Assembly (NCBI GenBank): GCA_913061095.1 | Contig: CAJXVM010000015.1 | Span: 8,870-72,869 of the forward strand | Length of the DNA stretch: 64,000 nt | Direction of reading: 5' to 3' | From: an uncultured Ignavibacteria bacterium | Lineage (GTDB): Bacteria > Bacteroidota > Ignavibacteria > SZUA-365 | Part shown: piece after piece, positions 1-64,000 of the stretch | Layout: every line of letters starts with the position of its first letter | Numbering within the stretch: the stretch's first letter is position 1 | Notes under the pieces: model-generated | Seen by the model: only the letters and a program-made list of their open reading frames with translations | Database searches by the model: none | What the model was told of the DNA's origin: nothing | Made by a program: the position numbers and the translations under genes

Positions 1-11
1 CGGCAGCTGGA

Positions 12-215
12 GTGACTGGATTTCGTATCCCGGGAATCCCATCGGCTGATTCCGTCACCCCTCGACAGGCTCAGGGTGACGGACTTCAGGCTCAGGGTGA
101 CGGACTTCAGGCTCAGGGTGACGGACTTCAGGCTCAGGGTGACGGACTTCAGGCTCAGGATGACGGAGCAGCAGTAACTGCACCGCCGACGCGCACCCCC
201 GTGCTTTGTCCGTGA
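12..215 (+). CDS. small repeat-containing ORF (67 aa) at the window edge; may be an artefact or the tail of a gene starting upstream
   Basis: An ORF sits on the tandem repeat. There is no recognisable domain. It converges on the UPF0182 gene end. Confidence 0.2.
   Translation: MTGFRIPGIPSADSVTPRQAQGDGLQAQGDGLQAQGDGLQAQGDGLQAQDDGAAVTAPPTRTPVLCP
66..170. repeat. 21-bp tandem repeat (unit ~gctcagggtgacggacttcag), about 5 copies, in frame with small ORF 12..215 and encoding AQGDGLQ heptads
   Basis: Direct reading: the unit recurs head-to-tail four times perfectly, with a fifth degenerate copy (ggctcaggatgacgga). The ORF translation shows QAQGDGLQAQGDGLQ... Confidence 0.8.
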
Positions 216-252
216 TGAACGGCAGCGAGGGATCCTGGGTCGGGGTTACAAA

Positions 253-2967
253 TTATTTGCTGCGATCCATCAGTTCTTCGAGCTCGCGCTGGAGTTTTTC
301 GATCTCTTCGCCGTAGCGGGCCCAGTCGCCGTCACGCTGCGCGCGGATGGCGGCGTTATAGGTCTCCATCGCCGAACGGGTGATGTCGCTCGTGCTGCGC
401 TCCTGCGCGATCGTTTCGGTTTCCGCCTCCAGAGCCTCCTCGGTGACGGTTTCTCCTTCCGGCGCCTGGCTGCGGAATACGCGCCGCAGGCTCTGCTCCA
501 GCGTCGGTTCCATCGCGAGACGGTTGTGATAGGCCACGATGACGCGCTTCAGCTCGGGCAGCTTGCCCGATGTCGCCTGCAGGTACACCGGCTGCACGTA
601 CATGACTTCCTTCTTGATCGGTATGACGAGCAGGTTGCCGCGGTACACGTTCGAGCCCTGCTGATTCCACAGCGTCAGCTGCTGCGAGATTTCGGGGTTC
701 TGGTCGATGCGGCCGGAGATCTGCATCGGACCGTAGATCAGCTCCTGCTTGGTGAATTTGTACACCAGCCGCTTGCCGTAATGCTCCCCGTCACTGCGCA
801 CGCAGAGCCAGGCGATCATGTTTTCACGCTTGTTCGGCGTGTAGGGAATCATCTGGATGAACTCCGCTTCGTCCTCCCCCGGCAGGCGCATGATGGCGTA
901 GTAGCTTTCCATCTTGACGACATTGTCCTGCAGCTTCTCGTTGGCGATGTTCCAGAGATCCTCCTTGTTGTAGAACACCTGCGGATCGACCATGTGGTAT
1001 GTCGCGAAGATTTCCGACTGAATGTCGAAGAGATCCTGCGGATAGCGCACATGGTTGCGGAGTTTCTCGGGAAGCTCCTCCTGGGTGAGAAACATGTCGG
1101 GGAAGATTTTGCTGTACACGCGGATCATCGGATCCGCATCCCTGCCGAACTTGTAAAACTTCGTTTCGCCGTTGTAAGCGTCGATGACCACCTTCACCGA
1201 GTTGCGGATGTAGTTGAAACCGGCGATCGGTTTGGAGTAAGGGTAATTGCTGCTGTAGGTATAGGCGTCGTAAATCCAGTACAGCCGCCCTCCGGCGACG
1301 ACCATGTACGGATCCTCGTCGAAGGCGAGGAAGGGCGCAATCTTGCGTACGCGCTCGCGGATGTCGCGGATATAAAGGATGTGGCTCTCCGGACTGATGT
1401 ATCCCGAGATGAGAATGTTCAGGTCGCTGAAGTGCATGGCGAAAATCAGGCGTCGCAGCAGTGAACCCACCGGCACACCGCTCTCTTCCTGATAGGTCGT
1501 CATCTGGTTTTCATCTCCCAGCGGATAGTCGAATTCCTCGATGTTGCCCTTGACGATGACGTGATTATCGGTCTCCTCGCCGTAGTAGATTTCTGGCCGC
1601 GTTACTTCCAACCCGTGTTCTGACGCAGGCGGGATGTCTTTGATGAAAAATTCCGGCAGCCCCTCCTCGGTGACCACGTTGACCGGACTCATCCCCAGCC
1701 CGTACCCGTGCGTGTACACCAGGTTCATGTTCACCCAGGTCTGCGCGTTGGTGGGGAGTTTGCGCTGGTCGAGCTCACGCGCGCTGAGCATGACCTGGCG
1801 CAGAGTGCCGTTGGGCAGACGGTAGCGGTCGATGTCCACGTCGGCGAAGGTGTAATAGAGGCGGATCACCTGAAGCTGGTCGAGCGTGCTGGCCAGCGGA
1901 CGGTAGTCCCACAGCATGATGTTGCGGATGGTGGCGCTGTCGGCCACGATGTCTTCGTAGGTCAGGTTGTATTGCGGATCGATGCGTTTTTCCTCGATGC
2001 TCTCGAGATCGTAGGCATCGCGCGTGTAGGCGATGTTGTTTTCGATGAATTGCAGTTCCTTGCTCTGCTCGTTCGGATCGACGATGAACTTCTGGATGAG
2101 CGACGGGAAGATCGAGCCGATGACGATGGCCGCGACGATGTAGCTCACGCCGAATTTCCCGAGCAGCTTGAAGTTGCGTCCGTACAGCGCGTACACGATC
2201 ACCACGGCGGTGACGATCGAGAGGATGGCCATGATCCAGTACGCGGGCAGCTGCGCGTTGACATCGGTGAAGCCCGCGCCGAAAAAGCTCGACGAGCGCG
2301 TGGAATACAGGATGTCGTAGCGGCTCAGCCAGTAATGAATGCCGATGAGCACCATGAGCGTGCCGAGCAGCACGGAGAGATGCTTGCGCGCCGCGGCGGA
2401 AATGGAAATGCGCCCGACGGCAAAGGATATCCCCTGCCGAATCATGTAGACGACCATCGTGGCGATGAGAATCAGCACGTTCGCACCGATGAGCCAGGAC
2501 TTCACCGCGTTGATGAAGGGCAGCTCGAAGAGGTAGAACGAGACGTCATTGGAGAAGATGGGGTCGGCGGTGCCGAAGGATTCGCTGTTGAGAAAGGCCA
2601 GCATATCCATCCAGCTGCCGCTGAGAAGTCCGGCCATGATGAACCCGAGGAACACCGCGCCGCCGTAGGCAAGCCATTTGATGGCCTTGCCGAAACCCTC
2701 GACGAATTGCTGCAGCCGCGGATCAACCGTGAGATTGGATTCCGACCGGAGCGCAATGCTCAGATTGAAGTTCGCCAGCAGCAGGAAGACGACGAAGCCC
2801 GCGAGCCAGAGGCTGTACTGGGCACTGTAGGTCTTCCAGAACACGCCGATATAGCCCAGGCTGTCGAACCACCACATGTCGGTGATGAAGGATGAAAAGA
2901 TGCCGAGAAGGATGATAATGCCGATGATCACCCCGACGGTGATCCCGATGGTACGTCTGGCTTTCAT
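253..2967 (-). CDS. UPF0182 family membrane protein (904 aa)
   Basis: N-terminal multi-TM region (MKARRTIGITVGVIIGIIILLGIF..., several hydrophobic helices) followed by a ~650 aa soluble domain. Size and architecture are typical of UPF0182/COG1615. Confidence 0.75.
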   Translation of the reverse strand: MKARRTIGITVGVIIGIIILLGIFSSFITDMWWFDSLGYIGVFWKTYSAQYSLWLAGFVVFLLLANFNLSIALRSESNLTVDPRLQQFVEGFGKAIKWLAYGGAVFLGFIMAGLLSGSWMDMLAFLNSESFGTADPIFSNDVSFYLFELPFINAVKSWLIGANVLILIATMVVYMIRQGISFAVGRISISAAARKHLSVLLGTLMVLIGIHYWLSRYDILYSTRSSSFFGAGFTDVNAQLPAYWIMAILSIVTAVVIVYALYGRNFKLLGKFGVSYIVAAIVIGSIFPSLIQKFIVDPNEQSKELQFIENNIAYTRDAYDLESIEEKRIDPQYNLTYEDIVADSATIRNIMLWDYRPLASTLDQLQVIRLYYTFADVDIDRYRLPNGTLRQVMLSARELDQRKLPTNAQTWVNMNLVYTHGYGLGMSPVNVVTEEGLPEFFIKDIPPASEHGLEVTRPEIYYGEETDNHVIVKGNIEEFDYPLGDENQMTTYQEESGVPVGSLLRRLIFAMHFSDLNILISGYISPESHILYIRDIRERVRKIAPFLAFDEDPYMVVAGGRLYWIYDAYTYSSNYPYSKPIAGFNYIRNSVKVVIDAYNGETKFYKFGRDADPMIRVYSKIFPDMFLTQEELPEKLRNHVRYPQDLFDIQSEIFATYHMVDPQVFYNKEDLWNIANEKLQDNVVKMESYYAIMRLPGEDEAEFIQMIPYTPNKRENMIAWLCVRSDGEHYGKRLVYKFTKQELIYGPMQISGRIDQNPEISQQLTLWNQQGSNVYRGNLLVIPIKKEVMYVQPVYLQATSGKLPELKRVIVAYHNRLAMEPTLEQSLRRVFRSQAPEGETVTEEALEAETETIAQERSTSDITRSAMETYNAAIRAQRDGDWARYGEEIEKLQRELEELMDRSK

Positions 2968-3092
2968 AACACTCGCGTATCGTGGATATGCATATCAGGA
3001 AATCTAGGAGAAAGCGCGTCCAAAGGCAAAGAAAACCGTACGGGCGCCGGAGGCCTGCCGCGGCATTGTTTCTCATCCGCGATTCTCCTAGA

Positions 3093-4775
3093 ATGCAATT
3101 GATGGGCGCATTTTCTGCATATATGTTTCCCGGACCGCAGCGCGTCGCCGCACTGATTTTCATGGCGGGATTGATGTTCGCCGCTTCGGCGAATGCGCGG
3201 GCGCAGGTCTATCCGAATTCGCCGGTGTTCCGGGACTACCGTCCCCCGCGCGGGGACCGGGGCGGCAGCGGGGAAGGACTCCGCAGACAGATCAATTTCT
3301 TCCTGCTCGAACGCGACGCCGCGAAAGGTGACCCACTCGCGCAACATGAGCTGGGCGTACGCTACCTGACGGGACGCGGTGTGGAAGCCGATACAGCGCT
3401 CAGTGCCGAATGGCTTGGACGCGCGGCGGCACAGGGTCTGCCGCCCGCGATGTACAATTATGCGCTGCTGCTCAACAATGGCTGGGCGGTTGAATGGGAT
3501 CCGTTCACGGCCTACCGCTTCTTTCGCCGCGCCGCAGACGCAGGCATGCCCGAAGCGCGTTTTGTGGTCGGGGTGTACTACACCGACGGACTCGTGTTCG
3601 AACAGGACTGGCAGGAAGCCTATCGCTGGATCAGTCTCGCGGCCGACGCTGGATACGCACCCGCGCAACGTGCGAAAAAGGAGATTATCCGGCGGGGACA
3701 TGTGCGCGTGACCGCCGATTCTTCGCTCATCGCGGATGACGCTGCGGCGAGAGCGGGGTCAGGAGTGACATCCCCGGGAGAAGGAACCGGCGGCGCTGCG
3801 GACACAGACACGGGAGACGCTCCCGCAGCGGAAGCGGCGAGGGGTGAAGCCTCCGCGAATGAGAGTGCGCAGGCCGACTGGACGCCGATTCTTCTCGACT
3901 TCGACCGTGACACAAGCAGCGCGTTCATCCCCACCGAACGGCTTATGGCGGAATATCTCGCATCCGCGCCGTTTTCCCGCACGGATTCGCTCGCCGCGAA
4001 GGCCCTGCTCTCGGATACCCCCGTAGATTCCGCCCTCATTCGTCTGCGCCGCATGGCCGCCGCCGGCAATCCCGAGGCGCTGGTGCTGCGCGGACGGTTG
4101 CGCGAGGAGGGACGCACGTTCCCGGCTGACCGCATCGCCGCCGCCGCGGATTATGCCGCCGCGATATTTCTGGAATCCATGCGCGCGCCACAGTTTCTTC
4201 TGCAGCTGCTGCGGCGTGACGGATTTCCCGGGAAGCTGTCTCGCGCCGCATGGGGTGGCGATGCCGATGCACAGTATGTGTGGGCGGTACTGCGCGGTCT
4301 GGAGTTCGACATGCGTCTGACGGAATCGATGGCGCGCGACATGCTGCGCCGCGCCGCGGAGGCCGGGAATACCCGCGCCCTCGTGCAGCTCGGCATCTGG
4401 CGCAGTGCGGGACGATGGGAAGAGCGCGACATGAAGGATGCGGAACGTCTCTGGGTGACCGCTGCCAGACTGCACGATGCGGAAGCGCGCGTGCGGCTGG
4501 CCGCTGCCACGATACTTGGCAGCGGAACCACATTGCGCGTCGACGAGGCGATGCCGCTGCTTGCCGACGCCATGAAAAAGGGATCGCTGATTGCACAGGT
4601 CGCGATCGCCTACAGCTACCAGCACGGCGTGGGACGCTCGGCGCGAAAGGGCGAAGCCGTCCGGCTCTACCGCGATGCAGCCGTCCGCGGCAGCCAGTCC
4701 GCCTACCGCGCTCTGCGCAGAATGCACGAAATACGGCGTCCCGACGAGGCATTATTTCACCGCTCCGACCCGTAA
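3093..4775 (+). CDS. secreted Sel1-repeat (TPR-like) protein
   Basis: Signal-peptide-like N-terminus (MQLMGAFSAYMFPGPQRVAALIFMAGLMFAASANA). Repeated Sel1 motifs (AQHELGVRYLTGRGVEADTALSAEWLGRAAAQG; AYRFFRRAADAGMPEARFVVGVYY; WISLAADAGYAPAQ). A low-complexity Ala/Asp/Gly linker. The start is taken at the internal ATG at 3093 rather than the ORF start at 2982, which adds an Arg-rich leader. Confidence 0.65.
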   Translation: MQLMGAFSAYMFPGPQRVAALIFMAGLMFAASANARAQVYPNSPVFRDYRPPRGDRGGSGEGLRRQINFFLLERDAAKGDPLAQHELGVRYLTGRGVEADTALSAEWLGRAAAQGLPPAMYNYALLLNNGWAVEWDPFTAYRFFRRAADAGMPEARFVVGVYYTDGLVFEQDWQEAYRWISLAADAGYAPAQRAKKEIIRRGHVRVTADSSLIADDAAARAGSGVTSPGEGTGGAADTDTGDAPAAEAARGEASANESAQADWTPILLDFDRDTSSAFIPTERLMAEYLASAPFSRTDSLAAKALLSDTPVDSALIRLRRMAAAGNPEALVLRGRLREEGRTFPADRIAAAADYAAAIFLESMRAPQFLLQLLRRDGFPGKLSRAAWGGDADAQYVWAVLRGLEFDMRLTESMARDMLRRAAEAGNTRALVQLGIWRSAGRWEERDMKDAERLWVTAARLHDAEARVRLAAATILGSGTTLRVDEAMPLLADAMKKGSLIAQVAIAYSYQHGVGRSARKGEAVRLYRDAAVRGSQSAYRALRRMHEIRRPDEALFHRSDP

Positions 4776-4857
4776 ATGATATTTCCCTATCGTCCGGAAG
4801 TCATTTCATATCTCCTTATCCTGCACTATTTTCCCATTCAGGCACCATCTTCAGCCC

Positions 4858-7155
4858 GTGATGGACAGCACAACGTTTCAGGTACTTCTCGTCGAGGAGC
4901 GCGAGGCCGATGCGGAACTCATCGGTGAAGCGCTGCTGCAGTGCTCACTGCCCTGTGTGGTGACGCATGTGCGGCGTCTTTCCGATGCGCTGGAGCAGAC
5001 CGTCAGCACGGAATTCGACATCGTACTGCTCGATCTGTTCCTCGGTGACAGCAGAGGACTCGACACGTTCGTGGCCATGCGCAGTTACGCGCCGCGTCTG
5101 CCGATGGTGCTGCTCACGGATTCGACGGCGATCGAGATCACCAGCGAGGCGGCGAAGAGGGGAGCGCAGGACATTCTCAACAAGGATGAGATCAGTCCCG
5201 CCGTGCTCGCAAAAACCATGCTCTACGCCATCGAGCGCAAGCGGCACGAGCTGGAGCTGCATCGCCAGAAGGAGTTTTACGAGAATCTTCTGCAGGAAGC
5301 CAATGTCTGGGTGGAGGCGCTCGACCGCAGCGGGAATGTCATTCTCTGGAATCGCGGCGCCGAGCAGATCTCCGGGTATCCCGCTCGTGAAATGATGCAT
5401 GGGCAGAAGCGCTGGGAAGTGCTGTATCCCGATGCCGTGCTGCGGGAGCGGCTGCTCGAGGAATACAGGATGTCTCTGCGGGAAGAGCGCAGCGTGGAAA
5501 ACGTGGAGACGGAAATCCACATCGCTTCCGGGGAGACACGCATCATGTCATGGAATTCCAATATCATCCGCGGGGCGGACGGCCGCACCGTGGGAATCAT
5601 GTTCGTCGGCAACGACGTGACCGAGCGGCGGGCGTCGGAGCAGGAAATCACCCGCAGCGAAGACCGCTTCCGCATCCTCGCGGACCTGACCTCGGACTAT
5701 GTCTATTCCGCGAGCTTCGACGGCGATTTCACGATCACGACGGAATGGGTGGAGGGCGCCTTCCAGCAGATCACCGGCTATGCCCCCGAGGAAGTTATCG
5801 GCAATCCCGGCGCCTGGGTTGCACTGATTCATCCTGATGACCGGTCGAGCATGGCGCGGATGCAGGATCAGATGGGGGAGCAGCATCCAGTCGCATTCGA
5901 ATACCGCATCCTGCTCCGCGACGGTCGCGTGCGCTGGCTGCGTGATCATATTTTCCCCATCATCAGCGACGATAACAGGGTGAAGGGGATGCACGGCGCC
6001 GTGCGCGACATCACCGAGCAGCGCGAAACGGAAATTTCCCTCATGAAGGAAGAAGAAAAGCTGCGCGGCATCATCGAAAATGCCGCGGATGGCATCGCGC
6101 TGATGAACGAGCAGGGCAGCATCATCGAGTGGAGTCCGGCCATGGAGCAGATTACCGGCATCCCGCGCATGGAGGCGATCGGCAGCATGCACTGGGAGAT
6201 CCAGCACCGGCTCGCGCTGCCTGAGGATCACGCCACGCGCGATGTGCGTGCGGAGACGCGCCGGCAGATAGAGGACTATCTCGCGAAAGGAACCTCCTCC
6301 TGGCTCAACCGCCTGTTTGACCGCTGGATTCAGCGTCCCGATGGCGAAAAACGCTATATCGAAATGGTTTCCTTCCCGGTGCGCAGTTCACAGGGACTAC
6401 TGACCGGCAGTGTGACGCGCGACATCACCGAAGTGAAACTTGCGGAAGTGGACCTGGAGAATAAAAACCGCCAGCTCGAGGAGCGCAACCAGGAGCTGGA
6501 TACGTTCACGCACAGCGTCGCGCATGATTTGAAAAACCCGCTCAGCCTCATCCTCGGATACGCGGAGATGGTGCAGTCGGAGAGCGATGCGCTGACAGCG
6601 GACGAACTGCGGGAGTACATGGGCAGCGTGCTTTTCAACGGCCGCAAGATGATTTCCATCATCAATGCGCTGCTGCTCCTGGCCAGTGTGCGAAAAGAGG
6701 AAGTGCTGCTCGAGGAGCTCGACATGCAGCAGATCGTCGAAGACGCCACGCGTCGTCTCCACCGCCTGATTGACGAGCAGGGAGCGACGGTGACACTGCC
6801 CGACCGCTGGCCGCCGGTGCTGGGCTATCCGGCGTGGATCGAGGAAGTGTGGGTCAATTACATCGGCAATGCAGTCAAGCACGGCGGCAAGGGGGTGCAG
6901 GTACACGTCGGTGTCGAGGAGGAGGGGGATATGGTGCGCTTCCTTGTGCGCGACAACGGGGCGGGCATTCCGCCGGATCGCATCAATGATCTGTTCACCC
7001 CGTTCGTGCGCCTGAGCCAGGCGAAGATCGAGGGACACGGTCTCGGGCTTTCCATCGTGCGGCGCATCATCGAGAAAATCGGCGGCACCGTGGGAGTGTC
7101 ATCGGAGCAGGGACGGGAAACGGTATTTTCATTCACGCTCAAAAGAGCATCCTGA
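4858..7155 (+). CDS. hybrid sensor histidine kinase with N-terminal receiver, multiple PAS domains, HisKA and HATPase_c
   Basis: N-terminal REC (VLLVEEREADAELI...ILLDLFLGDSRG). PAS-like segments. HisKA motif HSVAHDLKNPLSLI. HATPase motifs (NAVKHGG, DNGAGIP, GHGLGLSIV). Confidence 0.85.
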   Translation: MMDSTTFQVLLVEEREADAELIGEALLQCSLPCVVTHVRRLSDALEQTVSTEFDIVLLDLFLGDSRGLDTFVAMRSYAPRLPMVLLTDSTAIEITSEAAKRGAQDILNKDEISPAVLAKTMLYAIERKRHELELHRQKEFYENLLQEANVWVEALDRSGNVILWNRGAEQISGYPAREMMHGQKRWEVLYPDAVLRERLLEEYRMSLREERSVENVETEIHIASGETRIMSWNSNIIRGADGRTVGIMFVGNDVTERRASEQEITRSEDRFRILADLTSDYVYSASFDGDFTITTEWVEGAFQQITGYAPEEVIGNPGAWVALIHPDDRSSMARMQDQMGEQHPVAFEYRILLRDGRVRWLRDHIFPIISDDNRVKGMHGAVRDITEQRETEISLMKEEEKLRGIIENAADGIALMNEQGSIIEWSPAMEQITGIPRMEAIGSMHWEIQHRLALPEDHATRDVRAETRRQIEDYLAKGTSSWLNRLFDRWIQRPDGEKRYIEMVSFPVRSSQGLLTGSVTRDITEVKLAEVDLENKNRQLEERNQELDTFTHSVAHDLKNPLSLILGYAEMVQSESDALTADELREYMGSVLFNGRKMISIINALLLLASVRKEEVLLEELDMQQIVEDATRRLHRLIDEQGATVTLPDRWPPVLGYPAWIEEVWVNYIGNAVKHGGKGVQVHVGVEEEGDMVRFLVRDNGAGIPPDRINDLFTPFVRLSQAKIEGHGLGLSIVRRIIEKIGGTVGVSSEQGRETVFSFTLKRAS

Positions 7156-7162
7156 ATCCGCA

Positions 7163-7186
7163 TCAGATATTTTTCCGAAAATCTGA
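7163..7186. terminator. AT-rich inverted repeat (tcagatatttttc/gaaaatatctga-like) in the convergent gap between the HK and DUF309 genes; possible bidirectional terminator
   Basis: Inverted repeat read directly (TCAGATATTTTTCCGAAAATCTGA). It lies between the 3' ends of two convergent genes. Confidence 0.3.
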
Positions 7187-7222
7187 CCCCACCACCCGGC
7201 ACCTCACTGTGCGAGGCCGCTC

Positions 7223-7657
7223 TCAGACGGATGTTCCATCCCAGCGATCCCGCTGAAATTCCATCCTGCATACCCAGTCCCCGTCGAAAAAATGACGCGC
7301 CTGGAAATCCGTGAACACGCGCAGTGATGCTGTGTCGAGTCCCATGAAATAGATCGGGATGACAGCGAATTTATCCCCGGCCTTGCGCAGCTGGTTGCGT
7401 GCGCCCTTGTAGCGTCCCACACGCTTGAGGTGCAATCCGGACGCGAGCTGGATCAGCGCGCGAATGAAGATTTCGCCGTCGTCGGAGGGACCATCACCCA
7501 TCGGCAGCCACGCGGCCTCCCAGGCCTCGTGGGCGTGCCAGTACCGCGCGCTGTTGAACAGGCGCACGCCCTCGCGGAAATCCGCAAGCTGTTCCGGCGT
7601 GAAATCCGGAGCGGTAATGTCGCTGATTTCGTCGGTGTCGCGTTTTCTCGGCGGCAT
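7223..7657 (-). CDS. DUF309 domain protein
   Basis: Characteristic FNSARYWHAHEAWEAAW motif of DUF309 near the N-terminus. 144 aa. Confidence 0.7.
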   Translation of the reverse strand: MPPRKRDTDEISDITAPDFTPEQLADFREGVRLFNSARYWHAHEAWEAAWLPMGDGPSDDGEIFIRALIQLASGLHLKRVGRYKGARNQLRKAGDKFAVIPIYFMGLDTASLRVFTDFQARHFFDGDWVCRMEFQRDRWDGTSV

Positions 7658-7678
7658 GAATTCCTTCGCGCTGCGGGA

Positions 7679-8068
7679 TTACTGCGAGGCGCCGGGATTG
7701 AGATCGCGCTGGCGGCGGGCGTCGATGAACGACTTGACGGCCATGACCACGAAGCCAAGCGTGAGCAGGGCCATGATGCTCTGCATGACAGCGGCGAAGG
7801 GACGCGCCACTTCCACGCCGCTGATCATGTCGATGACCGAGGAAATGCCGCGTGCCGAACCGGCGAAACCGATCAGGGCAAGCAGCGTGACGGCGTGCAT
7901 CATGTGCTTGCGCAGCTTTTCCTTCCGGCCGAGAAAACCGAGAATGATGACGGGAATGCCAAGAAAGGCGGGGATGAGCGCCGTGACACTTTCTCCGCCC
8001 GAGACGGCATATCCGACGACGCCGAGCAGTGTAAGAATGACGCCGAGTGTAATCGACAGCATGACCAT
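7679..8068 (-). CDS. small integral membrane protein (about 4 TM), function unknown
   Basis: 129 aa with four hydrophobic helices (ITLGVILTLLGVVGY, LIPAFLGIPVIILGFLG, AVTLLALIGFAG, IMALLTLGFVVMAV). Same strand as its neighbours and 21 nt upstream of DUF309. Confidence 0.5.
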   Translation of the reverse strand: MVMLSITLGVILTLLGVVGYAVSGGESVTALIPAFLGIPVIILGFLGRKEKLRKHMMHAVTLLALIGFAGSARGISSVIDMISGVEVARPFAAVMQSIMALLTLGFVVMAVKSFIDARRQRDLNPGASQ

Positions 8069-8138
8069 GAGTCTATCTCCGGATTCTTCGTGGTTTCGAT
8101 ATGAAGAGAGAACACGGGGAATGCCGCCCGGGGTTCCG

Positions 8139-8507
8139 CTACATGAGTCCGTATGAATTAAGCAGTCGTTTCACAAGTTTCATCCGCATGGTCCAGAAAC
8201 CGGAGAGATCCTGGTCATTGAGGGTTTCAATATTGAGCGCGAATGCGTACACGCGATCGCCGCGTTCGAGATATCCCACCAGCCACCCGACCAGTCCATC
8301 CCCGCGCAGGACCGTGCCGGTCTTGCCCCGCAACGTGTAATCCGGCGTCTCCTCGAGCAGCATCAGTTCCTTTACCGCGCGCTGCGCGTCGGAGGAAAAC
8401 GGCAGTTCCTCGTTCCACAGCCGGCGCAGGAAGGTGATCTGCTGTTCTGGAGTGATGCGCAGCGCGCCGTCGAGCCAGAAGCGGTCAATTCCACCGCCGA
8501 TGCGCAT
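8139..8507 (-). pseudogene. class D (OXA-type) beta-lactamase C-terminal fragment; lacks the N-terminal two-thirds including the STFK active-site serine
   Basis: MRIGGGIDRFWLDGALRIT...RGKTGTVLRGDGLVGWLVGYLERGDRVYAFALNIE closely parallels the OXA-10 stretch ISGGIDKFWLEGQLRIS...HSKTGFSG...[21 protein letters not shown] (KTG box and W-x-x-G elements). Similarity stops exactly at an ATG 9 nt after the dipeptidase stop. The upstream in-frame residues are the dipeptidase C-terminus read out of frame. Confidence 0.7.
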
Positions 8508-8515
8508 GAGAAAAC

Positions 8516-9577
8516 CTATGTCTGCGGAGCGGATGCGGTGAAGACGGTGCGATAGAGCCGGAGGGCGTTGCCGCCGAGGATGCCCGCGAGATGCTCGTCG
8601 CTGAAACCGCGGCGGGCGAGGGCGTCGATGAATACGGGCAGATGCGCCACGTCTTCCGCGCCGGTGACGAAGTTGAGCAGATCGGTGGGCAGGTCGTCGC
8701 GCAGCAGCCACTGCTGCATGGCGTCCATATAGTAATCGGCGTAATCGGGACCGAGGGCGAGGCATTCAGATCCCGCGATCCCGGCGATGTGCTCGGCGTG
8801 GTCGGCCAGACGGTCGGGCGTGGCCTTCGTGCGGTCGTCGTCGATGAACATTCCGAGAAAATTGAGGCCGATCACGCCGCCGCGCTCGCCGATCATGCGA
8901 ATCTGCTCGTCGGTAAGATTCCGCCGGTGCCCGCAGAGCGCGCGGGCGTTGGAATGCGAAACCATGGGAGGAAGATCGTAGAGGTCGATGGCGTCGAAGA
9001 AAGACGGATCGGAAAGATGCACGAGATCCAGCACCATGTTGAGCGCGCGCAGCTCGCGGACGATCTCGCGTCCGAAGTTGCTCAGTCCGCCGGGTTTCGG
9101 TTCTGCGCAGCCGTCGGCGGCGAGATTGCGTTCATTGTGCGTGAGGATGACCGATCGGAGTCCCGCCGCATGCAGTGCGCGCAGTGTGGCAACATCCTCC
9201 ACGCAGCGTATGCCCTCCAGCGCGAACATGAAATGCATACCATCGCGGGCCGCGGCGCGATCGATATCCTCCCCTTCGAGCATGAGATGGAATTCCCCGT
9301 GGGCGTCGATCTGCCTGCGCGTCGCGTCGATGATGCGCAGCACCAGGCGCAGATCCCACAACTCGAGCGTGCCGATTTCGAAATCCCCGCCGACGGTGAG
9401 CACCTCCGCGTTCACACCGCCCCGGCGCAGCAGCGGCAGGTGCTCGGCGAAAAGGGCGTCGTCGCGTCCCTCCTGCGCGGCGCGGTACAGCTGGATGGCG
9501 TAATCGGAGTGCACGTCCGCGACGGGATGCGCGGCGAGGAGTTCGAGCAGGGACTGCGGGATGTCGATGTCGTTCAC
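8516..9577 (-). CDS. membrane dipeptidase, peptidase family M19 (renal-dipeptidase-like)
   Basis: VADVHSDYAIQLYR (H-x-D metal site), FALEGIRCVEDV, VILTHNERN and C-terminal GGNALRLYR are typical of M19. The start is set at GTG 9577 preceded by AAGGAG. The 124 Arg-rich residues upstream in the ORF track are judged out-of-frame junk. Confidence 0.8.
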   Translation of the reverse strand: MNDIDIPQSLLELLAAHPVADVHSDYAIQLYRAAQEGRDDALFAEHLPLLRRGGVNAEVLTVGGDFEIGTLELWDLRLVLRIIDATRRQIDAHGEFHLMLEGEDIDRAAARDGMHFMFALEGIRCVEDVATLRALHAAGLRSVILTHNERNLAADGCAEPKPGGLSNFGREIVRELRALNMVLDLVHLSDPSFFDAIDLYDLPPMVSHSNARALCGHRRNLTDEQIRMIGERGGVIGLNFLGMFIDDDRTKATPDRLADHAEHIAGIAGSECLALGPDYADYYMDAMQQWLLRDDLPTDLLNFVTGAEDVAHLPVFIDALARRGFSDEHLAGILGGNALRLYRTVFTASAPQT

Positions 9578-10722
9578 GGGAGGTCTCCTTTCAGGTGGAG
9601 CGAGTGTGCGGTGCCGGCGAGATGATCGGCGGGGGTGCCGTCGAGTGTGAGATAGCCGCGCATGCACTGCGCGGTGAGGCAGGAATGCACGGGCAGGATG
9701 CCGATGAGCGCGCCCTCGTGCAGCAGCGCGATGATCTCGTCGGTGCTGCGGATGACGCCGTGTTCCTGCGAGATGGAAACGACAGCCGTGTCGGGGATTG
9801 GTGCGGACCAGCCGTCCTCGGTGAGCAGAACGACTCGTCCGTACATAGGGCTGCCGTCTTCCCCCGGGAGTGCATCTTTCGACAGATGCACGCTGCCGCC
9901 GTGCACCACCGCCTCGCGGCGTTCGGGATGCATCGCCACGACGGGACATACAGTGGCGACGGCGATGTCTTCCGGATCGCAGATGCCGAGTGCCGCCTGC
10001 ATGATGTCGAAAAACACGAAGTTGCCCGGACGGATTTCGTCGATACCGGTGAAATCTTCGGCGAGCGCGCAGCCGGGCGTGTCGCCGACGGAAACGATGG
10101 CATCCGGGTGCCGCCGACGGATGTGTCCGGTGGCTTCAATCAGCCGCGTTCTTGCAGTGTCGAAGCGGCGGCGGACGTCATCGGGTCCGGCGGCGTGATA
10201 GGTGTCGCCGCCGTGCGTGATGGTGCCGCGGAAATGCAGGCGCGGTGCGGCATCGATCACATCGAGAATCGCATCGATCGCCGCGCGGTCATCCCAGCGC
10301 ACGCCCGTGCGTCCGTATCCCGCGTCGATCTTGATCGAGACCGCGACCTCATTGCGCAGCTTCTCGTCGAGCTGCCGGGCGACGGCGGGTGATTCCACCA
10401 GGAGTCCCAGTCGGCACGCGCCTGCGAGGCGGTCCACCCGCGCCGTCTCGCGCGGATTGTGCGGGAAGGCGATGGTGATATCCTTCCACCCGTCCGCTGC
10501 GAAATATTCGGCCATCAGCACCGACGAGACGGTGATCGCCTCCGTGCCGGCATCGCGCAGCCAGGCACCGACCCGGCGGGACTGATGCGTTTTGAAATGG
10601 GGGCGGAAGGCGAGACCATGTTCGCGCGCGCGCTCGGTCATGCGCGCGATGTTGCGGCGGCATTTCCGCTCGTCGAGCAGAAGCACGGGGGAGGTGATGT
10701 CGGGAAAGGGCATCGTCGCCAC
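9574..10722 (-). CDS. D-serine dehydratase-like / D-threonine aldolase-like PLP enzyme (alanine racemase N-domain, DSD1 family)
   Basis: N-terminus PVLLLDERKCRRNIARM...GLAFRPHFKTHQS (PLP-lysine motif of the DSD1/D-threonine aldolase family). C-terminal D-ser_dehydrat-like region. The stop overlaps the dipeptidase GTG start by 4 nt. Confidence 0.75.
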   Translation of the reverse strand: MATMPFPDITSPVLLLDERKCRRNIARMTERAREHGLAFRPHFKTHQSRRVGAWLRDAGTEAITVSSVLMAEYFAADGWKDITIAFPHNPRETARVDRLAGACRLGLLVESPAVARQLDEKLRNEVAVSIKIDAGYGRTGVRWDDRAAIDAILDVIDAAPRLHFRGTITHGGDTYHAAGPDDVRRRFDTARTRLIEATGHIRRRHPDAIVSVGDTPGCALAEDFTGIDEIRPGNFVFFDIMQAALGICDPEDIAVATVCPVVAMHPERREAVVHGGSVHLSKDALPGEDGSPMYGRVVLLTEDGWSAPIPDTAVVSISQEHGVIRSTDEIIALLHEGALIGILPVHSCLTAQCMRGYLTLDGTPADHLAGTAHSLHLKGDLP

Positions 10723-10775
10723 GGTGATTTTTCCTATATTTCCAATTCGACCGTCGTCACAAGCACGGATATCCC

Positions 10776-11894
10776 ATGAACGTTCTCGAGTTTCTTCTCG
10801 GAAACACGCAGCTTTCCATTCTGCTGTCGGCGCTGCTGATCATCGTGCTGGGCCATGTCGCGGGACGCCTGCTCAAGGCGCTGATGATGCTGTTCAGCAA
10901 AAAGATAACAAAAAAAACGCGCTCGACACTCGACGACCTCATCGTCGGCGTGCTGGCCCGCAGCAGCGTATGGCTGACCACGCTGATCGTGGGATACTGG
11001 GTGCTCAAGGGTACCGCCGCGGCGTTTGTCGGTGAGAGCCTGCTCGTGCAGCGCACGGTCACGGTGATCGTCGAAGGCACTTACATCGCGCTGGTGTTTT
11101 ACATCTCCGTGTTTGTGGCGCGGCTGGTCGATGCCACGGTGCGCTGGTATCTGCACGAGGTCGCCACGCGCACGCAGACGCATCTCGACGACGAGCTCGC
11201 GCCGCTGGCGAATCGCGTGCTCAAGGTGCTGATCTACCTGTCGGCGCTGGTCGTCGTGCTCGATCATTACGGGCAGAACATCAGCACGCTGGTCGTGTCG
11301 CTTGGCGTGGGATCCCTCGCCGTTGCTCTTGCGGCGCAGGAGACACTGGCGAACATGATCGCGGGCTTCGTGCTGATGATCGACCGTCCATTCCGCCTCG
11401 GCGACCGTATCCGGCTGCCCGACGGCACCATCGGCAACGTTGCCGACATCGGTATCCGCTCCACCCGCGTGATCGACGACTACCATGTCATGATCATCAC
11501 GCCCAATGCGGAGATCGTCAAGAGTCAGATCAAGAATTTTTCGTATCCGAACGACATTGTGCGCTTCGAGGTGGCCTTCGGTGTCGCCTACGGCACGGAT
11601 CTGCTGGCCATGCGCAAGGTGGTGCTCGAACGCATCAACCGCGAGCACGACATCGTCGAACCCGAGACCTCGGAGGTACGCATCATGGAGATGGGCGACT
11701 CGGCGATGAACGCGGTATTGCTGTGCAAGATCCGGAATCCGAACGACATCCCGCAGCGCAAGAGCGACCTGCTGCTCATCATTTACAACACGCTCTATGA
11801 GCACGAGATCGAGATTCCCTTCCCGCAGCGCGTGGTGCATCTCGCACCCAATCTGCAGAAGCTCGTCGAGGAGCGCCGGCGCCTCTCCGACTGA
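10776..11894 (+). CDS. mechanosensitive ion channel (MscS family)
   Basis: TM helices followed by the MscS beta-domain signature (LANMIAGFVLMIDRPFRLGDRIRLPDGTIGNVADIGIRSTRV...). Confidence 0.85.
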   Translation: MNVLEFLLGNTQLSILLSALLIIVLGHVAGRLLKALMMLFSKKITKKTRSTLDDLIVGVLARSSVWLTTLIVGYWVLKGTAAAFVGESLLVQRTVTVIVEGTYIALVFYISVFVARLVDATVRWYLHEVATRTQTHLDDELAPLANRVLKVLIYLSALVVVLDHYGQNISTLVVSLGVGSLAVALAAQETLANMIAGFVLMIDRPFRLGDRIRLPDGTIGNVADIGIRSTRVIDDYHVMIITPNAEIVKSQIKNFSYPNDIVRFEVAFGVAYGTDLLAMRKVVLERINREHDIVEPETSEVRIMEMGDSAMNAVLLCKIRNPNDIPQRKSDLLLIIYNTLYEHEIEIPFPQRVVHLAPNLQKLVEERRRLSD

Positions 11895-11927
11895 AGGTTT
11901 CCACGGAATGGCTTTTTCGCGGAACGA

Positions 11928-12509
11928 TTGTTTCATCAGCAGCTGAATACGGACATCATGGGTGTGCATTTCGAAGTGACGCGACGGGAAGTAGTATTCC
12001 AGGGTCGGGTGTTTACCATCGTCCGCGACGAGGTGCGGCACGCGAGCGGGTATGAGTCCGTCCGCGAAGTCGTCGAGCACAACGGCGGCGCGGTGGTGGT
12101 GCCGCTGTTCGACAACGGCGACGTGCAGCTCATCCGGCAGTTCCGTTATCCCGTGCAGGATGAGATCATCGAGTTGCCCGCCGGCAAGCTGGGGGACGGT
12201 GAGGAGCCCGAGCGCTGTGCCGCGCGCGAGCTGGAGGAGGAGACGGGATGGAAAGGCTCGGAATTCCGCAGGCTGACGGCGATGATGACCACGCCGGGAT
12301 TCTGCAGCGAGGTGCTGCACATCTATCTCGCGACGGGACTGCAGGACGGAGAGCAGCGGCTGGAGGAGGGCGAGGAGAGTATCCGCATGCTGCGCGTGCC
12401 GTTTCGCGAGGCCCTGGCCATGTGCCGCGACGGCCGCATCCACGATGGCAAGACTGTCACAGGGCTCATGCTGGCCGCGCTCGATCGCGGCATTCTCACG
12501 GAATCATGA
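11928..12509 (+). CDS. NUDIX hydrolase (ADP-ribose pyrophosphatase-like)
   Basis: Nudix box GKLGDGEEPERCAARELEEETGW. Size and pattern resemble NudF-like enzymes. Confidence 0.8.
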   Translation: MFHQQLNTDIMGVHFEVTRREVVFQGRVFTIVRDEVRHASGYESVREVVEHNGGAVVVPLFDNGDVQLIRQFRYPVQDEIIELPAGKLGDGEEPERCAARELEEETGWKGSEFRRLTAMMTTPGFCSEVLHIYLATGLQDGEQRLEEGEESIRMLRVPFREALAMCRDGRIHDGKTVTGLMLAALDRGILTES

Positions 12510-12646
12510 GCGCAGGGATGCGGAACCTGCATCGGCATGCGGGATGTTTAATAGAGCGTCATGCCGAGCAGTCGAAGCATGCACCTGTCGACGCATGGCA
12601 TTGTTTGCTTCCGTCGCCCTTCGTCAGGCGCCGGGTGACGGTGCGG

Positions 12647-13246
12647 ATGGAACCAACAACTCTGGAGGACATTTCATTGCGAGTATTTCTGACATTTGCA
12701 CTGATGCTGACGATTTCGTCGGCGGCCTGTTCGCAGGATGCGGAGCGTGAGCCTTCCACGTCCGGCAGTATTCATGACTTCACGATGGTGACAATCGACG
12801 GTGACGAGCGTTCACTGAGCGATTACGAGGGGAAGGTCCTGCTCATCGTCAACACCGCCTCGAAATGCGGATTCACGCCGCAGTACGAATCCCTCGAGAA
12901 GCTGTACCGCACCTACAGTGACCGCGGATTCACCATTCTGGCGTTCCCGGCCAACAATTTCGGCGCGCAGGAGCCCGGCACCGATGAGCAGATCAAGGAA
13001 TTCTGCACGACAAATTTCGACGTCACGTTCGATCTGTTCAGCAAGATCAGCGTAAAGGGAGACGACATGCATCCGCTGTACGCGTATCTGACCGGTCTGC
13101 CGGAGGTGGGTGGAGACATCAAGTGGAACTTCACCAAGTTCCTGGTTGACGGCGACGGGCAGGTGCTGGCTCGTTTCAATACGCGGGTGGATCCGCTCGA
13201 CGAGCAGGTCGTGACCGCGGTGGAGGATGCCCTCGGGGAGGACTGA
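12647..13246 (+). CDS. glutathione peroxidase, probably a lipoprotein; the start may instead be the TTG at 12677, which has a GGAGGA RBS
   Basis: GPx signature LLIVNTASKCGFTPQYESLEKLY, FPANNFGAQEPG and WNFTKFLVD. N-terminal LTISSAAC is lipobox-like. Confidence 0.85.
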   Translation: MEPTTLEDISLRVFLTFALMLTISSAACSQDAEREPSTSGSIHDFTMVTIDGDERSLSDYEGKVLLIVNTASKCGFTPQYESLEKLYRTYSDRGFTILAFPANNFGAQEPGTDEQIKEFCTTNFDVTFDLFSKISVKGDDMHPLYAYLTGLPEVGGDIKWNFTKFLVDGDGQVLARFNTRVDPLDEQVVTAVEDALGED

Positions 13247-13346
13247 CAGTTTCTTCTGCCGGTTTGTTTCGCATCGCCCGGGATTTCTATCTTTCATGAA
13301 TTGACCGGGCGATGACGCCCTAATCCTTTTCAATCGACAGGTGCCG

Positions 13347-14870
13347 ATGAAGTCTCAAAAACGTTCGCTGTTCAGCCGCGCTCTTGACAAAGTCGAGATC
13401 GTCGGCAACGCCCTGCCCCATCCCGCAACCATTTTTGCCCTCCTTGCTCTTTCTGTTGTCATCGCTTCCGCGCTCGGTGCGCTGTTCGATCTGACGGCCA
13501 CGCATCCGGGCACCGGGGAAACCATTTCCGTTCGGAGCCTGCTTACCGGTGAAGGTGTGCGCTGGATGTTCGAAAACGTCGAAGAGAATTTCGTGCGCTT
13601 TCCGCCGCTCGGGCTCGTGCTGGTCGCCATGATCGGTATCGGTGTGGCCGAGGGGTCGGGACTGATCACGGTGCTGATCCGCGCGCTGGTGCTCCGTGCG
13701 CCGAAGCGCCTGATCACGATGGCCCTGGTGATGGCGGGCGTACTCAGTCACCTGGCGTCCGAAGCGGGATACGTCGTTCTCATTCCCCTCGGGGCGGTTA
13801 TTTTTCTTGCGCTGGGGCGGCATCCCATGGCGGGACTCGCGGCGGCGTTCGCCGGTGTCAGCGGCGGGTTTGCGGCGAATTTCCTGATCGGCAGCGTCGA
13901 TCCGGTGCTGGCCGGACTGACGCAGACCGCGGCGCAGATCATCGATCCGGAGATCAGGATCAACGTGGCGGTAAACTTCTATTTCATGTTCGCTTCCGCC
14001 ATCATGATCGTGATCGTCGGCACCTTTGTCACGGAGAAAATCGTCGAACCGCGGCTCGGGAAGTACGAAGGGGCGGAGGAAGCCATCGAGCTCGAACAGC
14101 TGACCGAGACCGAGCGAAAGGGTATCATCTGGGCGGGTATCAGTGTGGTCGTTGTCATCGGCCTCTTCCTGCTCGCAGTTGTGCCGGAAAACGGTCTGCT
14201 GCGCATCCCTGGCGAAACCGTGCTGCATTCAGCATTCTTCAACGGTATGATCACCGCGATCATGATCTTTTTCCTGATCCCGGGACTGGTGTACGGTATC
14301 ATCACCGGCTCGATCCGCTCCGACAAGGACGGCATCAAGCACATGATTTCATCGATGAGCCACATGGCGACGTACATCGTGCTGGTCTTCTTCGCCGCGC
14401 AGTTCGTCTATTATTTTGGCTATTCCAATCTCGGTCTGATCATCGCCATCGAGGGCGCCGGTTTTCTCGGCAATATCGGTCTGACCGGCATTCCCCTGAT
14501 GCTGGCCTTCATTATCGTCAGTGCGTTCATTAACATGTTCATGGGATCCGCCTCGGCGAAGTGGGCCATCATGGCGCCGGTGTTCGTCCCGATGTTCATG
14601 CTGCTGGGCTATCATCCGGCACTGACGCAGATGGTATTCCGCATCGGCGATTCGCTTACCAATGTCATTACGCCGATGATGTCGTATTTCGCGCTGATCG
14701 TGGCATTCGCCGAGAAATACGATGAGGATTACGGCATTGGTACGATCATTTCCACCATGCTGCCCTACAGCATCGTGTTCGGTCTGTTCTGGACACTGCT
14801 GCTGATCGGGTGGATGCTTCTTGGACTGCCTGTCGGTCCTGACGGACCGATCCACTACATGGGCAACTGA
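13347..14870 (+). CDS. AbgT family transporter (aminobenzoyl-glutamate/antimetabolite transporter family)
   Basis: N-terminal VEIVGNALPHPATIFALLAL motif and ~12 TM segments characteristic of AbgT/MtrF. Confidence 0.8.
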   Translation: MKSQKRSLFSRALDKVEIVGNALPHPATIFALLALSVVIASALGALFDLTATHPGTGETISVRSLLTGEGVRWMFENVEENFVRFPPLGLVLVAMIGIGVAEGSGLITVLIRALVLRAPKRLITMALVMAGVLSHLASEAGYVVLIPLGAVIFLALGRHPMAGLAAAFAGVSGGFAANFLIGSVDPVLAGLTQTAAQIIDPEIRINVAVNFYFMFASAIMIVIVGTFVTEKIVEPRLGKYEGAEEAIELEQLTETERKGIIWAGISVVVVIGLFLLAVVPENGLLRIPGETVLHSAFFNGMITAIMIFFLIPGLVYGIITGSIRSDKDGIKHMISSMSHMATYIVLVFFAAQFVYYFGYSNLGLIIAIEGAGFLGNIGLTGIPLMLAFIIVSAFINMFMGSASAKWAIMAPVFVPMFMLLGYHPALTQMVFRIGDSLTNVITPMMSYFALIVAFAEKYDEDYGIGTIISTMLPYSIVFGLFWTLLLIGWMLLGLPVGPDGPIHYMGN

Positions 14871-14920
14871 CCGGTATACATCGGCGTTCAGGAACAGGAT
14901 AACTGCGCTGTTGACGGATG

Positions 14921-15060
14921 GAACGAGAAAGCTCCGGCAGCCGATCGCATCCGGCAGCTGAGGCATCCGGCAGCTGATCGCATCCGGCAGCTGATCGCAT
15001 CCGGCAGCTGAGGCATCCGGCAGCTGATCGCATCCGGCAAACGATCGCATCCGGAGCCGC
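14921..15060. repeat. intergenic tandem array, about 7 copies of a 16–17-bp unit (ccggcagctga[tg][cg]gcat), each containing a CAGCTG palindrome
   Basis: Direct reading of ccggcagccgatcgcat / ccggcagctgaggcat / ccggcagctgatcgcat... in the 304-bp gap between abgT-like and lysE-like genes. Confidence 0.85.
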
Positions 15061-15174
15061 CACCCGGCGATCCTTGTGTCGCCTGTATCCCCGTTTTCAC
15101 GGCAGGTGCCATTTTCGTAATTTTTACTGCTACAACCGGCAGCCGAATCCAGAACTCTCACCGAGCGACAGCGC

Positions 15175-15915
15175 ATGCAATACATTGTAACCGTGCTCTT
15201 CGGGATACTGGTGGGAATCCTCATCACCGTTCCCCTGGGTCCGACAGCGATTTACGTGGCGCAGCGGACACTGGCAGGCGACACGAAAAAGGGACTGCTC
15301 GTCGCTTCCGGCGCGGTGATCGTCGATGTTTTCTACTGTCTGGTCATCACGATGGGGCTCATATCCCTGATACGCCCCTATCTCGAAAATCCCATCGTCC
15401 AGAGCATCTTTTCCGTTTTCCTGATAGGGTACGGTATTCGGATGCTGGTCGTGCGGCGCGGAAAGGGGAGCGCCCCTGGGTCGAATGACGATGAACTATC
15501 GAGTGCCGGGATTGCAGACGAACCCGACGTCGCCGATGACTTTCCCGAGCCCGTTCGGAAGCTGGATCTTTCACGCTTCAAGCTCTCGAAGTCGCATTAC
15601 GGGGACGTGCTGCTCGGCATCTCGATGACGCTCGCCAATCCGACCCTGTTCCTTTCATGGGTGGCGCTGCTGAGTTTCGTCACCGCGCACGGTCTGCTGG
15701 TGAACAGCATCCTGCACAAACTGATTTTCTCTGCATCCGTCGGATTCGGCAGTATGATGTGGTTCGTACTGCTTGCCCTGTTTGTGCGCAGCCGAAGGCA
15801 TATCATTTCCGAGTCCTTCATCCGCCGGGCGTCATCCATTACTGCCCTTGTGATCATTGGCTTTGGTGTGTATTTTACGATCGTAATCTTTCAGCAGCTG
15901 AACGGAGCAACCTGA
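15175..15915 (+). CDS. LysE/RhtB family amino-acid exporter with an enlarged central hydrophilic loop
   Basis: N-terminal VPLGPTAIYVAQRTLAGDTKKGLLVASGAVIVDVFY is the LysE-family signature. Six hydrophobic helices. Confidence 0.7.
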   Translation: MQYIVTVLFGILVGILITVPLGPTAIYVAQRTLAGDTKKGLLVASGAVIVDVFYCLVITMGLISLIRPYLENPIVQSIFSVFLIGYGIRMLVVRRGKGSAPGSNDDELSSAGIADEPDVADDFPEPVRKLDLSRFKLSKSHYGDVLLGISMTLANPTLFLSWVALLSFVTAHGLLVNSILHKLIFSASVGFGSMMWFVLLALFVRSRRHIISESFIRRASSITALVIIGFGVYFTIVIFQQLNGAT

Positions 15916-16038
15916 GCGGGAAACGACATTCGCTCTGCTGCTGAAGGAATTCAGACGACAGACACTCCCCCATCCCCCCGGCAGGCCGCCGATGCGCTTC
16001 CACACGCATCCCGGCGTCCGGGTAACCGGATACGAACA

Positions 16039-17649
16039 ATGAAATACCGTCACGCGCTGTACTTGCTGCTCTGCGGCATGGTGCTCGCCGAAAGTCCGCT
16101 TTTCGCGCAGTACCCTGTCGTTCGTCTCGATGCGCCCGGCTCCCATGCCGAAGAGGTTACCATCGCGATCAATCCGCTGGATCCCGACAATCTCGTCGCG
16201 GGTTCGAACCTCAACTGGGCGTACTGGTCGTCTGACGGAGGAAAAACCTGGCAGCAGCAGTCACTGCCCGGCGGCACCTGGGGTGACCCAAGTGTCGTGT
16301 TTGACCACACGGGCCGCGCCTTTATCGCCAACCTCGTCTATGGATGGGATGCGATCATCGTTCGCCACAGTGATGACGGCGGCCGCACGTGGTCAGAGCC
16401 GGTCAAGCTGTTCGGACCGAGTTCCGACAGTGCCAAGGCGGGCAGTCTCCGGAATTCAAGTCTGCAGGACAAGGAATATCTTGCCGTCGACATGAGCGAG
16501 ACCAGCCCGTACTACGGCTCGATCTACGCGGCATGGACGGACTTCACGAAGTACGGAAGCACGAGTCCTGACGACAGCAGCGTCATCGTGTTCGCGCGTT
16601 CCATCGACCGAGGCGAAAGCTTTCAGCCGTTTGTGCGCGTCAGTGACAGTGCGGGAAATGCGATCGACGGCGATGAGACCATGGAGGGCGCCGTGCCCGC
16701 CGCCGGTCCCGCCGGGGAGGTCTACCTCGCCTGGTCCGGTCCCCGCGGCATTTACTTCGACCGTTCCTTTGACGGCGGCCGTACCTGGGGCGAGGACCGT
16801 ATCATCACCGATCAGCCGGGCGGGTGGGATATGTCCATCTCCGGCATCATGCGTGCGAACGGTCTCCCTGTCACCGTGACCGATATTTCATCCTCCCCGC
16901 ACAGAGGGAATGTCTATGTGAACTGGGTGGATGAGCGGTACGGGGATCCCGACGTGTTCATCCTGCGCTCGGAGGACCGCGGTGATACCTGGACCGATCC
17001 GATTCGGGTCAATGACGATCAGATCGGCAACGGAAAGGAACAGTTTTTCACATGGATGACCGTTGATCCCGTGACGGGGGAACTGGTGGTGGTGTATTAC
17101 GACCGCCGGCAGTATGACAGCGACTCGACGGATGTCTATCTCGCGCGTTCGACCGACGGCGGGCGCAGCTTCCGGAATGAACGTATCAGCAGTGCGGCAT
17201 TTTATCCGACGCCGTTCGTGTTTTTCGGGGATTACAATGGCGTGGCTGCCTTCGACGGGCGCATCCGGCCGATATGGACGCAGCTCGACCAGGGAGAACT
17301 CAGTATTCACACCGCCCTGATCGATGGCGGGACCATGAGCGGTGGCGCTGTGCCGGGGCGAAACGCTGCGCTGACACTCGACGGCTTTCCGAATCCGGTC
17401 AGCGTCATTTCCGGGTCCGCAGTGACCTTCCAGGTGCGGGCTCCGGAGGCCGGGACGCTTCGTCTCGTGCTCTACGACCGCGTCGGACGGGTCATGCGGA
17501 GCATTTCGGAGCTGCAGGTCGAACCCGGGCTTCGCAGTGTTGCATGGGATGCCGCGGGACTCAGCACCGGGCTGTACGTGTGCCGCGCCCTCCTGCAGAC
17601 GCCGGAGGGGAGCCGCTCGGCATCGACGATGGTCACCGTCATTCGCTGA
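16039..17649 (+). CDS. secreted BNR-repeat sialidase-like (glycosidase-fold) protein with a T9SS C-terminal sorting domain
   Basis: Signal peptide. Five BNR/Asp-box motifs (SSDGGKTW, SDDGGRTW, SFDGGRTW, SEDRGDTW, STDGGRSF). The C-terminal ~90 aa resemble a T9SS CTD (VTFQVRAPEAGTLRLVLYDRVGRVMR...GLYVCRALLQ). Confidence 0.75.
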   Translation: MKYRHALYLLLCGMVLAESPLFAQYPVVRLDAPGSHAEEVTIAINPLDPDNLVAGSNLNWAYWSSDGGKTWQQQSLPGGTWGDPSVVFDHTGRAFIANLVYGWDAIIVRHSDDGGRTWSEPVKLFGPSSDSAKAGSLRNSSLQDKEYLAVDMSETSPYYGSIYAAWTDFTKYGSTSPDDSSVIVFARSIDRGESFQPFVRVSDSAGNAIDGDETMEGAVPAAGPAGEVYLAWSGPRGIYFDRSFDGGRTWGEDRIITDQPGGWDMSISGIMRANGLPVTVTDISSSPHRGNVYVNWVDERYGDPDVFILRSEDRGDTWTDPIRVNDDQIGNGKEQFFTWMTVDPVTGELVVVYYDRRQYDSDSTDVYLARSTDGGRSFRNERISSAAFYPTPFVFFGDYNGVAAFDGRIRPIWTQLDQGELSIHTALIDGGTMSGGAVPGRNAALTLDGFPNPVSVISGSAVTFQVRAPEAGTLRLVLYDRVGRVMRSISELQVEPGLRSVAWDAAGLSTGLYVCRALLQTPEGSRSASTMVTVIR

Positions 17650-17776
17650 CCGCCGGACACTCGCAACTGACGGCAGCGTGTTTCCGGAACGAGCGGTAGC
17701 GCGGTCCAGCATCGGGAGGGAGCGGTCACAATATCCACGAATCGCCAGAACCGACGAATCGCACGAAGAGGATCAC

Positions 17777-19948
17777 ATGAGCAATCTCACGAAAATGACA
17801 AAAAGCGAACTCATCGATGAGATCGAGCGCCTCCGCAGCCAGTACGAGGAGTGCGGTGACGAGGAGAACGGCAACGGGAAATTCGATGAGGATGAACTGT
17901 TCGCGCTTGCCGGTGAAGCGGAGGGCGATGAACTGTTTCTTGTCACCGACACCGGGCGATTCGTATTTGTGAACGACACCATGCAGCAGCAGCTCGGCTA
18001 CCCGGAGGAAGAGCTGCTGGGCATGTCGCTTCCCCGTATCGACCGGGAGAATACGCGTGCGCAGTGGCTGCACCGTGTCTCGCGCATCAAGCGTTCCGGT
18101 GCGCCCGAAGTGTTCGAAAGCGAACAGATCGCCAGTGACGGATCAACGCTGCGGCGCGATGTGACCGCAAGTTATGTGGCATATCGCGGCCGGAATTACG
18201 TGCTCTGCGTCGGCAGCGAACTGCAGCCCGAGGAGGAGGAACGGCGTCCGCCCGCTACTGTCCGTACACGCGAGGAAATTCTGCAGCAGATGACCTCCGA
18301 CGGGGTGCTGATCGTGGACACACGCGGCACCATCATCGAGACCAACGCAGTTGCGGACCGCCTGCTCGGCGTCCCGAAAAGCGAGATCATCTCCCGGTCC
18401 TGCGTGGATTCCCGCTGGCGCCTCGTCGATACCGCCGGTGAGCCGCTCAGCATTTCCAGCCATCCCATCATGGTGGCGCTGGTCGAGGAACAGCAGCTGT
18501 TCAACCGGCGCATCGACATGCTCTCACACGAGGGCAGCCGCCGTTCGCTGCTTGTCAACGCAGCACCGCTGCACGATTCCGCCGGTGACCTCATCGGCGC
18601 TGTCGGCTGCATTCGTCCCTACGATGACAGTGCCGAGCGCGGCGATGAACTGCAGCGCGTCAGAGCCATGCTGTCGCTGCAGCGCAGCGTCACCGAACTG
18701 GTGATCCGTGGTGGATCCGAGGATGACCTCGAGCGCCGCATCTGCCAGCTGCTCGTCGACTACGGCGGTTTCCCGCTGGTCTGGCGCGCCGTCACGCAGG
18801 AGAAGGACGAGCGTCTGCATCTCTCCGTCAGTGCCGGCGATGAAACCGAATACCTGATGAAAATCAAGGTGCGGTATGACGATACGCCCCATGGCAACGG
18901 TCCGCTGGGACGTGCGATGAAGAAGCGCGAAGCGGTCATCGTGGGCGACCTGATCGCTGATCCCACTCATGAACCATGGAAAAAACAGGCGGAAAAGAGC
19001 GAGCTGCATTCCCTGGCGGCCCTTCCGCTTCTGTATGCAGGACGCGAGTACGGGCTGCTGAGTATCTATTCGAAAGATCGCGACCATTTCGTCGGCCCGG
19101 AGCTGAAGGGTCTGTCGCTGGTCGCCAACCTTCTTGCCTTCGGCATTCACATCCGCCGTGAATCCGAGGGCACTCGCCGCATCGTCGACGAACATATCCT
19201 GCAGCAGCGCATGCTGGAAGCCTACGAGGAGAGTTCGTCAGTGGCCATCGCGCTCTTCGATGCCGACGATCCGTTTCGCTGCGTCTACGCGAATCCGCAC
19301 TTCGGAATGCTGCTCGACGAACCGTTTCGGAGCGCCGGCGTGGAGGAGCAGTACGTCAGCGATTTCATGTACTCGCTGTATCACCGCGACCTTTACCAGC
19401 AGCTGCAGCAGGCGACGGGCAGCGAAGAGCCGGTTTCCGAGGATGGCGCCGTCTTTGCCGACTGGCAGGGTGAGGAGACGTCATGGAACTGGCGGATTTT
19501 CTCCGTCACATCGGCTGACGGCGAGGCGCAGCTGCTTTACGCCGCATATCGTGTCGGGGATGACGATGCGGAATCGGACGAAGCTGCCGGAGCGGAATCC
19601 GCCGCAGACGGGGAGGAGCCGGCCGTCGTCATCGTCGATTATCCACGTTTCGGTCCCCGAAGCAAGACGGAAACACGCATCAACCGTTTCCTCGAGGACG
19701 GCGTTCTCACGGAAGTCAGCAGTGCCGCGAGCGCGCTGTTCTCCTCCGCCCGCGCGCTGCCGGGTGAAAGCGCGGCGACACTGTTCGGTGAGAGCGAGAC
19801 CGCTTTTCTCGGCGAACTGCTCTCGGTCAAGAATACGTCCGCCACGCTGCCGTGGACGGATGAACAGACCGGGCGCCGACGCAGCTGCCATGCGTTTTTC
19901 ACCGCCACCGACGAGGGACAGCGCGTCTGCCTCGTGTTCTCCCCATGA
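17777..19948 (+). CDS. PAS/GAF multi-sensor protein without a recognisable output domain
   Basis: N-terminal coiled-coil-like segment. Repeated PAS-like blocks (VTDTGRFVFVNDTMQQQLGY; LIVDTRGTIIETNAVADRLLGV). A GAF-like region (EDDLERRICQLLVDYGGFPLVW...YGLLSIYSKDRDHF). No HisKA/HATPase, GGDEF or HTH was seen. The start is set at ATG 17777, since the preceding 80 aa of the ORF overlap the neighbouring gene in another frame. Confidence 0.65.
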   Translation: MSNLTKMTKSELIDEIERLRSQYEECGDEENGNGKFDEDELFALAGEAEGDELFLVTDTGRFVFVNDTMQQQLGYPEEELLGMSLPRIDRENTRAQWLHRVSRIKRSGAPEVFESEQIASDGSTLRRDVTASYVAYRGRNYVLCVGSELQPEEEERRPPATVRTREEILQQMTSDGVLIVDTRGTIIETNAVADRLLGVPKSEIISRSCVDSRWRLVDTAGEPLSISSHPIMVALVEEQQLFNRRIDMLSHEGSRRSLLVNAAPLHDSAGDLIGAVGCIRPYDDSAERGDELQRVRAMLSLQRSVTELVIRGGSEDDLERRICQLLVDYGGFPLVWRAVTQEKDERLHLSVSAGDETEYLMKIKVRYDDTPHGNGPLGRAMKKREAVIVGDLIADPTHEPWKKQAEKSELHSLAALPLLYAGREYGLLSIYSKDRDHFVGPELKGLSLVANLLAFGIHIRRESEGTRRIVDEHILQQRMLEAYEESSSVAIALFDADDPFRCVYANPHFGMLLDEPFRSAGVEEQYVSDFMYSLYHRDLYQQLQQATGSEEPVSEDGAVFADWQGEETSWNWRIFSVTSADGEAQLLYAAYRVGDDDAESDEAAGAESAADGEEPAVVIVDYPRFGPRSKTETRINRFLEDGVLTEVSSAASALFSSARALPGESAATLFGESETAFLGELLSVKNTSATLPWTDEQTGRRRSCHAFFTATDEGQRVCLVFSP

Positions 19949-19972
19949 TTTCGTTTCGACTGTCACTGCACC

Positions 19973-21134
19973 CATGATGGAAAACATTTTCAGCGACGGC
20001 TCCATTGCACTGCGGCCGACCGTCATCGAGGTCGATCTCAGCGCTCTGCGCTACAACCTCGCACGCATTCGCGAGCGCGTCGGTGATGCGCGTATCATGG
20101 CGACTGTCAAGGCGAATGCCTACGGTCACGGACTCGTCCGCACGGCGAAGGAGCTGCTGCGCTCCGGCGCGGATGAACTCGGCGTGGCGTTTCTCGAAGA
20201 GGGTATCGCTTTGCGGCGTGCCGGGGTGACCGCGCCGATTCTCGTGCTTGGCGGAATCATCGGCAATCAGATCACGCATTTCCTCGAATACGACCTGCAG
20301 ATCACTGCCTCATCGGTGTTCAAACTGCGGCAGATCGACGAGACCGCCGCCGCCATGGGACGCCGCGCGCGCGTCCACATCAAAATCGACACCGGTATGG
20401 GACGCATCGGCATCCGGCATGAAAACGCTACCCGGCTGTTCGAGGCGACCGGCGAGGCGAAACATGTCGACCTCTGCGGCGTGTATTCGCACTTTGCATC
20501 TTCGCACGATCCTGACACACGCGTCACCGAGCAGCAGCTCAAGCGATTTATCGAAGCGCTGGAATACTTCCCCGCGAACGGACTTCCGATGCCCATGCGG
20601 CACATCGCCAATTCCGGCGCCATCCTCCAGCATCCCGATGCCATCCTCGACATGGTGCGCCCGGGAATCATGTGTTACGGTGTGTATCCCGGTCCGAAGG
20701 TGGAGAAGACCGTTCCCCTGCGACCGGTCCTTTCGATGAAAACCCGCGTCGTGTTTTTCAAGGTTGTGCTCGCCGGCGCCGCGATCGGCTATGATCACAC
20801 GTGGACCGCCCCGGAAGATACGCGTGTCGTCACCCTCCCCGTCGGCTACGGCGACGGGTACGCCCGCAGTCTGTCGAACCGCGCCTCGGTGCTGATCAAC
20901 GGACGTCGCTATCCCGTGGTCGGGCGCATTTCAATGGATCAATGCATGGTCGACATCGGGTCCGATTCCGCGTACAACGGTGACGAAGTCGTGCTCATCG
21001 GACGGCAGGGGGAGGAATCCATCACGGTCGAGGAACTGGCTGATTACTGCGGTACCATCCCCTATGAAATCCTGACCATGATCAATACGCGCGTCCCGCG
21101 CAAATACTGTGTCCCCGCTGTCCACGGATCGTAA
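19973..21134 (+). CDS. alr: alanine racemase
   Basis: PLP-lysine motif ATVKANAYGHGL and the C-terminal YGDGYARSLSN...VGRISMDQCMVD motifs of alanine racemase. The first 280 aa of ORF 19134..21134 are an out-of-frame overlap with the PAS/GAF gene. Confidence 0.9.
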
Positions 21135-21218
21135 ATCCCGCGGTTGTGAGAGGTACATGAATGCTGTATACTTACTTTCGTACAGTTCAGTGAAAGGCAA
21201 TCTTTCCCTGCCGCTGAG

Positions 21219-24200
21219 ATGTCCAGTCATTCGTATCGCCAGCCGGGAAAGACCGTCAACATTGTCGCCGGAGCGCTGATGGAAACTGTCAACGTACTGC
21301 TGATCGAAGATCACGAGGGAGAAGCCCGTCTCAACCAGCGGCTGCTGGAGCGTTCGCACACCATGGAATTTCGCTTCACCAATCGCCGCACGCTCGCCGA
21401 GGCGCAGGAGGCGCTCGCCGATTCCGCTTTCGATGTCATGCTGCTCGATCTGAATCTCCCTGATTCCTCCGGTCTGGAGACGTACAGCAAGCTGCAGCAG
21501 CATGCGCAGCGACTGCCCGTCGTCATCATCTCGGCGGTCGCGGACGACCGTCTCGCCGCGGAGGCGATTCGACGAGGTGCCCAGGATTATCTGGTCAAGG
21601 GGAATATCACGAGCGAGATCATGACACGCGTGGTGCGATATGCCATGGCGCGGATGGAACACGTGCGCGCGACCGGCGACACGGCGGGAAGAATGTCTGC
21701 GGTAGCAGCACAGGCCACGGCGCGTCCGGAAGGAAAGGATGCGCAGGCCGATGTCCAGCACGCGGATACCGCATCCATTCTGGCCGCATCCGAATCCAAA
21801 TATCGCACACTGATCGAGCACAGTCAGGATGGCGTGTTCATCGTGCGTGACGGTATCATGCTGTTCGTCAATCGCGCACTCGAGGAAATGACGGGCTATG
21901 CGTCCGATGAAATGATTGGTCAGCCGATGACGGAGTTCATCGCGCCGGAAGACCGGAAGGCGGTGACGGACCGCCATATGCAGCGGATGGCGGGCGAGGA
22001 TGTCACGCAGCAGTATACACTGTCTCTGCTCCACCGCGGAGGAACACGTCGCCGCGCCATGCTCAGTGTGGACCGCATTCCCTACGAGGACGGTCATGCC
22101 GCGATGGGGACGGTCAAGGATATCACCCAGCAGGAACGCATTGCATATCTGTTGCGCATCCAGCATCAGCTTGCGCTCGACCTGGCTTACACAAACGACG
22201 CCGAAGCCGTCTACGAGCACATGCTCAAGGCGGTCCTTCGTGTTGAAACAATTGACTGTGCCGGCGTGCACATTCTGGATCCGACTTCCGGACGCTATCA
22301 CAGCATGGCCTCGCGCGGCGTGCGCGATGTGTTCAGAGACCTGGCGGGTGATGAAGAATACGAAAACGGCTATCAGCGTCTCATCCGTGAAAGCGCCTCG
22401 GTGTTCCTGTCCGCCGAAGAACTGCGCTCGATGTCGGGACTGCGCCGACTTCCGGAACTCGGCGTGCAATGTCTCGGACTCATCCCCGTCACGCATGCCG
22501 GGCGCGTCATCGCAGCGCTTGGGGTTTGCTCTCTGACCTTCTCCGAATGCGACCCCATCATACGCCAGGCCATCGAGTCCGCCGCATCCTATCTCGGCGG
22601 AGTTCTGGCACGCATCGCCGCCGAAGAGGCACTGAAGGATTCCGAACAGCTCTACCGGGCGGTGGTGGACAAGAGTCATGACGCCATTTTCATCTACCGC
22701 GACGACCGGCTGCTGTTTGCGAACGAGCGGACGGTGGAACTGACCGGTTATTCGCGCGACGAGCTGATGCAGCTCAACGCCTGGTCGCTCGTGCATCCCG
22801 AAGACCGTGCGCGCATCCAGGACATCGCCCGCAGCCGCTCCAATGCCGACCTGAGTCCGATCGTATACGAGGGCCGTGTGCTCACCAAGGACGGCACGAT
22901 ACGGGCGGGCGAGTTCGCCACGACGATCATTCGTTACCAGCACGAGCCGGCCGCCCTCGTGACTGTTCGCGACATCACCTCACGGAAAAGCCAGGAGGAG
23001 GACCTCCGCCGCAGTGACGCGCTGCTTCGTTCATCGGGATTCGCCGCGGCGCGTTTCCTGCGCACGGCCGACTGGGAAAGCTGCATCGGCGAAGTGCTCG
23101 AGCACTACGGTGCCGCCGCGAACGTCTGCCGTGTGCTGCTGATTCAGAATGCACGGGATGCCGCCGGATATGTGCGCATGAAACAGCGTCACGTGTGGGT
23201 GCGGCGTGAGATGCGCGACACCCTTCTCGAATCGATTCCCGACGGACAGTCATACGAAGAAGCCCCTTTCCGCCGCTGGGCCGAGGAACTCGGCGCCGGC
23301 CGGCCGATCGCCTCGGTGATCGACCACATGCCGGATGCCGAACAGATCATTCTCGCGCGTCAGAACGTGCGCTCGACGGCGCTGATCCCGGTATTTCAGG
23401 GTGAGGAATGGTGGGGATTTCTGCGCTTCGATGAATGCCGCATGAGACGCACGTGGCTGCGTCCGGAAATCGACGCGATGCAGGTGGGTGCGGAAACACT
23501 TGGTGCGGCCATCAGCCGAAAACGTGCCGAGCAGGATCTCATCGCCGAGCGTGACCGGGCCGAGCGAGCGGACAGCATCAAGCAGGCCTTCATCGCAAAC
23601 ATGTCGCACGAAGTGCGCACGCCGCTCAACATCATCCTCGGGTACCTTGTGCTCGTCACCGAACTCAGCGGCGCGGAAGAAAACGAGGAAGTCCACGAGT
23701 TCGTGCAGGCCATCGACGACGCAAGCCAGCGCCTCATCCGCACGGTGGATTCCATCATGAATATTTCCCGCTTCCAGACCGAGGATATCTCCCTTGAGAG
23801 GGCTCCGCTCCGTTTTGACAAGCTGATCGCGAGCTGTGTCGAAAAATTCCGCCACCTCGCCGACGAGAAACAGATCCGTCTGGAATTCCAGAATCATCTC
23901 GGCGAGGCCGAGCTCATTGCGGATGAGCATTTCCTGGCGGAATCCATCGAGCACCTTGTGGACAACGCCGTGAAATTCACCGCACGGGGCGGTGTCACCA
24001 TCACGCTGCAGACCGGGGATGCCGACAGCATGCGACTCTCCGTGGCGGATACCGGCATCGGAATCTCCAGCGAGTTCATGAAGCGCATGTATGATCCATA
24101 CATGCAGGAGGACATCGGCTACGACCGCGTGTACGAGGGTATCGGACTCGGCCTGACGCTGGTCAAGCTGTATCTCGAGGCCCACGGCGCTGCGATTGAC

Positions 24201-24275
24201 GTGCAGAGCAGCAAGGGTGAAGGCAGTACGTTTGTGGTCACCTTTCCCGCGGCGGCGGGTGCGGACCGCGTCTAG
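21219..24275 (+). CDS. hybrid sensor histidine kinase: N-terminal receiver, PAS x2–3, GAF, HisKA, HATPase_c
   Basis: REC (VLLIEDHEGE...VMLLDLNLPDSSG...YLVKG). PAS-like regions. HisKA (ANMSHEVRTPLNIILGY). HATPase (DNAVKFT, GIGLGLTLVK, GEGSTFVV). The alternative start at ATG 21279 is equally possible. Confidence 0.85.
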   Translation: MSSHSYRQPGKTVNIVAGALMETVNVLLIEDHEGEARLNQRLLERSHTMEFRFTNRRTLAEAQEALADSAFDVMLLDLNLPDSSGLETYSKLQQHAQRLPVVIISAVADDRLAAEAIRRGAQDYLVKGNITSEIMTRVVRYAMARMEHVRATGDTAGRMSAVAAQATARPEGKDAQADVQHADTASILAASESKYRTLIEHSQDGVFIVRDGIMLFVNRALEEMTGYASDEMIGQPMTEFIAPEDRKAVTDRHMQRMAGEDVTQQYTLSLLHRGGTRRRAMLSVDRIPYEDGHAAMGTVKDITQQERIAYLLRIQHQLALDLAYTNDAEAVYEHMLKAVLRVETIDCAGVHILDPTSGRYHSMASRGVRDVFRDLAGDEEYENGYQRLIRESASVFLSAEELRSMSGLRRLPELGVQCLGLIPVTHAGRVIAALGVCSLTFSECDPIIRQAIESAASYLGGVLARIAAEEALKDSEQLYRAVVDKSHDAIFIYRDDRLLFANERTVELTGYSRDELMQLNAWSLVHPEDRARIQDIARSRSNADLSPIVYEGRVLTKDGTIRAGEFATTIIRYQHEPAALVTVRDITSRKSQEEDLRRSDALLRSSGFAAARFLRTADWESCIGEVLEHYGAAANVCRVLLIQNARDAAGYVRMKQRHVWVRREMRDTLLESIPDGQSYEEAPFRRWAEELGAGRPIASVIDHMPDAEQIILARQNVRSTALIPVFQGEEWWGFLRFDECRMRRTWLRPEIDAMQVGAETLGAAISRKRAEQDLIAERDRAERADSIKQAFIANMSHEVRTPLNIILGYLVLVTELSGAEENEEVHEFVQAIDDASQRLIRTVDSIMNISRFQTEDISLERAPLRFDKLIASCVEKFRHLADEKQIRLEFQNHLGEAELIADEHFLAESIEHLVDNAVKFTARGGVTITLQTGDADSMRLSVADTGIGISSEFMKRMYDPYMQEDIGYDRVYEGIGLGLTLVKLYLEAHGAAIDVQSSKGEGSTFVVTFPAAAGADRV

Positions 24276-24357
24276 TGCCGGCAGGTTCGATTCTTAGCCG
24301 CTGAAAGTCTATATTGAATCCGTCCAGAGCTGAAATGTCGATTGAGGAGTTCGATCC

Positions 24358-24729
24358 ATGTCCGACAGTCAAAAGCATATTCTGGTAGTCGAAGACGACG
24401 AACAGAGTCAGAAGTACATGCGTATTCTTCTTTCGCGGGAATATGCGGTTCATATCGCGGCCACCGGCCAGCGGGCATGGGAGATCCTCGAAGAAGACCC
24501 CGTTGACATGATTCTCATGGACCTCTCCCTACGCGACGGCGAGGATGGCCTGCAGATTACGCGGAAAATCCGTCTCGACGAGAAGTTCAGGGACATTCCC
24601 ATCGTCGCACTGACCGCCCATGCCTTTCCCGAGGACCGCAAACGCAGTCTCGAAGCCGGCTGCAACGATTACGTTTCCAAACCCTTCCAGTGGGTTCACC
24701 TGAAAACCGTCATGGAGAAATATCTCTGA
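24358..24729 (+). CDS. single-domain CheY-like response regulator
   Basis: ILVVEDDEQ...MILMDLSLRDGEDG...VALTAH...NDYVSKPF. 123 aa with no output domain. Confidence 0.85.
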   Translation: MSDSQKHILVVEDDEQSQKYMRILLSREYAVHIAATGQRAWEILEEDPVDMILMDLSLRDGEDGLQITRKIRLDEKFRDIPIVALTAHAFPEDRKRSLEAGCNDYVSKPFQWVHLKTVMEKYL

Positions 24730-25466
24730 TGCCCCGGCAGCTATTCAGCATTCTGCTGCCTCTGCTGCTCGTGCTGCTGTCTGCTTCGGCGGGCGCACAG
24801 GTGTCGGCGCAACCGTCGGCGCTCTATCTCACACCCGAGCGCGGAGAGGCGGACATTGCGCTGTCAAACACGACCGGCACGGCGCTGCAGCTGCATGTCG
24901 CCGCTCTCGACCGCACGGAAGCAGACGGCGTGGAAAGCGGTGCGGGATCCTGCGCGGCTTGGTGCACCCTCGCTCCGGCGGAGCTGCCGCTGCCGTCTGA
25001 CGGTGCCGTCACCCTTCACGTGCGTGTGATCCCCCCCGGAGGCCTGCGGGATGGCGAGTATCATGCGGTTGTCCTCATCCGGGACGATGAAGACGTTCTC
25101 CAGCGCATTCCGCTTCATTTCCGCGTGGGCGAGGTCTACAGTGACGTCAAACTCGCGAATGTCGGTGTTGAGCGATCGAAGGAGGATGTGCGCTTCCTGC
25201 TGTATCTCGAGCAGCTCGGCAATGCCGCTTATCGCGGGAACCTGCAAATGCGTATCGAGAACGACCGCAGAGACACGATTTATGAATCCGCCGACCTTGT
25301 GGACGTGTACGGCGCGAAAACCCTGGAATATGTACTCCCGGCCGCCAAGGTGCGGAAAGGGATATATCGTCTCTACCTGAATTTCGATTCGGACCGCGAG
25401 GACCTGGGCGCGCATGCCATCCCCGTCCTTCCAAAGAAATTCAGTGTGGAAATCAGCATGTCATGA
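24729..25466 (+). CDS. secreted hypothetical protein (signal peptide; beta-rich)
   Basis: MPRQLFSILLPLLLVLLSASAGAQ signal. The start ATG shares one nt with the upstream regulator's TGA. No recognisable catalytic motifs. Confidence 0.55.
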   Translation: MPRQLFSILLPLLLVLLSASAGAQVSAQPSALYLTPERGEADIALSNTTGTALQLHVAALDRTEADGVESGAGSCAAWCTLAPAELPLPSDGAVTLHVRVIPPGGLRDGEYHAVVLIRDDEDVLQRIPLHFRVGEVYSDVKLANVGVERSKEDVRFLLYLEQLGNAAYRGNLQMRIENDRRDTIYESADLVDVYGAKTLEYVLPAAKVRKGIYRLYLNFDSDREDLGAHAIPVLPKKFSVEISMS

Positions 25467-25621
25467 GCAGCGAAATACTACGAGAATTGCTCGGAATTGT
25501 GTACATTCACCGCAGTGTGCCGTGACAGATCCCCGAGTTTCAGCGGCGGAGCGCTTCGGGCGCAGCCGCCGGGATGTGACACCAGTCATTCGTTTCATCA
25601 GCAGGCAGCGGAAACAGATTC

Positions 25622-26005
25622 ATGAGCGTCAATAAACGGTCCAGCACCATCGTCGTCATCGAAGATATCGGTTCGATCACGAAACTGCTTTCCATCATCC
25701 TCCGCAAAGCGGGATACGAAGTGGAGACGTTCGAAACGGGAGAGGCGGCCTGTGAGTGGCTGAAGGAAAACGAGCCCGCACTGGTGCTCTGCGATATCAT
25801 GCTGCCCGGCATGCACGGTGAGGAAGTTCTGTCATTCATCCGCACACTTCCGCACGGCAGCGAACTCAACGTGCTCGCCGTTACCGCGCTGGCCAACCCC
25901 GGCGACCGCGAGCGCCTTCTCAAGCACGGGTTCACTGATCATATCCCCAAACCCATCAATCCCGGGACATTCATCTCCCAGATTCAGCAGTACATTCCTG
26001 CCTGA
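25622..26005 (+). CDS. single-domain CheY-like response regulator
   Basis: IVVIEDIG...VLCDIMLPGMHG...LAVTAL...TDHIPKPI. 127 aa. Confidence 0.85.
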   Translation: MSVNKRSSTIVVIEDIGSITKLLSIILRKAGYEVETFETGEAACEWLKENEPALVLCDIMLPGMHGEEVLSFIRTLPHGSELNVLAVTALANPGDRERLLKHGFTDHIPKPINPGTFISQIQQYIPA

Positions 26006-26065
26006 TACGCGACTGCCATCATATCAATGCTTCTGAGGCACGCCCTCTGCCTCCAGGGCGTCCAT

Positions 26066-27628
26066 TCAAAACAGCAGTTTCCAGAGCGCGGTGTTTTCCT
26101 CGTACTCCGGCGTTGCGATCACGGTGCTGATACAGAAGCGTCGCAGCGCCTCCTCGATCGAGACCGTGCCGAGCGCCGAATCACGCTTGCCCGTGAATGG
26201 AAAGTGATCGGGTCCGCGCTGGCACTTCCCGTTGATATTCACGCGTCCGACATACCGTGAGGCGGGATCGACGATGCGGCGGATGCGCACCGGGTCGGCG
26301 CCGAACACGCTGCACTGCTGTCCGTACCGCGACTGCTTGATGTAGCTGAGCGCTTCGGTCTCGTCGGTGAAACGCAGCACGGGGAGAAGCGGCCCGAACT
26401 GCTCCTCGGAAAACAACCGCATGTTTGCGGTGACGCCGGTGACCAGCGCCGGACGCATCAGTGTATGCAGACGCTCACCGCCGCCGGGATTGCGCACTGC
26501 CGCGCCGCCCTCGAGTGCATCGTCGAGCAGATCGCTGAGCCATTCGGCATGCGCAAGACTGCTGATCGGCGTGAGCCGCACATTCTCCCAGGGCATTCCC
26601 GGTTCGATGCGGCGGAACTCCTCCGCAAGGCGCGCAATGTAATCGTTGGCGACATCATCGTGAACCAGAATCATTTTTATCGCGGCGCAGCGCTGGCCGT
26701 TGAAGGCGAGTGCCCCTTTCACACATTCCTCGAGGGTGATGGCGACGGGGGCGTCCGGAAGGATGATGGCGGCGTTTTTGGCTTCCAGTCCGAGCAGCTT
26801 GTGCAGACGATGCGGGTGCGGGTGCAGGCCGATCAGCCGGTCGGCAACGCGGCTGGTGCCGATAAACGCGAGCACGTCGACGTCGCCGCTCTCCATCAGT
26901 GCGGGAAGCAGCTCTTCGCTCTCGCCGAACAGCAGGTTCACCACGCCGTCGGGGAAATGCTCTGCGAACAGCGGCAGCAGATGCGCATACAGCAGGCCGC
27001 CCAGCGGCGGCGCCTTGATGATCACCGCGTTGCCCATCAGCAGCGCGGGAATCGCGTTGGTCAGCGTTTCGTAAAAGGGATAATTGTAGGGACCGACGCA
27101 GAGCACCACGCCGATGGGAAGCAGGTCCACCCGACCGACGACCTGCTGCAGCGAAGTGTCGCGACGTTCACGCTTGTCGAGATCCAGCGCGGCGTCCACC
27201 GTCTCGAGCGTGTATTCCAGGGTGCGGTCGAACTCGTTGAGAGCCTCATCGTAGACCTTGCCGACCTCCCACATGATATGCAGTGCGATATGCTCACGCA
27301 GGGGACGCACGGCTTCCACAAACATGCGCACGAGCGCGGCACGCTCTTCGAGTGAGAGCCGTGGCCATTCGCCGTCCCCGCGGTCAAACGCCCGGCTGGC
27401 GGCGGCGAGGGCTTCGAGTGCCGCCGCTTCGCTGAGACGCGGACGGCTGCCGATGCGGGGAGGAACGATGGCCTCTCCACGCAGTAGCGGTACGGGGGAA
27501 TGCACGTCCGCGGCGGGACCGTTCCATACCTTCATCCCTCCGGCGAGGTAGTGGCGGAGTTCCGCCGTGGGTGGACGAAACTGTACAGGGATATCTTCTG
27601 CCCGGGGGATGCGCTCGCTGGGAATCAT
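26066..27628 (-). CDS. aldehyde dehydrogenase family protein
   Basis: ALDH catalytic-cysteine region FNGQRCAAIK. The LEAKNAAII block corresponds to the ELGGK motif. EEQFGPLLPV motif. 520 aa. Confidence 0.85.
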   Translation of the reverse strand: MIPSERIPRAEDIPVQFRPPTAELRHYLAGGMKVWNGPAADVHSPVPLLRGEAIVPPRIGSRPRLSEAAALEALAAASRAFDRGDGEWPRLSLEERAALVRMFVEAVRPLREHIALHIMWEVGKVYDEALNEFDRTLEYTLETVDAALDLDKRERRDTSLQQVVGRVDLLPIGVVLCVGPYNYPFYETLTNAIPALLMGNAVIIKAPPLGGLLYAHLLPLFAEHFPDGVVNLLFGESEELLPALMESGDVDVLAFIGTSRVADRLIGLHPHPHRLHKLLGLEAKNAAIILPDAPVAITLEECVKGALAFNGQRCAAIKMILVHDDVANDYIARLAEEFRRIEPGMPWENVRLTPISSLAHAEWLSDLLDDALEGGAAVRNPGGGERLHTLMRPALVTGVTANMRLFSEEQFGPLLPVLRFTDETEALSYIKQSRYGQQCSVFGADPVRIRRIVDPASRYVGRVNINGKCQRGPDHFPFTGKRDSALGTVSIEEALRRFCISTVIATPEYEENTALWKLLF

Positions 27629-27731
27629 GTCGTCACGTATTCATTTTCACATCGCATGCGGATCATTTCCGCACATCTTTCAAAGATACGGAATCCATGA
27701 ATATCCGTGATCTTTCCCGTATCTTTTTCAT

Positions 27732-28517
27732 ATGGAACCATTTACCTTCCATCCCATCGGTGTGATTTCCTCACCGCGGAAGCACCGCTATGACGTGCCC
27801 CGCCAGGGCGTGCTCGACGCCGGACACGAGGCGGAAGTGCTGCTGCATGAGGGAAACAACTTCGAACAGGCGCTGGCCGATCTGCGCGGCTTCGACCGCG
27901 TCTGGCTGATTTCCGTTTTTCATCTCAACGATGAATGGAAACCGCGCGTGCAGGTGCCCCGTCACAGTGACCGCAAGATCGGCGTTTTCGCCACACGCGC
28001 GCCCTACCGCCCGAATCCCGTCGGATTGACGGCCGTGCGACTGCTGTCCGTCGACGGACTGCGTCTCCGTGTTTCCGAGTGTGATTTGATCGACGGCACG
28101 CCCATTCTCGACATCAAGCCCTATATCCCGTACGCCGACAGCTTTCCCGACGCCGCCACCGGATGGGTGCCCACCCGGGCGGAAACGTACAGCGTGCGTT
28201 TCGAATCCGATGCCATGGAACGCATGCTCTGGCTGCGCTCGGAGAACGTGGACCTGCTGCCCTTCGCGGAGTCGCAGCTCGAGGCGCAGCCCACCGACGA
28301 CACCCGCAAGCGTGTATCTCCCCATCACGAAGGCAGCGGCCGCTGGCAGCTCGCGTATCGCACCTGGCGGATCGTTTTCCGCGTCGACGACGACGCGGCC
28401 GCGGTGATCGTCGAATCGATCCGTTCTGGCTATTCAGCGGATGAGCTCGGCGAAGAGTCGGATACGCACGGGGACAAAGCGCTGCATCGCGCATTCATCA
28501 ATGATTTTCCGGAGTGA
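27732..28517 (+). CDS. tRNA (adenine37-N6)-methyltransferase TrmO/TsaA family protein with a C-terminal extension
   Basis: TsaA-like beta-barrel motifs (IGVISSP...GFDRVWLISVFHLN...GVFATRAPYRPNPVGLTAVRLLSVDG...GTPILDIKPYIPY). Confidence 0.8.
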   Translation: MEPFTFHPIGVISSPRKHRYDVPRQGVLDAGHEAEVLLHEGNNFEQALADLRGFDRVWLISVFHLNDEWKPRVQVPRHSDRKIGVFATRAPYRPNPVGLTAVRLLSVDGLRLRVSECDLIDGTPILDIKPYIPYADSFPDAATGWVPTRAETYSVRFESDAMERMLWLRSENVDLLPFAESQLEAQPTDDTRKRVSPHHEGSGRWQLAYRTWRIVFRVDDDAAAVIVESIRSGYSADELGEESDTHGDKALHRAFINDFPE

Positions 28518-28523
28518 AATTTC

Positions 28524-29231
28524 ATGGCGAAAAAGATCAATCCCTTCGAACAGGATACACTGCCGCCGTTTGACGGCTTTCCGAAAGACGCCCTGCGCTT
28601 CCTGCGCGAGCTCAAAAAGAACAACGACCGCGAATGGTTCAATGCCAACAAGCAGCGCTATGAGCAGAGCCTCAAAGAGCCGATGCAGATGCTGCTCTCT
28701 TCGCTGTCGGCGCGCATGAAGGATGTCCATCCCGACATCGTCGTTGAGCCGAAAAAATCAATGTATCGCATTTACCGTGACGTGCGGTTCAGCAAGGACA
28801 AATCTCCCTACAAGACCTGGATCGCCGCGGCCTTCACATACACGGGATATGACCGCAAGCATGACGCCGCGTTTTATTTTCACATCACCCCCGAGGAGGT
28901 CGGCATTGGCGGCGGACTCTACGCTCCCCAGGGCCCGACACTGAAGAAGCTGCGGGGTTCGATTGCCGATGATGCCGAACCGCTGCGCGCGATCGTGCGC
29001 GAAAAGAAATTCAGGAAGCATTTCGGTGAGATGGTCGGCGAAGAGCTGGTGCGCGTGCCGCAGGGATATGAGAAGGATCATCCCGAGGCGGACCTCCTCA
29101 GGAAAAAGCAGTTCCTCTGCTGGAAGACGCTTCCGCCCGCCCGCGTGACCGATGCGGCATTTCTCGACGATCTCGTCGAGGCCTTCGACGCCATGGCGCC
29201 CTTCATCCGCTATCTCGTCGAGCGGTCATGA
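28524..29231 (+). CDS. TIGR02453/DUF2461 family protein
   Basis: YRIYRDVRFSKDKSPYKTWIAAAF and the surrounding pattern are typical of this family. It starts 6 nt after the TrmO stop. Confidence 0.7.
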   Translation: MAKKINPFEQDTLPPFDGFPKDALRFLRELKKNNDREWFNANKQRYEQSLKEPMQMLLSSLSARMKDVHPDIVVEPKKSMYRIYRDVRFSKDKSPYKTWIAAAFTYTGYDRKHDAAFYFHITPEEVGIGGGLYAPQGPTLKKLRGSIADDAEPLRAIVREKKFRKHFGEMVGEELVRVPQGYEKDHPEADLLRKKQFLCWKTLPPARVTDAAFLDDLVEAFDAMAPFIRYLVERS

Positions 29232-29290
29232 ACACACACCTCAAGCTGAGCCCTTCGAAGCATGATGAGTCCGTCAAAGCATGACGACGG

Positions 29291-30493
29291 TTATGCCGAG
29301 CGCAGGATGTAGGTCGGGATTTCCGCGGGACAGCCGATGCGATAGGGGAACCAGTGGCCGGCGCCGGCCGAGACGTAGAGTTTGGCGCCGTTCTTTTCGT
29401 ACAGACCCCACATGTATTTTTCGGGATTGAGGGCGTAGAGCAGACTGCGGCCATTGATGCCGATCTGTCCGCCATGCGTATGCCCGGCGAGGGTCAGGGG
29501 GATGTCACGCCGTGCCGCATAGTCGAAGCCCGTGGGACGGTGACTCAGCAGGATGGAAAACGCATCGGAGGGAGCGTCCCTCATGGCGCGGTCGATGCTC
29601 TGTTCGAAGAAATGCCGCGGCATGTTGCGCATGGACCGCGGATCATCCGCGCCGGCGATATGCACGGGCGTACCGCCGACGTCGATGGTGGCGCCACTGT
29701 CGAGCAGCAGAGGAATCGGTCCGCGCTCGTATGAGCGCACGATGCTCTGAATTCCCCGGAAATATTCGTGATTGCCGATGGAGGCAAAATGCCCGTAGCG
29801 CGCGGGGATTTCCCCCGCGAGACGGAGGGCCTCGAGATATGTGGGCGCATCGTCAGAGAAGTCACCGGTGAGAAGCACGATGTCGGGTTTCTTTTCGGAA
29901 GAGAGGGCGACCATGCGCTCGAGTTCGTCGAAACCGATGAAGAACCCGATGTGCACATCACTGATGTGCAGGATGCGTAGTCCTTCCAGGGCGGCAGGAA
30001 GATCCGGCCAGGAAAGGGGGATTTCAGGCATGTGCGGATCGCTGTAAGCGTTGACGACACCTTTCCCGCCGGTGGCGACCGCCAGCACGGGGAAGACGGC
30101 CGCGGTTGTCGTCAGGAGGCGCCGCCGCTGCGGATCAGGATGCTTCTCGGTGTTTTTTCTCTCACTGCGTTTGTGTCCGATCCACTTGATGACGCGATCG
30201 ATCACGTGGAAGATCGCGCTGAAGGGGAGTGACAGCATGAGCGCCATGCCGAGGACGAAGACGACGGAGCTGAGCGTCGCTCCGACGGCCAGCACGAGAT
30301 CGTATTCCAGAGCAATGCCGAGCGCCCAGAGCGACAGACCGATCAGTCCCGCCACGGGCACGCCGTACGAGGTTTTTCGCACCCACGCAATTTCCCACCA
30401 GTCGCGATGCAGTTTTTTCAGAAGGAAAATCTCGACGAGACTCAGGATGCCGATCGATACCATGCTGAAGAGAACGGGGAAGTATACCCTCAA
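29291..30493 (-). CDS. membrane-anchored metallophosphoesterase (calcineurin-like)
   Basis: N-terminal TM helices. Phosphoesterase motifs ILHISDVHIG, VLLTGDFSDD, GNHEYF, GHTHGGQ. Confidence 0.8.
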   Translation of the reverse strand: MRVYFPVLFSMVSIGILSLVEIFLLKKLHRDWWEIAWVRKTSYGVPVAGLIGLSLWALGIALEYDLVLAVGATLSSVVFVLGMALMLSLPFSAIFHVIDRVIKWIGHKRSERKNTEKHPDPQRRRLLTTTAAVFPVLAVATGGKGVVNAYSDPHMPEIPLSWPDLPAALEGLRILHISDVHIGFFIGFDELERMVALSSEKKPDIVLLTGDFSDDAPTYLEALRLAGEIPARYGHFASIGNHEYFRGIQSIVRSYERGPIPLLLDSGATIDVGGTPVHIAGADDPRSMRNMPRHFFEQSIDRAMRDAPSDAFSILLSHRPTGFDYAARRDIPLTLAGHTHGGQIGINGRSLLYALNPEKYMWGLYEKNGAKLYVSAGAGHWFPYRIGCPAEIPTYILRSA

Positions 30494-30683
30494 AGGAACA
30501 CCTCACGTGCTGTTCGCGTATCAGAGATATCGCATGCAAACGGCAGATCGCCGCATCCCGGAGTCCAGAGTGCCCACGGTCGCCACGACCTGCTTTTTGC
30601 GTCGGCTGTCTTGTTTGCGATGTTCGTCTTTACTACCATTGTAATTGCCCTACATGTCTCCTTACCAGCAAACGAGCAAAGCC

Positions 30684-31700
30684 ATGAAACAATTCCTTAC
30701 CACCTTCGCTCTCCTGTTTCTGACCCTCCTGCTCCTGCACGACACGGCGCCGGCACAGAAAACCTATGTGTACGCCGCGCTGACAGACGAAGGAAATATC
30801 GCCATCGTGGACCCGGGAAGCAGCAGGCTGGTGCAGCGCATCCAGGTAGGGCGTGATCCGCTGTACATTGCGTTGAACGCGGATGAAAGCCGCCTCTATG
30901 TCAGCAACACGGGCGACATTACCGTCTCCATCGTGGATCTTGCAGAAAACGACGAAGCGCAGGTTCTGCGTCTGCCGGTAAACCGCCGCGGCATCAACGC
31001 CGGAGTGATGATCAGGAACTGGGAGGGAACACGCATGTACGTAGCGGAGCGGTCCGACGATATGGAACGCGATCTGCGCGTGTACGTGATCGACACGCAG
31101 GAGGAGCGGATCGTTGATCAGTTCGACGCCGGGAAGGAAATCAGCGCCTTGGCGGTGTCATCTGACGGCAGCAAGCTGTATGTGGTCAACAAGGGACGTG
31201 CCATCCGCGTGTTCGATACGCAGAGTCTGCAGCCGATGGGAACCCTGCCGCTGCTGGCCGGATTTGAAAGCCAGGTATGGGGTATGGCCTGCAGTCCGAC
31301 AAAAGATCTCGCCTACGTCACCTACGGCAACGCGAACAAGGTTCAGGCCATCAATACGTCAACGAACAAGCAGTCAGCCGTTGTCGATGTGCCCAAGTAT
31401 CATACCGGGATTCAGAAGCATGTCTCCTTCGGTCCGGACGGCAAGTATGCGTTCGTGCTGAATTACAAGGATACGTTCAAGGAAATCGACGGCGTGAATG
31501 TCATTGACGCCGCAACGAACAAAATCATCAAAATCTTCAATTCCGGCGAAGTGCTGCTCGGCATCGCCGTGACCGACGACGCCAAAACCTGCTATGTGGC
31601 ATCGAAGGATCTGAAGTGGTATAACCTGCTCACGCTGGAACACATCCGTTCGATATCGCTGCGTACCACGCTCGGCGGTATCGTGGTTGTCGAACGCTGA
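30684..31700 (+). CDS. YVTN-family beta-propeller repeat protein (secreted)
   Basis: Signal peptide MKQFLTTFALLFLTLLLL. Repeated ~40-aa units (YVYAALTDEGNIAIVD; LYVSNTGDITVSIVD; MYVAERSD...; LYVVNKG...). Confidence 0.7.
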   Translation: MKQFLTTFALLFLTLLLLHDTAPAQKTYVYAALTDEGNIAIVDPGSSRLVQRIQVGRDPLYIALNADESRLYVSNTGDITVSIVDLAENDEAQVLRLPVNRRGINAGVMIRNWEGTRMYVAERSDDMERDLRVYVIDTQEERIVDQFDAGKEISALAVSSDGSKLYVVNKGRAIRVFDTQSLQPMGTLPLLAGFESQVWGMACSPTKDLAYVTYGNANKVQAINTSTNKQSAVVDVPKYHTGIQKHVSFGPDGKYAFVLNYKDTFKEIDGVNVIDAATNKIIKIFNSGEVLLGIAVTDDAKTCYVASKDLKWYNLLTLEHIRSISLRTTLGGIVVVER

Positions 31701-31722
31701 GTCAACGGGAGTCTGCCGATCC

Positions 31723-32364
31723 ATGAAGCGATTCGTTTCCAACAAAAAGGAAACACCGCGCATGTTCCAGAGCAATTTCCTGGAGTTTTTCTCCCGTGTG
31801 CACTGGACCGTGCCGCTGATCATTTTCGTCCCGATCATCGCGGTGTTTCTTTATCTCGGCGTCGTTCACTTCGGATTGAGCGCCGGCCGTATGCTGCTGT
31901 ACTTCCTGCTCGGGATTGTCATATGGACCTTTACCGAGTACGCACTGCACCGCTTTGTCTTCCACTATCACGCGCGCTCGGAGCGGGGCCGGAAGTTCTT
32001 CTGGACCTTCCACGGCGTGCATCACGACTACCCCAGCGATCCGCTGCGCCTGGTCATGGTGCCGTCGGTCAGTCTGCCGCTCGCCACGGCATTCTACTTC
32101 CTTTTCGTGTGGATCATGGGCTATGCTCTCGCGGCGCCGTTCATGGCAGGTTTCCTGCTCGGATACCTGTTCTATGACATCACGCATTACGCCGTGCACC
32201 ATTTCCCGATCAAAGGACGTGTGTTCGGCACGCTTCGTGAGCTGCACATGCGGCATCACTTCCAGGACCCGGAGAACGGATTCGGTGTGAGTTCGCCGTT
32301 GTGGGATATTGTCTTCCGCACCGAACTCGCTCGGACGGCAAAGCAACAGAGCGAGGCGAAATAA
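31723..32364 (+). CDS. fatty-acid hydroxylase / sterol-desaturase superfamily membrane protein
   Basis: Three histidine boxes (HRFVFHYH, HGVHHDY, HYAVHH/HMRHHF) in a 4-TM protein. Begins 22 nt after the YVTN gene. Confidence 0.75.
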   Translation: MKRFVSNKKETPRMFQSNFLEFFSRVHWTVPLIIFVPIIAVFLYLGVVHFGLSAGRMLLYFLLGIVIWTFTEYALHRFVFHYHARSERGRKFFWTFHGVHHDYPSDPLRLVMVPSVSLPLATAFYFLFVWIMGYALAAPFMAGFLLGYLFYDITHYAVHHFPIKGRVFGTLRELHMRHHFQDPENGFGVSSPLWDIVFRTELARTAKQQSEAK

Positions 32365-32423
32365 GCGCATTGCATTGAGCGAAGCTGACTGAACAGAACC
32401 ACACACACGCAGAAAAGCATTGA

Positions 32424-32450
32424 AAAGCCGGAGCATATTGCTCCGGCTTT
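32424..32450. terminator. perfect 12-bp stem hairpin (AAAGCCGGAGCA-tat-TGCTCCGGCTTT); likely bidirectional terminator
   Basis: Read directly. Lies in the convergent gap between the hydroxylase (+) and C40 peptidase (-) genes. Confidence 0.55.
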
Positions 32451-32463
32451 GTCACGATGCGCT

Positions 32464-32504
32464 CAAAAAAAACGGTCATGCTTCGAAATATTCAGCATGA
32501 CCGT
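32464..32504 (-). terminator. rho-independent terminator (ACGGTCATGCT/AGCATGACCGT stem followed by a U8 tail on the minus strand) for the C40 peptidase gene
   Basis: An 11-bp inverted repeat adjacent to an A8 run on the plus strand (T8 on the transcript strand). Confidence 0.6.
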
Positions 32505-32539
32505 ATCGTGCATTCAGCACGCGAATTTCTTTGGATTGC

Positions 32540-33319
32540 TCAGGGACTCGCGAACACTCCCGCTTTTTCGGCATCAGCGGCCTGTTCACTGACGAAGCGG
32601 CCGCCGAAGCGGTACCGCCGCTCGTAGTAGCCGTCGGTGATATGATTGAAGGTCACGCCGCGCGAAGTTGAGGCATGCGCAAACACGCCGCCGCCGAGGT
32701 AGATGCCGACATGGCCGATCCGCCGGCTGTGGCGGTTGGTGCCGGTGAAAAAGATGATGTCGCCGAACTGCAGGCTGTCGAGCGCAAATATCGGCGTGAA
32801 CTGCCGCGCCTGCATGCGCGAAGAGCCGCGGAATTCACGTCCGAGCGTTTCCGTCATCACCTTCGAAGTAAAACCCGAGCAGTCGATGCCGCGCTTCGAA
32901 CGTCCGCCGTAATGGTAGCGTGTGCCGAGCCAGTTGTCGATACTCTGCATCAGCTGCAGGCGCATGACGGGATTCACAAACGGTGAGCGGGGGTCGAAAT
33001 CCTGCGTGACGGGGAGCACGGAGGAACCGCTGAAAAACACTTCCTCGAAACGGACCATCTGTGCTTCGAGAATATCTGCATATCTCGGCAGGTATTCACG
33101 GAGCACAGCGATCGCGCGCACTTTTCTGGCGGTTTTCCGTTTCTCGACCCGGTCGGTGGGAGAGAGAGACACGGTCGCATGCGCGGAAGAGATGGTCAGG
33201 ACAGCTGTTTCCGTGTTCGAAGATTTGATGGGAAATCCTGCCATGCTTGCCGGGGCGGACAGAAAGGCCAGCACCAGGGTAGACAGAATAAGAAGCTTAC
33301 GTGTTCGTCGTGTAATCAT
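32540..33319 (-). CDS. NlpC/P60 (C40) family peptidase, secreted
   Basis: Signal peptide. Catalytic Cys/His blocks YHYGGRSKRGIDCSGF and IGHVGIYLGGG...AHAS. Confidence 0.8.
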   Translation of the reverse strand: MITRRTRKLLILSTLVLAFLSAPASMAGFPIKSSNTETAVLTISSAHATVSLSPTDRVEKRKTARKVRAIAVLREYLPRYADILEAQMVRFEEVFFSGSSVLPVTQDFDPRSPFVNPVMRLQLMQSIDNWLGTRYHYGGRSKRGIDCSGFTSKVMTETLGREFRGSSRMQARQFTPIFALDSLQFGDIIFFTGTNRHSRRIGHVGIYLGGGVFAHASTSRGVTFNHITDGYYERRYRFGGRFVSEQAADAEKAGVFASP

Positions 33320-33626
33320 CCTTCTTCATCGTATCGTTTCGTAACCATGGACCCGCACAATCGCGGGTATCAATAAATTTACATCGTTCGGGCGGTTCGG
33401 ATCAAGGCCTGAGATGGTCACTTCTGCAGCGCCGAAACCGCTGCCGTGACTGGGTCCGGCGACCCTGATCTGTTTCGAAGCCTGAAAACACGGGGGAAAA
33501 TATATTCTCCGGTGGTTTTTGGCCCGAATGCATGTGATGTCCGGCATCACCGAAAGGATTCACCGGGTTTTGATTCTCGCCCCTTGCTGATCATATTAGG
33601 GCGACAGCAATCCCGCGAGGTCTTCC

Positions 33627-34703
33627 ATGGAACAGAAAGAATTGCGAATTATCACCGTTCTGCTTGCAACGCTGACGGCGATCGCGCTGGGGATCGTTCT
33701 GCAGCAGCTGAAATCCGTGATGCTGCCCTTCGTGCTTGCGATTTTTCTCTCCTACATCTTCAAACCGATCGTTCTGTATCTGCGGAATAAACATCTGCCC
33801 GGTTCGGTCGCGCTTCTGGTGGTGTTCCTTTTTATTCTCGCACTGTTTTTCGGGCTTTCGTCGATTATCTATTCCAGCTTCGATTCTTTTGTGCGCGAAT
33901 TCCCGAAGTATCAGAACAAGCTGTCGCTGCTGCTGCGCGAGACCACGCTGCTGATCGACGAAATGGCCGCGCGGGTCGACATCAAGCCGGAAAACATGAG
34001 TCTCTCCGACCTGGTGGATTTCTCCGCCGTGACGTCGCTCGTGACGTCCGGCGCCGGCTCCTTCATTTCTCTGCTCGGCAACTTGATCATCGTCATTCTG
34101 CTGATGTTTTTCATCCTTGCCGGCAGCGGGGATCTCATTGCCAAGCTGCACAGCGCGATCGCCCGCCGGCACTCACAGCGTCTCGCATCGATCATCGAAT
34201 CGATAGACGTCCGGGTGCGGCAGTACCTGATCACAAAAACGCTGATCAGTCTCGGAACGGGGGCGCTCACGACGATCGTGCTTCTGATTTTCGGTGTGGA
34301 TTTCGCGCTGCTCTGGGGATTTCTCACGTTCCTGCTCAACTTCATCCCCAACATCGGGTCGATCATGTCGATCATATTCCCCGTCCTGATTTCCTTCCTG
34401 CAGTTCGACAGCATTACCACGCCTCTGCTTATCATTATTCTGCTCGGAGCGACGCAGTTCGTCATGGGGAATGTCATTGAACCCAAGATGATGGAATTCA
34501 GTCTCAACCTGAGTCCGCTGCTTGTGCTGGTTTCCCTGTTTTTCTGGGGATGGCTGTGGGGTGTCTGGGGAATGATTCTCGCCGTGCCGATGATGTCGAC
34601 GCTGAAAATCGTGTTCGAGAATGTCGAATCATTGCAGCCGCTGGCGGTGCTGATGGGGGGGCGCAAGGAGGTGGCCGCGGCGGAAGAAGTCTCGGAGGAA
34701 TAG
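33627..34703 (+). CDS. AI-2E family (PerM/YdiK-like) transporter
   Basis: About 8 TM segments and the conserved LPFVLAIFLSY..., LLNFIPNIGS... and WGWLWGVWGMILAVP blocks. Confidence 0.8.
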   Translation: MEQKELRIITVLLATLTAIALGIVLQQLKSVMLPFVLAIFLSYIFKPIVLYLRNKHLPGSVALLVVFLFILALFFGLSSIIYSSFDSFVREFPKYQNKLSLLLRETTLLIDEMAARVDIKPENMSLSDLVDFSAVTSLVTSGAGSFISLLGNLIIVILLMFFILAGSGDLIAKLHSAIARRHSQRLASIIESIDVRVRQYLITKTLISLGTGALTTIVLLIFGVDFALLWGFLTFLLNFIPNIGSIMSIIFPVLISFLQFDSITTPLLIIILLGATQFVMGNVIEPKMMEFSLNLSPLLVLVSLFFWGWLWGVWGMILAVPMMSTLKIVFENVESLQPLAVLMGGRKEVAAAEEVSEE

Positions 34704-34790
34704 ACGCCCGTGCAGGCTTCCGATCGGTGAGGATGTCCGCAGCGCGCGGGATATTCGTCTGTCGGAGTTCATCGCCGGAGTTTTCCGTAA

Positions 34791-34820
34791 ACGAAAAATC
34801 CCGGGCCTGTAGCCCGGGAC
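34791..34820 (-). terminator. rho-independent terminator for hsp20 (CCCGGGC-ctgta-GCCCGGG followed by a T5 tail on the minus strand)
   Basis: Read directly, about 100 nt downstream of the hsp20 stop. Confidence 0.55.
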
Positions 34821-34926
34821 TTCTCTGAGTCAGTGCACGTTCAAAATTTGAAGCTGTTGTCAGCCTGACATGACGTCAATGCTCTCTTCCCGGCATGCGG
34901 CGGCTCAGCCGCGCCGGGTTGCCTCG

Positions 34927-35367
34927 TCAGCCAATCTTGATCTGACGCGGCTTCACTTCTTCGGCCTTCGGGACAGTGACCGTGAGGACGCCGTCTTCGT
35001 ACTTCGCTGCGATCTTGTCCGAATTCACCTGCGTCGGGAAGTTGAAGGAGCGGAAGAAGCGGCCGGAGACGCGTTCGACGCGATGACAGGTCGCATCCTC
35101 CTTCTCTTCCACCGAAGCGCGTTCACCGCTGATTTTCAGTGTGCCGTCCGCGAAGTTCATCTTGATATCGTCCTTCTTCATCCCCGGGATGTCGAAGGAA
35201 AGTTCGTACTTCTCTTCGTTCTCGGTGATGTCGACCATCGGACTCCAGACGGCGGACTCATAGTCTTCGTCCTTCGTGCGTCCGGTGTTGAAGCCGCGGA
35301 AAACTCGGTCGAATTCACGCTGCAGGTTCATCAGATCAGTCGTGGGGTTCCAGCGTACGAGTGTCAT
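34927..35367 (-). CDS. Hsp20/alpha-crystallin family small heat-shock protein
   Basis: Alpha-crystallin domain (SPMVDITENEEKYELSFDIPGMKKDDIKMNFADGTLKISGER...GRFFRSFNFP...AKYEDGVLTVTVPK). The start is set at ATG 35367, which has an AAGGAGG RBS. Confidence 0.85.
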   Translation of the reverse strand: MTLVRWNPTTDLMNLQREFDRVFRGFNTGRTKDEDYESAVWSPMVDITENEEKYELSFDIPGMKKDDIKMNFADGTLKISGERASVEEKEDATCHRVERVSGRFFRSFNFPTQVNSDKIAAKYEDGVLTVTVPKAEEVKPRQIKIG

Positions 35368-35667
35368 GGTATCAACCTCCTTTTGGTTTGGATTTTTATC
35401 GTTTAGCTTCTTCGCCCATAGTTCATGCATATCCTGTGCCAATCGGAAGAATGCGACAATATGGCATTAAATGGAGCCATATTGGCATGTCAGGTATTTC
35501 TGTATATGCCGTTATGTCAGAATGGATGTCAAAATGGCGTGCCTGGCTGTCATTCTGTCGCTGAGATGAATGAAATCACCTGCTGGTACGGGATTTGCAG
35601 GCATATATAGTAGTTGTACGGAACACGGCTCAGACCGTGTTTGATGTTTCTGGAGGTTTGAGAAAGT

Positions 35668-36498
35668 ATGCAGCAGAAAAATTACTACGACATACTGGGT
35701 GTATCCGAGAATGCCTCGGAGAGCGACATCAAGCAGGCCTACCGCAAGCTTGCGAAGCAATACCATCCAGATCGCCATCCGGGGGATAAAGAGGCCGAGG
35801 CCAAGTTCAAGGAACTGGGGGAGGCATACGAAGTACTCAAGGATCCGGCGAAACGGAAGAAATACGACGAGCTGCGACGCTACAGCAGCGGAGGGGCGCA
35901 GGGATCCATGTCGTACGAGGAATTCATGAATCGCTTCGGTGGACAAGCCACGGGCGGCGCGGAAGAGTTTACCTGGGGATTCGGCGGCGACAGCCTCGAT
36001 GATATTTTCTCCACGCTCTTCGGCGGCGGTGGCCGCTCATCCCGCAGACGCCGCGCCACTCATCCCGGTGGGGGATTCCACTTCAGCTTCGGCGGCACGG
36101 ATCCACAGTCCGGCGGATTCTCGCAGGGAACCCGCCCCCGGGGCGCCCGCGCGCAGGAAGCGCATGCGCAGGCAGCTGCTGAACCGCAGGCAACGGCCGA
36201 TCCCTTCTTCAAGCGAAAGGGGGATGACGCCTATGTCGACATCCCGATCAACCTCGCGCAGGCAATGCTCGGATCCACCGTTCGTGTCCGCACCCCGCAG
36301 GGAAAGAAGGCGAATGTCAAAATCCCTGCCGGCACGCAGCCGGAAGCCGTGCTTCGGCTCCGCGGACTGGGCTTCAGCGACCGTGGACGCACTGGCGATC
36401 TGTACATCCGCACGCATTTGAAACTGCCGGAACAGCTGACCGATGAAGAGAAAAACGAGTTCACGGCACTGTTCGACAAACTGGGAATGAAATACTGA
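35668..36498 (+). CDS. J-domain co-chaperone (DnaJ/CbpA-like, no zinc-finger domain)
   Basis: J domain YYDILGV...[13 protein letters not shown] with HPD. A G/F-rich linker. A DnaJ C-terminal domain. No CxxCxGxG repeats. Confidence 0.8.
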
Positions 36499-36516
36499 TG
36501 ATATGAGGTGAATAGT

Positions 36517-39144
36517 ATGAGACTGGATCAATTTACTGTCAAGGCGCAGGAAGCCGTCACCAGCGCGCAGAGCATCGCTTCCGAGCATGCCCATCAGCAG
36601 CTCGAAGCCGAGCATCTGCTTCTGGCGCTGGTTCAGGACGCCGAGGGCGTCCCTGCGTCCGTCATAAAAAAAATTACCGGGACGCTCGATCCCATACGCG
36701 CGGATGCGCTGAAGGCGGTTGAGGCCAAACCGAAAATCTACGGCGGTGAAACGGGGCGCGTCTATCTCTCCGATACCCTGCAGAAATTGTTTCGCCGGGC
36801 CGAAAATGAAATGCGCGGGTTCCGCGACGAATTCATCAGCACCGAGCACCTGCTGCTGGCACTGGCGGGAGAGCGGGATACCGACGCATCGGACGTCCTC
36901 TCCGGCCACGGTGTCACGCACAAGGCCATACTCGAGGCGCTAAAAGGCATTCGCGGATCGCAGCGCGTGACCGATCAGAGTCCGGAGGAGAAATACCAGG
37001 CGCTCAAGCGCTTCGGTCGCGATCTGACGGAGATCGCCCGGCGCGGACGCCTGGATCCCGTCATCGGACGTGACGAGGAAATCCGGCGCTCCATCCAGGT
37101 GCTTTCCCGCCGCACGAAAAACAATCCCGTCCTTGTCGGCGACCCGGGCGTCGGGAAAACCGCACTGGTGGAGGGAATCGCCCAGCGCATCGCCTCCGGC
37201 GACGTGCCCGAGGGACTCAAGGACAAAACCGTGTTCCAGCTCGACATGGGCGCGCTCATCGCGGGCGCGAAGTTCCGCGGCGAGTTCGAGGAGCGCCTCA
37301 AGGCCGTGCTCAAGGAGGTCGCCGAATCCGACGGACGCATCATCCTCTTTATCGATGAGCTGCACACCGTCGTTGGCGCCGGAGCGGCCGAAGGTGCTGT
37401 GGACGCGGGTAACATGCTCAAGCCCATGCTGGCGCGCGGCGAGCTGCGCATGATCGGCGCGACGACGCTCGACGAATACCGCAAGTACGTCGAGAAGGAC
37501 AAGGCGCTCGAGCGCCGCTTCCAGCCCGTGGTGGTGGATGAGCCGTCCGTTGAAGACACGATTTCGATTCTGCGCGGTCTCAAGGAGAAGTACGAGCTGC
37601 ATCACGGTGTGCGCATCACCGACGGTGCCATCGTCGGCGCGGCCACGCTGTCGCATCGCTACATCGCCGATCGCTTTCTGCCCGACAAGGCCATCGATCT
37701 GATCGACGAATCCGCCGCGCGCCTGCGTACGGAAATCGATTCGATGCCCGAGGAGATGGACGAGATCGACCGGCGTATCAAGCAGCTGGAAATCGAGTCC
37801 GTCGCCCTCAAAAAGGAAAAGGATGAGGCCTCGCGCGAGCGCCGCGAGAAGATCAAGGAAGAGCTGGCGGATCTCAAGGAGCGCTATGATTCGCTGCACG
37901 GTCACTGGCAGATGGAAAAAGAGCTGATCACGGAAATCCGCGGCATCAAGGAAGCCGTGGAAACCGCGCGCTTCGAAGCCGAGAAGGCCGAGCGCGAAGG
38001 CGACTATGACCGCGCGGCCGAGCTGAAGTATGGCCGTCTGCCGGAACTCGAGCAGAAACAGGCCGAGCTCAACGAACGCCTGGCCGAGGTGCAGAAGGAA
38101 GGTTCGCTGCTCAAGCAGGAAGTCACCGAGGAGGATATCGCCGACGTGGTCGCGCGCTGGACGGGCATTCCCGTCTCACGCATGCTCGAGAGCGAACGCG
38201 AAAAGATTCTGCGCATGCCCGAGCGGCTGAAAATGCGCGTGGTCGGACAGGACGAAGCCGTCGATGCCGTTTCGGAAGCCGTACTGCGCTCCCGTGCCGG
38301 CATGAGTGACGAACGCCGCCCGATCGGCTCGTTTGTCTTTCTCGGTCCGACCGGCGTCGGGAAAACCGAACTGGCGCGCGCGCTGGCGGAATTCCTCTTC
38401 GATGACGAGAACGCCATCGTGCGTCTCGACATGTCGGAGTACATGGAGCAGTTCAACGTCAGCCGTCTCGTGGGCGCGCCTCCCGGCTACGTGGGATACG
38501 AGGAAGGCGGCCAGCTGACCGAGGCCGTGCGGCGACGGCCGTACAGCGTCGTCCTGCTTGACGAAATCGAGAAGGCGCATCCCGAGGTGTTCAACATCCT
38601 GCTGCAGGTGCTCGACGAGGGACATCTGACAGACAGCAAGGGACACGTGGTGAACTTCAAGAACACCATCATCATCATGACCTCGAATCTCGGCGCCGAT
38701 ATCATCATGGATCGCTTCCGTAGCATGACGGAAGAGAGCATGGACGAGGCCTACGAGAGCACCCGCCGCGACATCCTGCAGCTGCTGCAGAAAACGCTGC
38801 GGCCGGAATTCCTCAACCGCATCGACGAGGTGCTGATGTTCCATCCTCTCTCGAAGGGAAATCTGCACCGCATCGTGGAAGTGCAGTTCGAGCGTCTGGT
38901 GCGCGAGAACCTGAAATCCCAGGGCATGGATGCCGCAATCACCGCGGCCGCCAAGGACTGGCTGGCAGACAAGGGCTACGACCCGGTATTCGGTGCGCGT
39001 CCGCTCAAGCGCCTGATGTACAAGGAAATCATCAACCGGATATCCGCCGGCATCGTGCGCGGTGATTTCGAAAAAGGGATAACGATTACCGTGGATGCGG
39101 GTGAGGACGGTCTCGTCTTCCGGGGTACTCCCTTCGCGCATTGA
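36517..39144 (+). CDS. clpB: ATP-dependent chaperone ClpB
   Basis: Two AAA+ modules (GDPGVGKTA Walker A; [11 protein letters not shown] second Walker A), a long coiled-coil middle domain, and an N-terminal Clp_N. GAGGTG RBS. Confidence 0.95.
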
Positions 39145-39196
39145 ATTTCGCTGCCGTGATGGGTAATTTGTCCGCCTGAAAAACCGGAGGAAAAAC

Positions 39197-40303
39197 GTGA
39201 AGCTGAATCACATCATCGCTGTCCTGGCAATTCTCATCGGCGCATCCGCCTGCAGTGAGGATCCCGTTCCAATCTACATCAGCGGCAACCCGCGCGTGGA
39301 TCTGGTGCGGGACAGCATCGTCGTGCAGGGCAGCGAGGGAGAGCAGGCGGCCATCCTGGCTGTTCACATGACGCCCGAGGGCGAGATGTTCGCGGGCGGG
39401 ATAGAGCTTCGTCCCGATGGACAGTACTTCCAGGGCGATATCTGGACGCATGACGGCACACTCTGGCGCTCGGCACTCGACCCGGCGACACGGGATCTCG
39501 TGCTGTCGGTGGACGATCTCGATGCCTCCCCGTCGGGCACGGTGTATGCCGTCGCGGATCTCAAGACGCCGGTCGGCCTCCGATCCAGCGCGGTGCTGCG
39601 CAGGGACGGCGACGCCTGGATCGATATCTCCCCGTCATCGCTTACGTATGCGAACGGCTGCAATATCGTTTCCGACGACGAAATCTGGCTGTACGGCAAC
39701 GGAGCGGTGATCCCGCATTACACGAATGGCGAATGGGAAATGACCGAACTGCCCGAGCCGTGGAACACCTATCATCCCAACGACCTCCGCGTCACGGCTG
39801 TTTCCGGCGGTGAGGAAAGTACCCATGCGCTTGCCGAACTGCTCACGGGTGAAACGGAATTGCCGCACATTCTCTTTCGCTGGGAGGACAGTCTGTGGAC
39901 ACCGATTTACAGAGAAGGAAAGGTCGAAGGCGCCGGCGAGGATGATCGGCAGCTGCAGACCCTGCTGCGCAGCAGGGACGGCGTGCTGATCGCCTCCGGG
40001 AGAGGCATCTACCGTCTCGACGGAGACCAGCTGGCTCATCTGCAGAATCATCCGCAGGGCAATCTGTTCCGCAGCAGTTTTCTCTCACCCGAGGGAAATA
40101 TCATCGTGGCAGGAGACGGGAATGCCATGCGATGGTCCAACGGGGAAGGATGGTACGGCGTGCACGTCGATTCACCGACTCCGGTCACGTTCATATCCGT
40201 CGCGATGAGCGATACGATGATCGTCGCGGCGGGTATCCTGGGATCGACGCTGAACCCTGAATACGTGCTGCAGCACGGGACGATCACGCGCCGGATTCCC
40301 TGA
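39197..40303 (+). CDS. hypothetical lipoprotein
   Basis: GTG start with a GGAGG RBS. Lipobox LIGASAC. No recognisable domain. Gly/Asp/Trp-rich, beta-propeller-like. Confidence 0.5.
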   Translation: MKLNHIIAVLAILIGASACSEDPVPIYISGNPRVDLVRDSIVVQGSEGEQAAILAVHMTPEGEMFAGGIELRPDGQYFQGDIWTHDGTLWRSALDPATRDLVLSVDDLDASPSGTVYAVADLKTPVGLRSSAVLRRDGDAWIDISPSSLTYANGCNIVSDDEIWLYGNGAVIPHYTNGEWEMTELPEPWNTYHPNDLRVTAVSGGEESTHALAELLTGETELPHILFRWEDSLWTPIYREGKVEGAGEDDRQLQTLLRSRDGVLIASGRGIYRLDGDQLAHLQNHPQGNLFRSSFLSPEGNIIVAGDGNAMRWSNGEGWYGVHVDSPTPVTFISVAMSDTMIVAAGILGSTLNPEYVLQHGTITRRIP

Positions 40304-40310
40304 ATGGCGA

Positions 40311-40799
40311 TTACGCGCCGGTGACGCGGAATCCTCTGTCGCGGAAATAGTCGGCGGCAGTTTTGCGGTGATCTCCCTGGATCTCGATCGTGTCGTCCTT
40401 CACCGTTCCCCCCGCGCCGCAGCGCGCCTTCAGCTCGCGCGCGAAATCCTGCAGATCCTGCCGCGTGTGGAAAAATCCCTTCACGACGGTCACGCCCTTT
40501 CCCTTGCGTCCCTTCTTCTCCAGCTGTACATGCAGCCTGGCCATCGATTTCGCGTGGTCCTGTGCGCGGCTCGCTCCTGCGCCGCCGCTCCCGCGGCGGC
40601 GGCTGTCTTTTCCCCCGGAACGTTGCTTCCCGCCAGAACGTTGCTTCCCGCCGGAATGCTGCTTCCCGCCGGAATGCTGTTTCCCCCCGGAGGTAGATTC
40701 CTCCGCAGCGGCATCTCCGGCACTGTCATCGCCGGGGTGTTCATCCCCGCCGCCGAAGATTTTTCCGAGGTCTGATAAATCGTTGAGTTTGGCGTTCAT
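40311..40799 (-). CDS. YciH/SUI1-family translation initiation factor with an N-terminal low-complexity extension carrying SGGKQ[HR] tandem repeats
   Basis: C-terminal 90 aa show the SUI1 fold signature (LHVQLEKKGRKGKGVTVVKGF...ELKARCGAGGTVKDDTIEIQGDHR). The N-terminal 70 aa are G/K/S-rich. Confidence 0.8.
   Translation of the reverse strand: MNAKLNDLSDLGKIFGGGDEHPGDDSAGDAAAEESTSGGKQHSGGKQHSGGKQRSGGKQRSGGKDSRRRGSGGAGASRAQDHAKSMARLHVQLEKKGRKGKGVTVVKGFFHTRQDLQDFARELKARCGAGGTVKDDTIEIQGDHRKTAADYFRDRGFRVTGA
40608..40690. repeat. 18-bp tandem repeat (about 4.5 copies) inside the SUI1-like gene, encoding SGGKQ[HR] hexapeptides
   Basis: ccggaacgttgcttcccg / ccagaacgttgcttcccg / ccggaatgctgcttcccg / ccggaatgctgtttcccc, read directly. 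Confidence 0.75.
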
Positions 40800-41290
40800 G
40801 CGTGCTCCGGTCAGTTCTTCATGCCAGTATAGAAAAAACGCGCCGGAGTTGAAATGTCACCCGGCGGAATGCCGTTTCGCGTGATGATGATCGTACGCGT
40901 TCGGTGGAGTTCCGGATAGGGACGCCCCGGCTTGCTAACACGATCCTCATCAAATTGTCAAACAGTGCCAACGATTTGCTAACACTGTGGAGTGATATTG
41001 ATATACCCTCCTCTAAGAGCGAAAAGGAGAGGGGTGGTGTCAATCAGTATGTCCCATCGCCCCGCGGTCGCCCACCTTCCGCACACCACCCCTCATTTTT
41101 TCCGCATTCGCCGTCCGTTTTCAGGGTTCGTTCAGCGTCAGGCCCGTTGCGCATGCGGCGGGGATTCACGCATCGTCAGCAGCGAGTGCAGGGGATGCCG
41201 CTGTCACCACGGACGCTTCGTTCGCGTTTCTCCCGGGGATGTCTGTCCGGTCATAGTCCATGTCCGATGCGTTCCGTACATTTGTTCTCA

Positions 41291-43561
41291 ATGAAGGTCA
41301 TTCTATTACTTCTCGCGTTTCTGGCTGCCGACACTGCTTCGGCACAGGAATATCCGTTTGTGGACTGGAGTGCGCGGGGTGTGCCGCGAGACGCCGTGAA
41401 CGCGCTCGCGCAGGATCACCGCGGGTTCGTCTGGGCGGGGACCGAATGCAGCGGCCTGCTGCGGCTGGACGGCCGGCGTGTGCGCGCAATGCACTTGAAG
41501 CATCTCCCGATCGCGCGCCGGATCACCGCGCTCGCCGCTGACGGCGCGGGAACTCTGTTCGCCGGATCGGATGACGGGGTGACGGCCATACGTCTCGCCG
41601 CCGATGCGGATGATGCCGTGGACACCGTGCTGACGGCGCTGATGGACGGGATTCACGGTCCGGTTCACCGCCTGCAAATGACCGCGGCCCGGATTCTGCA
41701 CGTGGAGACTGGCGACGGTGCGTGGGATCTGAACCTGGGAGACAGCAGTGTTGTCACCGCACGAAGCACGCCTCCGCCGTGGGCGTTTCTGCGTGACCTC
41801 CTCCCGGGCTACCGGCTGCGCGGGATGGCGAAGGACTGTATCGGACAGTACTGGCTGGCAACCGACAGGGGACTGGTGCTCAAGGGCGATGGCTCACAGC
41901 ATGTATTCGATACATCGAATGGTCTTCCGGTGCAGGATCTGCGCAGTGTGCTCGTTGACCGCGAGATGAATGTCTGGTGCGGAAGTGCGCACGGGCTGTC
42001 GATGCATACGCCGGGACGGGCCACGCTGCTGACCGAAGGAAATCCGCTGCCTCGGGACTTCGGGGGCGTGCAGTGCCTGCTGGAGAGCGATGACCGCGGT
42101 ATCTGGATCGGCACCGCCAGGGCTGGATGCCTGCGACTGTTTGGCGGTCCGACGCTGCGGCTGACCGCCGGAGAAGGACTGCCTTCAAACAATGTCACAG
42201 CGCTGCTTGAGCTGCCGTCCGGTGAGCTGCTCGTCGGCACGGATTCCGGCCTCGTCGTCTTCAACGGCGAGCGTGTCGTTCCGGCGCCGGCGGGAATGCA
42301 TGCGGCCGGCCGGGCTGTCACCGCACTGCTGCAGGCGAGTGACCGCAGTTACTGGATCGCATCCGAGACAGGGCTGCTGCGCTGGAGCAGAACGACAGAC
42401 AGCTTCACGGTGCGCAGCGGCGAGCTTCCTTCACGGCACGTGCTCGCACTGGCCGAGGATGCATTCGGTTTTGTATGGGTGGGAACCCGGGCCGGTGTTG
42501 TGCGCCTGTCGGCGGCAGTGGGTGATGTTTATCGTATCCCCGAACTCGAGGGAATTCCGGTCAGCACACTGCATCGCGACCGCAAGGACCGCATATGGAT
42601 CGGAACGCACGGGGACGGAGTGTACGTGCGCAGTGAGGGAGCGTTGATGCGTCTCGGATCCCGCGACGGACTGGAATCGGATATCATTACCGGGATCGGG
42701 GAGGACAATTTCGGGTCGCTGTACTTCGGGACGGCTCGTGGGATTTCAAGACTGCCGCGAAAAAACATGCAGTACGTCATTCCCGTCGATTCGGCGCAGC
42801 GTGTCATACACCGGTTACCGCCCGCACATGTGCCGTATCTCCGCAGCAATGCCATGCATGCATTGTCATCCGCTGCCGGATTGAATCTGGGAGCTCTGTC
42901 TCGCGGAGCAGTACTGCGTACCCGCGACGGTTTTCTCTGGTTCGGATCGCTGCAGGGGGCGCTGCGATACGTGCCGTCGCGTCCCGCGGAGGTCGGCGAG
43001 TGGCGTCCGCCCTCCTGCCGCAGTCTCCGTCAGCCGCTGCCGGCCGTGCCTTTCGATATTGTGTTCTCCCGTCTCTGCATCAATGACACGTGTACCGCAC
43101 GCTCCGAAGTCATCGAGCTGGCATACGGCACGCATGTTCTTCGCGCCGAAATGATCGTGCCGTCATTCCGCAATCCGGGGGCGGTGCGGTATCTCTACAC
43201 TCTGCAGGGGCTGGAAAGCGCCTGGCATGAATCCCGTGACGGAAGTATCCTGTACTCCGGCCTGCCGCCGGGAAAGTACGTACTCACCGTGCAGGCCGGT
43301 CTGGGCGAAGGTATCTGGTCGCGGCGCCAGGATGTGCTGACCATCGTCGTCCGGCGTCCGTTTTACCTGACCCTCTGGTTCTGGGGCGTGCTGCTGCTGT
43401 TTGCCGGGTTGATCGGTTTCATGCTGAAGAAACACACGCATGAGCGTCAGCTCGCGCGACTGCACGCAGGAGGCAGGAGGCAGGAGGCAGTAGCGCCGAG
43501 CCAACAGCTCGGCGTGCCACCAACTACCAACTACCAACAACCAGAAACCAACAACCAATGA
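41291..43561 (+). CDS. periplasmic ligand-binding sensor protein: two-component regulator-propeller repeats + Y_Y_Y domain + a single C-terminal TM helix; no kinase/receiver/HTH output
   Basis: Signal peptide MKVILLLLAFLAADTASA. Repeated 'GFVWAGTxxGLxR'-type propeller motifs. A Y_Y_Y-like block (RYLYTLQGLESAWHE...GKYVLTVQA). TM FYLTLWFWGVLLLFAGLIGFML. It ends 40 aa later in a Q/N/P-rich tail. The 129 aa upstream in the ORF track are treated as a non-coding leader. Confidence 0.65.
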   Translation: MKVILLLLAFLAADTASAQEYPFVDWSARGVPRDAVNALAQDHRGFVWAGTECSGLLRLDGRRVRAMHLKHLPIARRITALAADGAGTLFAGSDDGVTAIRLAADADDAVDTVLTALMDGIHGPVHRLQMTAARILHVETGDGAWDLNLGDSSVVTARSTPPPWAFLRDLLPGYRLRGMAKDCIGQYWLATDRGLVLKGDGSQHVFDTSNGLPVQDLRSVLVDREMNVWCGSAHGLSMHTPGRATLLTEGNPLPRDFGGVQCLLESDDRGIWIGTARAGCLRLFGGPTLRLTAGEGLPSNNVTALLELPSGELLVGTDSGLVVFNGERVVPAPAGMHAAGRAVTALLQASDRSYWIASETGLLRWSRTTDSFTVRSGELPSRHVLALAEDAFGFVWVGTRAGVVRLSAAVGDVYRIPELEGIPVSTLHRDRKDRIWIGTHGDGVYVRSEGALMRLGSRDGLESDIITGIGEDNFGSLYFGTARGISRLPRKNMQYVIPVDSAQRVIHRLPPAHVPYLRSNAMHALSSAAGLNLGALSRGAVLRTRDGFLWFGSLQGALRYVPSRPAEVGEWRPPSCRSLRQPLPAVPFDIVFSRLCINDTCTARSEVIELAYGTHVLRAEMIVPSFRNPGAVRYLYTLQGLESAWHESRDGSILYSGLPPGKYVLTVQAGLGEGIWSRRQDVLTIVVRRPFYLTLWFWGVLLLFAGLIGFMLKKHTHERQLARLHAGGRRQEAVAPSQQLGVPPTTNYQQPETNNQ

Positions 43562-44685
43562 CCATCAACGATATCCGCGCGGAATTTCCTTTCCTTGAAA
43601 CAGGCATGATCTACCTGAATCACGCCGCCACGGGACCATGGCCGCGTTCGGCGGAGCGGCGGGTGCAGCAGCATGTCGAAGGACGCACACATGGACCGGT
43701 GGAGATATTTCAGCGCACGATCAAACTGATCTCCGGTGCGCGGGAGATGGCAGCCGACATGATCGGCACGGATCCATCCCGCGTCGCATTCGTGCAGAAT
43801 ACATCCGAGGGACTCAACATCCTCGCGCAGGGACTCGATTGGAAATCAGGCGATCGTATCCTCCTGATCGAGCAGGAATTCCCCTCGAACGTATATCCCT
43901 TCATCAATCTCCGCCGGCACGGTGTGGAAATCGATTTCGTGCCGCAGCGGGATGGACGCATCGAACTCGCTGACATCGAGCAGGCTCTGACGCCGCGCAC
44001 GCGTATCCTCGCGGTGAGCTGGGTGCAGTTTCTCTCGGGCTTCCGTCTCGATCTCGCCGCGCTGAAGCAGATGTGCGACCGGCACGGCACACTTCTCAGC
44101 GTCGATGCCATCCAGGGAGTCGGCGCGATCCGGCTCAACCTGCGTGAAACGCCGGTGGACTTTCTCAGTGCGGGCGTGCAGAAATGGCAGCTTGGTCCGC
44201 AGGGCGTCGGCATCGTGTACGTGTCGGAGCGTGCACAGGACGTGATTCGCCAGGCGCACCTCGGCTGGATCAGTGTGCGCAACGCATGGGATTTCTTCGA
44301 CTACGAACAGGAGCTGCAGGAGGATGCGCGGCGCTACGAAAACGGCACGTACAACGCCATCGGGATTTCGGGATATCACGGGTCGCTGGAGCTGTTCAGC
44401 AGAGTGGGTTTCGATCGCGCGTCGGAGCTTGTCCGTGCGAACGCCGCGCATACCTGGCGCCGTGCACACGAACGTGGATTCGACGTTGTCACGCCGGAGA
44501 GCGCGGGTGAGCGCGCCGGCATCGTCACGCTGCGGCATGAGCGGGCGGAGGAGCTGCAGAAGGCACTGCATGAGCGGAATATCATTGTCTCCGCGCGCGT
44601 GGGACATATCCGCATCTCTCCGCATTTCTACAATACCACCGATGAGATCGACGCCATGCTGAATGTGCTGCACGAGCTGTTGTGA
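43558..44685 (+). CDS. class V aminotransferase-fold PLP enzyme (cysteine desulfurase / kynureninase-like)
   Basis: IYLNHAATGPWP start and overall AAT-V pattern. The start overlaps the stop of the sensor gene by 4 nt. Confidence 0.75.
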   Translation: MTINDIRAEFPFLETGMIYLNHAATGPWPRSAERRVQQHVEGRTHGPVEIFQRTIKLISGAREMAADMIGTDPSRVAFVQNTSEGLNILAQGLDWKSGDRILLIEQEFPSNVYPFINLRRHGVEIDFVPQRDGRIELADIEQALTPRTRILAVSWVQFLSGFRLDLAALKQMCDRHGTLLSVDAIQGVGAIRLNLRETPVDFLSAGVQKWQLGPQGVGIVYVSERAQDVIRQAHLGWISVRNAWDFFDYEQELQEDARRYENGTYNAIGISGYHGSLELFSRVGFDRASELVRANAAHTWRRAHERGFDVVTPESAGERAGIVTLRHERAEELQKALHERNIIVSARVGHIRISPHFYNTTDEIDAMLNVLHELL

Positions 44686-44786
44686 GTGCGCTCCCCTGAT
44701 TTCCTTTTCCGACATTCATATGCTACATTTTCAGTCTATCCGTACTGTGCGGATACCGCATGTTCAACTGCAACAGACCGTGACTC

Positions 44787-46409
44787 ATGAAAAAAATCGT
44801 CGAATGTGTCCCGAATTTTTCCGAAGGCCGTGACCAGGGCATTATCGATGCCATTGCGGCGAGCATCCGTGAGACGCCGGGATGCACACTGCTCGATGTC
44901 GATCCGGGGAAATCCACCAACCGTACGGTGTACACGTTTGTCGGTTCGCCGGAGGCCGTGGTCGAGGGAGCGCTGAACGCCGCCCGCCGGGCGTACGAGC
45001 TGATCGACATGACAAAGCACAGCGGCGAACATCCGCGCATGGGCGCGATGGATGTCTGTCCGTTCGTTCCCGTTGCAAACGTCACCATGGAGGACTGCGT
45101 GGAATGCGCAAAGGCATTCGGCAAACGCGCGGCGGAAGAGCTGGGCATCCCGCTCTATCTCTACGAGGAGGCGGCCACGCAGGATTACCGCAAAAGCCTC
45201 AAGCAGATCCGCGCCGGCGAGTACGAGGGCATGAAGGATAAAATCACGAAGGAGGAATGGAAGCCCGATTTCGGCCCGGCGAAGTTCGTGCCCCGCTGGG
45301 GCGCGACGGCTACCGGCGCGCGTTTCTTCCTCATTGCCTACAACGTCAATATTCTCGGCACGAAGGAGCAATCCCACCGCATCGCGCTGAATGTGCGTGA
45401 GCAGGGACGCGGTCCGGAGGAGCCCGGCCGTCTGAAAGCCGTCAAGGGCATCGGCTGGTACGTCGACGAGTACAACATGGCGCAGGTGTCGATGAATCTC
45501 GACAATTACACCATCACTCCGCCGCACGTGGCCTTCGAGGAATGCGTCAGGGATGCGAAGGAACTGAATCTGGCGGTCGCCGGATCGGAGATCGTGGGTC
45601 TGATTCCGCTCGAGGCCATGCTGCTGGCAGCGGATTACTACATCGAAAAGGAAAATCTTTTCATTCTCGACGAGAAGCAGAAGATTCATCTCGTCATTCA
45701 GCGGCTGGGACTCAATTCCGTCTCGACCTTCGTTCCCGAGAAACGCATCATCGAATACATGATCGAGGAAGAAAACAGCGAGCCGCTGGCGAGCATGACC
45801 GTGCGTGACTTCATCGAACTCACGGGCTCGCGCACCTCCGCTCCGGGCGGCGGGTCCGCTTCGGCACTGATCGCCGGCATGGGTGCGGCACTCGGCACGA
45901 TGGTGGGATGGATGACCTACGGCAAGCGGAAGTTCGAAGAGAAGGACGAGACCATGCGCGGCCTCATTCCGCCGCTGCATCATGCGATGAAGGATCTGAT
46001 TCCCATGATCGATGCCGACACCAATGCCTTCAACGACTACATGGAAGCGCTGGGCATGCCGAAGAAGACCGATGAGCAGAAAACGGCACGGACGGCGGCG
46101 ATGCAGGCCGGACTGAAGAAGGCCGTTGACGTGCCGCTCTCGACGATGCGCATTGCCGACCGCTGCTGGGACACCATGGAAGAGATGGCCCTGCACGGCA
46201 ACATCAACTCCCGCTCGGACCTCGAGGTTGGCGCGAAGGCACTGGAGACGGGCATCTGGGGCGCGTACAAGAACGTGATGATCAACCTCCCCAGCATCAC
46301 CGATGAGGACTTCAAACTGAAAATCACCGGTGAGGCGGATGCCCTGCTCGCACGCGCAAAGGAGAAATGCATTTCCGTGCTTACCAGGCTCGAGGAGCGG
46401 GAGCGGTAA
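44787..46409 (+). CDS. ftcD: bifunctional glutamate formimidoyltransferase / formimidoyltetrahydrofolate cyclodeaminase
   Basis: N-terminal formiminotransferase signature (IVECVPNFSEGRD...VYTFVG...GAMDVCPFVP) and a C-terminal cyclodeaminase-like helical domain. 540 aa. Confidence 0.85.
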   Translation: MKKIVECVPNFSEGRDQGIIDAIAASIRETPGCTLLDVDPGKSTNRTVYTFVGSPEAVVEGALNAARRAYELIDMTKHSGEHPRMGAMDVCPFVPVANVTMEDCVECAKAFGKRAAEELGIPLYLYEEAATQDYRKSLKQIRAGEYEGMKDKITKEEWKPDFGPAKFVPRWGATATGARFFLIAYNVNILGTKEQSHRIALNVREQGRGPEEPGRLKAVKGIGWYVDEYNMAQVSMNLDNYTITPPHVAFEECVRDAKELNLAVAGSEIVGLIPLEAMLLAADYYIEKENLFILDEKQKIHLVIQRLGLNSVSTFVPEKRIIEYMIEEENSEPLASMTVRDFIELTGSRTSAPGGGSASALIAGMGAALGTMVGWMTYGKRKFEEKDETMRGLIPPLHHAMKDLIPMIDADTNAFNDYMEALGMPKKTDEQKTARTAAMQAGLKKAVDVPLSTMRIADRCWDTMEEMALHGNINSRSDLEVGAKALETGIWGAYKNVMINLPSITDEDFKLKITGEADALLARAKEKCISVLTRLEERER

Positions 46410-46631
46410 TTATTTTTTCGGGGCCAGTTCCCGTGCGGTTCCCGGATCCAGGAAGCCGCAGCTCTTGTGCGCTCCGTCGCAGAACGGCTTGTTCGTCGAC
46501 TCGCCGCAGCGGCAGAGGAAGATCGTGTCGCGTCCGCCGAGCTTGTACGCGATGCCGTCCTTGTCTTCGAGGGTAAATTCTCCGGTGACTTTCAGGGGGC
46601 CGTTTTCATTGACCGTGATGGTTGACGCCAT
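46410..46631 (-). CDS. CDGSH iron-sulfur domain protein (73 aa)
   Basis: CRCGESTNKPFCDGAH is the CDGSH 2Fe-2S binding signature. GAGGAA RBS. The longer ORF (to 46814) is treated as a non-coding extension. Confidence 0.7.
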   Translation of the reverse strand: MASTITVNENGPLKVTGEFTLEDKDGIAYKLGGRDTIFLCRCGESTNKPFCDGAHKSCGFLDPGTARELAPKK

Positions 46632-46905
46632 AACTGTGTTCCTCAATGTGTTTGCATAGAGTTTATGTGTCTGTAAAACACCGGGGAATCTGGAGAGTTC
46701 CAGGGGGGCGACAGGAGCGTGAGGATTGTCATATCCCAAGACAGGGATGGGCGCCGCTGGGCGCTCCTCACACGCGCGCGTGACATCGCGTGTATTCGCC
46801 CTTTCAGGGCGCATCTGATGCGGATGTCATTGGTAGTAGGCCGATGCTGGATCGTTCGTGATACTGTGACACTGATCGAGGCCGTATCGAGGGACGGGGA
46901 ATCAA

Positions 46906-47796
46906 TCACTCTGCGGGCAGTTCCCAGAGCGGGATGTATCCTACTTCACGGACGATATTCTGCCCGCTGTTGCTGAGGATCCAGTCGACGAACATCTTCA
47001 TCGCACCATCGGGTGGCTCGGCGGCAAACAGGTACAGGTAGCGGGCAATGGGGTAGCTGCCGTTGCGCACATTCTCGGCCGTGGGCTCGACGCCGTCGAC
47101 AGCGATGTGGATGACATCCCTTCCATACGCAAGTCCCCCGTATCCGATTGCCGTGGAATCCGCGCGTACCTCGCGAATGACGGCCGCCGTCGTGGGAACG
47201 CTGGTGGAGCGCTCGGTATAGGAATCCCCCTCGAGAACATGCTCCTCGAAGAACAGAAATGTACCGGAATTGGGCGGACGACTGATCACCCGAATCGGCG
47301 CGTCCGCGCCCCCGACCTCCTTCCAGTCAGTGATCGCGCCGGTAAAAATGCCGCGAAGCTGTGCGAGGCTGAGGTCATCAACGGGATTGTCGGGATGGAG
47401 GTACACGCTGAGCGCATCCTTGGCGGTCAGGATGCTGAGTCCCAGCGATCCGCGTTTCTGCAGCAGCAGCTTCACTTCGGGAGCTCGCAGTGTGCGCGAG
47501 GCGGATGTCAGATCCGTTTCCCCCTCGATCAGTGCGCGGATGCCGGTTTCCGTGCCGCCGCCCTCCACGTACACCGCGATGTCGGGATGCAGTTTCATGA
47601 ACTCCTCGGCCCAGCGGTTGACGAGCCGCAGCATGGTGTCGGATCCCTTGATGCGGATGCTGCGCATCCCCGCGTCCTCGCTTTCCGCACTGCCGCTGCA
47701 GGCTGACAGTGCGAGTGCAATCACCATGGCAGGCAGGATGGATCGGGCAACGGAACGGCGTGCCGGCCGGGAACCGATGCGGGCTGTGACACTCAT
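46906..47796 (-). CDS. pstS: phosphate ABC transporter substrate-binding protein PstS family, lipoprotein
   Basis: PstS blocks (GSDTMLRLVNRWAEEF, VEGGGTETGIRALIEGETD, ISRPPNSGTF). Lipobox LALSAC. The start forms an ATGA overlap with the upstream M28 gene. Confidence 0.8.
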   Translation of the reverse strand: MSVTARIGSRPARRSVARSILPAMVIALALSACSGSAESEDAGMRSIRIKGSDTMLRLVNRWAEEFMKLHPDIAVYVEGGGTETGIRALIEGETDLTSASRTLRAPEVKLLLQKRGSLGLSILTAKDALSVYLHPDNPVDDLSLAQLRGIFTGAITDWKEVGGADAPIRVISRPPNSGTFLFFEEHVLEGDSYTERSTSVPTTAAVIREVRADSTAIGYGGLAYGRDVIHIAVDGVEPTAENVRNGSYPIARYLYLFAAEPPDGAMKMFVDWILSNSGQNIVREVGYIPLWELPAE

Positions 47797-49457
47797 CGTT
47801 CCTCCGCGAGAGATTGAAGACGTGCATTGATATACCGGGCGCCGGTCACCCACTGTGGCGGTTCATAGGTGTTGGCGAGACCGGCGAGGTAGGCCAGCAG
47901 CACGGCGGCGTGCTGCCGCACCGCATCCGGATTGACGGACTGCTGCGGGTCGTCCGAGGGACGGTGATAATGGGTTTTTCCCCATTCGATGAACTGCCGG
48001 AACCCCTGGTCATCGGGCAGATTGCGGTACTGCCGCCCCTCCATGATCAGAATCGACGGGATGCCGACCTGTGCGAAGGCGATCTGGTCGGAGCTCGAAA
48101 ATGCGTCCTGGATATCCACCTCCGGGGGCAGATCCGACACCGCGAGTCCCAGTTCATAGGCAATGCGCAGCAGATGCGTCTGCAGCGTTGAGAATTCCGC
48201 TCCCACCCCGACCACATCATCGAAGGTGTCGATGATGGCAAGTCCGTCGACGTTGAGATTCGCCGTGGTGCGATGCAGCGGAAAGACGGGGTTTCTGCAG
48301 TAGTACTGCGATCCCAGGAGTCCCTTCTCTTCTCCCGTTACAAGGAGAAAGATGATGCTGCGCCGCAGCGTCACATCCGATGCGGCAAGGACGCGCGCCA
48401 GTTCGAGCACTGCCGCCGTGCCGAGCGCGTTGTCGACGAAGCCGTTGTAAATGGAGTCGCCGTTCATTGCCGGACCGCGGCCGAGATGGTCGTAATGCGC
48501 ACTGAGCACGATGTAGGAATCCCTCAGCAGAGGATCCTGGCCCTCGAGCAAGCCGACGACATTCGCAGAGAGAAAATCCCTCTGCCGGAACACACCGGAG
48601 AACCTCGCGCGGGACTGCAGCGGGAAGCTGCGGACCGTGTTCGTCGAATCCATGCGCAGAACATCCTGCAGCGACTGTCCGCTGCCCGCGAACAGGAAAT
48701 CACACAGATCGCGTCGCAGCAGCAGGCTCAGATGACCCGGCACGGTGATCGGCAGCCGCACATCCTCGAACGAGAACATCCGGCGCCAGTCCTGCCAGAT
48801 CAAACCCTGGTCGTCACGCGGCAGGGGAATGGTGATGCTGCCCCGGGCGCCGCGTGAGAGCGCCACGCGCTGCTTCATCTCCGGGATGGAATAGATGGTC
48901 GGCCAGCTGCCGTTGAAGTAATCCGCATCCTGCGAGCGCGGCTCTCCCGAGAGGAAGACCACGATGGCGTCTTCGACATCCATGTTGTAGTAATCGTTAT
49001 AGTCGAATTCGGGCGCGATGATGCCGTATCCCACGAATACCAGGCGCAGAGGCTGGGGGAGAAAGGTCTGCGCGCCGGTCTTGTACAGCACGTAATCCTC
49101 CCACAGTTCAAGCTCGCGCTCGGTACCGTCGTTGATGACGGACAAACGGCTTTCGGGCAGGGGGATGCTGCCGTGCAGGGGGAAGTGCTGAAACCACGTG
49201 GAGTCGTCACCGGCCGGCCGGATGCCGGCGCGCGCCAGTTCGGATGCGATGTAGGCGGCGGCCCCCCGCTCGCCGGCGGTGCCCGTGCCGCGTCCGCCGA
49301 GCGAATCGTGCGCGAGTGCACGCGCATGCCGCAGGAGAGAATCGGCGGAGATCCGCTCCATCGCCGCACGCACGTCGGGGGTGACCAGCCGCTGCTGCGC
49401 CTGGATGGACGCGGCGGTGGTCAACAGGAGGAGCAGTATGGAGAGTGATCTGCGCAT
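47793..49457 (-). CDS. M28 family zinc aminopeptidase, secreted
   Basis: Signal peptide MRRSLSILLLLLTTAASIQA. M28 metal-ligand blocks (SAHYDHLG, GFVDNALGTAAVLELAR, VTGEEKGLLGS). Confidence 0.8.
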   Translation of the reverse strand: MRRSLSILLLLLTTAASIQAQQRLVTPDVRAAMERISADSLLRHARALAHDSLGGRGTGTAGERGAAAYIASELARAGIRPAGDDSTWFQHFPLHGSIPLPESRLSVINDGTERELELWEDYVLYKTGAQTFLPQPLRLVFVGYGIIAPEFDYNDYYNMDVEDAIVVFLSGEPRSQDADYFNGSWPTIYSIPEMKQRVALSRGARGSITIPLPRDDQGLIWQDWRRMFSFEDVRLPITVPGHLSLLLRRDLCDFLFAGSGQSLQDVLRMDSTNTVRSFPLQSRARFSGVFRQRDFLSANVVGLLEGQDPLLRDSYIVLSAHYDHLGRGPAMNGDSIYNGFVDNALGTAAVLELARVLAASDVTLRRSIIFLLVTGEEKGLLGSQYYCRNPVFPLHRTTANLNVDGLAIIDTFDDVVGVGAEFSTLQTHLLRIAYELGLAVSDLPPEVDIQDAFSSSDQIAFAQVGIPSILIMEGRQYRNLPDDQGFRQFIEWGKTHYHRPSDDPQQSVNPDAVRQHAAVLLAYLAGLANTYEPPQWVTGARYINARLQSLAEER

Positions 49458-49585
49458 GCGTGCGTTTCCCGTGAATATACGAAGTGGAGAACGATACCGC
49501 ACGGCGATGTGCGTTCGCAACTGTGTACTAAACCATTCACCCCGCATATTTGTTCTTTTGTACACGGATAAAATGGAGGATTTCA

Positions 49586-49795
49586 ATGACTGAACAGACA
49601 ATCCGAATCCAGGGAATGACCTGCAATCACTGCGTGATGTCCGTTCGCCGCGCCCTCGCCGCAATCGACGCCGTGGAAGTCGAAGACGTGCAGATCGGCA
49701 ATGCCGTTGTGCGCTTCGACGGCTCGGACGAGAAGCGGAAGGAAATTGATGCGGCGATTACAAACGCGGGATACAGCGTCACGGCGCATGAATAG
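49586..49795 (+). CDS. copZ: copper chaperone CopZ (HMA domain)
   Basis: GMTCNHC metal-binding motif. 69 aa. GGAGGA RBS. Confidence 0.85.
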
Positions 49796-52043
49796 GAAAC
49801 TCAGTCTCCCGGTGGAGGGCATGACCTGCGCGAGCTGTGTGCTGCGTGTGGAGAATGCGCTCAAAGACGTGCCCGGCGTTCAGGCGGCGACGGTCAATCT
49901 TGCCTCGAGCAAGGCGAATGTCGAACTGGGAGAGGATGCCGATCTCGACGCAATTCGGGATGCGGTCGGCAGGGCCGGGTACGCGCTTGAACTTCCGTCG
50001 AGCGCCTCCACCGGCACTGTGGATGAACGCGCGGGCGGCGAGGCGCTCGAAGACGTCGCCGGATCTCCGCACGCCGAGGAATTCCGGCGGCTGCGTCGTG
50101 ATCTTATCGCCGCCGCGGCACTGACGCTCCCCGTCATGCTGCTGAGCATGCTGCCGATGATTCCCTCCGTGGCCGCGGCCTGGCCTCTGTCCACACCGGA
50201 TACCAACCGTCTGCTCTTCCTCCTGACAACGCCGGTCCTTCTGTATCCCGGGCGCCGCTTTTTCAGTGCTGCCTGGACCATGCTGCGGCACCGCACGGCC
50301 GACATGAACACGCTGGTCGCCGTAGGTACGGGCGCTGCCTGGCTGTACAGTACCGCCGCCGTGCTGTTCCCGCACTGGCTGGGACTGCAGGAGGGACACA
50401 CCGAAGTGTATTTCGATACATCCGCTACGATCATCACGCTCATTCTTCTGGGACGCATGCTCGAAGCGCGCGCGAAGAACCGCGCCACCGACGCGATCCG
50501 GAAACTGGTCGGACTGCAGCCGCGCACCGCCCGCGTTCGCCGCGACGGTGAGGAATTGGAAATCCCGACACGCGACGTGCGCGAAGGCGATGTCATGCTG
50601 ATCCGTCCGGGAGAGCGTGTGCCGGTTGACGGAACCATCACCGGCGGCAGTTCTTCGGTTGATGAATCGATGATCAGCGGGGAGCCGCTTCCCGTGGCGA
50701 AGGGCGAAGGTGACGCACTCGTCGGCGGTACGGTCAACCAGGAGGGCAGCCTCGTGATCGAAGCCACAGCCGTCGGGGCCGACACCGTGCTCGGTCACAT
50801 CGTGCGCATGGTGGATGAGGCGCAGGGTTCGAAGGCCCCGGTGCAGCGACTGGTGGATAAAATCGCCGCGGTGTTCGTCCCCGCAGTCGTCGCTCTGGCC
50901 ATCCTCACGTTTCTCATCTGGTATTTCGGAGGACAGGCATCCTTCACCGCATCGATGCTGCATTTCATTGCGGTACTCATTATCGCCTGTCCCTGTGCGC
51001 TCGGACTCGCCACACCAGCCGCCATCATGGTGGGCGTGGGTGTCGGTGCGGATCGTGGCATTCTCATCAAGGATGCCGAGAGTCTCGAGCGCGCACGCAG
51101 CGTGGACGCCGTGATCCTCGACAAGACCGGTACTGTAACAGAGGGACGTCCCACCGTCACGGATGTCCTTCCGCTGGGCGACTGCACGCGTGAGCGCCTG
51201 CTCGAGCTGGCTGCCGCTGCGGAATATCCGTCCGAGCACCCGCTCGGCGAGGCCGTGCTGCGCTTTGCGCGCGGGGAGGAATGCGAAATCCGCGAACCGG
51301 AATCCTTCCAGTACGAGCCCGGTGCCGGCGTGACGGCCTTTATCGACGGTGATGCCGTGCAGGTGGGCAATGAGGCGTTGATGGCTTCATACGCCGTGAA
51401 GCTCACGGAAGAAGACGAACGGGTGAGCAAGATGGTGCGGCGCGGCAGCACACTGCTGTATGTCGCGCTCAACGGACGCCTGATCGGTCTGCTCGCCGTC
51501 AGTGATACGGTGCGCGAGACATCGGTGCGTGCCATCGAGGAACTGCATCGTCAGGGAATTGACGTCATCATGCTGACGGGAGACACCGAGGACGCAGCGC
51601 GTGAGATCGCCGGACGCGTGGGGATCGACCGCGTCATAGCGGGTGTGCGTCCTGATCAGAAAGCGGCGGAAGTGCGTCGACTGCAGGAGGAAGGCCGGCG
51701 TGTGGCGATGGTGGGAGACGGCATCAACGATGCGCCGGCACTGGCGCAGGCGGATGTCAGCATCGCCATGGGCAGCGGCACGGATATCGCTATGGAGACA
51801 GCCGACATCACGCTGATGAAAAGTGATCTGCGCGGCGTGCCCGAGGCTATGCGGCTGTCCGGGGCCACGCTGCGCAAAATCAGGCAGAACCTGTTCTGGG
51901 CGTTCATCTACAATGTCATCGGTATCCCGCTGGCCGCGGTCGGTATGCTCAGTCCCATGTTCGCCGCGGCGGCGATGGCCTTCAGCTCCGTGAGCGTCGT
52001 TTCCAATTCTCTCCTCCTCCGGCGTTTCCGCTCCGCCGCATGA
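49788..52043 (+). CDS. copA: copper-translocating P1B-type ATPase
   Basis: N-terminal HMA GMTCASC. CPC motif ([13 protein letters not shown]). DKTGTVT phosphorylation site. GDGINDAP. The start overlaps the copZ stop (ATGAATAG). Confidence 0.9.
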
Positions 52044-52077
52044 GGCTTGCGGAATCCTTCCGTTCTGACATCCCCCC

Positions 52078-52105
52078 GAAAAGAAAGAGCGATCCATCGG
52101 ATCGC
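52078..52105 (-). terminator. candidate terminator for the P-type ATPase gene (GCGATCC-atc-GGATCGC hairpin followed by a T-rich tract on the minus strand)
   Basis: Inverted repeat read directly in the convergent copA/ATPase gap. Confidence 0.35.
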
Positions 52106-52133
52106 CCCATCCCGGTTACGAACAGGATCACGG

Positions 52134-54860
52134 CTATTTCGAATTCCCGGCTGCTGACGCGTCCCATCGCCGGACAAGCAGCTTTTTCAGTTCGATCAGC
52201 AGCACGATGCTCATCGACGTGCCGATGCAGATCAGCCATTCCTGCAGGTTCAGCGGCACGGCGCGCAGCAGTGTGTTGAGTCCGGGCACGTGGATGGCCG
52301 CGGCCTGCAGCGACAGCGAGACGAACATCACGATCAGCAGTGGTTTGTTCGCGAATACGCCGATTTCGAACAGCGAGGAGTGGACGGCGCGGGAATTGTG
52401 GACGTTCCAGATCTGGAACAGCGCGAGTGTCACAAAGGCCATGCTGCGCGCTTTTTCCAGAGGGAAGCCCTGCAGCTCAGGGGCGAGAACGCCGTAGCCG
52501 TAGGTCGCCAGTGCCCACTTGTACACCCCAAGCGTCCCGAGCATCATGATGATGCCCGCGAAGATGATCGTGAACAGCATCTCCTTGGGGACGAGTCCGG
52601 CATTCGGCGGACGCGGCGGACGCTTCATGACGTCGCCATGTTCCTTTTCATACGCCAGCGGGAAGGTGGAAATGCCGTCAGTAACGAGATTGATCCACAG
52701 GAGCTGGGCGGGAAGCAGCGGCAGCGGCATGCCGGCAAGAATGGAGGCAGTCAATGTGAGCACGCCGCCGAAACTGGTACTCAGGATGAAAAGAATGATG
52801 TGGCGCAGGTTGTCGAAAATGACGCGTCCGTAGCGCACCGCGGCGGCGATGGATGCAAAGCTGTTGTCCATCACCACCATGCTCGACGCCTCCTTGGCCA
52901 CGTCCGTTCCGGCGCCCATGGCCACGCCGATGTTGGCCGCCTTGAGTGCGGGCGCGTCGTTGACGCCGTCACCGGTCATGGTGACGATGTGACGGCGCTT
53001 CTGCAGCTGCTTGACGATGCGCAGTTTGTGCATGGGTGAGACGCGCGCGTAGACTTCGGTCATGTCACTGAGTGCGCGCAGGCGTTTGTCACTCAGCTTT
53101 TCCAGTTCCGCGCCGGTGAGGACGTCGATCTGCTCATCGTCGAGGCGCAGCTCTTCGGCGATGGCCCTGGCCGTTTCGCGGTGATCACCGGTGATCATGA
53201 TCACCTTGATACCCGCCGTCTTGCACGCGGCGATCGCCTGTTTCGCGGCTTCGCGCGGAGGATCGTACATGCCCTGCAGTCCGGCAAACACACAGCCGTG
53301 GTACACACTGTCGTCCGTGACTTTTTCGTCTTCACCGAGCTCCTTCCAGGCGAACGCGATCACGCGCAGGGCCTTCGACGAGAGGTCTGCGACGCGGTCC
53401 TTCACCCGCTTTTCATCGAGACCGGTGATGCCGTCGGCGGTCTGCATGCGGTCGCACATGGCGAGAATGCGCTCGGTGGATCCCTTGACCAGCAGGAGTT
53501 TTTTTCCGTCCTCGCGCACCGTGACGGCCATGTACTGCAGCTCCGATTCAAAGGGACGGATGTTCACGATCGGATGATTGTCACGCAGCTCCCGCAGGTT
53601 CCACCCGGCCTTTCCGGCGCTGGCGAGCAGGGCGCCCTCGGTGGGATCGCCCACGAGCTTCACTTCGCCGTTTCGGCGCTCCAGGCGTGACTCGGTGCAG
53701 AGCGCGCCGATCAGAAGCGTGCGGCCCAGCGCACTGTCCGGCGCGGGACGCTCCACGCGATAATCCCCCAGAGTGATTTCACCCTCGGTTGCGTAACCGA
53801 GTCCGCTCACCGTGTACACGCTGTCGGCCGCCACGATGCGTGTGACCGTCATGGCGTTTTCGGTCAGCGTGCCGGTTTTATCGGTGCAGATTACGGTGGT
53901 GCTGCCGAGTGTCTCGACCGCGGCGAGCTTGCGGATGATGGCGTTTTTCTTTGCCATGGCGTACACGCCGATCGACAGCGCGACGGTAACGGAGACGGGG
54001 AGTCCCTCGGGGATCGCGGAGACCGCGAGTCCCACAGCCGTGAGGAACATCTGCAGGAGGGAATTGCCCTGCAGCCATCCAGCCAGAAAGATGATGCCGA
54101 TGGCGATGCCGATGGCCATGCTGAGCTTCTTGCCGAATTTTTCCAGCCGTTGCTGAAGGGGAGACATGGTCTCTTCGGCCTCGATGATATTGCGCGTAAT
54201 CTGGCCGAGTTCGGTGTGCGTGCCGACAGCCACAACGATGCCCTTGCCGCGTCCCCGCTGCACGACCGTGCCGGAGTAAATCATGTTGAGGCGGTCGCCG
54301 AGCGCGGCGTCCTCCTCGATATCCACCTCGGCCCGCTTGGTGACGGGCAGGCTCTCGCCGGTGAGCATGGACTCATCGATCACCAGCTCCTGCGTTTCGA
54401 TCAGCCGGATGTCGGCGGGTACCTTGGTGCCGGATTCCACGTACACGATATCGCCGCAGACGAGCTCGGTTGAGGAGAGGGTCTCCTGTGTACCGTCGCG
54501 AAACACGCGGGCGGACGGGGAGGTCAGGTCCTTGAGCGCGCGCAGAGCCGCCTCGGCTTTTGTCTCCTGGTAGTATCCGATCAGGGTGTTGACGATGACC
54601 ACGACGAAAATGACGATGGAATCGACCGGATCGGCGAGGATGGCGGTCAGGATTGCCGCCACGAGCAGGATGTATATGATCGGATTGTTGATCTGCTCGA
54701 GCAGGACTTTCCACCACGGTTTGCGTTTTTCTCGCGGCAGTTCGTTCGCGCCATGCTCCTGGCGCGAATGCGCGACCTGTTCCGTATTGAGACCGCTGTC
54801 GAGATCGGATGAGAAGTGCCGGAGGATGTTCTCGGCGGATTGAATATGCCAGTGTGTCAT
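52134..54860 (-). CDS. P2-type cation-transporting ATPase (Ca2+/Mg2+-type, SERCA/PMCA-like)
   Basis: Cation_ATPase_N-like start. CTDKTGTLTEN phosphorylation motif. TGDGVNDAPALK. Ten TM helices. The start is set at the internal ATG 54860 (MTHWH...). Confidence 0.85.
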   Translation of the reverse strand: MTHWHIQSAENILRHFSSDLDSGLNTEQVAHSRQEHGANELPREKRKPWWKVLLEQINNPIIYILLVAAILTAILADPVDSIVIFVVVIVNTLIGYYQETKAEAALRALKDLTSPSARVFRDGTQETLSSTELVCGDIVYVESGTKVPADIRLIETQELVIDESMLTGESLPVTKRAEVDIEEDAALGDRLNMIYSGTVVQRGRGKGIVVAVGTHTELGQITRNIIEAEETMSPLQQRLEKFGKKLSMAIGIAIGIIFLAGWLQGNSLLQMFLTAVGLAVSAIPEGLPVSVTVALSIGVYAMAKKNAIIRKLAAVETLGSTTVICTDKTGTLTENAMTVTRIVAADSVYTVSGLGYATEGEITLGDYRVERPAPDSALGRTLLIGALCTESRLERRNGEVKLVGDPTEGALLASAGKAGWNLRELRDNHPIVNIRPFESELQYMAVTVREDGKKLLLVKGSTERILAMCDRMQTADGITGLDEKRVKDRVADLSSKALRVIAFAWKELGEDEKVTDDSVYHGCVFAGLQGMYDPPREAAKQAIAACKTAGIKVIMITGDHRETARAIAEELRLDDEQIDVLTGAELEKLSDKRLRALSDMTEVYARVSPMHKLRIVKQLQKRRHIVTMTGDGVNDAPALKAANIGVAMGAGTDVAKEASSMVVMDNSFASIAAAVRYGRVIFDNLRHIILFILSTSFGGVLTLTASILAGMPLPLLPAQLLWINLVTDGISTFPLAYEKEHGDVMKRPPRPPNAGLVPKEMLFTIIFAGIIMMLGTLGVYKWALATYGYGVLAPELQGFPLEKARSMAFVTLALFQIWNVHNSRAVHSSLFEIGVFANKPLLIVMFVSLSLQAAAIHVPGLNTLLRAVPLNLQEWLICIGTSMSIVLLIELKKLLVRRWDASAAGNSK

Positions 54861-54976
54861 GCTGTCGCCAAAATTGATACCGCGTACAAAATGCCGGTTT
54901 TTGGTACACGGGCAAAATCCCCCTGCCGCGGGCTTTTCCATTGTCGCAAGTGCGGACGTTCGGTTATATTCCGTTG

Positions 54977-55759
54977 ATGGATGTTTCGGCTACAATACGA
55001 ACACTGTTGCAGCGGCTTGCCGACGGCGAACTTACGCCTGAGCAGTGCGGCGACCAACTTTCGTCTCTGCAGAGTACTCATCTGCACGTCGGGGATTTCG
55101 CCCGGCTCGATCTCAACCGGCGCGAACGCACGGGCTTTCCCGAAGTGGTATACGCCCCCGGCAAGGCGGAAGAGGAACTGCGCGGCATTGTCACCTCGCT
55201 CATCGAACACGGGCGGTATAACATCCTGGTTTCGCGCCTTGAGAATACGCTCTATGAAGCACTGTGTGATGACACCGTGGCGTCACGCTACTACGTTCGG
55301 TCATCCACGGCCGTGTTCGCCATGCGTCCCCCGGACAGTGGCAGCGGACGCGTGGCCATCGTGACGGCGGGCACTTCGGATCTGGCCGTTGCGGAAGAGG
55401 CCGAGCTGGCCTGCATTTACGCCGGAACGACCGTGGAGCGTTTCGCCGACGTCGGGGTCGCGGGCATCGACCGCCTGCTGGAAGTACTGCCCGACATCGC
55501 GCGAAGCAACGTGTGCATCTGCGTTGCGGGCATGGAGGCGGCGCTGCCGTCAGTGCTGGCCGGGCTGCTGCCCATCCCGGTGATCGGCGTACCGACCTCC
55601 GTCGGGTACGGTGTGAACGAAGGCGGCGTCAACGCGCTGCTCTCTATGCTCGGCAGCTGTGCACCGGGCGTGCTCACGGTCAACATCGACAACGGTATCG
55701 GCGCCGCCGCGGCGGCGCACCGTATCAACAAGCTGCTCGAACGACGCCGTCATGAATGA
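54977..55759 (+). CDS. larB: LarB-like protein (PurE-fold nicotinate-ribotide C5 carboxylase/hydrolase of nickel-pincer cofactor biosynthesis)
   Basis: N-terminal IRTLLQRLADGELTPEQ segment followed by a PurE-like core (VAIVTAGTSDLAVAEEA...VCICVAGMEAALPSVLAGLL...VIGVPTSVGYG). The alternative start at 54941 adds 12 aa. Confidence 0.65.
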   Translation: MDVSATIRTLLQRLADGELTPEQCGDQLSSLQSTHLHVGDFARLDLNRRERTGFPEVVYAPGKAEEELRGIVTSLIEHGRYNILVSRLENTLYEALCDDTVASRYYVRSSTAVFAMRPPDSGSGRVAIVTAGTSDLAVAEEAELACIYAGTTVERFADVGVAGIDRLLEVLPDIARSNVCICVAGMEAALPSVLAGLLPIPVIGVPTSVGYGVNEGGVNALLSMLGSCAPGVLTVNIDNGIGAAAAAHRINKLLERRRHE

Positions 55760-56609
55760 CACCCGCATCACGTATGAATCCCTTCTGAGTGATATTGCCG
55801 CGCTCGGCACGCGGGACGGTGTCAATCTCATCGCGTTTTCCGGCGGTGTGGACAGCAGCCTCGTCGCCAGAGCGGTATTCGATGTCTTCCCGGAAAACAG
55901 CGAAGCCGTCATGGCACTTTCTCCGTCCGTTTCGCGGGCGATGCGGGAGCAGGCGGCAACCATAGCGGCACTGATCGGCATTCCCCTGCGCACCGTGCAG
56001 ACCGCTGAGCATCGCGATCCCACATACATCGCCAACGATGGCATGAGCTGCTACATCTGCAAGACACACATCTACGCGGCGATGATCGCGGTGGAGGAAG
56101 ATGCGGAGCGGCGGCCGGGCCGTGTGGTTCTCTTCAGCGGCAACAACGCTGAAGACATGCAGGATCCAACGCGCGTCGGCATCCGGGCCGCGCGCGAACA
56201 TGCCGTGTGCAGTCCGCTCGAGCGGTTCAGCAAAGCGGACGTGCGCGCGCTTTCGCGCCATGCCGGACTCCCGAACTGGCAGGCGGCTGCGAGCCCCTGC
56301 CTGCGATCCCGTCTCCAGGCCGGGGTTCCCGCAACCGCGGAGCATCTGCACCGCATCGAAGAGGCGGAGAAGCGTCTGCGGCTGCTGTTCGGTCTGGCGG
56401 AGGACGTGAATTTCCGTGTGCGCCAGCTGCCCGGTGACGAAGCCATGGTGGAAATCGACGCGCCGCTGCTCGAGCGCATCGATCTTGCACACTGCCGTGA
56501 TCTGCTTCTGCCGCTCGGCTTCGCGGCGGTCGGGAAACGTGCATTCCGTTCCGGCAGCGTGAGCACCGTGCCTCCCGAGTCATCTCCCCAGCAGGCATCA
56601 TCCTCATGA
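55752..56609 (+). CDS. larE: LarE-like PP-loop ATP pyrophosphatase (sacrificial sulfur transferase family)
   Basis: PP-loop SGGVDSS. A conserved Cys in ASPCLRSR. Translationally coupled to the LarB-like gene (8-nt overlap). Confidence 0.7.
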   Translation: MNDTRITYESLLSDIAALGTRDGVNLIAFSGGVDSSLVARAVFDVFPENSEAVMALSPSVSRAMREQAATIAALIGIPLRTVQTAEHRDPTYIANDGMSCYICKTHIYAAMIAVEEDAERRPGRVVLFSGNNAEDMQDPTRVGIRAAREHAVCSPLERFSKADVRALSRHAGLPNWQAAASPCLRSRLQAGVPATAEHLHRIEEAEKRLRLLFGLAEDVNFRVRQLPGDEAMVEIDAPLLERIDLAHCRDLLLPLGFAAVGKRAFRSGSVSTVPPESSPQQASSS

Positions 56610-57586
56610 ATCTTTCATTGCTGCTCGCACAGAAGGATATCTGCATACTCGACGGTGCGATGGGCACGGAACTGCATCGGCAGGGCGTTGACATCGGTTT
56701 GCCGCTGTGGTCGGCAAATGCCCTCATCCGCGCACCACATACCGTCCGCAACGTGCACTTTGCGTATCTGAATGCCGGTGCCGACATCCTGACAACGAAT
56801 ACCTTCCGCACGAATATCCGCGTGCTGAAGCGTGCCGGATTCAGCGACCGCTCTGAGGAACTCAACCTGCGCGCGATGGAACTGGCCTTCGAGGCGCGTG
56901 AGCGCTATCGTCCCGCCCGGCCCGTGCTGATCGCGGGCGGACTCGCTCCGGTGGAGGACAGCTACAGTCCCGAACTGGTACCCTCCGCCGCGGAACTGCG
57001 CGAGGAACACGGCAGGCAGGCGGAACTGCTCGCCATGTTCGGCGCGGACATCCTGCTCGCCGAGACACTGATGACCATTCGTGAAGCGGAAGCGGCCGCG
57101 GCGGCATGCGCTGCGACGGGGAAGGAATACGCGGTCAGTTTCGTCTGCCGCTCCGACGGCACCCTGCTGTCGGGTGAGCCGCTCGAGGAAGCGGTCGCGG
57201 CTGTTCGCGTGCACGGTCCTGCCGCGCTGCTCGTGAACTGCACCTCTGCCCAGGACATTGCCGTGGCGCATCGCGCACTGCGCGGCGCGGGATTCGGCGT
57301 CACCGGCTGTTACGCCAACACCGGCACGCCGAAAAAAGGCGAGCACGTTCAGACACAGCATGATGTCACTCCGGAGGAATTCGCCGATCATTCGCAGGAA
57401 TGGGTTACCGACGGCGCACGCATTGTCGGCGGCTGCTGCGGCACGACTCCGGAGCATATCGAACTGCTTACGCGCCTGCATGCACCCGGCACACTTCGTT
57501 TCCAGGACGAGGAAATCGCCGCATGGAAAGACGCTCGTGCCCGCCGATGGCAGAATATTCATTCGAAACAGAATCCGGATCTATGA
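56606..57586 (+). CDS. homocysteine S-methyltransferase-family (Pfam S-methyl_trans) zinc thiol methyltransferase
   Basis: [10 protein letters not shown] start. Cys ligands in ...LLVNCTS... and [11 protein letters not shown]. 4-nt overlap with the upstream gene. Confidence 0.8.
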
Positions 57587-59250
57587 AACTCTCCGCTCAC
57601 CTTCGGTACCTTTTTGTCATGCTGCTGTGCAGCCTGCCGCTGCGGGATGCAGCGGCGCAGGTGAAAGAGGCTCCCCCCGTCACGCCGCGCACATGGATTC
57701 TGACGCTCGAGGGCGCGGCCACCAAATTGCTGGACGACTTTTCCGACACGCGTTTTTCCAACGGCGGCGGTTTCTCGCTGCGGCATCATCTCCGCGATCT
57801 CGGCCACGGCCGCGGCGCGCTGTACCTGCGCGGCGGAATCGGTTTCTACGATCTGCAGTGGAAAGCGGATGGCAGGATGGTACGGTATTTCGACACGGCG
57901 ACGGTCGGACTCAACGACGTCAACCGCAGCTTTGTCATGCCGTTTTTCGCTGAAGTGCTGTGGCGTGCGCACATCGGCACGGAGGCGGAGCTCTTTCTCG
58001 GGGGTGGCCTCGAACTGACGTATTATTCGCCGATGAACCGCAACGGGGACGGCCTGCCGAAACCGCAGAACGATTACGGCAAATGGACCGCCGGCATCCC
58101 GCTTACGGCCATGTTCGACTACATGCTCACGGATCATTTTTCGCTGACTTTCCACGCGACCCTCCATCCCACCTTCACCGATTATCTCGACGGATTCTCC
58201 GCCGGCGACTGGGCAGATTCCTACCTTACAGCCGGCATCGGGTTCACCTACGCCTTTCCCGAACCGGACCGCGATCGTGATTTTGACGGACTGCTCGACA
58301 GGGAGGAGCGGGATTTCTATCGCAGCGACCCGCACAATGACGATACGGACGGCGACGGACTGCGCGACGGCGATGAAGTTCGAATCGGCACCGCGCCGCT
58401 GTTTGCCGATACCGACGGTGACGGCATCCGCGATGGTGAGGAGGTGCACCACTACGGCAGTGATCCGCTGAAAAAGGATACGGATGACGACGGACTTTCG
58501 GACAGTGAGGAGGCGATACACGGCACCAGCCTGACACGAAGCGACAGCGACGGCGACGGCCTCAGCGACAGCGTCGAACTGGCGCATGGCACGGATCCAC
58601 AGCATGTCGATACCGACGGCGACGGCCTGCCAGACGGACTCGAGAATCGCTCAAGTCCGCTGATTCCCGATACCGACGGCGACGGCCTTTCGGATGCCGA
58701 GGAGTCGGCGTGGGGGCTGCGTGCCTTCGACGAGGACTTCGATGCGGACGGGCTTTTCGACCGGGCGGAGATCCACTACGGCACCGATCCGAAAAAGCCG
58801 GATACGGACAGTGACGGAGCGACGGACTACAGCGAGATCTTCGAGCTCATGACAGACCCGCGCAATCCCGACAGCGACGGCGACGGCACGCCTGACGGCA
58901 CGGATCCGACACCGGTCGATCGTTCCTCCTTCAATCCGGCGCAACGCATGACCTGGGCCTTTCTCGAGCTGTTTGTGCGCGAGAACGCGGTAGATGAGAG
59001 CTCGAAATCATTCATCCAGATGCTGCACCTGATACGCAGCGCGCCGCGCCAGCAGGTGTTCGAGATCGAGATCGAGATCTACGGCCGCGACATGGCCGAG
59101 GCGCGCAACCGGCGCAGCGAACTCGAAGATTTCCTGCGGAAAATGACGGGCAGCTGGGATGTTCCGCACATCACGCTGTTCGAAAGCGTGGAGAACACAT
59201 TTTACGATGCGCGTCTGCGGTACATCTGGAATAACGGTCTGTCGCGGTAA
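57583..59250 (+). CDS. outer-membrane protein with an N-terminal beta-barrel-like domain and 8–9 thrombospondin type-3 (Ca2+-binding) repeats
   Basis: Signal peptide. Repeated D-x-D-x-D-G-x-x-D blocks ([60 protein letters not shown]...). A C-terminal ~90 aa domain of unclear affinity. Confidence 0.7.
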
Positions 59251-59348
59251 GCGCGCTGGGGAGGGAAGAAGGCCCTGCTGTCAGGGCGGGTGTGAGGGAT
59301 GCGGAGGTAGGTTGGGTGAAACGGGAAGGAACGCCCGGGGTGACAGGA

Positions 59349-61934
59349 TTATTTCGAATGCGGCATGGCATACTTGACGACGACGGCCGTGGCGTCGTCG
59401 CGGCGCTCGGTGCTGCCCGAGAATTCCGACATCGCCTCGAACAGCGCCTGGAGGATATCCTGCGCGCTGCCCCCGGCGTGCCGCGCAAACCGCTCGATCA
59501 ATCCGTCGAGCTCGAAAAGCTCTCCCTTCTCATTCATCGCTTCGGTGAAGCCGTCGGACACGAGCACGAACACATCTCCCGCGCGCACGAAAATCGTTTC
59601 CTCTTCGAGCGACTCCGCGAACGCGTGCCGGTCGAGACCGATGCCCAGTCCCCGCGGCTGATGCAGCGTGACCTCGCGGCTCAGCGCGTTGTAGTGAATC
59701 AGCGGGAGGTGTCCGGCGCGCAGAAATCCGACTTCGTTTTTCAGCAGATCCACGCGCAGGGCGGCCATGGTGAGGTAGCTCTGTTTTTCGACGTGATCGA
59801 AGATCTGTGTGTTCAGACGCACGAACATCTCCCAGAGCGATGGCTGATACGACTCGATGGTTTTGATGATGCCCTGAATGCGCGCGAGATACATCGCCGC
59901 CGACGTGCCCTTGCCTGAGACATCGCCCAGGATGAAGGTCGTGGAATCGTGCCGCGGGAGGAATTCATAGAAATCCCCTCCGACCTCATGCGCGGGGAGC
60001 GAGTGTGCGGCGACGTCGATGCCGGGAAGGTCCGGGATTTCGGACGGCAGCGAGGCCAGCTGAATACGGCGCGCGATTTCCAGTTCCTTCCGCATGCGTT
60101 CTTTCTCGCGCGCGCTTTCGTAATATCCCATCGTGGTCAGCGCGTCGGAGATGTTGATGGCGAGATTTTCGAGCAGTTCAATGTCTTCGCGCGTATAGTT
60201 CGTTTCCGCCTGCTTCTCGCCGAGCAGGAGCAGGGCTTCGAGATTGCCGCTGCTGCGAACGGCGGTGAGGAATTCCACGTCCTGCTCCCTGAATCGTTCG
60301 CGCAGGGGAAGATTGTCTGCAGCCGCCGTCACACTTCGTTCGAAGGTCGGCGCGAGCACGCGGATATCCTCCTCTCCGAGCACCATCGCATCGGAGTGTG
60401 TCCTTGCGCGATTGTCGGCGAGTGGGAGGAAGCGGCCGTTGCTGCGGCTGAGAAACGACGCGCTCTTCACGTGCATGATCGCGACGACATCGCGCACGAC
60501 TTCCTCCGCAAGGCTCAACCGGTCGGTGTGACGGTGGGAAAGTTCGCTGAAGGATTTCAGCGCCTGCTTGTAATCGTAAGTGCCGCGGTAGAAGCGTTCG
60601 TCGAGCAGTGCGCGTACGCGGCGATGCAGCCACCAGAGGGAGGCCAGCAGTCCCGCCCCGATCAGGAAAAACAGCCGTCTCTCGAATTCATCCTGCCGCT
60701 TCTCGCCGAGCGCGCGCAGCTGCATGATCTCCACCTGCTCGGTAGTGATGTTGACGACGGGAAGATCAAGCTTTTTCGAGGGGAGCAGGATGAGGAGCAC
60801 GAAAAAGATGATCACGACCGCGGCCGCGAGCGCAATGCTGAAAATCGTGTACAGGGATCCGCGGCGGACCACGATGTACAGATCGAAGATGCGCTGGCGG
60901 ATGACAGTCAGAAACAGCAGACCGGGAATGGCCGTCCCGGCGAAAAACACCATCTGCCAGGCACCGTACGAGGATATCGCCGCCGTTCCGCCGATGAAAA
61001 CGATCCCGAGCACGATGGCCGCGATCGTCAGCCGGTTCCGCTCCCGCCACGCGACGCTTTCCGCGTTTTTCAGATTCCGTGCGATGATGATCTGCACCGC
61101 CGTAATGACGGCAAAGAAAATCAGATACAGCCAGAACGCCCACAGATGCTGTATGCCCGAGAAGAAGAGGATCATGCGCATCAGCAGATAGGTGCCGAGC
61201 GGTGCGACCCAGATGAGGATGATATATGGCTGCGGCACCGGCTTGACAAAACGCGGAACGGGGAAGTAGAGAAACAGATGCATGAATGCCGACAGCGTGA
61301 CCGCCCACAAGGGGACGTTCAGCAGCGTCATCGCGACGGTCAGGCCGTCCGGATAATGGGCGAAGGAGATGTCCTTTGTGAGCAGCAGTACGGCACCCGC
61401 GAGCAGATGCGCCCACCCGAAGAGCCGCGCCACGGGATACTGCGGCCGGTTGAGGAATACGTACGCGCCGCTGAGGAGAAACGCGAGTGCCGTGAGTGCG
61501 AGCGCGATATAGAACAGGGGGAAGCCGAAGTCCGCCGTCACGACGCTGCGTGTCATTTCCTCGCCGTCGCGGAGGATGGTGTACTCAAGTGTCTCACCGC
61601 CCGATCCCTGAACGAGATAGTCGTTTGCGTCGAACTTGTTCTCGACCGGATTCCCGTTGATCGCGACGATGACATCACCAACCCTGAGCCCGGCACGATC
61701 GGATACACCGCCCTCTGTCACGGCGATGATCGTGACCTTTCCGTCAATGTCATCATAGAGATTCTCGTCGGTCGTGACCGAAGCGAAACGGTAGTTCCAC
61801 ACGGCGCTTACCGTGAGCACAAGCAGCAGTGCCGCAAAGAAGATGATGCGGGCAAGCTGGGGACGGGCGTTATAGAGTTGGAAACCTGTCATGCCAGTGA
61901 TCGAATCTGCGGCAGTATTCGGTGCGGCGGACAA
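59349..61934 (-). CDS. membrane-bound PP2C/SpoIIE-family serine phosphatase with an N-terminal PDZ domain, a 7-8 TM module and a GAF-like linker
   Basis: PDZ (AGLRVGDVIVAINGNPV). Multiple TM helices. C-terminal SpoIIE/PP2C blocks (GGDFYEF...ILGDVSGKG...LVSDGFTEA). Confidence 0.8.
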   Translation of the reverse strand: MSAAPNTAADSITGMTGFQLYNARPQLARIIFFAALLLVLTVSAVWNYRFASVTTDENLYDDIDGKVTIIAVTEGGVSDRAGLRVGDVIVAINGNPVENKFDANDYLVQGSGGETLEYTILRDGEEMTRSVVTADFGFPLFYIALALTALAFLLSGAYVFLNRPQYPVARLFGWAHLLAGAVLLLTKDISFAHYPDGLTVAMTLLNVPLWAVTLSAFMHLFLYFPVPRFVKPVPQPYIILIWVAPLGTYLLMRMILFFSGIQHLWAFWLYLIFFAVITAVQIIIARNLKNAESVAWRERNRLTIAAIVLGIVFIGGTAAISSYGAWQMVFFAGTAIPGLLFLTVIRQRIFDLYIVVRRGSLYTIFSIALAAAVVIIFFVLLILLPSKKLDLPVVNITTEQVEIMQLRALGEKRQDEFERRLFFLIGAGLLASLWWLHRRVRALLDERFYRGTYDYKQALKSFSELSHRHTDRLSLAEEVVRDVVAIMHVKSASFLSRSNGRFLPLADNRARTHSDAMVLGEEDIRVLAPTFERSVTAAADNLPLRERFREQDVEFLTAVRSSGNLEALLLLGEKQAETNYTREDIELLENLAINISDALTTMGYYESAREKERMRKELEIARRIQLASLPSEIPDLPGIDVAAHSLPAHEVGGDFYEFLPRHDSTTFILGDVSGKGTSAAMYLARIQGIIKTIESYQPSLWEMFVRLNTQIFDHVEKQSYLTMAALRVDLLKNEVGFLRAGHLPLIHYNALSREVTLHQPRGLGIGLDRHAFAESLEEETIFVRAGDVFVLVSDGFTEAMNEKGELFELDGLIERFARHAGGSAQDILQALFEAMSEFSGSTERRDDATAVVVKYAMPHSK

Positions 61935-61952
61935 TTTGTTGCATTGCCGGGA

Positions 61953-62945
61953 TCAGTACTGCTGCCGCAGGTGGCGGATGTATTCGTCCTCCATGCGGTG
62001 GAGTGCATCGATGGCATGATGATAACGACGGCGGTCACGCAATTCAAGCGCACGCTCGAATGCCTTTTTCGCTTCGCGGAAATCATGCTGGTACTGCAAG
62101 GTAAGCCCGAGATCATACCAGAGAATGTCCGACTCCGTGCCGGCGTCCTCCCCGTCAGGATGTTCCCTGTCGAGCAGTTCACGGATGACGTCGGTGGCCT
62201 GCGGCCACTGTCCCTGTTCCGCAAGCGCGACAACTCGCTCGAGTTCCGGCCACCGGTCATCGACGAGAAAGGTAACGACCTGGCGGTCCTCGTGTGGTTG
62301 AATCGCTTCAGCGAGTATCGATGCGAAACGCTGCGCCAGATCCCGCGCCGGGATGCTTGGGTCGAGTGCGGGCGGCTCTTCGTTGACCGCGCGCGATTCG
62401 TGCGTGCTCCGGAGCCGCAGCGTGTCCGCGAACGTCACCTCCCTGCGCTCGACGTCGATCAGCAGGATGCGGAACGTGCTGCTCGCCTTTCCTTCGCGTA
62501 CATACTTCGTTCCCCCTGGATCGCGGTTGCTGATGATCTCCGCCTGAAGCACGTCTTCATGGTATGTGCTTTCCATCACGGTGCATGAGAGAATGCAGCG
62601 CGCATCCACCCCGCGTGCGGCGTCTTCTGCCACCGACAGCGCGAGCGTCCCCCGCGGTGTGATAAGCGCGGCCGCGGGGTCGGCCGCGGCGGGAACGAAG
62701 GCTGCGTTTCCCTGCCCCGCGAGCATGGGCAGGAGCATTGCGTCGAGCTCGTCGCGCACGAGCAGACTCAGCGGATCGGTCCCACGCAGGATGTCGACGG
62801 GGAGCAGTGCGACGCGACCACAGCTGTGGATGTCGACGGAGGCCGGCCGCGTCACGGGGACGACAATCGTGCGTGTTCCGCAGGATGCCGTCAGCATCGC
62901 GGAGATGAACAGAAGGATAATTCTATGGAGGCCGAACGGCACCAT
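61953..62945 (-). CDS. hypothetical lipoprotein
   Basis: Signal + lipobox (ISAMLTASCG). No recognisable domains. Sits immediately upstream of the SpoIIE-family gene. Confidence 0.5.
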   Translation of the reverse strand: MVPFGLHRIILLFISAMLTASCGTRTIVVPVTRPASVDIHSCGRVALLPVDILRGTDPLSLLVRDELDAMLLPMLAGQGNAAFVPAAADPAAALITPRGTLALSVAEDAARGVDARCILSCTVMESTYHEDVLQAEIISNRDPGGTKYVREGKASSTFRILLIDVERREVTFADTLRLRSTHESRAVNEEPPALDPSIPARDLAQRFASILAEAIQPHEDRQVVTFLVDDRWPELERVVALAEQGQWPQATDVIRELLDREHPDGEDAGTESDILWYDLGLTLQYQHDFREAKKAFERALELRDRRRYHHAIDALHRMEDEYIRHLRQQY

Positions 62946-62955
62946 CGCGGATATC

Positions 62956-63402
62956 TCAGCGATCTGTCGCGAGAAATGCGGCGTACAGAATCACTGCGGC
63001 GAGCCCAATCACGAGAATGACACCCAGCAGTGTGAGCATGAACTGTCCCATCGTGGATGATCGCCCCGCGGGGGATGCGGAAGCCGTCTCCCAGTACGAC
63101 AGCGTTGTGTCAGCGGTGAAATGTCCGCCGCCTGCGGGGTACACGTCGGCGGTTCCGCGGATGCCGGAGAACGTCAGCCGCCACGCATCGCGATGGAACA
63201 GGAGTGTGCTGTTATCGTCCGTCGTGACATGGAGTCCGGGAATACCGTCCTGCGCCGCCATCCGATCGTTCTGCGCGGCGGGCGGCATCACCATCGGTTG
63301 TCCGGGGGATGACGGCTGAGCGGGCGCATGCGCCATGTACAGCTGCGGGGCGCAGCCGGAAAGCGCGGTGATCAGAACGAGGAGCAGAATGATGTGCCGC
63401 AT
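62956..63402 (-). CDS. hypothetical lipoprotein with a C-terminal TM helix
   Basis: The internal ATG gives MRHIILLLVLITALSGC (lipobox). A C-terminal hydrophobic helix LTLLGVILVIGLAAVILYAAFL. Confidence 0.45.
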   Translation of the reverse strand: MRHIILLLVLITALSGCAPQLYMAHAPAQPSSPGQPMVMPPAAQNDRMAAQDGIPGLHVTTDDNSTLLFHRDAWRLTFSGIRGTADVYPAGGGHFTADTTLSYWETASASPAGRSSTMGQFMLTLLGVILVIGLAAVILYAAFLATDR

Positions 63403-63461
63403 ACATGCATGTCGATGGTGAGAAGGTTGCCTGTGAAACAAAGTAGAAAATAGCCCTGTGG

Positions 63462-63494
63462 AAAAAAAGAAGGCAGTCAAATTCGACTGCCTTC
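63462..63494 (-). terminator. rho-independent terminator (GAAGGCAGTC-aaattc-GACTGCCTTC followed by a U7 tail on the minus strand) after the T9SS-CTD gene
   Basis: A perfect 10-bp stem adjacent to an A7 run on the plus strand. Confidence 0.6.
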
Positions 63495-63520
63495 AATCCT
63501 ATTCTGCAAAGGGTAAACGA

Positions 63521-64000
63521 TCAGCGCGTATACAGCATGCGTCGTGAAATCGTCTGCCTGTTCGTTGTCAGTTTGTACAGGTACACACCCGGCGGCACGC
63601 TGCGTCCGGCATTGTCGTGGCCGTCCCAGATGGCCGTGGACTTCCCGGCGGAACGCATTTCGCTGACCAGCGTGCGGACTTCCCTGCCCAGGAGGTTGTA
63701 CACCTTGAGCGTCACCGGCGAAGCGGACGGCAGGAAATAACTGATTTTCGTGGTCCCGCTGTTGCCTGCGGAAAAGGGATTCGGGTAATTCTGTTCAAGG
63801 GATATCGATCCGGCCGCGGGCGCCGAGCTGCGGGACGTCGTGCCCGCCGTGGCACAGAAGGTCAGCACCTGCTTCTCGCTGGTGTTGTCGAGATTGGTCA
63901 CGGTGACTTCGACACATCCCTTGCCCGGGTTTTCGTCGGTCATGAATGTGATGTCGAGCTCTTCGGAGCCGTTGGCTTCCAACTCGCCATCCACTTCCTG
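63521..64000 (-). CDS. C-terminal part of a secreted protein ending in a T9SS type-A sorting domain (the N-terminus lies beyond the window)
   Basis: LEQNYPNPFSAGNSGTTKISYFLPSASPVTLKVYNLLGREVRTLV...IWDGHDNAGRSVPPGVYLYKL matches the T9SS CTD consensus. Confidence 0.7.
   Translation of the reverse strand, partial: QEVDGELEANGSEELDITFMTDENPGKGCVEVTVTNLDNTSEKQVLTFCATAGTTSRSSAPAAGSISLEQNYPNPFSAGNSGTTKISYFLPSASPVTLKVYNLLGREVRTLVSEMRSAGKSTAIWDGHDNAGRSVPPGVYLYKLTTNRQTISRRMLYTR

Follow-up and report, generated by a model that had tools for sequence, protein, structure and literature searches.

The window, by which we mean the whole 64-kb stretch of DNA that was analysed, contains a same-strand cluster coding, in this order, for a D-Ser-dehydratase-like PLP enzyme, an M19 dipeptidase, a remnant of a class D β-lactamase, a 129-aa membrane protein and a DUF309 protein (Table 1). 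The GTG start codon of the dipeptidase gene shares 4 nt with the stop codon of the gene upstream, and its own stop codon is the TAG at 8518..8516. The mechanically predicted open reading frame (ORF) at 8516..9949 overstates this gene, since it continues for 124 codons upstream of the GTG at 9577, covering the 3′ part of the preceding gene, an extension for which there is no homology support.

Table 1 Features of the class D β-lactamase locus in the window
Feature	Position	Strand	Remarks
PLP enzyme, Ala_racemase_N and D-Ser-dehydratase domains	9574..10722	(-)	First gene of the cluster; assigned by domain matches
M19 membrane-dipeptidase-family gene, intact, 353 aa	8516..9577	(-)	Upstream neighbour, untouched by the deletion
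8-nt spacer, dipeptidase stop to ATG	8508..8515	(-)	Native bla 5′ leader kept: GTTTTCTC; L006: GTTCCCTC
Remnant ORF, 122 aa plus stop	8139..8507	(-)	C-terminal half of class D β-lactamase, from the first residue after YGN to the native C-terminus
Deletion junction ATG-CGC-ATC	8499..8507	(-)	Breakpoint resolved to about 3 nt
Omega-loop Trp codon, W11 in FWLDG	8475..8477	(-)	Aligned to OXA-48 W157
KTG box, residues 62-64	8316..8324	(-)	K62-T-G64 aligned to OXA-48 K208-T-G
129-aa membrane protein, function unknown	7679..8068	(-)	Conserved downstream neighbour, synteny anchor
DUF309 protein, 144 aa	7223..7657	(-)	Last gene of the conserved cluster

The ORF between the genes of the dipeptidase and the membrane protein starts with an ATG (8507..8505), ends with a TAG stop codon (8141..8139), and encodes a product of the sequence MRIGGGIDRFWLDGALRITPEQQ...RGKTGTVLRGDGLVGWLVGYLERGDRVYAFALNIE...SYGLM. 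The product matches Pfam PF00905 (E=7.5e-13) at profile positions 142-282 of 299 only, and NCBIfam NF012161 (bla_class_D_main; E=9.5e-33) at profile positions 119-235 of 236 only. The best solved structure is 6nhs_A, residues 147-258 of 259 of which align to the ORF with E=1.3e-28; residues 149-245 of OXA-48 (3hbr_A numbering) align with E~1e-22. In the structure alignment, residue 1 of the ORF is the position immediately after Y-G-N, and 122 of the about 259 residues of a class D protein (47%) are kept. FWLDG, KTG and GWLVGY are all found in this half. The STFK motif with the Ser70 nucleophile and the carbamylated Lys73 is not part of the ORF, which begins past YGN, and SxV and YGN both fall in the deleted segment. 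The product likewise shows neither a hydrophobic leader nor a recognisable signal peptide, its predicted N-terminus reading MRIGGGIDRFW. As criterion for a functional class D β-lactamase, we used a whole-protein score at or above the curated NF012161 cutoff of 250 bits; the ORF scores 113.4 bits and is below it.

The initial annotation had described the ORF as the remnant of an OXA-type class D β-lactamase with partial domain coverage and without STFK, SxV and YGN, which is borne out by the alignments to PF00905, NF012161, 6nhs_A and OXA-48; the NF012161 match is the opposite of the failure to align with class D enzymes that it had named as possible counter-evidence. It had also spoken of the C-terminal third of the enzyme. 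The piece is indeed C-terminal, but amounts to half of the protein.

A one-genome-per-species scan with the dipeptidase yielded two orthologous loci, L005 and L006, located in MAGs labelled Bacteroidetes bacterium and Ignavibacteria bacterium, respectively, and aligned sequences of the 129-aa protein, used to scan metagenomes, led to the further loci L011, L012, L013 and L014. The order of the genes for the D-Ser-dehydratase-like enzyme, the M19 dipeptidase, the β-lactamase, the 129-aa membrane protein and the DUF309 protein is common to the window and four related genomes. The full five-gene cluster is seen in L005 (1..3590), while L006 (1..2600) and L012 (1..2217) begin inside the dipeptidase gene and show the last four genes only. 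The dipeptidase encoded in the window is 74%, 69% and 77.5% identical to its orthologues from L005, L006 and L012, respectively. At the position of the 122-aa ORF, between dipeptidase gene and 129-aa gene, the same three loci contain full-length class D genes coding for 260 aa (L005), 258 aa (L006) and 259 aa (L012), as the initial annotation had suggested might be found in related genomes. Each of these enzymes has a hydrophobic N-terminal leader and the motifs PASTFK, SCV, YGN and KTG, and their NF012161 scores of 252.2-270.2 bits are over the cutoff of 250. In L011, the β-lactamase gene can be read from PASTFK, with SCV and YGN present, the rest being cut by the contig edge. The remnant is thus of class D by descent, being orthologous to the full-length genes at the syntenic position in L005, L006 and L012, and because such a gene is found at the same position in relatives, the 5′ half of bla is understood to have been lost from the window. 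As reconstructed from these loci, the ancestral cluster consisted of dipeptidase, full-length bla, 129-aa protein and DUF309 protein.

Two of the loci depart from this arrangement. In L014 (140..1847), a relative of L005, a DDE_5 transposase gene (140..1444) adjoins a stub of the orthologous bla gene that comprises no more than its last 64-68 codons, and homology to L005 begins abruptly at YGKTG; to judge from this arrangement, the truncation in L014 arose independently and is associated with an insertion sequence (IS). In the L014 contig, the transposase gene is preceded by about 140 nt, and that stretch shows no bla or dipeptidase homology. In L013, the genes of the 129-aa and DUF309 proteins are present, and bla and the dipeptidase gene are both absent.

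Some further features of the neighbourhood were observed. Between the stop codon of the remnant and the first codon of the 129-aa gene lies a 70-nt spacer (8069..8138). It is well conserved in comparison with L005 and L014, following the pattern GCGGAACCC.GGGC...CCGTGTT...CTTCAT...GGAGA.TAGA.TCATGG, and may contain an internal promoter or a regulatory site acting on the genes that follow. On either side of the remnant, nothing promoter-like and no convincing terminator-like site was found, and an Rfam search of the window gave no matches. A hybrid histidine kinase encoded at 4858..7155 (+) is without a 127-aa PAS module that is found in its L005, L006 and L012 orthologues. The gap lies after residue 541 (nt ~6481), between two similar linker repeats (E-x-KNRQL ... 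EEQNxQLKERNQEL). It is the second in-frame deletion of domain size in this lineage, at a distance of about 1.7 kb from the bla remnant. Within the cluster (7223..10722 (-)), a D-amino-acid enzyme and a renal-dipeptidase-family enzyme are paired with a β-lactamase, and this combination of genes hints at a link of the β-lactamase to the metabolism of D-amino-acid peptides or cell-wall fragments.

Comparison with the orthologues places the junction of the deletion to within about 3 nt. Its left side, ATGCG, is found again where the native bla gene of L006 begins (ATGCGA...), and its right side, from ATCGGCGG onward, is the post-YGN segment of all orthologues, the four of which read YGN-x-x-ATCGGCGGCGG(A/C)AT(A/C)GACCG... 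at this point. The window has kept the native 5′ leader (TAGGTT..CTCATGCG); leader and start read CATAGGTTTTCTCATGCG in the window versus GATAGGTTCCCTCATGCG in L006. The minus-strand sequence of the window across the junction is ...CAGACATAGGTTTTCTCATGCGCATCGGCGGTGGAATTGACCGC..., and that of L006 at the native bla start is ...CAGATAGGTTCCCTCATGCGATATATCG.... The net loss amounts to 136-137 codons, or about 0.41 kb. In L006, an internal Met directly follows YGN (YGN-M-S-IGGG).

Upstream of its ATG, the frame of the remnant is free of stop codons for another 86 codons, which overlap the 3′ part of the dipeptidase gene (mechanical 208-aa ORF, 8139..8765), again without homology support. An extension of the bla frame up to 8576, obtained by tblastn with the L006 enzyme, comprised ~4 identities in 25 residues, i.e., noise, and was discounted because this DNA belongs to the dipeptidase gene, whose 3′ end is conserved. 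The initial annotation had placed the end of homology exactly at the ATG, 9 nt after the dipeptidase stop codon; the boundary and the adjacency of the two genes hold, the spacer being 8 nt long (8508..8515). It had further interpreted the boundary as a rearrangement junction. Since the gene order on both sides is as in the relatives and the native leader is kept, the sequence instead identifies the event as a simple in-frame deletion within the gene, both flanks having stayed where they were.

The identical junction is present in contigs from at least five independent metagenomes (ERZ508512, JGI 3300026968, 3300000920, 3300001235 and SRR6201715), which are 99.6-99.99% identical to the window and stem from three data providers; the carrier contig of ENA ERZ508512 has a length of 430 kb, and that of SRR6201715 was obtained from Logan. 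The same 122-aa protein, or a V66A variant of it, occurs with identical neighbours across independent assemblies, and contig L036, which starts with ccgcagacataggttttctcatgcgcatcggcgg, has the same junction as well. The carriers are one near-clonal, species-level population, and the truncation is fixed among the sampled contigs. An abrupt boundary of homology close to the stop codon of a neighbouring gene could arise from metagenome mis-assembly or a chimeric join at about 8500-8520, an assembly error that the initial annotation had considered for 8500–8520. Recurrence of one junction in assemblies that are independent of each other, come from five samples and three data providers and include the 430-kb contig, excludes such an error, as does the collinearity of the flanks with those of the relatives, and the probability that the truncation is an artefact is next to nil. 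An event on a larger scale, by which the N-terminal half was moved elsewhere or the fragment was imported from another site, has a precedent of sorts in L014, where an IS transposase gene adjoins a 3′ remnant of the orthologous gene. In the window, however, both neighbouring genes and the native leader occupy their ancestral positions, and no mobile-element genes (IS, integrase), notable repeats or compositional breaks were found around the remnant site. Moreover, tblastn with the full-length orthologues did not find an N-terminal bla half elsewhere in the 64-kb window, which also rules out a split gene within this stretch. A larger rearrangement or mobile-element event is therefore exceedingly doubtful.

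Both distribution and divergence have a bearing on whether the 122-aa product is a retained functional protein. An exhaustive phmmer search over 1.84 billion representatives gave one match at E<=1e-30, a 266-aa full-length enzyme with 60% identity. Among the matches listed, there are also many class D proteins of 132-138 aa, which for the most part begin at a conserved Met in the interior of the enzyme, about 10 residues ahead of YGN. Short catalogue proteins of this kind (P0016, P0021, P0029, P0030, P0034, P0039 and others) are labelled ‘class D beta-lactamase’. Ten short matches were looked up. Each is known from a single contig, which in nine cases measures no more than 5.7 kb, and two fall into the same 90% clusters as full-length proteins of 269 and 272 aa. 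A conserved short family made up of the 132-138-aa matches was rejected on these grounds. The nine proteins from contigs of at most 5.7 kb probably are partial gene calls, and P0030, which is encoded on a 128-kb contig, may be another genuine truncation. A conserved stand-alone half-OXA family was thus not found among the 1.84 billion representatives, with ten short matches checked.

Over the 120 columns shared by the sequences, identities are 63% for window and L005, 64% for window and L012, and 62% for L005 and L012. At sites that are invariant in the other four sequences, the window shows changes at 4 of 47, as compared to 4/47 in L005, 3/46 in L006, 0/43 in L012 and 10/53 in L011. Neither the relative-rate nor the invariant-site comparison with the orthologues revealed accelerated divergence of the remnant, the frame of which is still open over 122 codons and which has kept every family-conserved residue of that half. 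As far as these alignments allow a statement, the deletion happened recently compared with the length of the long terminal branch, or else the fragment is under constraint; unaccelerated divergence is also what purifying selection would produce. The remnant and its counterpart in L004, from the same population, differ by one synonymous and one non-synonymous substitution, a comparison that has no power in a population that is 99.6-99.99% identical. Between the orthologues, saturation of dS is to be expected, given an amino-acid identity of about 63%.

These observations bear on the proposal that the in-frame deletion was selected and the product retained as a functional cytoplasmic protein, either as a neofunctionalised half-domain (a ligand-binding, decoy or regulatory module) or by way of translational coupling to the downstream genes. 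The intact ORF, the native initiation region, the deletion being in frame, the lack of an excess of conserved-site substitutions relative to intact orthologues, and fixation of the short form in all sampled contigs would all fit. An in-frame outcome is, however, expected by chance in one of three deletions, and an open frame together with unaccelerated divergence is what a recent deletion in a genome of 60% GC should show anyway. The short form is confined to one population of >99.6% identity, every sufficiently covered relative has a full-length gene, and no conserved stand-alone family emerged from the 1.84 billion representatives. The fragment also lacks the N-terminal strands and helices which complete the class D fold as well as the acylated serine and, having no signal peptide, could not meet periplasmic β-lactams. 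We consider such a function very unlikely. That the deletion created a stable, expressed 122-aa cytoplasmic protein, which would then be a nascent gene rather than a decaying one, appears very improbable indeed. The expressed decoy or sensor-like fragment offered as an alternative in the initial annotation has no positive support from the data, given the missing signal peptide and acylated serine and the absence of a conserved stand-alone family; the related genomes contain full-length genes instead of the conserved standalone short ORF which it had set against its own reading as a remnant. That reading agrees with the presence of a full-length class D gene at the same position in relatives and the confinement of the short form to one near-clonal population.

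We therefore regard the ORF, with a probability of about 0.88, as a non-functional, pseudogene-like remnant of an intrinsic chromosomal class D β-lactamase gene, left by one in-frame deletion. In the proposed course of events, the ancestral bla gene would have been situated in the conserved same-strand cluster, between the genes of the M19 dipeptidase and the 129-aa membrane protein. A single in-frame deletion, beginning directly behind the start codon and ending directly behind YGN, would then have removed the signal peptide, the nucleophilic Ser and the carbamylated Lys of STFK, SxV, and YGN. The ATG present in the window may be that of the original start, or may descend from a Met codon inside the gene such as that in YGN-M-S-IGGG of L006. 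In the latter case, both ends would have shared (C)ATG(CG), a short microhomology that may have mediated the loss. The deletion would be young compared with the divergence from the nearest sampled relatives. Because the remnant is located inside an operon and its initiation region is intact, it probably is still transcribed, and perhaps translated. The predicted product would be cytoplasmic and would lack the catalytic half of the fold; considering the established mechanism of class D enzymes, it could neither acylate nor hydrolyse β-lactams. The remnant cannot be an active β-lactamase.

The uncultured Bacteroidota/Ignavibacteria-like clade carries an intrinsic class D β-lactamase flanked by an M19 dipeptidase and a small membrane protein, and its gene has been lost or broken in at least three ways, by in-frame deletion (window), IS-associated truncation (L014) and absence (L013). 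As judged from these loci, the class D gene evidently is dispensable in the clade, the three modes of loss indicating that it is not required in some habitats. Automatic pipelines label fragments like the one described here ‘Transpeptidase’ or ‘class D beta-lactamase’, and they could be miscounted as resistance determinants in metagenome resistome surveys. In practice, fragments of this type should be kept out of counts of resistance genes. A literature search for an analogue retrieved papers that mention truncated class D genes, with no directly relevant one among those consulted.

When compared with class D (OXA-type) β-lactamases, the remnant shows homology across the whole C-terminal half, including the omega-loop Trp in FWL(D/E)G, KTG, the GW.VG strand and the C-terminal helix, with identities of up to about 57% to catalogued proteins and of 63-64% to its own orthologues (L005, L012). 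The nearest named class D subfamily by score is the OXA-1089 family (NF040804). In contrast to these enzymes, the remnant is devoid of about 53% of the protein, comprising the signal peptide, STFK with Ser70 and Lys73, SxV, and YGN.

The class D fold also serves as the β-lactam sensor in BlaR1/MecR1. The remnant does match the C-terminal part of the BlaR1/MecR1 sensor domain (NF000326; 71 bits, profile positions 469-565 of 585), but scores lower than against class D enzymes, and it has neither a transmembrane or M56 zinc-protease domain nor an acylatable serine. Its orthologues are stand-alone secreted enzymes, and the gene upstream is an M19 dipeptidase gene with its own stop codon. A blaI/mecI partner was not found near the remnant, and the remnant cannot act as a BlaR1-like sensor.

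Truncated bla genes (delta-bla) occur in chromosomes as well as in integrons and plasmids, where deletions or IS events have left them behind. Like these, the remnant is a partial β-lactamase ORF that keeps one end of the gene and is not expected to confer activity, and L014 represents an IS-associated case of the same kind. It differs from them in that the case in the window is a clean, in-frame internal deletion with the native start region kept, and in that it occurs in the chromosome of an uncultured environmental bacterium rather than in a mobile resistance context. The finding is an ordinary pseudogene-like remnant and not a new kind of protein.

Follow-up and report, generated by a model that had tools for sequence, protein, structure and literature searches.

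A larB-larE-methyltransferase-TSP3 operon of an Ignavibacteria lineage: evidence points to lineage-specific gene order over a new methylated cofactor

Introduction

Does a four-gene block, in which larB and larE are followed by a homocysteine S-methyltransferase (HMT) gene and a gene for an outer-membrane protein, make a methylated relative of the nickel-pincer nucleotide (NPN), or does it join genes of separate function? The block was analysed within a stretch of 64 kb, referred to here as the window. Variants of the nickel-pincer cofactor and enzymes that use them are now being found through gene-neighbourhood mining (NPAD 2025, NphT 2026), and a cluster of larB-larE with a thiol methyltransferase is therefore an attractive lead. 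The initial annotation had proposed an S-methylated or nickel-free variant of the cofactor for this locus. The evidence points instead to lineage-specific gene order: the block is probably a four-gene operon of one lineage joining two functionally separate pairs, one for synthesis of the NPN precursor and the other containing an unrelated methionine-forming enzyme.

Results

The features of the locus are given below, with start and stop codons as read from the sequence.

54941..54970, + strand: promoter-like site TTGTCG-18 nt-TATATT (consensus scan, weak)
54977..55759, + strand: larB, ATG to TGA (NF033503 256.6 bits, cutoff 175; PF00731 58.8 bits)
55752..56609, + strand: larE, ATG to TGA, 285 aa, PP-loop ATP-dependent sulfur transferase of the CXXC-C ([4Fe-4S]) type (TIGR00268)
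56606..57586, + strand: zinc-dependent HMT family protein, ATG to TGA, 326 aa (PF02574 239 bits)
57583..59250, + strand: secreted outer-membrane protein (TSP3), ATG to TAA, 555 aa (PF18884 133.5 bits, six TSP3_bac repeats)

The genes overlap by 8 bp at larB/larE (55752/55759), 4 bp at larE/HMT (56606/56609) and 4 bp at HMT/TSP3 (57583/57586), as the initial annotation had described. The block is flanked by minus-strand genes, a P-type ATPase gene at 52134-54941 and a PDZ-SpoIIE gene downstream, and the transcription unit therefore comprises exactly these four genes; their co-transcription is inferred. The promoter-like site ends 7 nt before the larB ATG, within the 35 bp that separate larB from the divergently oriented ATPase gene, and is the only such site adjoining the block; it is rated weak because the scan found 2 sites against 1.1 expected. 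No internal terminator-like site was found on the plus strand within the block, and no riboswitch or other RNA family in 52000-62000. Horizontal transfer of the block is unlikely because its GC content (0.61-0.63) is the same as that of the rest of the window.

The LarB score exceeds the NF033503 equivalog cutoff by 80 bits, while the PurE model TIGR01162 gave only 37.5 bits against a cutoff of 149.6, which excludes a PurE identity. The protein aligns end to end with LarB of L. plantarum at 45% identity over the full length, and its C228 aligns with L. plantarum Cys221 and is invariant in 6/6 aligned sequences. Rankin et al. are said to have identified this Cys221 as the catalytic cysteine in 2021. 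LarB of the clade is at most 50% identical to any LarB outside it, and at the two nearest outgroup loci larB stands alone within 10 kb on either side, without LarC.

LarE scored 179.5 bits on TIGR00268 against a cutoff of 150, which is a small margin. The NadE, MnmA and NAD-synthase models gave at most 23 bits for this frame, far below their cutoffs, and QueC or ThiI identity was ruled out on profile scores. Across 6 clade sequences the motifs S30-G-G-V-D-S35 and C100-Y-I-C103 and the cysteine C183 of SPCLRSR do not vary; PMC9283937 defines CXXC-C as the cysteine motif of LarEs that depend on a [4Fe-4S] cluster. L. plantarum LarE shares with this protein the PP-loop and CXXC-C motifs as well as the columns S186-R187 and R222-V-R224. 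On TIGR00268 the clade LarEs reach 178-195 bits, whereas L. plantarum LarE scores 328 and other LarEs 300-336; judged by these scores, clade LarE is an unusually divergent member of the family.

The fold of the HMT is presumably a TIM barrel. The PF02574 match spans profile positions 2-280 of 283, and the closest solved relative is E. coli MmuM (PDB 5dml). The score on the MmuM model NF007020 was 176.3 bits, below the cutoff of 215, and the protein is therefore filed as a family member and not as an MmuM orthologue. The zinc Cys triad (C212, C277, C278), DGAMGTE and E153-T154 are conserved, and in the alignment to E. coli MmuM the three cysteines fall on its INC and GGCC motifs. About 48 residues, the zinc cysteines included, are at least 95% conserved across 10 lar-linked and 39 unlinked HMTs, the latter from other phyla and without lar neighbours. 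Changes of the active site relative to homocysteine-using relatives are thus not borne out by the alignment, and the HMT looks isofunctional with its unlinked homologues and like a housekeeping enzyme. The clade is set apart by a C-terminal tail of some 35 residues and by about 9 scattered positions (H45, N49, W83, N87, R100, Y101, L141, A176, C235). The unlinked HMTs have mixed neighbours, MetK and PALP enzymes occurring twice each among them, and none of the 78 GTDB HMT loci outside the clade (HMT identity at most 52%) has LarB or LarE within 10 kb.

The TSP3 protein is composed of a signal peptide, a PorG-like beta-barrel region (a weak NF052316 match, residues 138-225), six TSP3 calcium-binding repeats and a C-terminal domain, and its orthologues were found only in this lineage. 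The LarB-like, LarE-like, HMT-family and TSP3 calls of the initial annotation are in accordance with these profile results.

Neither LarC nor LarA turned up in the window, whether in Pfam scans covering every large ORF and the Pfam annotation of the contig, in tblastn searches with the L. plantarum proteins, or when every stop-to-stop ORF was searched with a LarC HMM and, by phmmer, with LarA. Among NPN users, neither LarA (PF09861) nor an AKR was found in the window, and the surroundings of the block encode neither an ornithine cyclodeaminase nor any other candidate for using the cofactor. In ten related genomes larC (PF01969) and larA were absent within 10 kb on either side of the block, and larC was absent for every lineage member in the approximately 200 kb examined around it. 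The local absence claimed in the initial annotation thus stands, both in the window and just outside the block. A 238-aa hypothetical protein encoded upstream of larB at three loci (L089, L172, L175) was considered as a LarC substitute and rejected because it has a signal peptide and the appearance of a small outer-membrane protein, and because the window encodes no homologue of it.

The usual linkage of lar genes was assessed with 80 LarE loci from metagenomes, among the matches listed, which are 32-45% identical to the block LarE; for 21 of them the sequence extends 3 kb or more to either side. Among these 21 listed loci larC was present at 2, larB at 1 and LarA at none, and none of the 80 listed loci carries an HMT. 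Eight stand-alone LarEs are bona fide (300-336 bits on TIGR00268). Scattered lar genes are normal, and a missing larC beside larE is the usual state in the sampled unrelated loci. A proportion of about 15% is given in PMC11796402 for genomes with larB, larC and larE but without larA.

Ten distinct genomes, in which LarB identity falls as low as 52%, carry the complete larB-larE-HMT-TSP3 block, and its junctions there are often overlapping. The lineage consists of Ignavibacteria- or Bacteroidota-labelled genomes from metagenomes. Upstream, the block adjoins an ATPase gene, the gene of the 238-aa hypothetical protein or a TMEM260-like gene, which makes at least three contexts; downstream there are two. 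A block that is kept while its flanks rearrange is conventionally read as functionally coupled, which counts against two unrelated pairs. At one locus, L174, HMT-TSP3 is kept with a 4-bp overlap, but UvrA-TauE lies upstream in place of larB-larE; the downstream order PDZ-SpoIIE, RF-1, DAHP synthase is kept. L174 falls inside the clade, as the clade together with L174 was monophyletic in 200/200 bootstraps and the linked genomes without L174 in only 64/200. The TauE-family gene in front of the L174 HMT is sulfite-exporter-like, and a PLP enzyme of Cys/Met metabolism lies about 8 kb off.

The order of RF-1, DAHP synthase, the SpoIIE phosphatase and the P-type ATPases is equally conserved at three loci (L086, L087, L173). 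Because the order of unrelated genes is kept just as well, synteny in this region carries little functional weight. The association of HMT with larB/larE is confined to one monophyletic lineage and does not recur in the independent lineages sampled. A literature search on larB/larE with HMT, or on P2TMN with a methyltransferase, returned nothing relevant.

Discussion

The operon is best explained as two pairs of separate function. The first pair, larB-larE, would carry out the first two steps of NPN biosynthesis. LarB is predicted to carboxylate nicotinic acid adenine dinucleotide at C5 and to hydrolyse the phosphoanhydride, giving P2CMN; LarE would then adenylylate each carboxylate and swap in sulfur, giving P2TMN, with a cysteine desulfurase as the probable sulfur donor. 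Nickel insertion by LarC and an NPN-using enzyme, either a LarA homologue or one of another fold, are presumed to be supplied by genes in other parts of the genome, which is the usual situation. In the second pair, HMT-TSP3, the HMT would be an ordinary zinc-dependent homocysteine (or selenocysteine) methyltransferase forming methionine from SAM or S-methylmethionine, and its partner would be the outer-membrane calcium-binding repeat protein. The divergent LarE, the HMT that scores below the MmuM cutoff and has a C-terminal extension, and the lack of larC near the block count against such an ordinary reading.

An indirect regulatory link, in which both pairs are co-expressed through sulfur or methionine status and share no substrate, is an outside possibility. 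The reasoning is that LarE uses cysteine-derived sulfur and an Fe-S cluster, whereas the HMT turns homocysteine into methionine. The single promoter-like site, the lack of an internal terminator or riboswitch and the conservation of the block as a unit are consistent with it. So are the TauE-family gene and the distant Cys/Met-metabolism enzyme at L174, and the MetK and PALP enzymes sometimes found beside unlinked HMTs. On the other hand, no regulator or sulfur-responsive element was identified at the block, nothing connects the TSP3 outer-membrane gene with sulfur, and neighbouring unrelated genes are conserved too, so that order alone is uninformative.

Methylation of the LarE product by the HMT is improbable. 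The enzyme would, by zinc activation, S-methylate the thiocarboxylate(s) of PCTMN or P2TMN to an S-methyl thioester nucleotide, with larC dispensable or absent; the product might be a cofactor of a new kind, a version without nickel, or an activated species that is then attached to a protein. Several observations favour it: the conservation of these closely spaced or overlapping genes as a block in ten genomes with differing flanks, the divergence of LarE, the clade-specific substitutions and C-terminal tail of the HMT, and the absence of larC and larA from every examined locus of the lineage. Variants of the pathway's cofactor are also still emerging (NPAD 2025 and NphT 2026, for example), and a lar-HMT link was not found in the literature. 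Against this, the HMT core is the same as in homologues without lar neighbours, L174 keeps HMT-TSP3 without larB-larE upstream, and the pairing was found at 0/80 other LarE loci (among the matches listed) and 0/78 other HMT loci. The missing larC is what the base rate leads one to expect, and a thiocarboxylate is already a good nucleophile, for which activation of the thiol at a zinc site would seem unnecessary. In its full form the proposal has the co-transcribed HMT S-methylate the product of LarB and a divergent [4Fe-4S] LarE, yielding a derivative of the NPN precursor that does not depend on larC, may lack nickel and has a function of its own; this is rated marginally less likely still.

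It is very doubtful that larB-larE serves a non-NPN product (NPAD or another thiocarboxylated pyridinium nucleotide) beside an unrelated HMT: the low LarE score relative to typical LarEs, the at most 50% identity of clade LarB to outside LarBs and the NPAD precedent (Desguin 2025, as cited in PMC13524815) speak for it, but LarB lies 80 bits over its equivalog cutoff, can be aligned with its L. plantarum counterpart over the whole length and keeps the catalytic Cys, LarE shares the PP-loop, CXXC-C, S186-R187 and R222-V-R224 columns with L. plantarum LarE, and the neighbourhood offers no candidate user such as an ornithine cyclodeaminase.

For the initial annotation, the analysis confirmed the family assignments, the coupling of the genes in translation and the lack of larC and larA nearby; the cofactor variant drawn from these points is not supported. 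Absence of a nearby larC is usual, the HMT core is ordinary, the synteny survey found the pairing in one lineage only (0/80 LarE loci, among the matches listed, and 0/78 HMT loci), no independent lineage sampled pairs LarE with HMT, and L174 has HMT-TSP3 with no larB-larE upstream. As a lead, larB-larE-HMT is weak, since a single lineage, in which gene order is conserved in general, accounts for the signal. Because larE and larB usually stand alone in environmental genomes, the absence of larC nearby says little, and neighbourhood-mining pipelines are cautioned that it is poor evidence. A divergent LarE branch and a well-defined test case are of remaining, modest value.

Comparison with known systems

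Relative to the NPN pathway as represented by L. plantarum larABCDE and the [4Fe-4S] LarE of T. maritima, both block proteins score above the NCBI equivalog cutoffs, and the block LarE likewise has the CXXC-C cluster motif of the T. maritima enzyme. As in L. plantarum, larB and larE occur together, here adjacent and translationally coupled, but without larC or larA in the operon or the 64 kb; non-lar genes follow, and LarE reaches about 180 bits as against the typical 300-336.

The block HMT shares with E. coli MmuM/YagD (5dml) the full-length PF02574 domain, the zinc Cys triad, DGxxxTE, the ET motif and a similar size (core of about 300 aa). It differs in scoring under the MmuM cutoff, in its extra tail of about 35 aa, in lacking an adjoining mmuP-like permease and in always having, in this lineage, the TSP3 outer-membrane gene directly after it.

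The clusters of larBCE with NphT aldo-keto reductases (Nat Chem 2026) resemble the block in placing lar genes beside a TIM-barrel gene of another family. The NphT clusters and those of the NPAD ornithine cyclodeaminase (2025) contain larC, whereas the block has none; the neighbour in those clusters carries a His/Lys NPN-binding motif, whereas the block HMT keeps a zinc site identical to that of its unlinked homologues.

Results

Organisation of the four-gene block

The block was read from the sequence as four open reading frames:

54977-55759, plus strand: ORF 1, larB (ATG to TGA)
55752-56609, plus strand: ORF 2, larE (ATG to TGA)
56606-57586, plus strand: ORF 3, homocysteine S-methyltransferase, HMT (ATG to TGA)
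57583-59250, plus strand: ORF 4, TSP3-repeat protein (ATG to TAA)

Stop/start overlaps of 8 bp (larB/larE), 4 bp (larE/HMT) and 4 bp (HMT/TSP3) bear out the chaining of the four genes described in the initial annotation. A P-type cation ATPase gene (52134-54941) adjoins the block on the larB side and a PDZ-SpoIIE phosphatase gene downstream; both lie on the minus strand, so the block forms a self-contained four-gene unit. The consensus scan gave a promoter-like site, TTGTCG-18-TATATT (54941-54970), from which the four genes are probably co-transcribed. Its -10 element ends 7 nt ahead of the larB ATG, and the divergent starts of the ATPase and larB are just 35 bp apart (54942-54976), suggesting that the larB leader is very short or absent and that the promoters lie inside the neighbouring coding regions. 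No terminator-like site was found on the plus strand inside the block by the terminator scan, and no Rfam family was found around it. A GC-rich 6-bp hairpin without T-tract, GCCCTG-ctgt-CAGGGC (59272-59287), lies between convergent genes 22 nt past the TSP3 stop and was not called by the terminator scan.

Family assignment

The profile searches placed all three enzymes above the cutoffs of their proposed families: 256.6 bits on LarB NF033503 (cutoff 175), 179.5 bits on LarE TIGR00268 (cutoff 150) and 239 bits on PF02574 (cutoff 22). The initial annotation had considered that the first two genes might encode a genuine PurE or another PP-loop enzyme. Both identities were ruled out, the larB product scoring 37.5 bits on TIGR01162, far under its cutoff of 149.6, and the larE product at most 23 bits on all remaining PP-loop models.

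The block LarB and L. plantarum LarB could be aligned from end to end (45% identity), and the catalytic cysteine of the latter, Cys221, has its counterpart in the block protein. In the homology search the clade LarB was at most 50% identical to every LarB outside the clade. The block LarE carries the SGGVDS PP-loop together with CYIC and SPCLRSR, which make up the CXXC-C motif. In T. maritima LarE the motif holds a [4Fe-4S] cluster, and the enzyme is thereby catalytic and not sacrificial (PMC9283937). Lineage LarEs scored 178-195 bits on TIGR00268; L. plantarum LarE reached 328 bits, and the range for eight unrelated environmental LarEs was 300-336. Judged by these scores and motifs, the lineage LarE (55752-56609) is a divergent branch with the PP-loop and CXXC-C retained.

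The best solved relative of the HMT was E. coli MmuM. The HMT has intact DGAMGTE and E153-T154 motifs and retains C212, C277 and C278, the zinc cysteines; the score on the MmuM equivalog NF007020 was 176 bits, below the cutoff of 215. Ten HMTs linked to larB-larE and 39 unlinked homologues share about 48 residues at 95% or higher conservation, and only about 9 scattered positions and the C-terminal tail are clade-specific. This extension of about 35 aa (57476-57586, residues about 291-326) is missing from nearly all unlinked homologues. The TSP3 protein matched TSP3_bac PF18884 at 133.5 bits (cutoff 25) over six repeats, with a signal peptide at its start and a weak PorG-like barrel match; no orthologue was found outside the lineage among about 170 loci.

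Conservation of the block

The LarB-LarE-HMT-TSP3 order was found in ten distinct genomes (the window, L006, L007, L086, L087, L089, L172, L173, L175 and L176), with identity down to 52% for LarB and 58% for HMT. Contigs of equal length in the LarB and HMT match lists suggest at least 17 co-located 90%-identity clusters. Upstream of the block lies the ATPase, a TMEM260-like gene or, following FTCD, the gene for a 238-aa hypothetical secreted protein; downstream lies either PDZ-SpoIIE or a Por_Secre_tail protein with GlmS beyond it. In L086, L087 and L173 the entire 20 kb, including RF-1, DAHP synthase and metal ATPases, is collinear with the window, indicating that gene order here is conserved regardless of function.

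Further features of the region were recorded. A 238-239 aa protein, with signal peptide and likely a small beta-barrel, lies directly 5' of larB on the same strand in L089 (7454-8173), L172 (7441-8160) and L175 (5656-6372); it has no Pfam match and no homologue in the window. Between FTCD and larB (46906-54941) the window carries a copper-type HMA chaperone, a P-type ATPase and a second cation ATPase, and this metal-ATPase block has the look of an insertion when set against L175, where the order is FTCD-hypothetical-larB. A CsoR-like PF02583 repressor is present in L086, L087 and L173 and absent from the annotation of the window's contig. Within a 20-kb stretch the window also encodes three large sensor proteins with multiple PAS/GAF domains (4858-7155, 17537-19948, 21219-24275), two of them hybrid histidine kinases with receiver domains.

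The pair of HMT, a cytoplasmic homocysteine methyltransferase, and the outer-membrane TSP3 protein occurs in 11/11 lineage genomes (window 56606-59250; L174 10001-12675; L089 10001-12651), frequently with a 4-bp overlap, and persists also in the genome without larB-larE. In that genome (L174, contig Ga0439198_0000084) HMT-TSP3 overlaps by 4 bp and is followed by PDZ-SpoIIE, RF-1 and DAHP synthase as in the lineage; UvrA-TauE occupies the larB-larE position. The HMT distance tree grouped the clade with L174 in 200/200 bootstraps and paired L174 with the linked genome L176; linked genomes were monophyletic without L174 in only 64/200 replicates. This placement suggests that L174 probably lost or moved larB-larE and kept HMT-TSP3. 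The survey for larB-larE-HMT synteny revealed no pairing outside the lineage: LarB or LarE lay within 10 kb of the HMT homologue (30-52% identity) in 0/78 GTDB loci, whose neighbours were heterogeneous (UvrD four times, MoeA three, MetK and PALP twice each). The stable unit is HMT-TSP3, and larB-larE is a second unit upstream in most, not all, lineage members.

Search for larC and larA

Neither gene was found in the window by Pfam scans of every large ORF (1-45 kb), Pfam annotation of an identical metagenome contig (45-65.7 kb), tblastn with LarA, LarC1 and LarC2 of L. plantarum plasmid NZ_CP055122, or a LarC HMM built from five environmental LarCs together with LarA phmmer on all stop-to-stop ORFs. 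In ten relatives, these checks likewise turned up neither gene in the 10 kb on each flank of the block. The statement that larC and larA are not nearby therefore stands.

The LarE-alignment scan of metagenomes yielded 80 unrelated LarE loci, 32-45% identical to the block LarE, among the matches listed. Among those flanked by 3 kb or more on each side (n=21), LarC was present in 2/21, LarB in 1/21, and LarA or HMT in 0/21. Eight of the isolated LarEs are strong matches (300-336 bits), and the two nearest outgroup LarB genes (L177, L178) have no lar neighbour in the 10 kb on either flank. On environmental contigs both larE and larB are mostly unaccompanied; scattered lar genes are the rule, and local absence of larC is therefore no sign of a larC-less pathway. 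Genomes with larB, larC and larE and no larA make up about 15% (PMC11796402). Pipelines anchored on clustered larBCE would miss most genomes carrying lar genes.

Discussion

From the chemistry of the characterised families, LarB would convert NaAD to P2CMN, and [4Fe-4S] LarE, with ATP and persulfide-derived sulfur, would yield P2TMN. LarC, presumably encoded elsewhere in the genome, would insert nickel, and the finished nickel-pincer nucleotide (NPN) would serve a LarA homologue or other NPN enzyme, also encoded elsewhere. The HMT would separately methylate homocysteine (or selenocysteine) with SAM or S-methylmethionine as donor, and the TSP3 protein may be structural or Ca-binding in the outer membrane. 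This proposal as a whole, co-transcription included, is considered quite likely.

The initial annotation was right on families, overlaps and local larC/larA absence; the S-methylated cofactor variant drawn from them was not supported. Direct action of the HMT on P2TMN would fit a block that outlasts flank rearrangements, the divergence of the clade LarE and LarB, the sub-cutoff MmuM score and private tail of the HMT, and the lack of larC in the 64-kb window and within 10 kb either side in ten relatives. In the literature searched, no paper joined lar genes to HMT or described methylated P2TMN, and new pincer-cofactor variants are still appearing (NPAD 2025, as cited in PMC13524815; NphT 2026). 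However, unrelated genes keep their order equally in the collinear relatives, L174 has UvrA-TauE upstream of HMT-TSP3, the 78 outside HMT loci lack LarB and LarE, and linked and unlinked HMTs have a common core, which together make such a link highly improbable. The genes of the block add new members to families already known, and their arrangement is undescribed but probably incidental.
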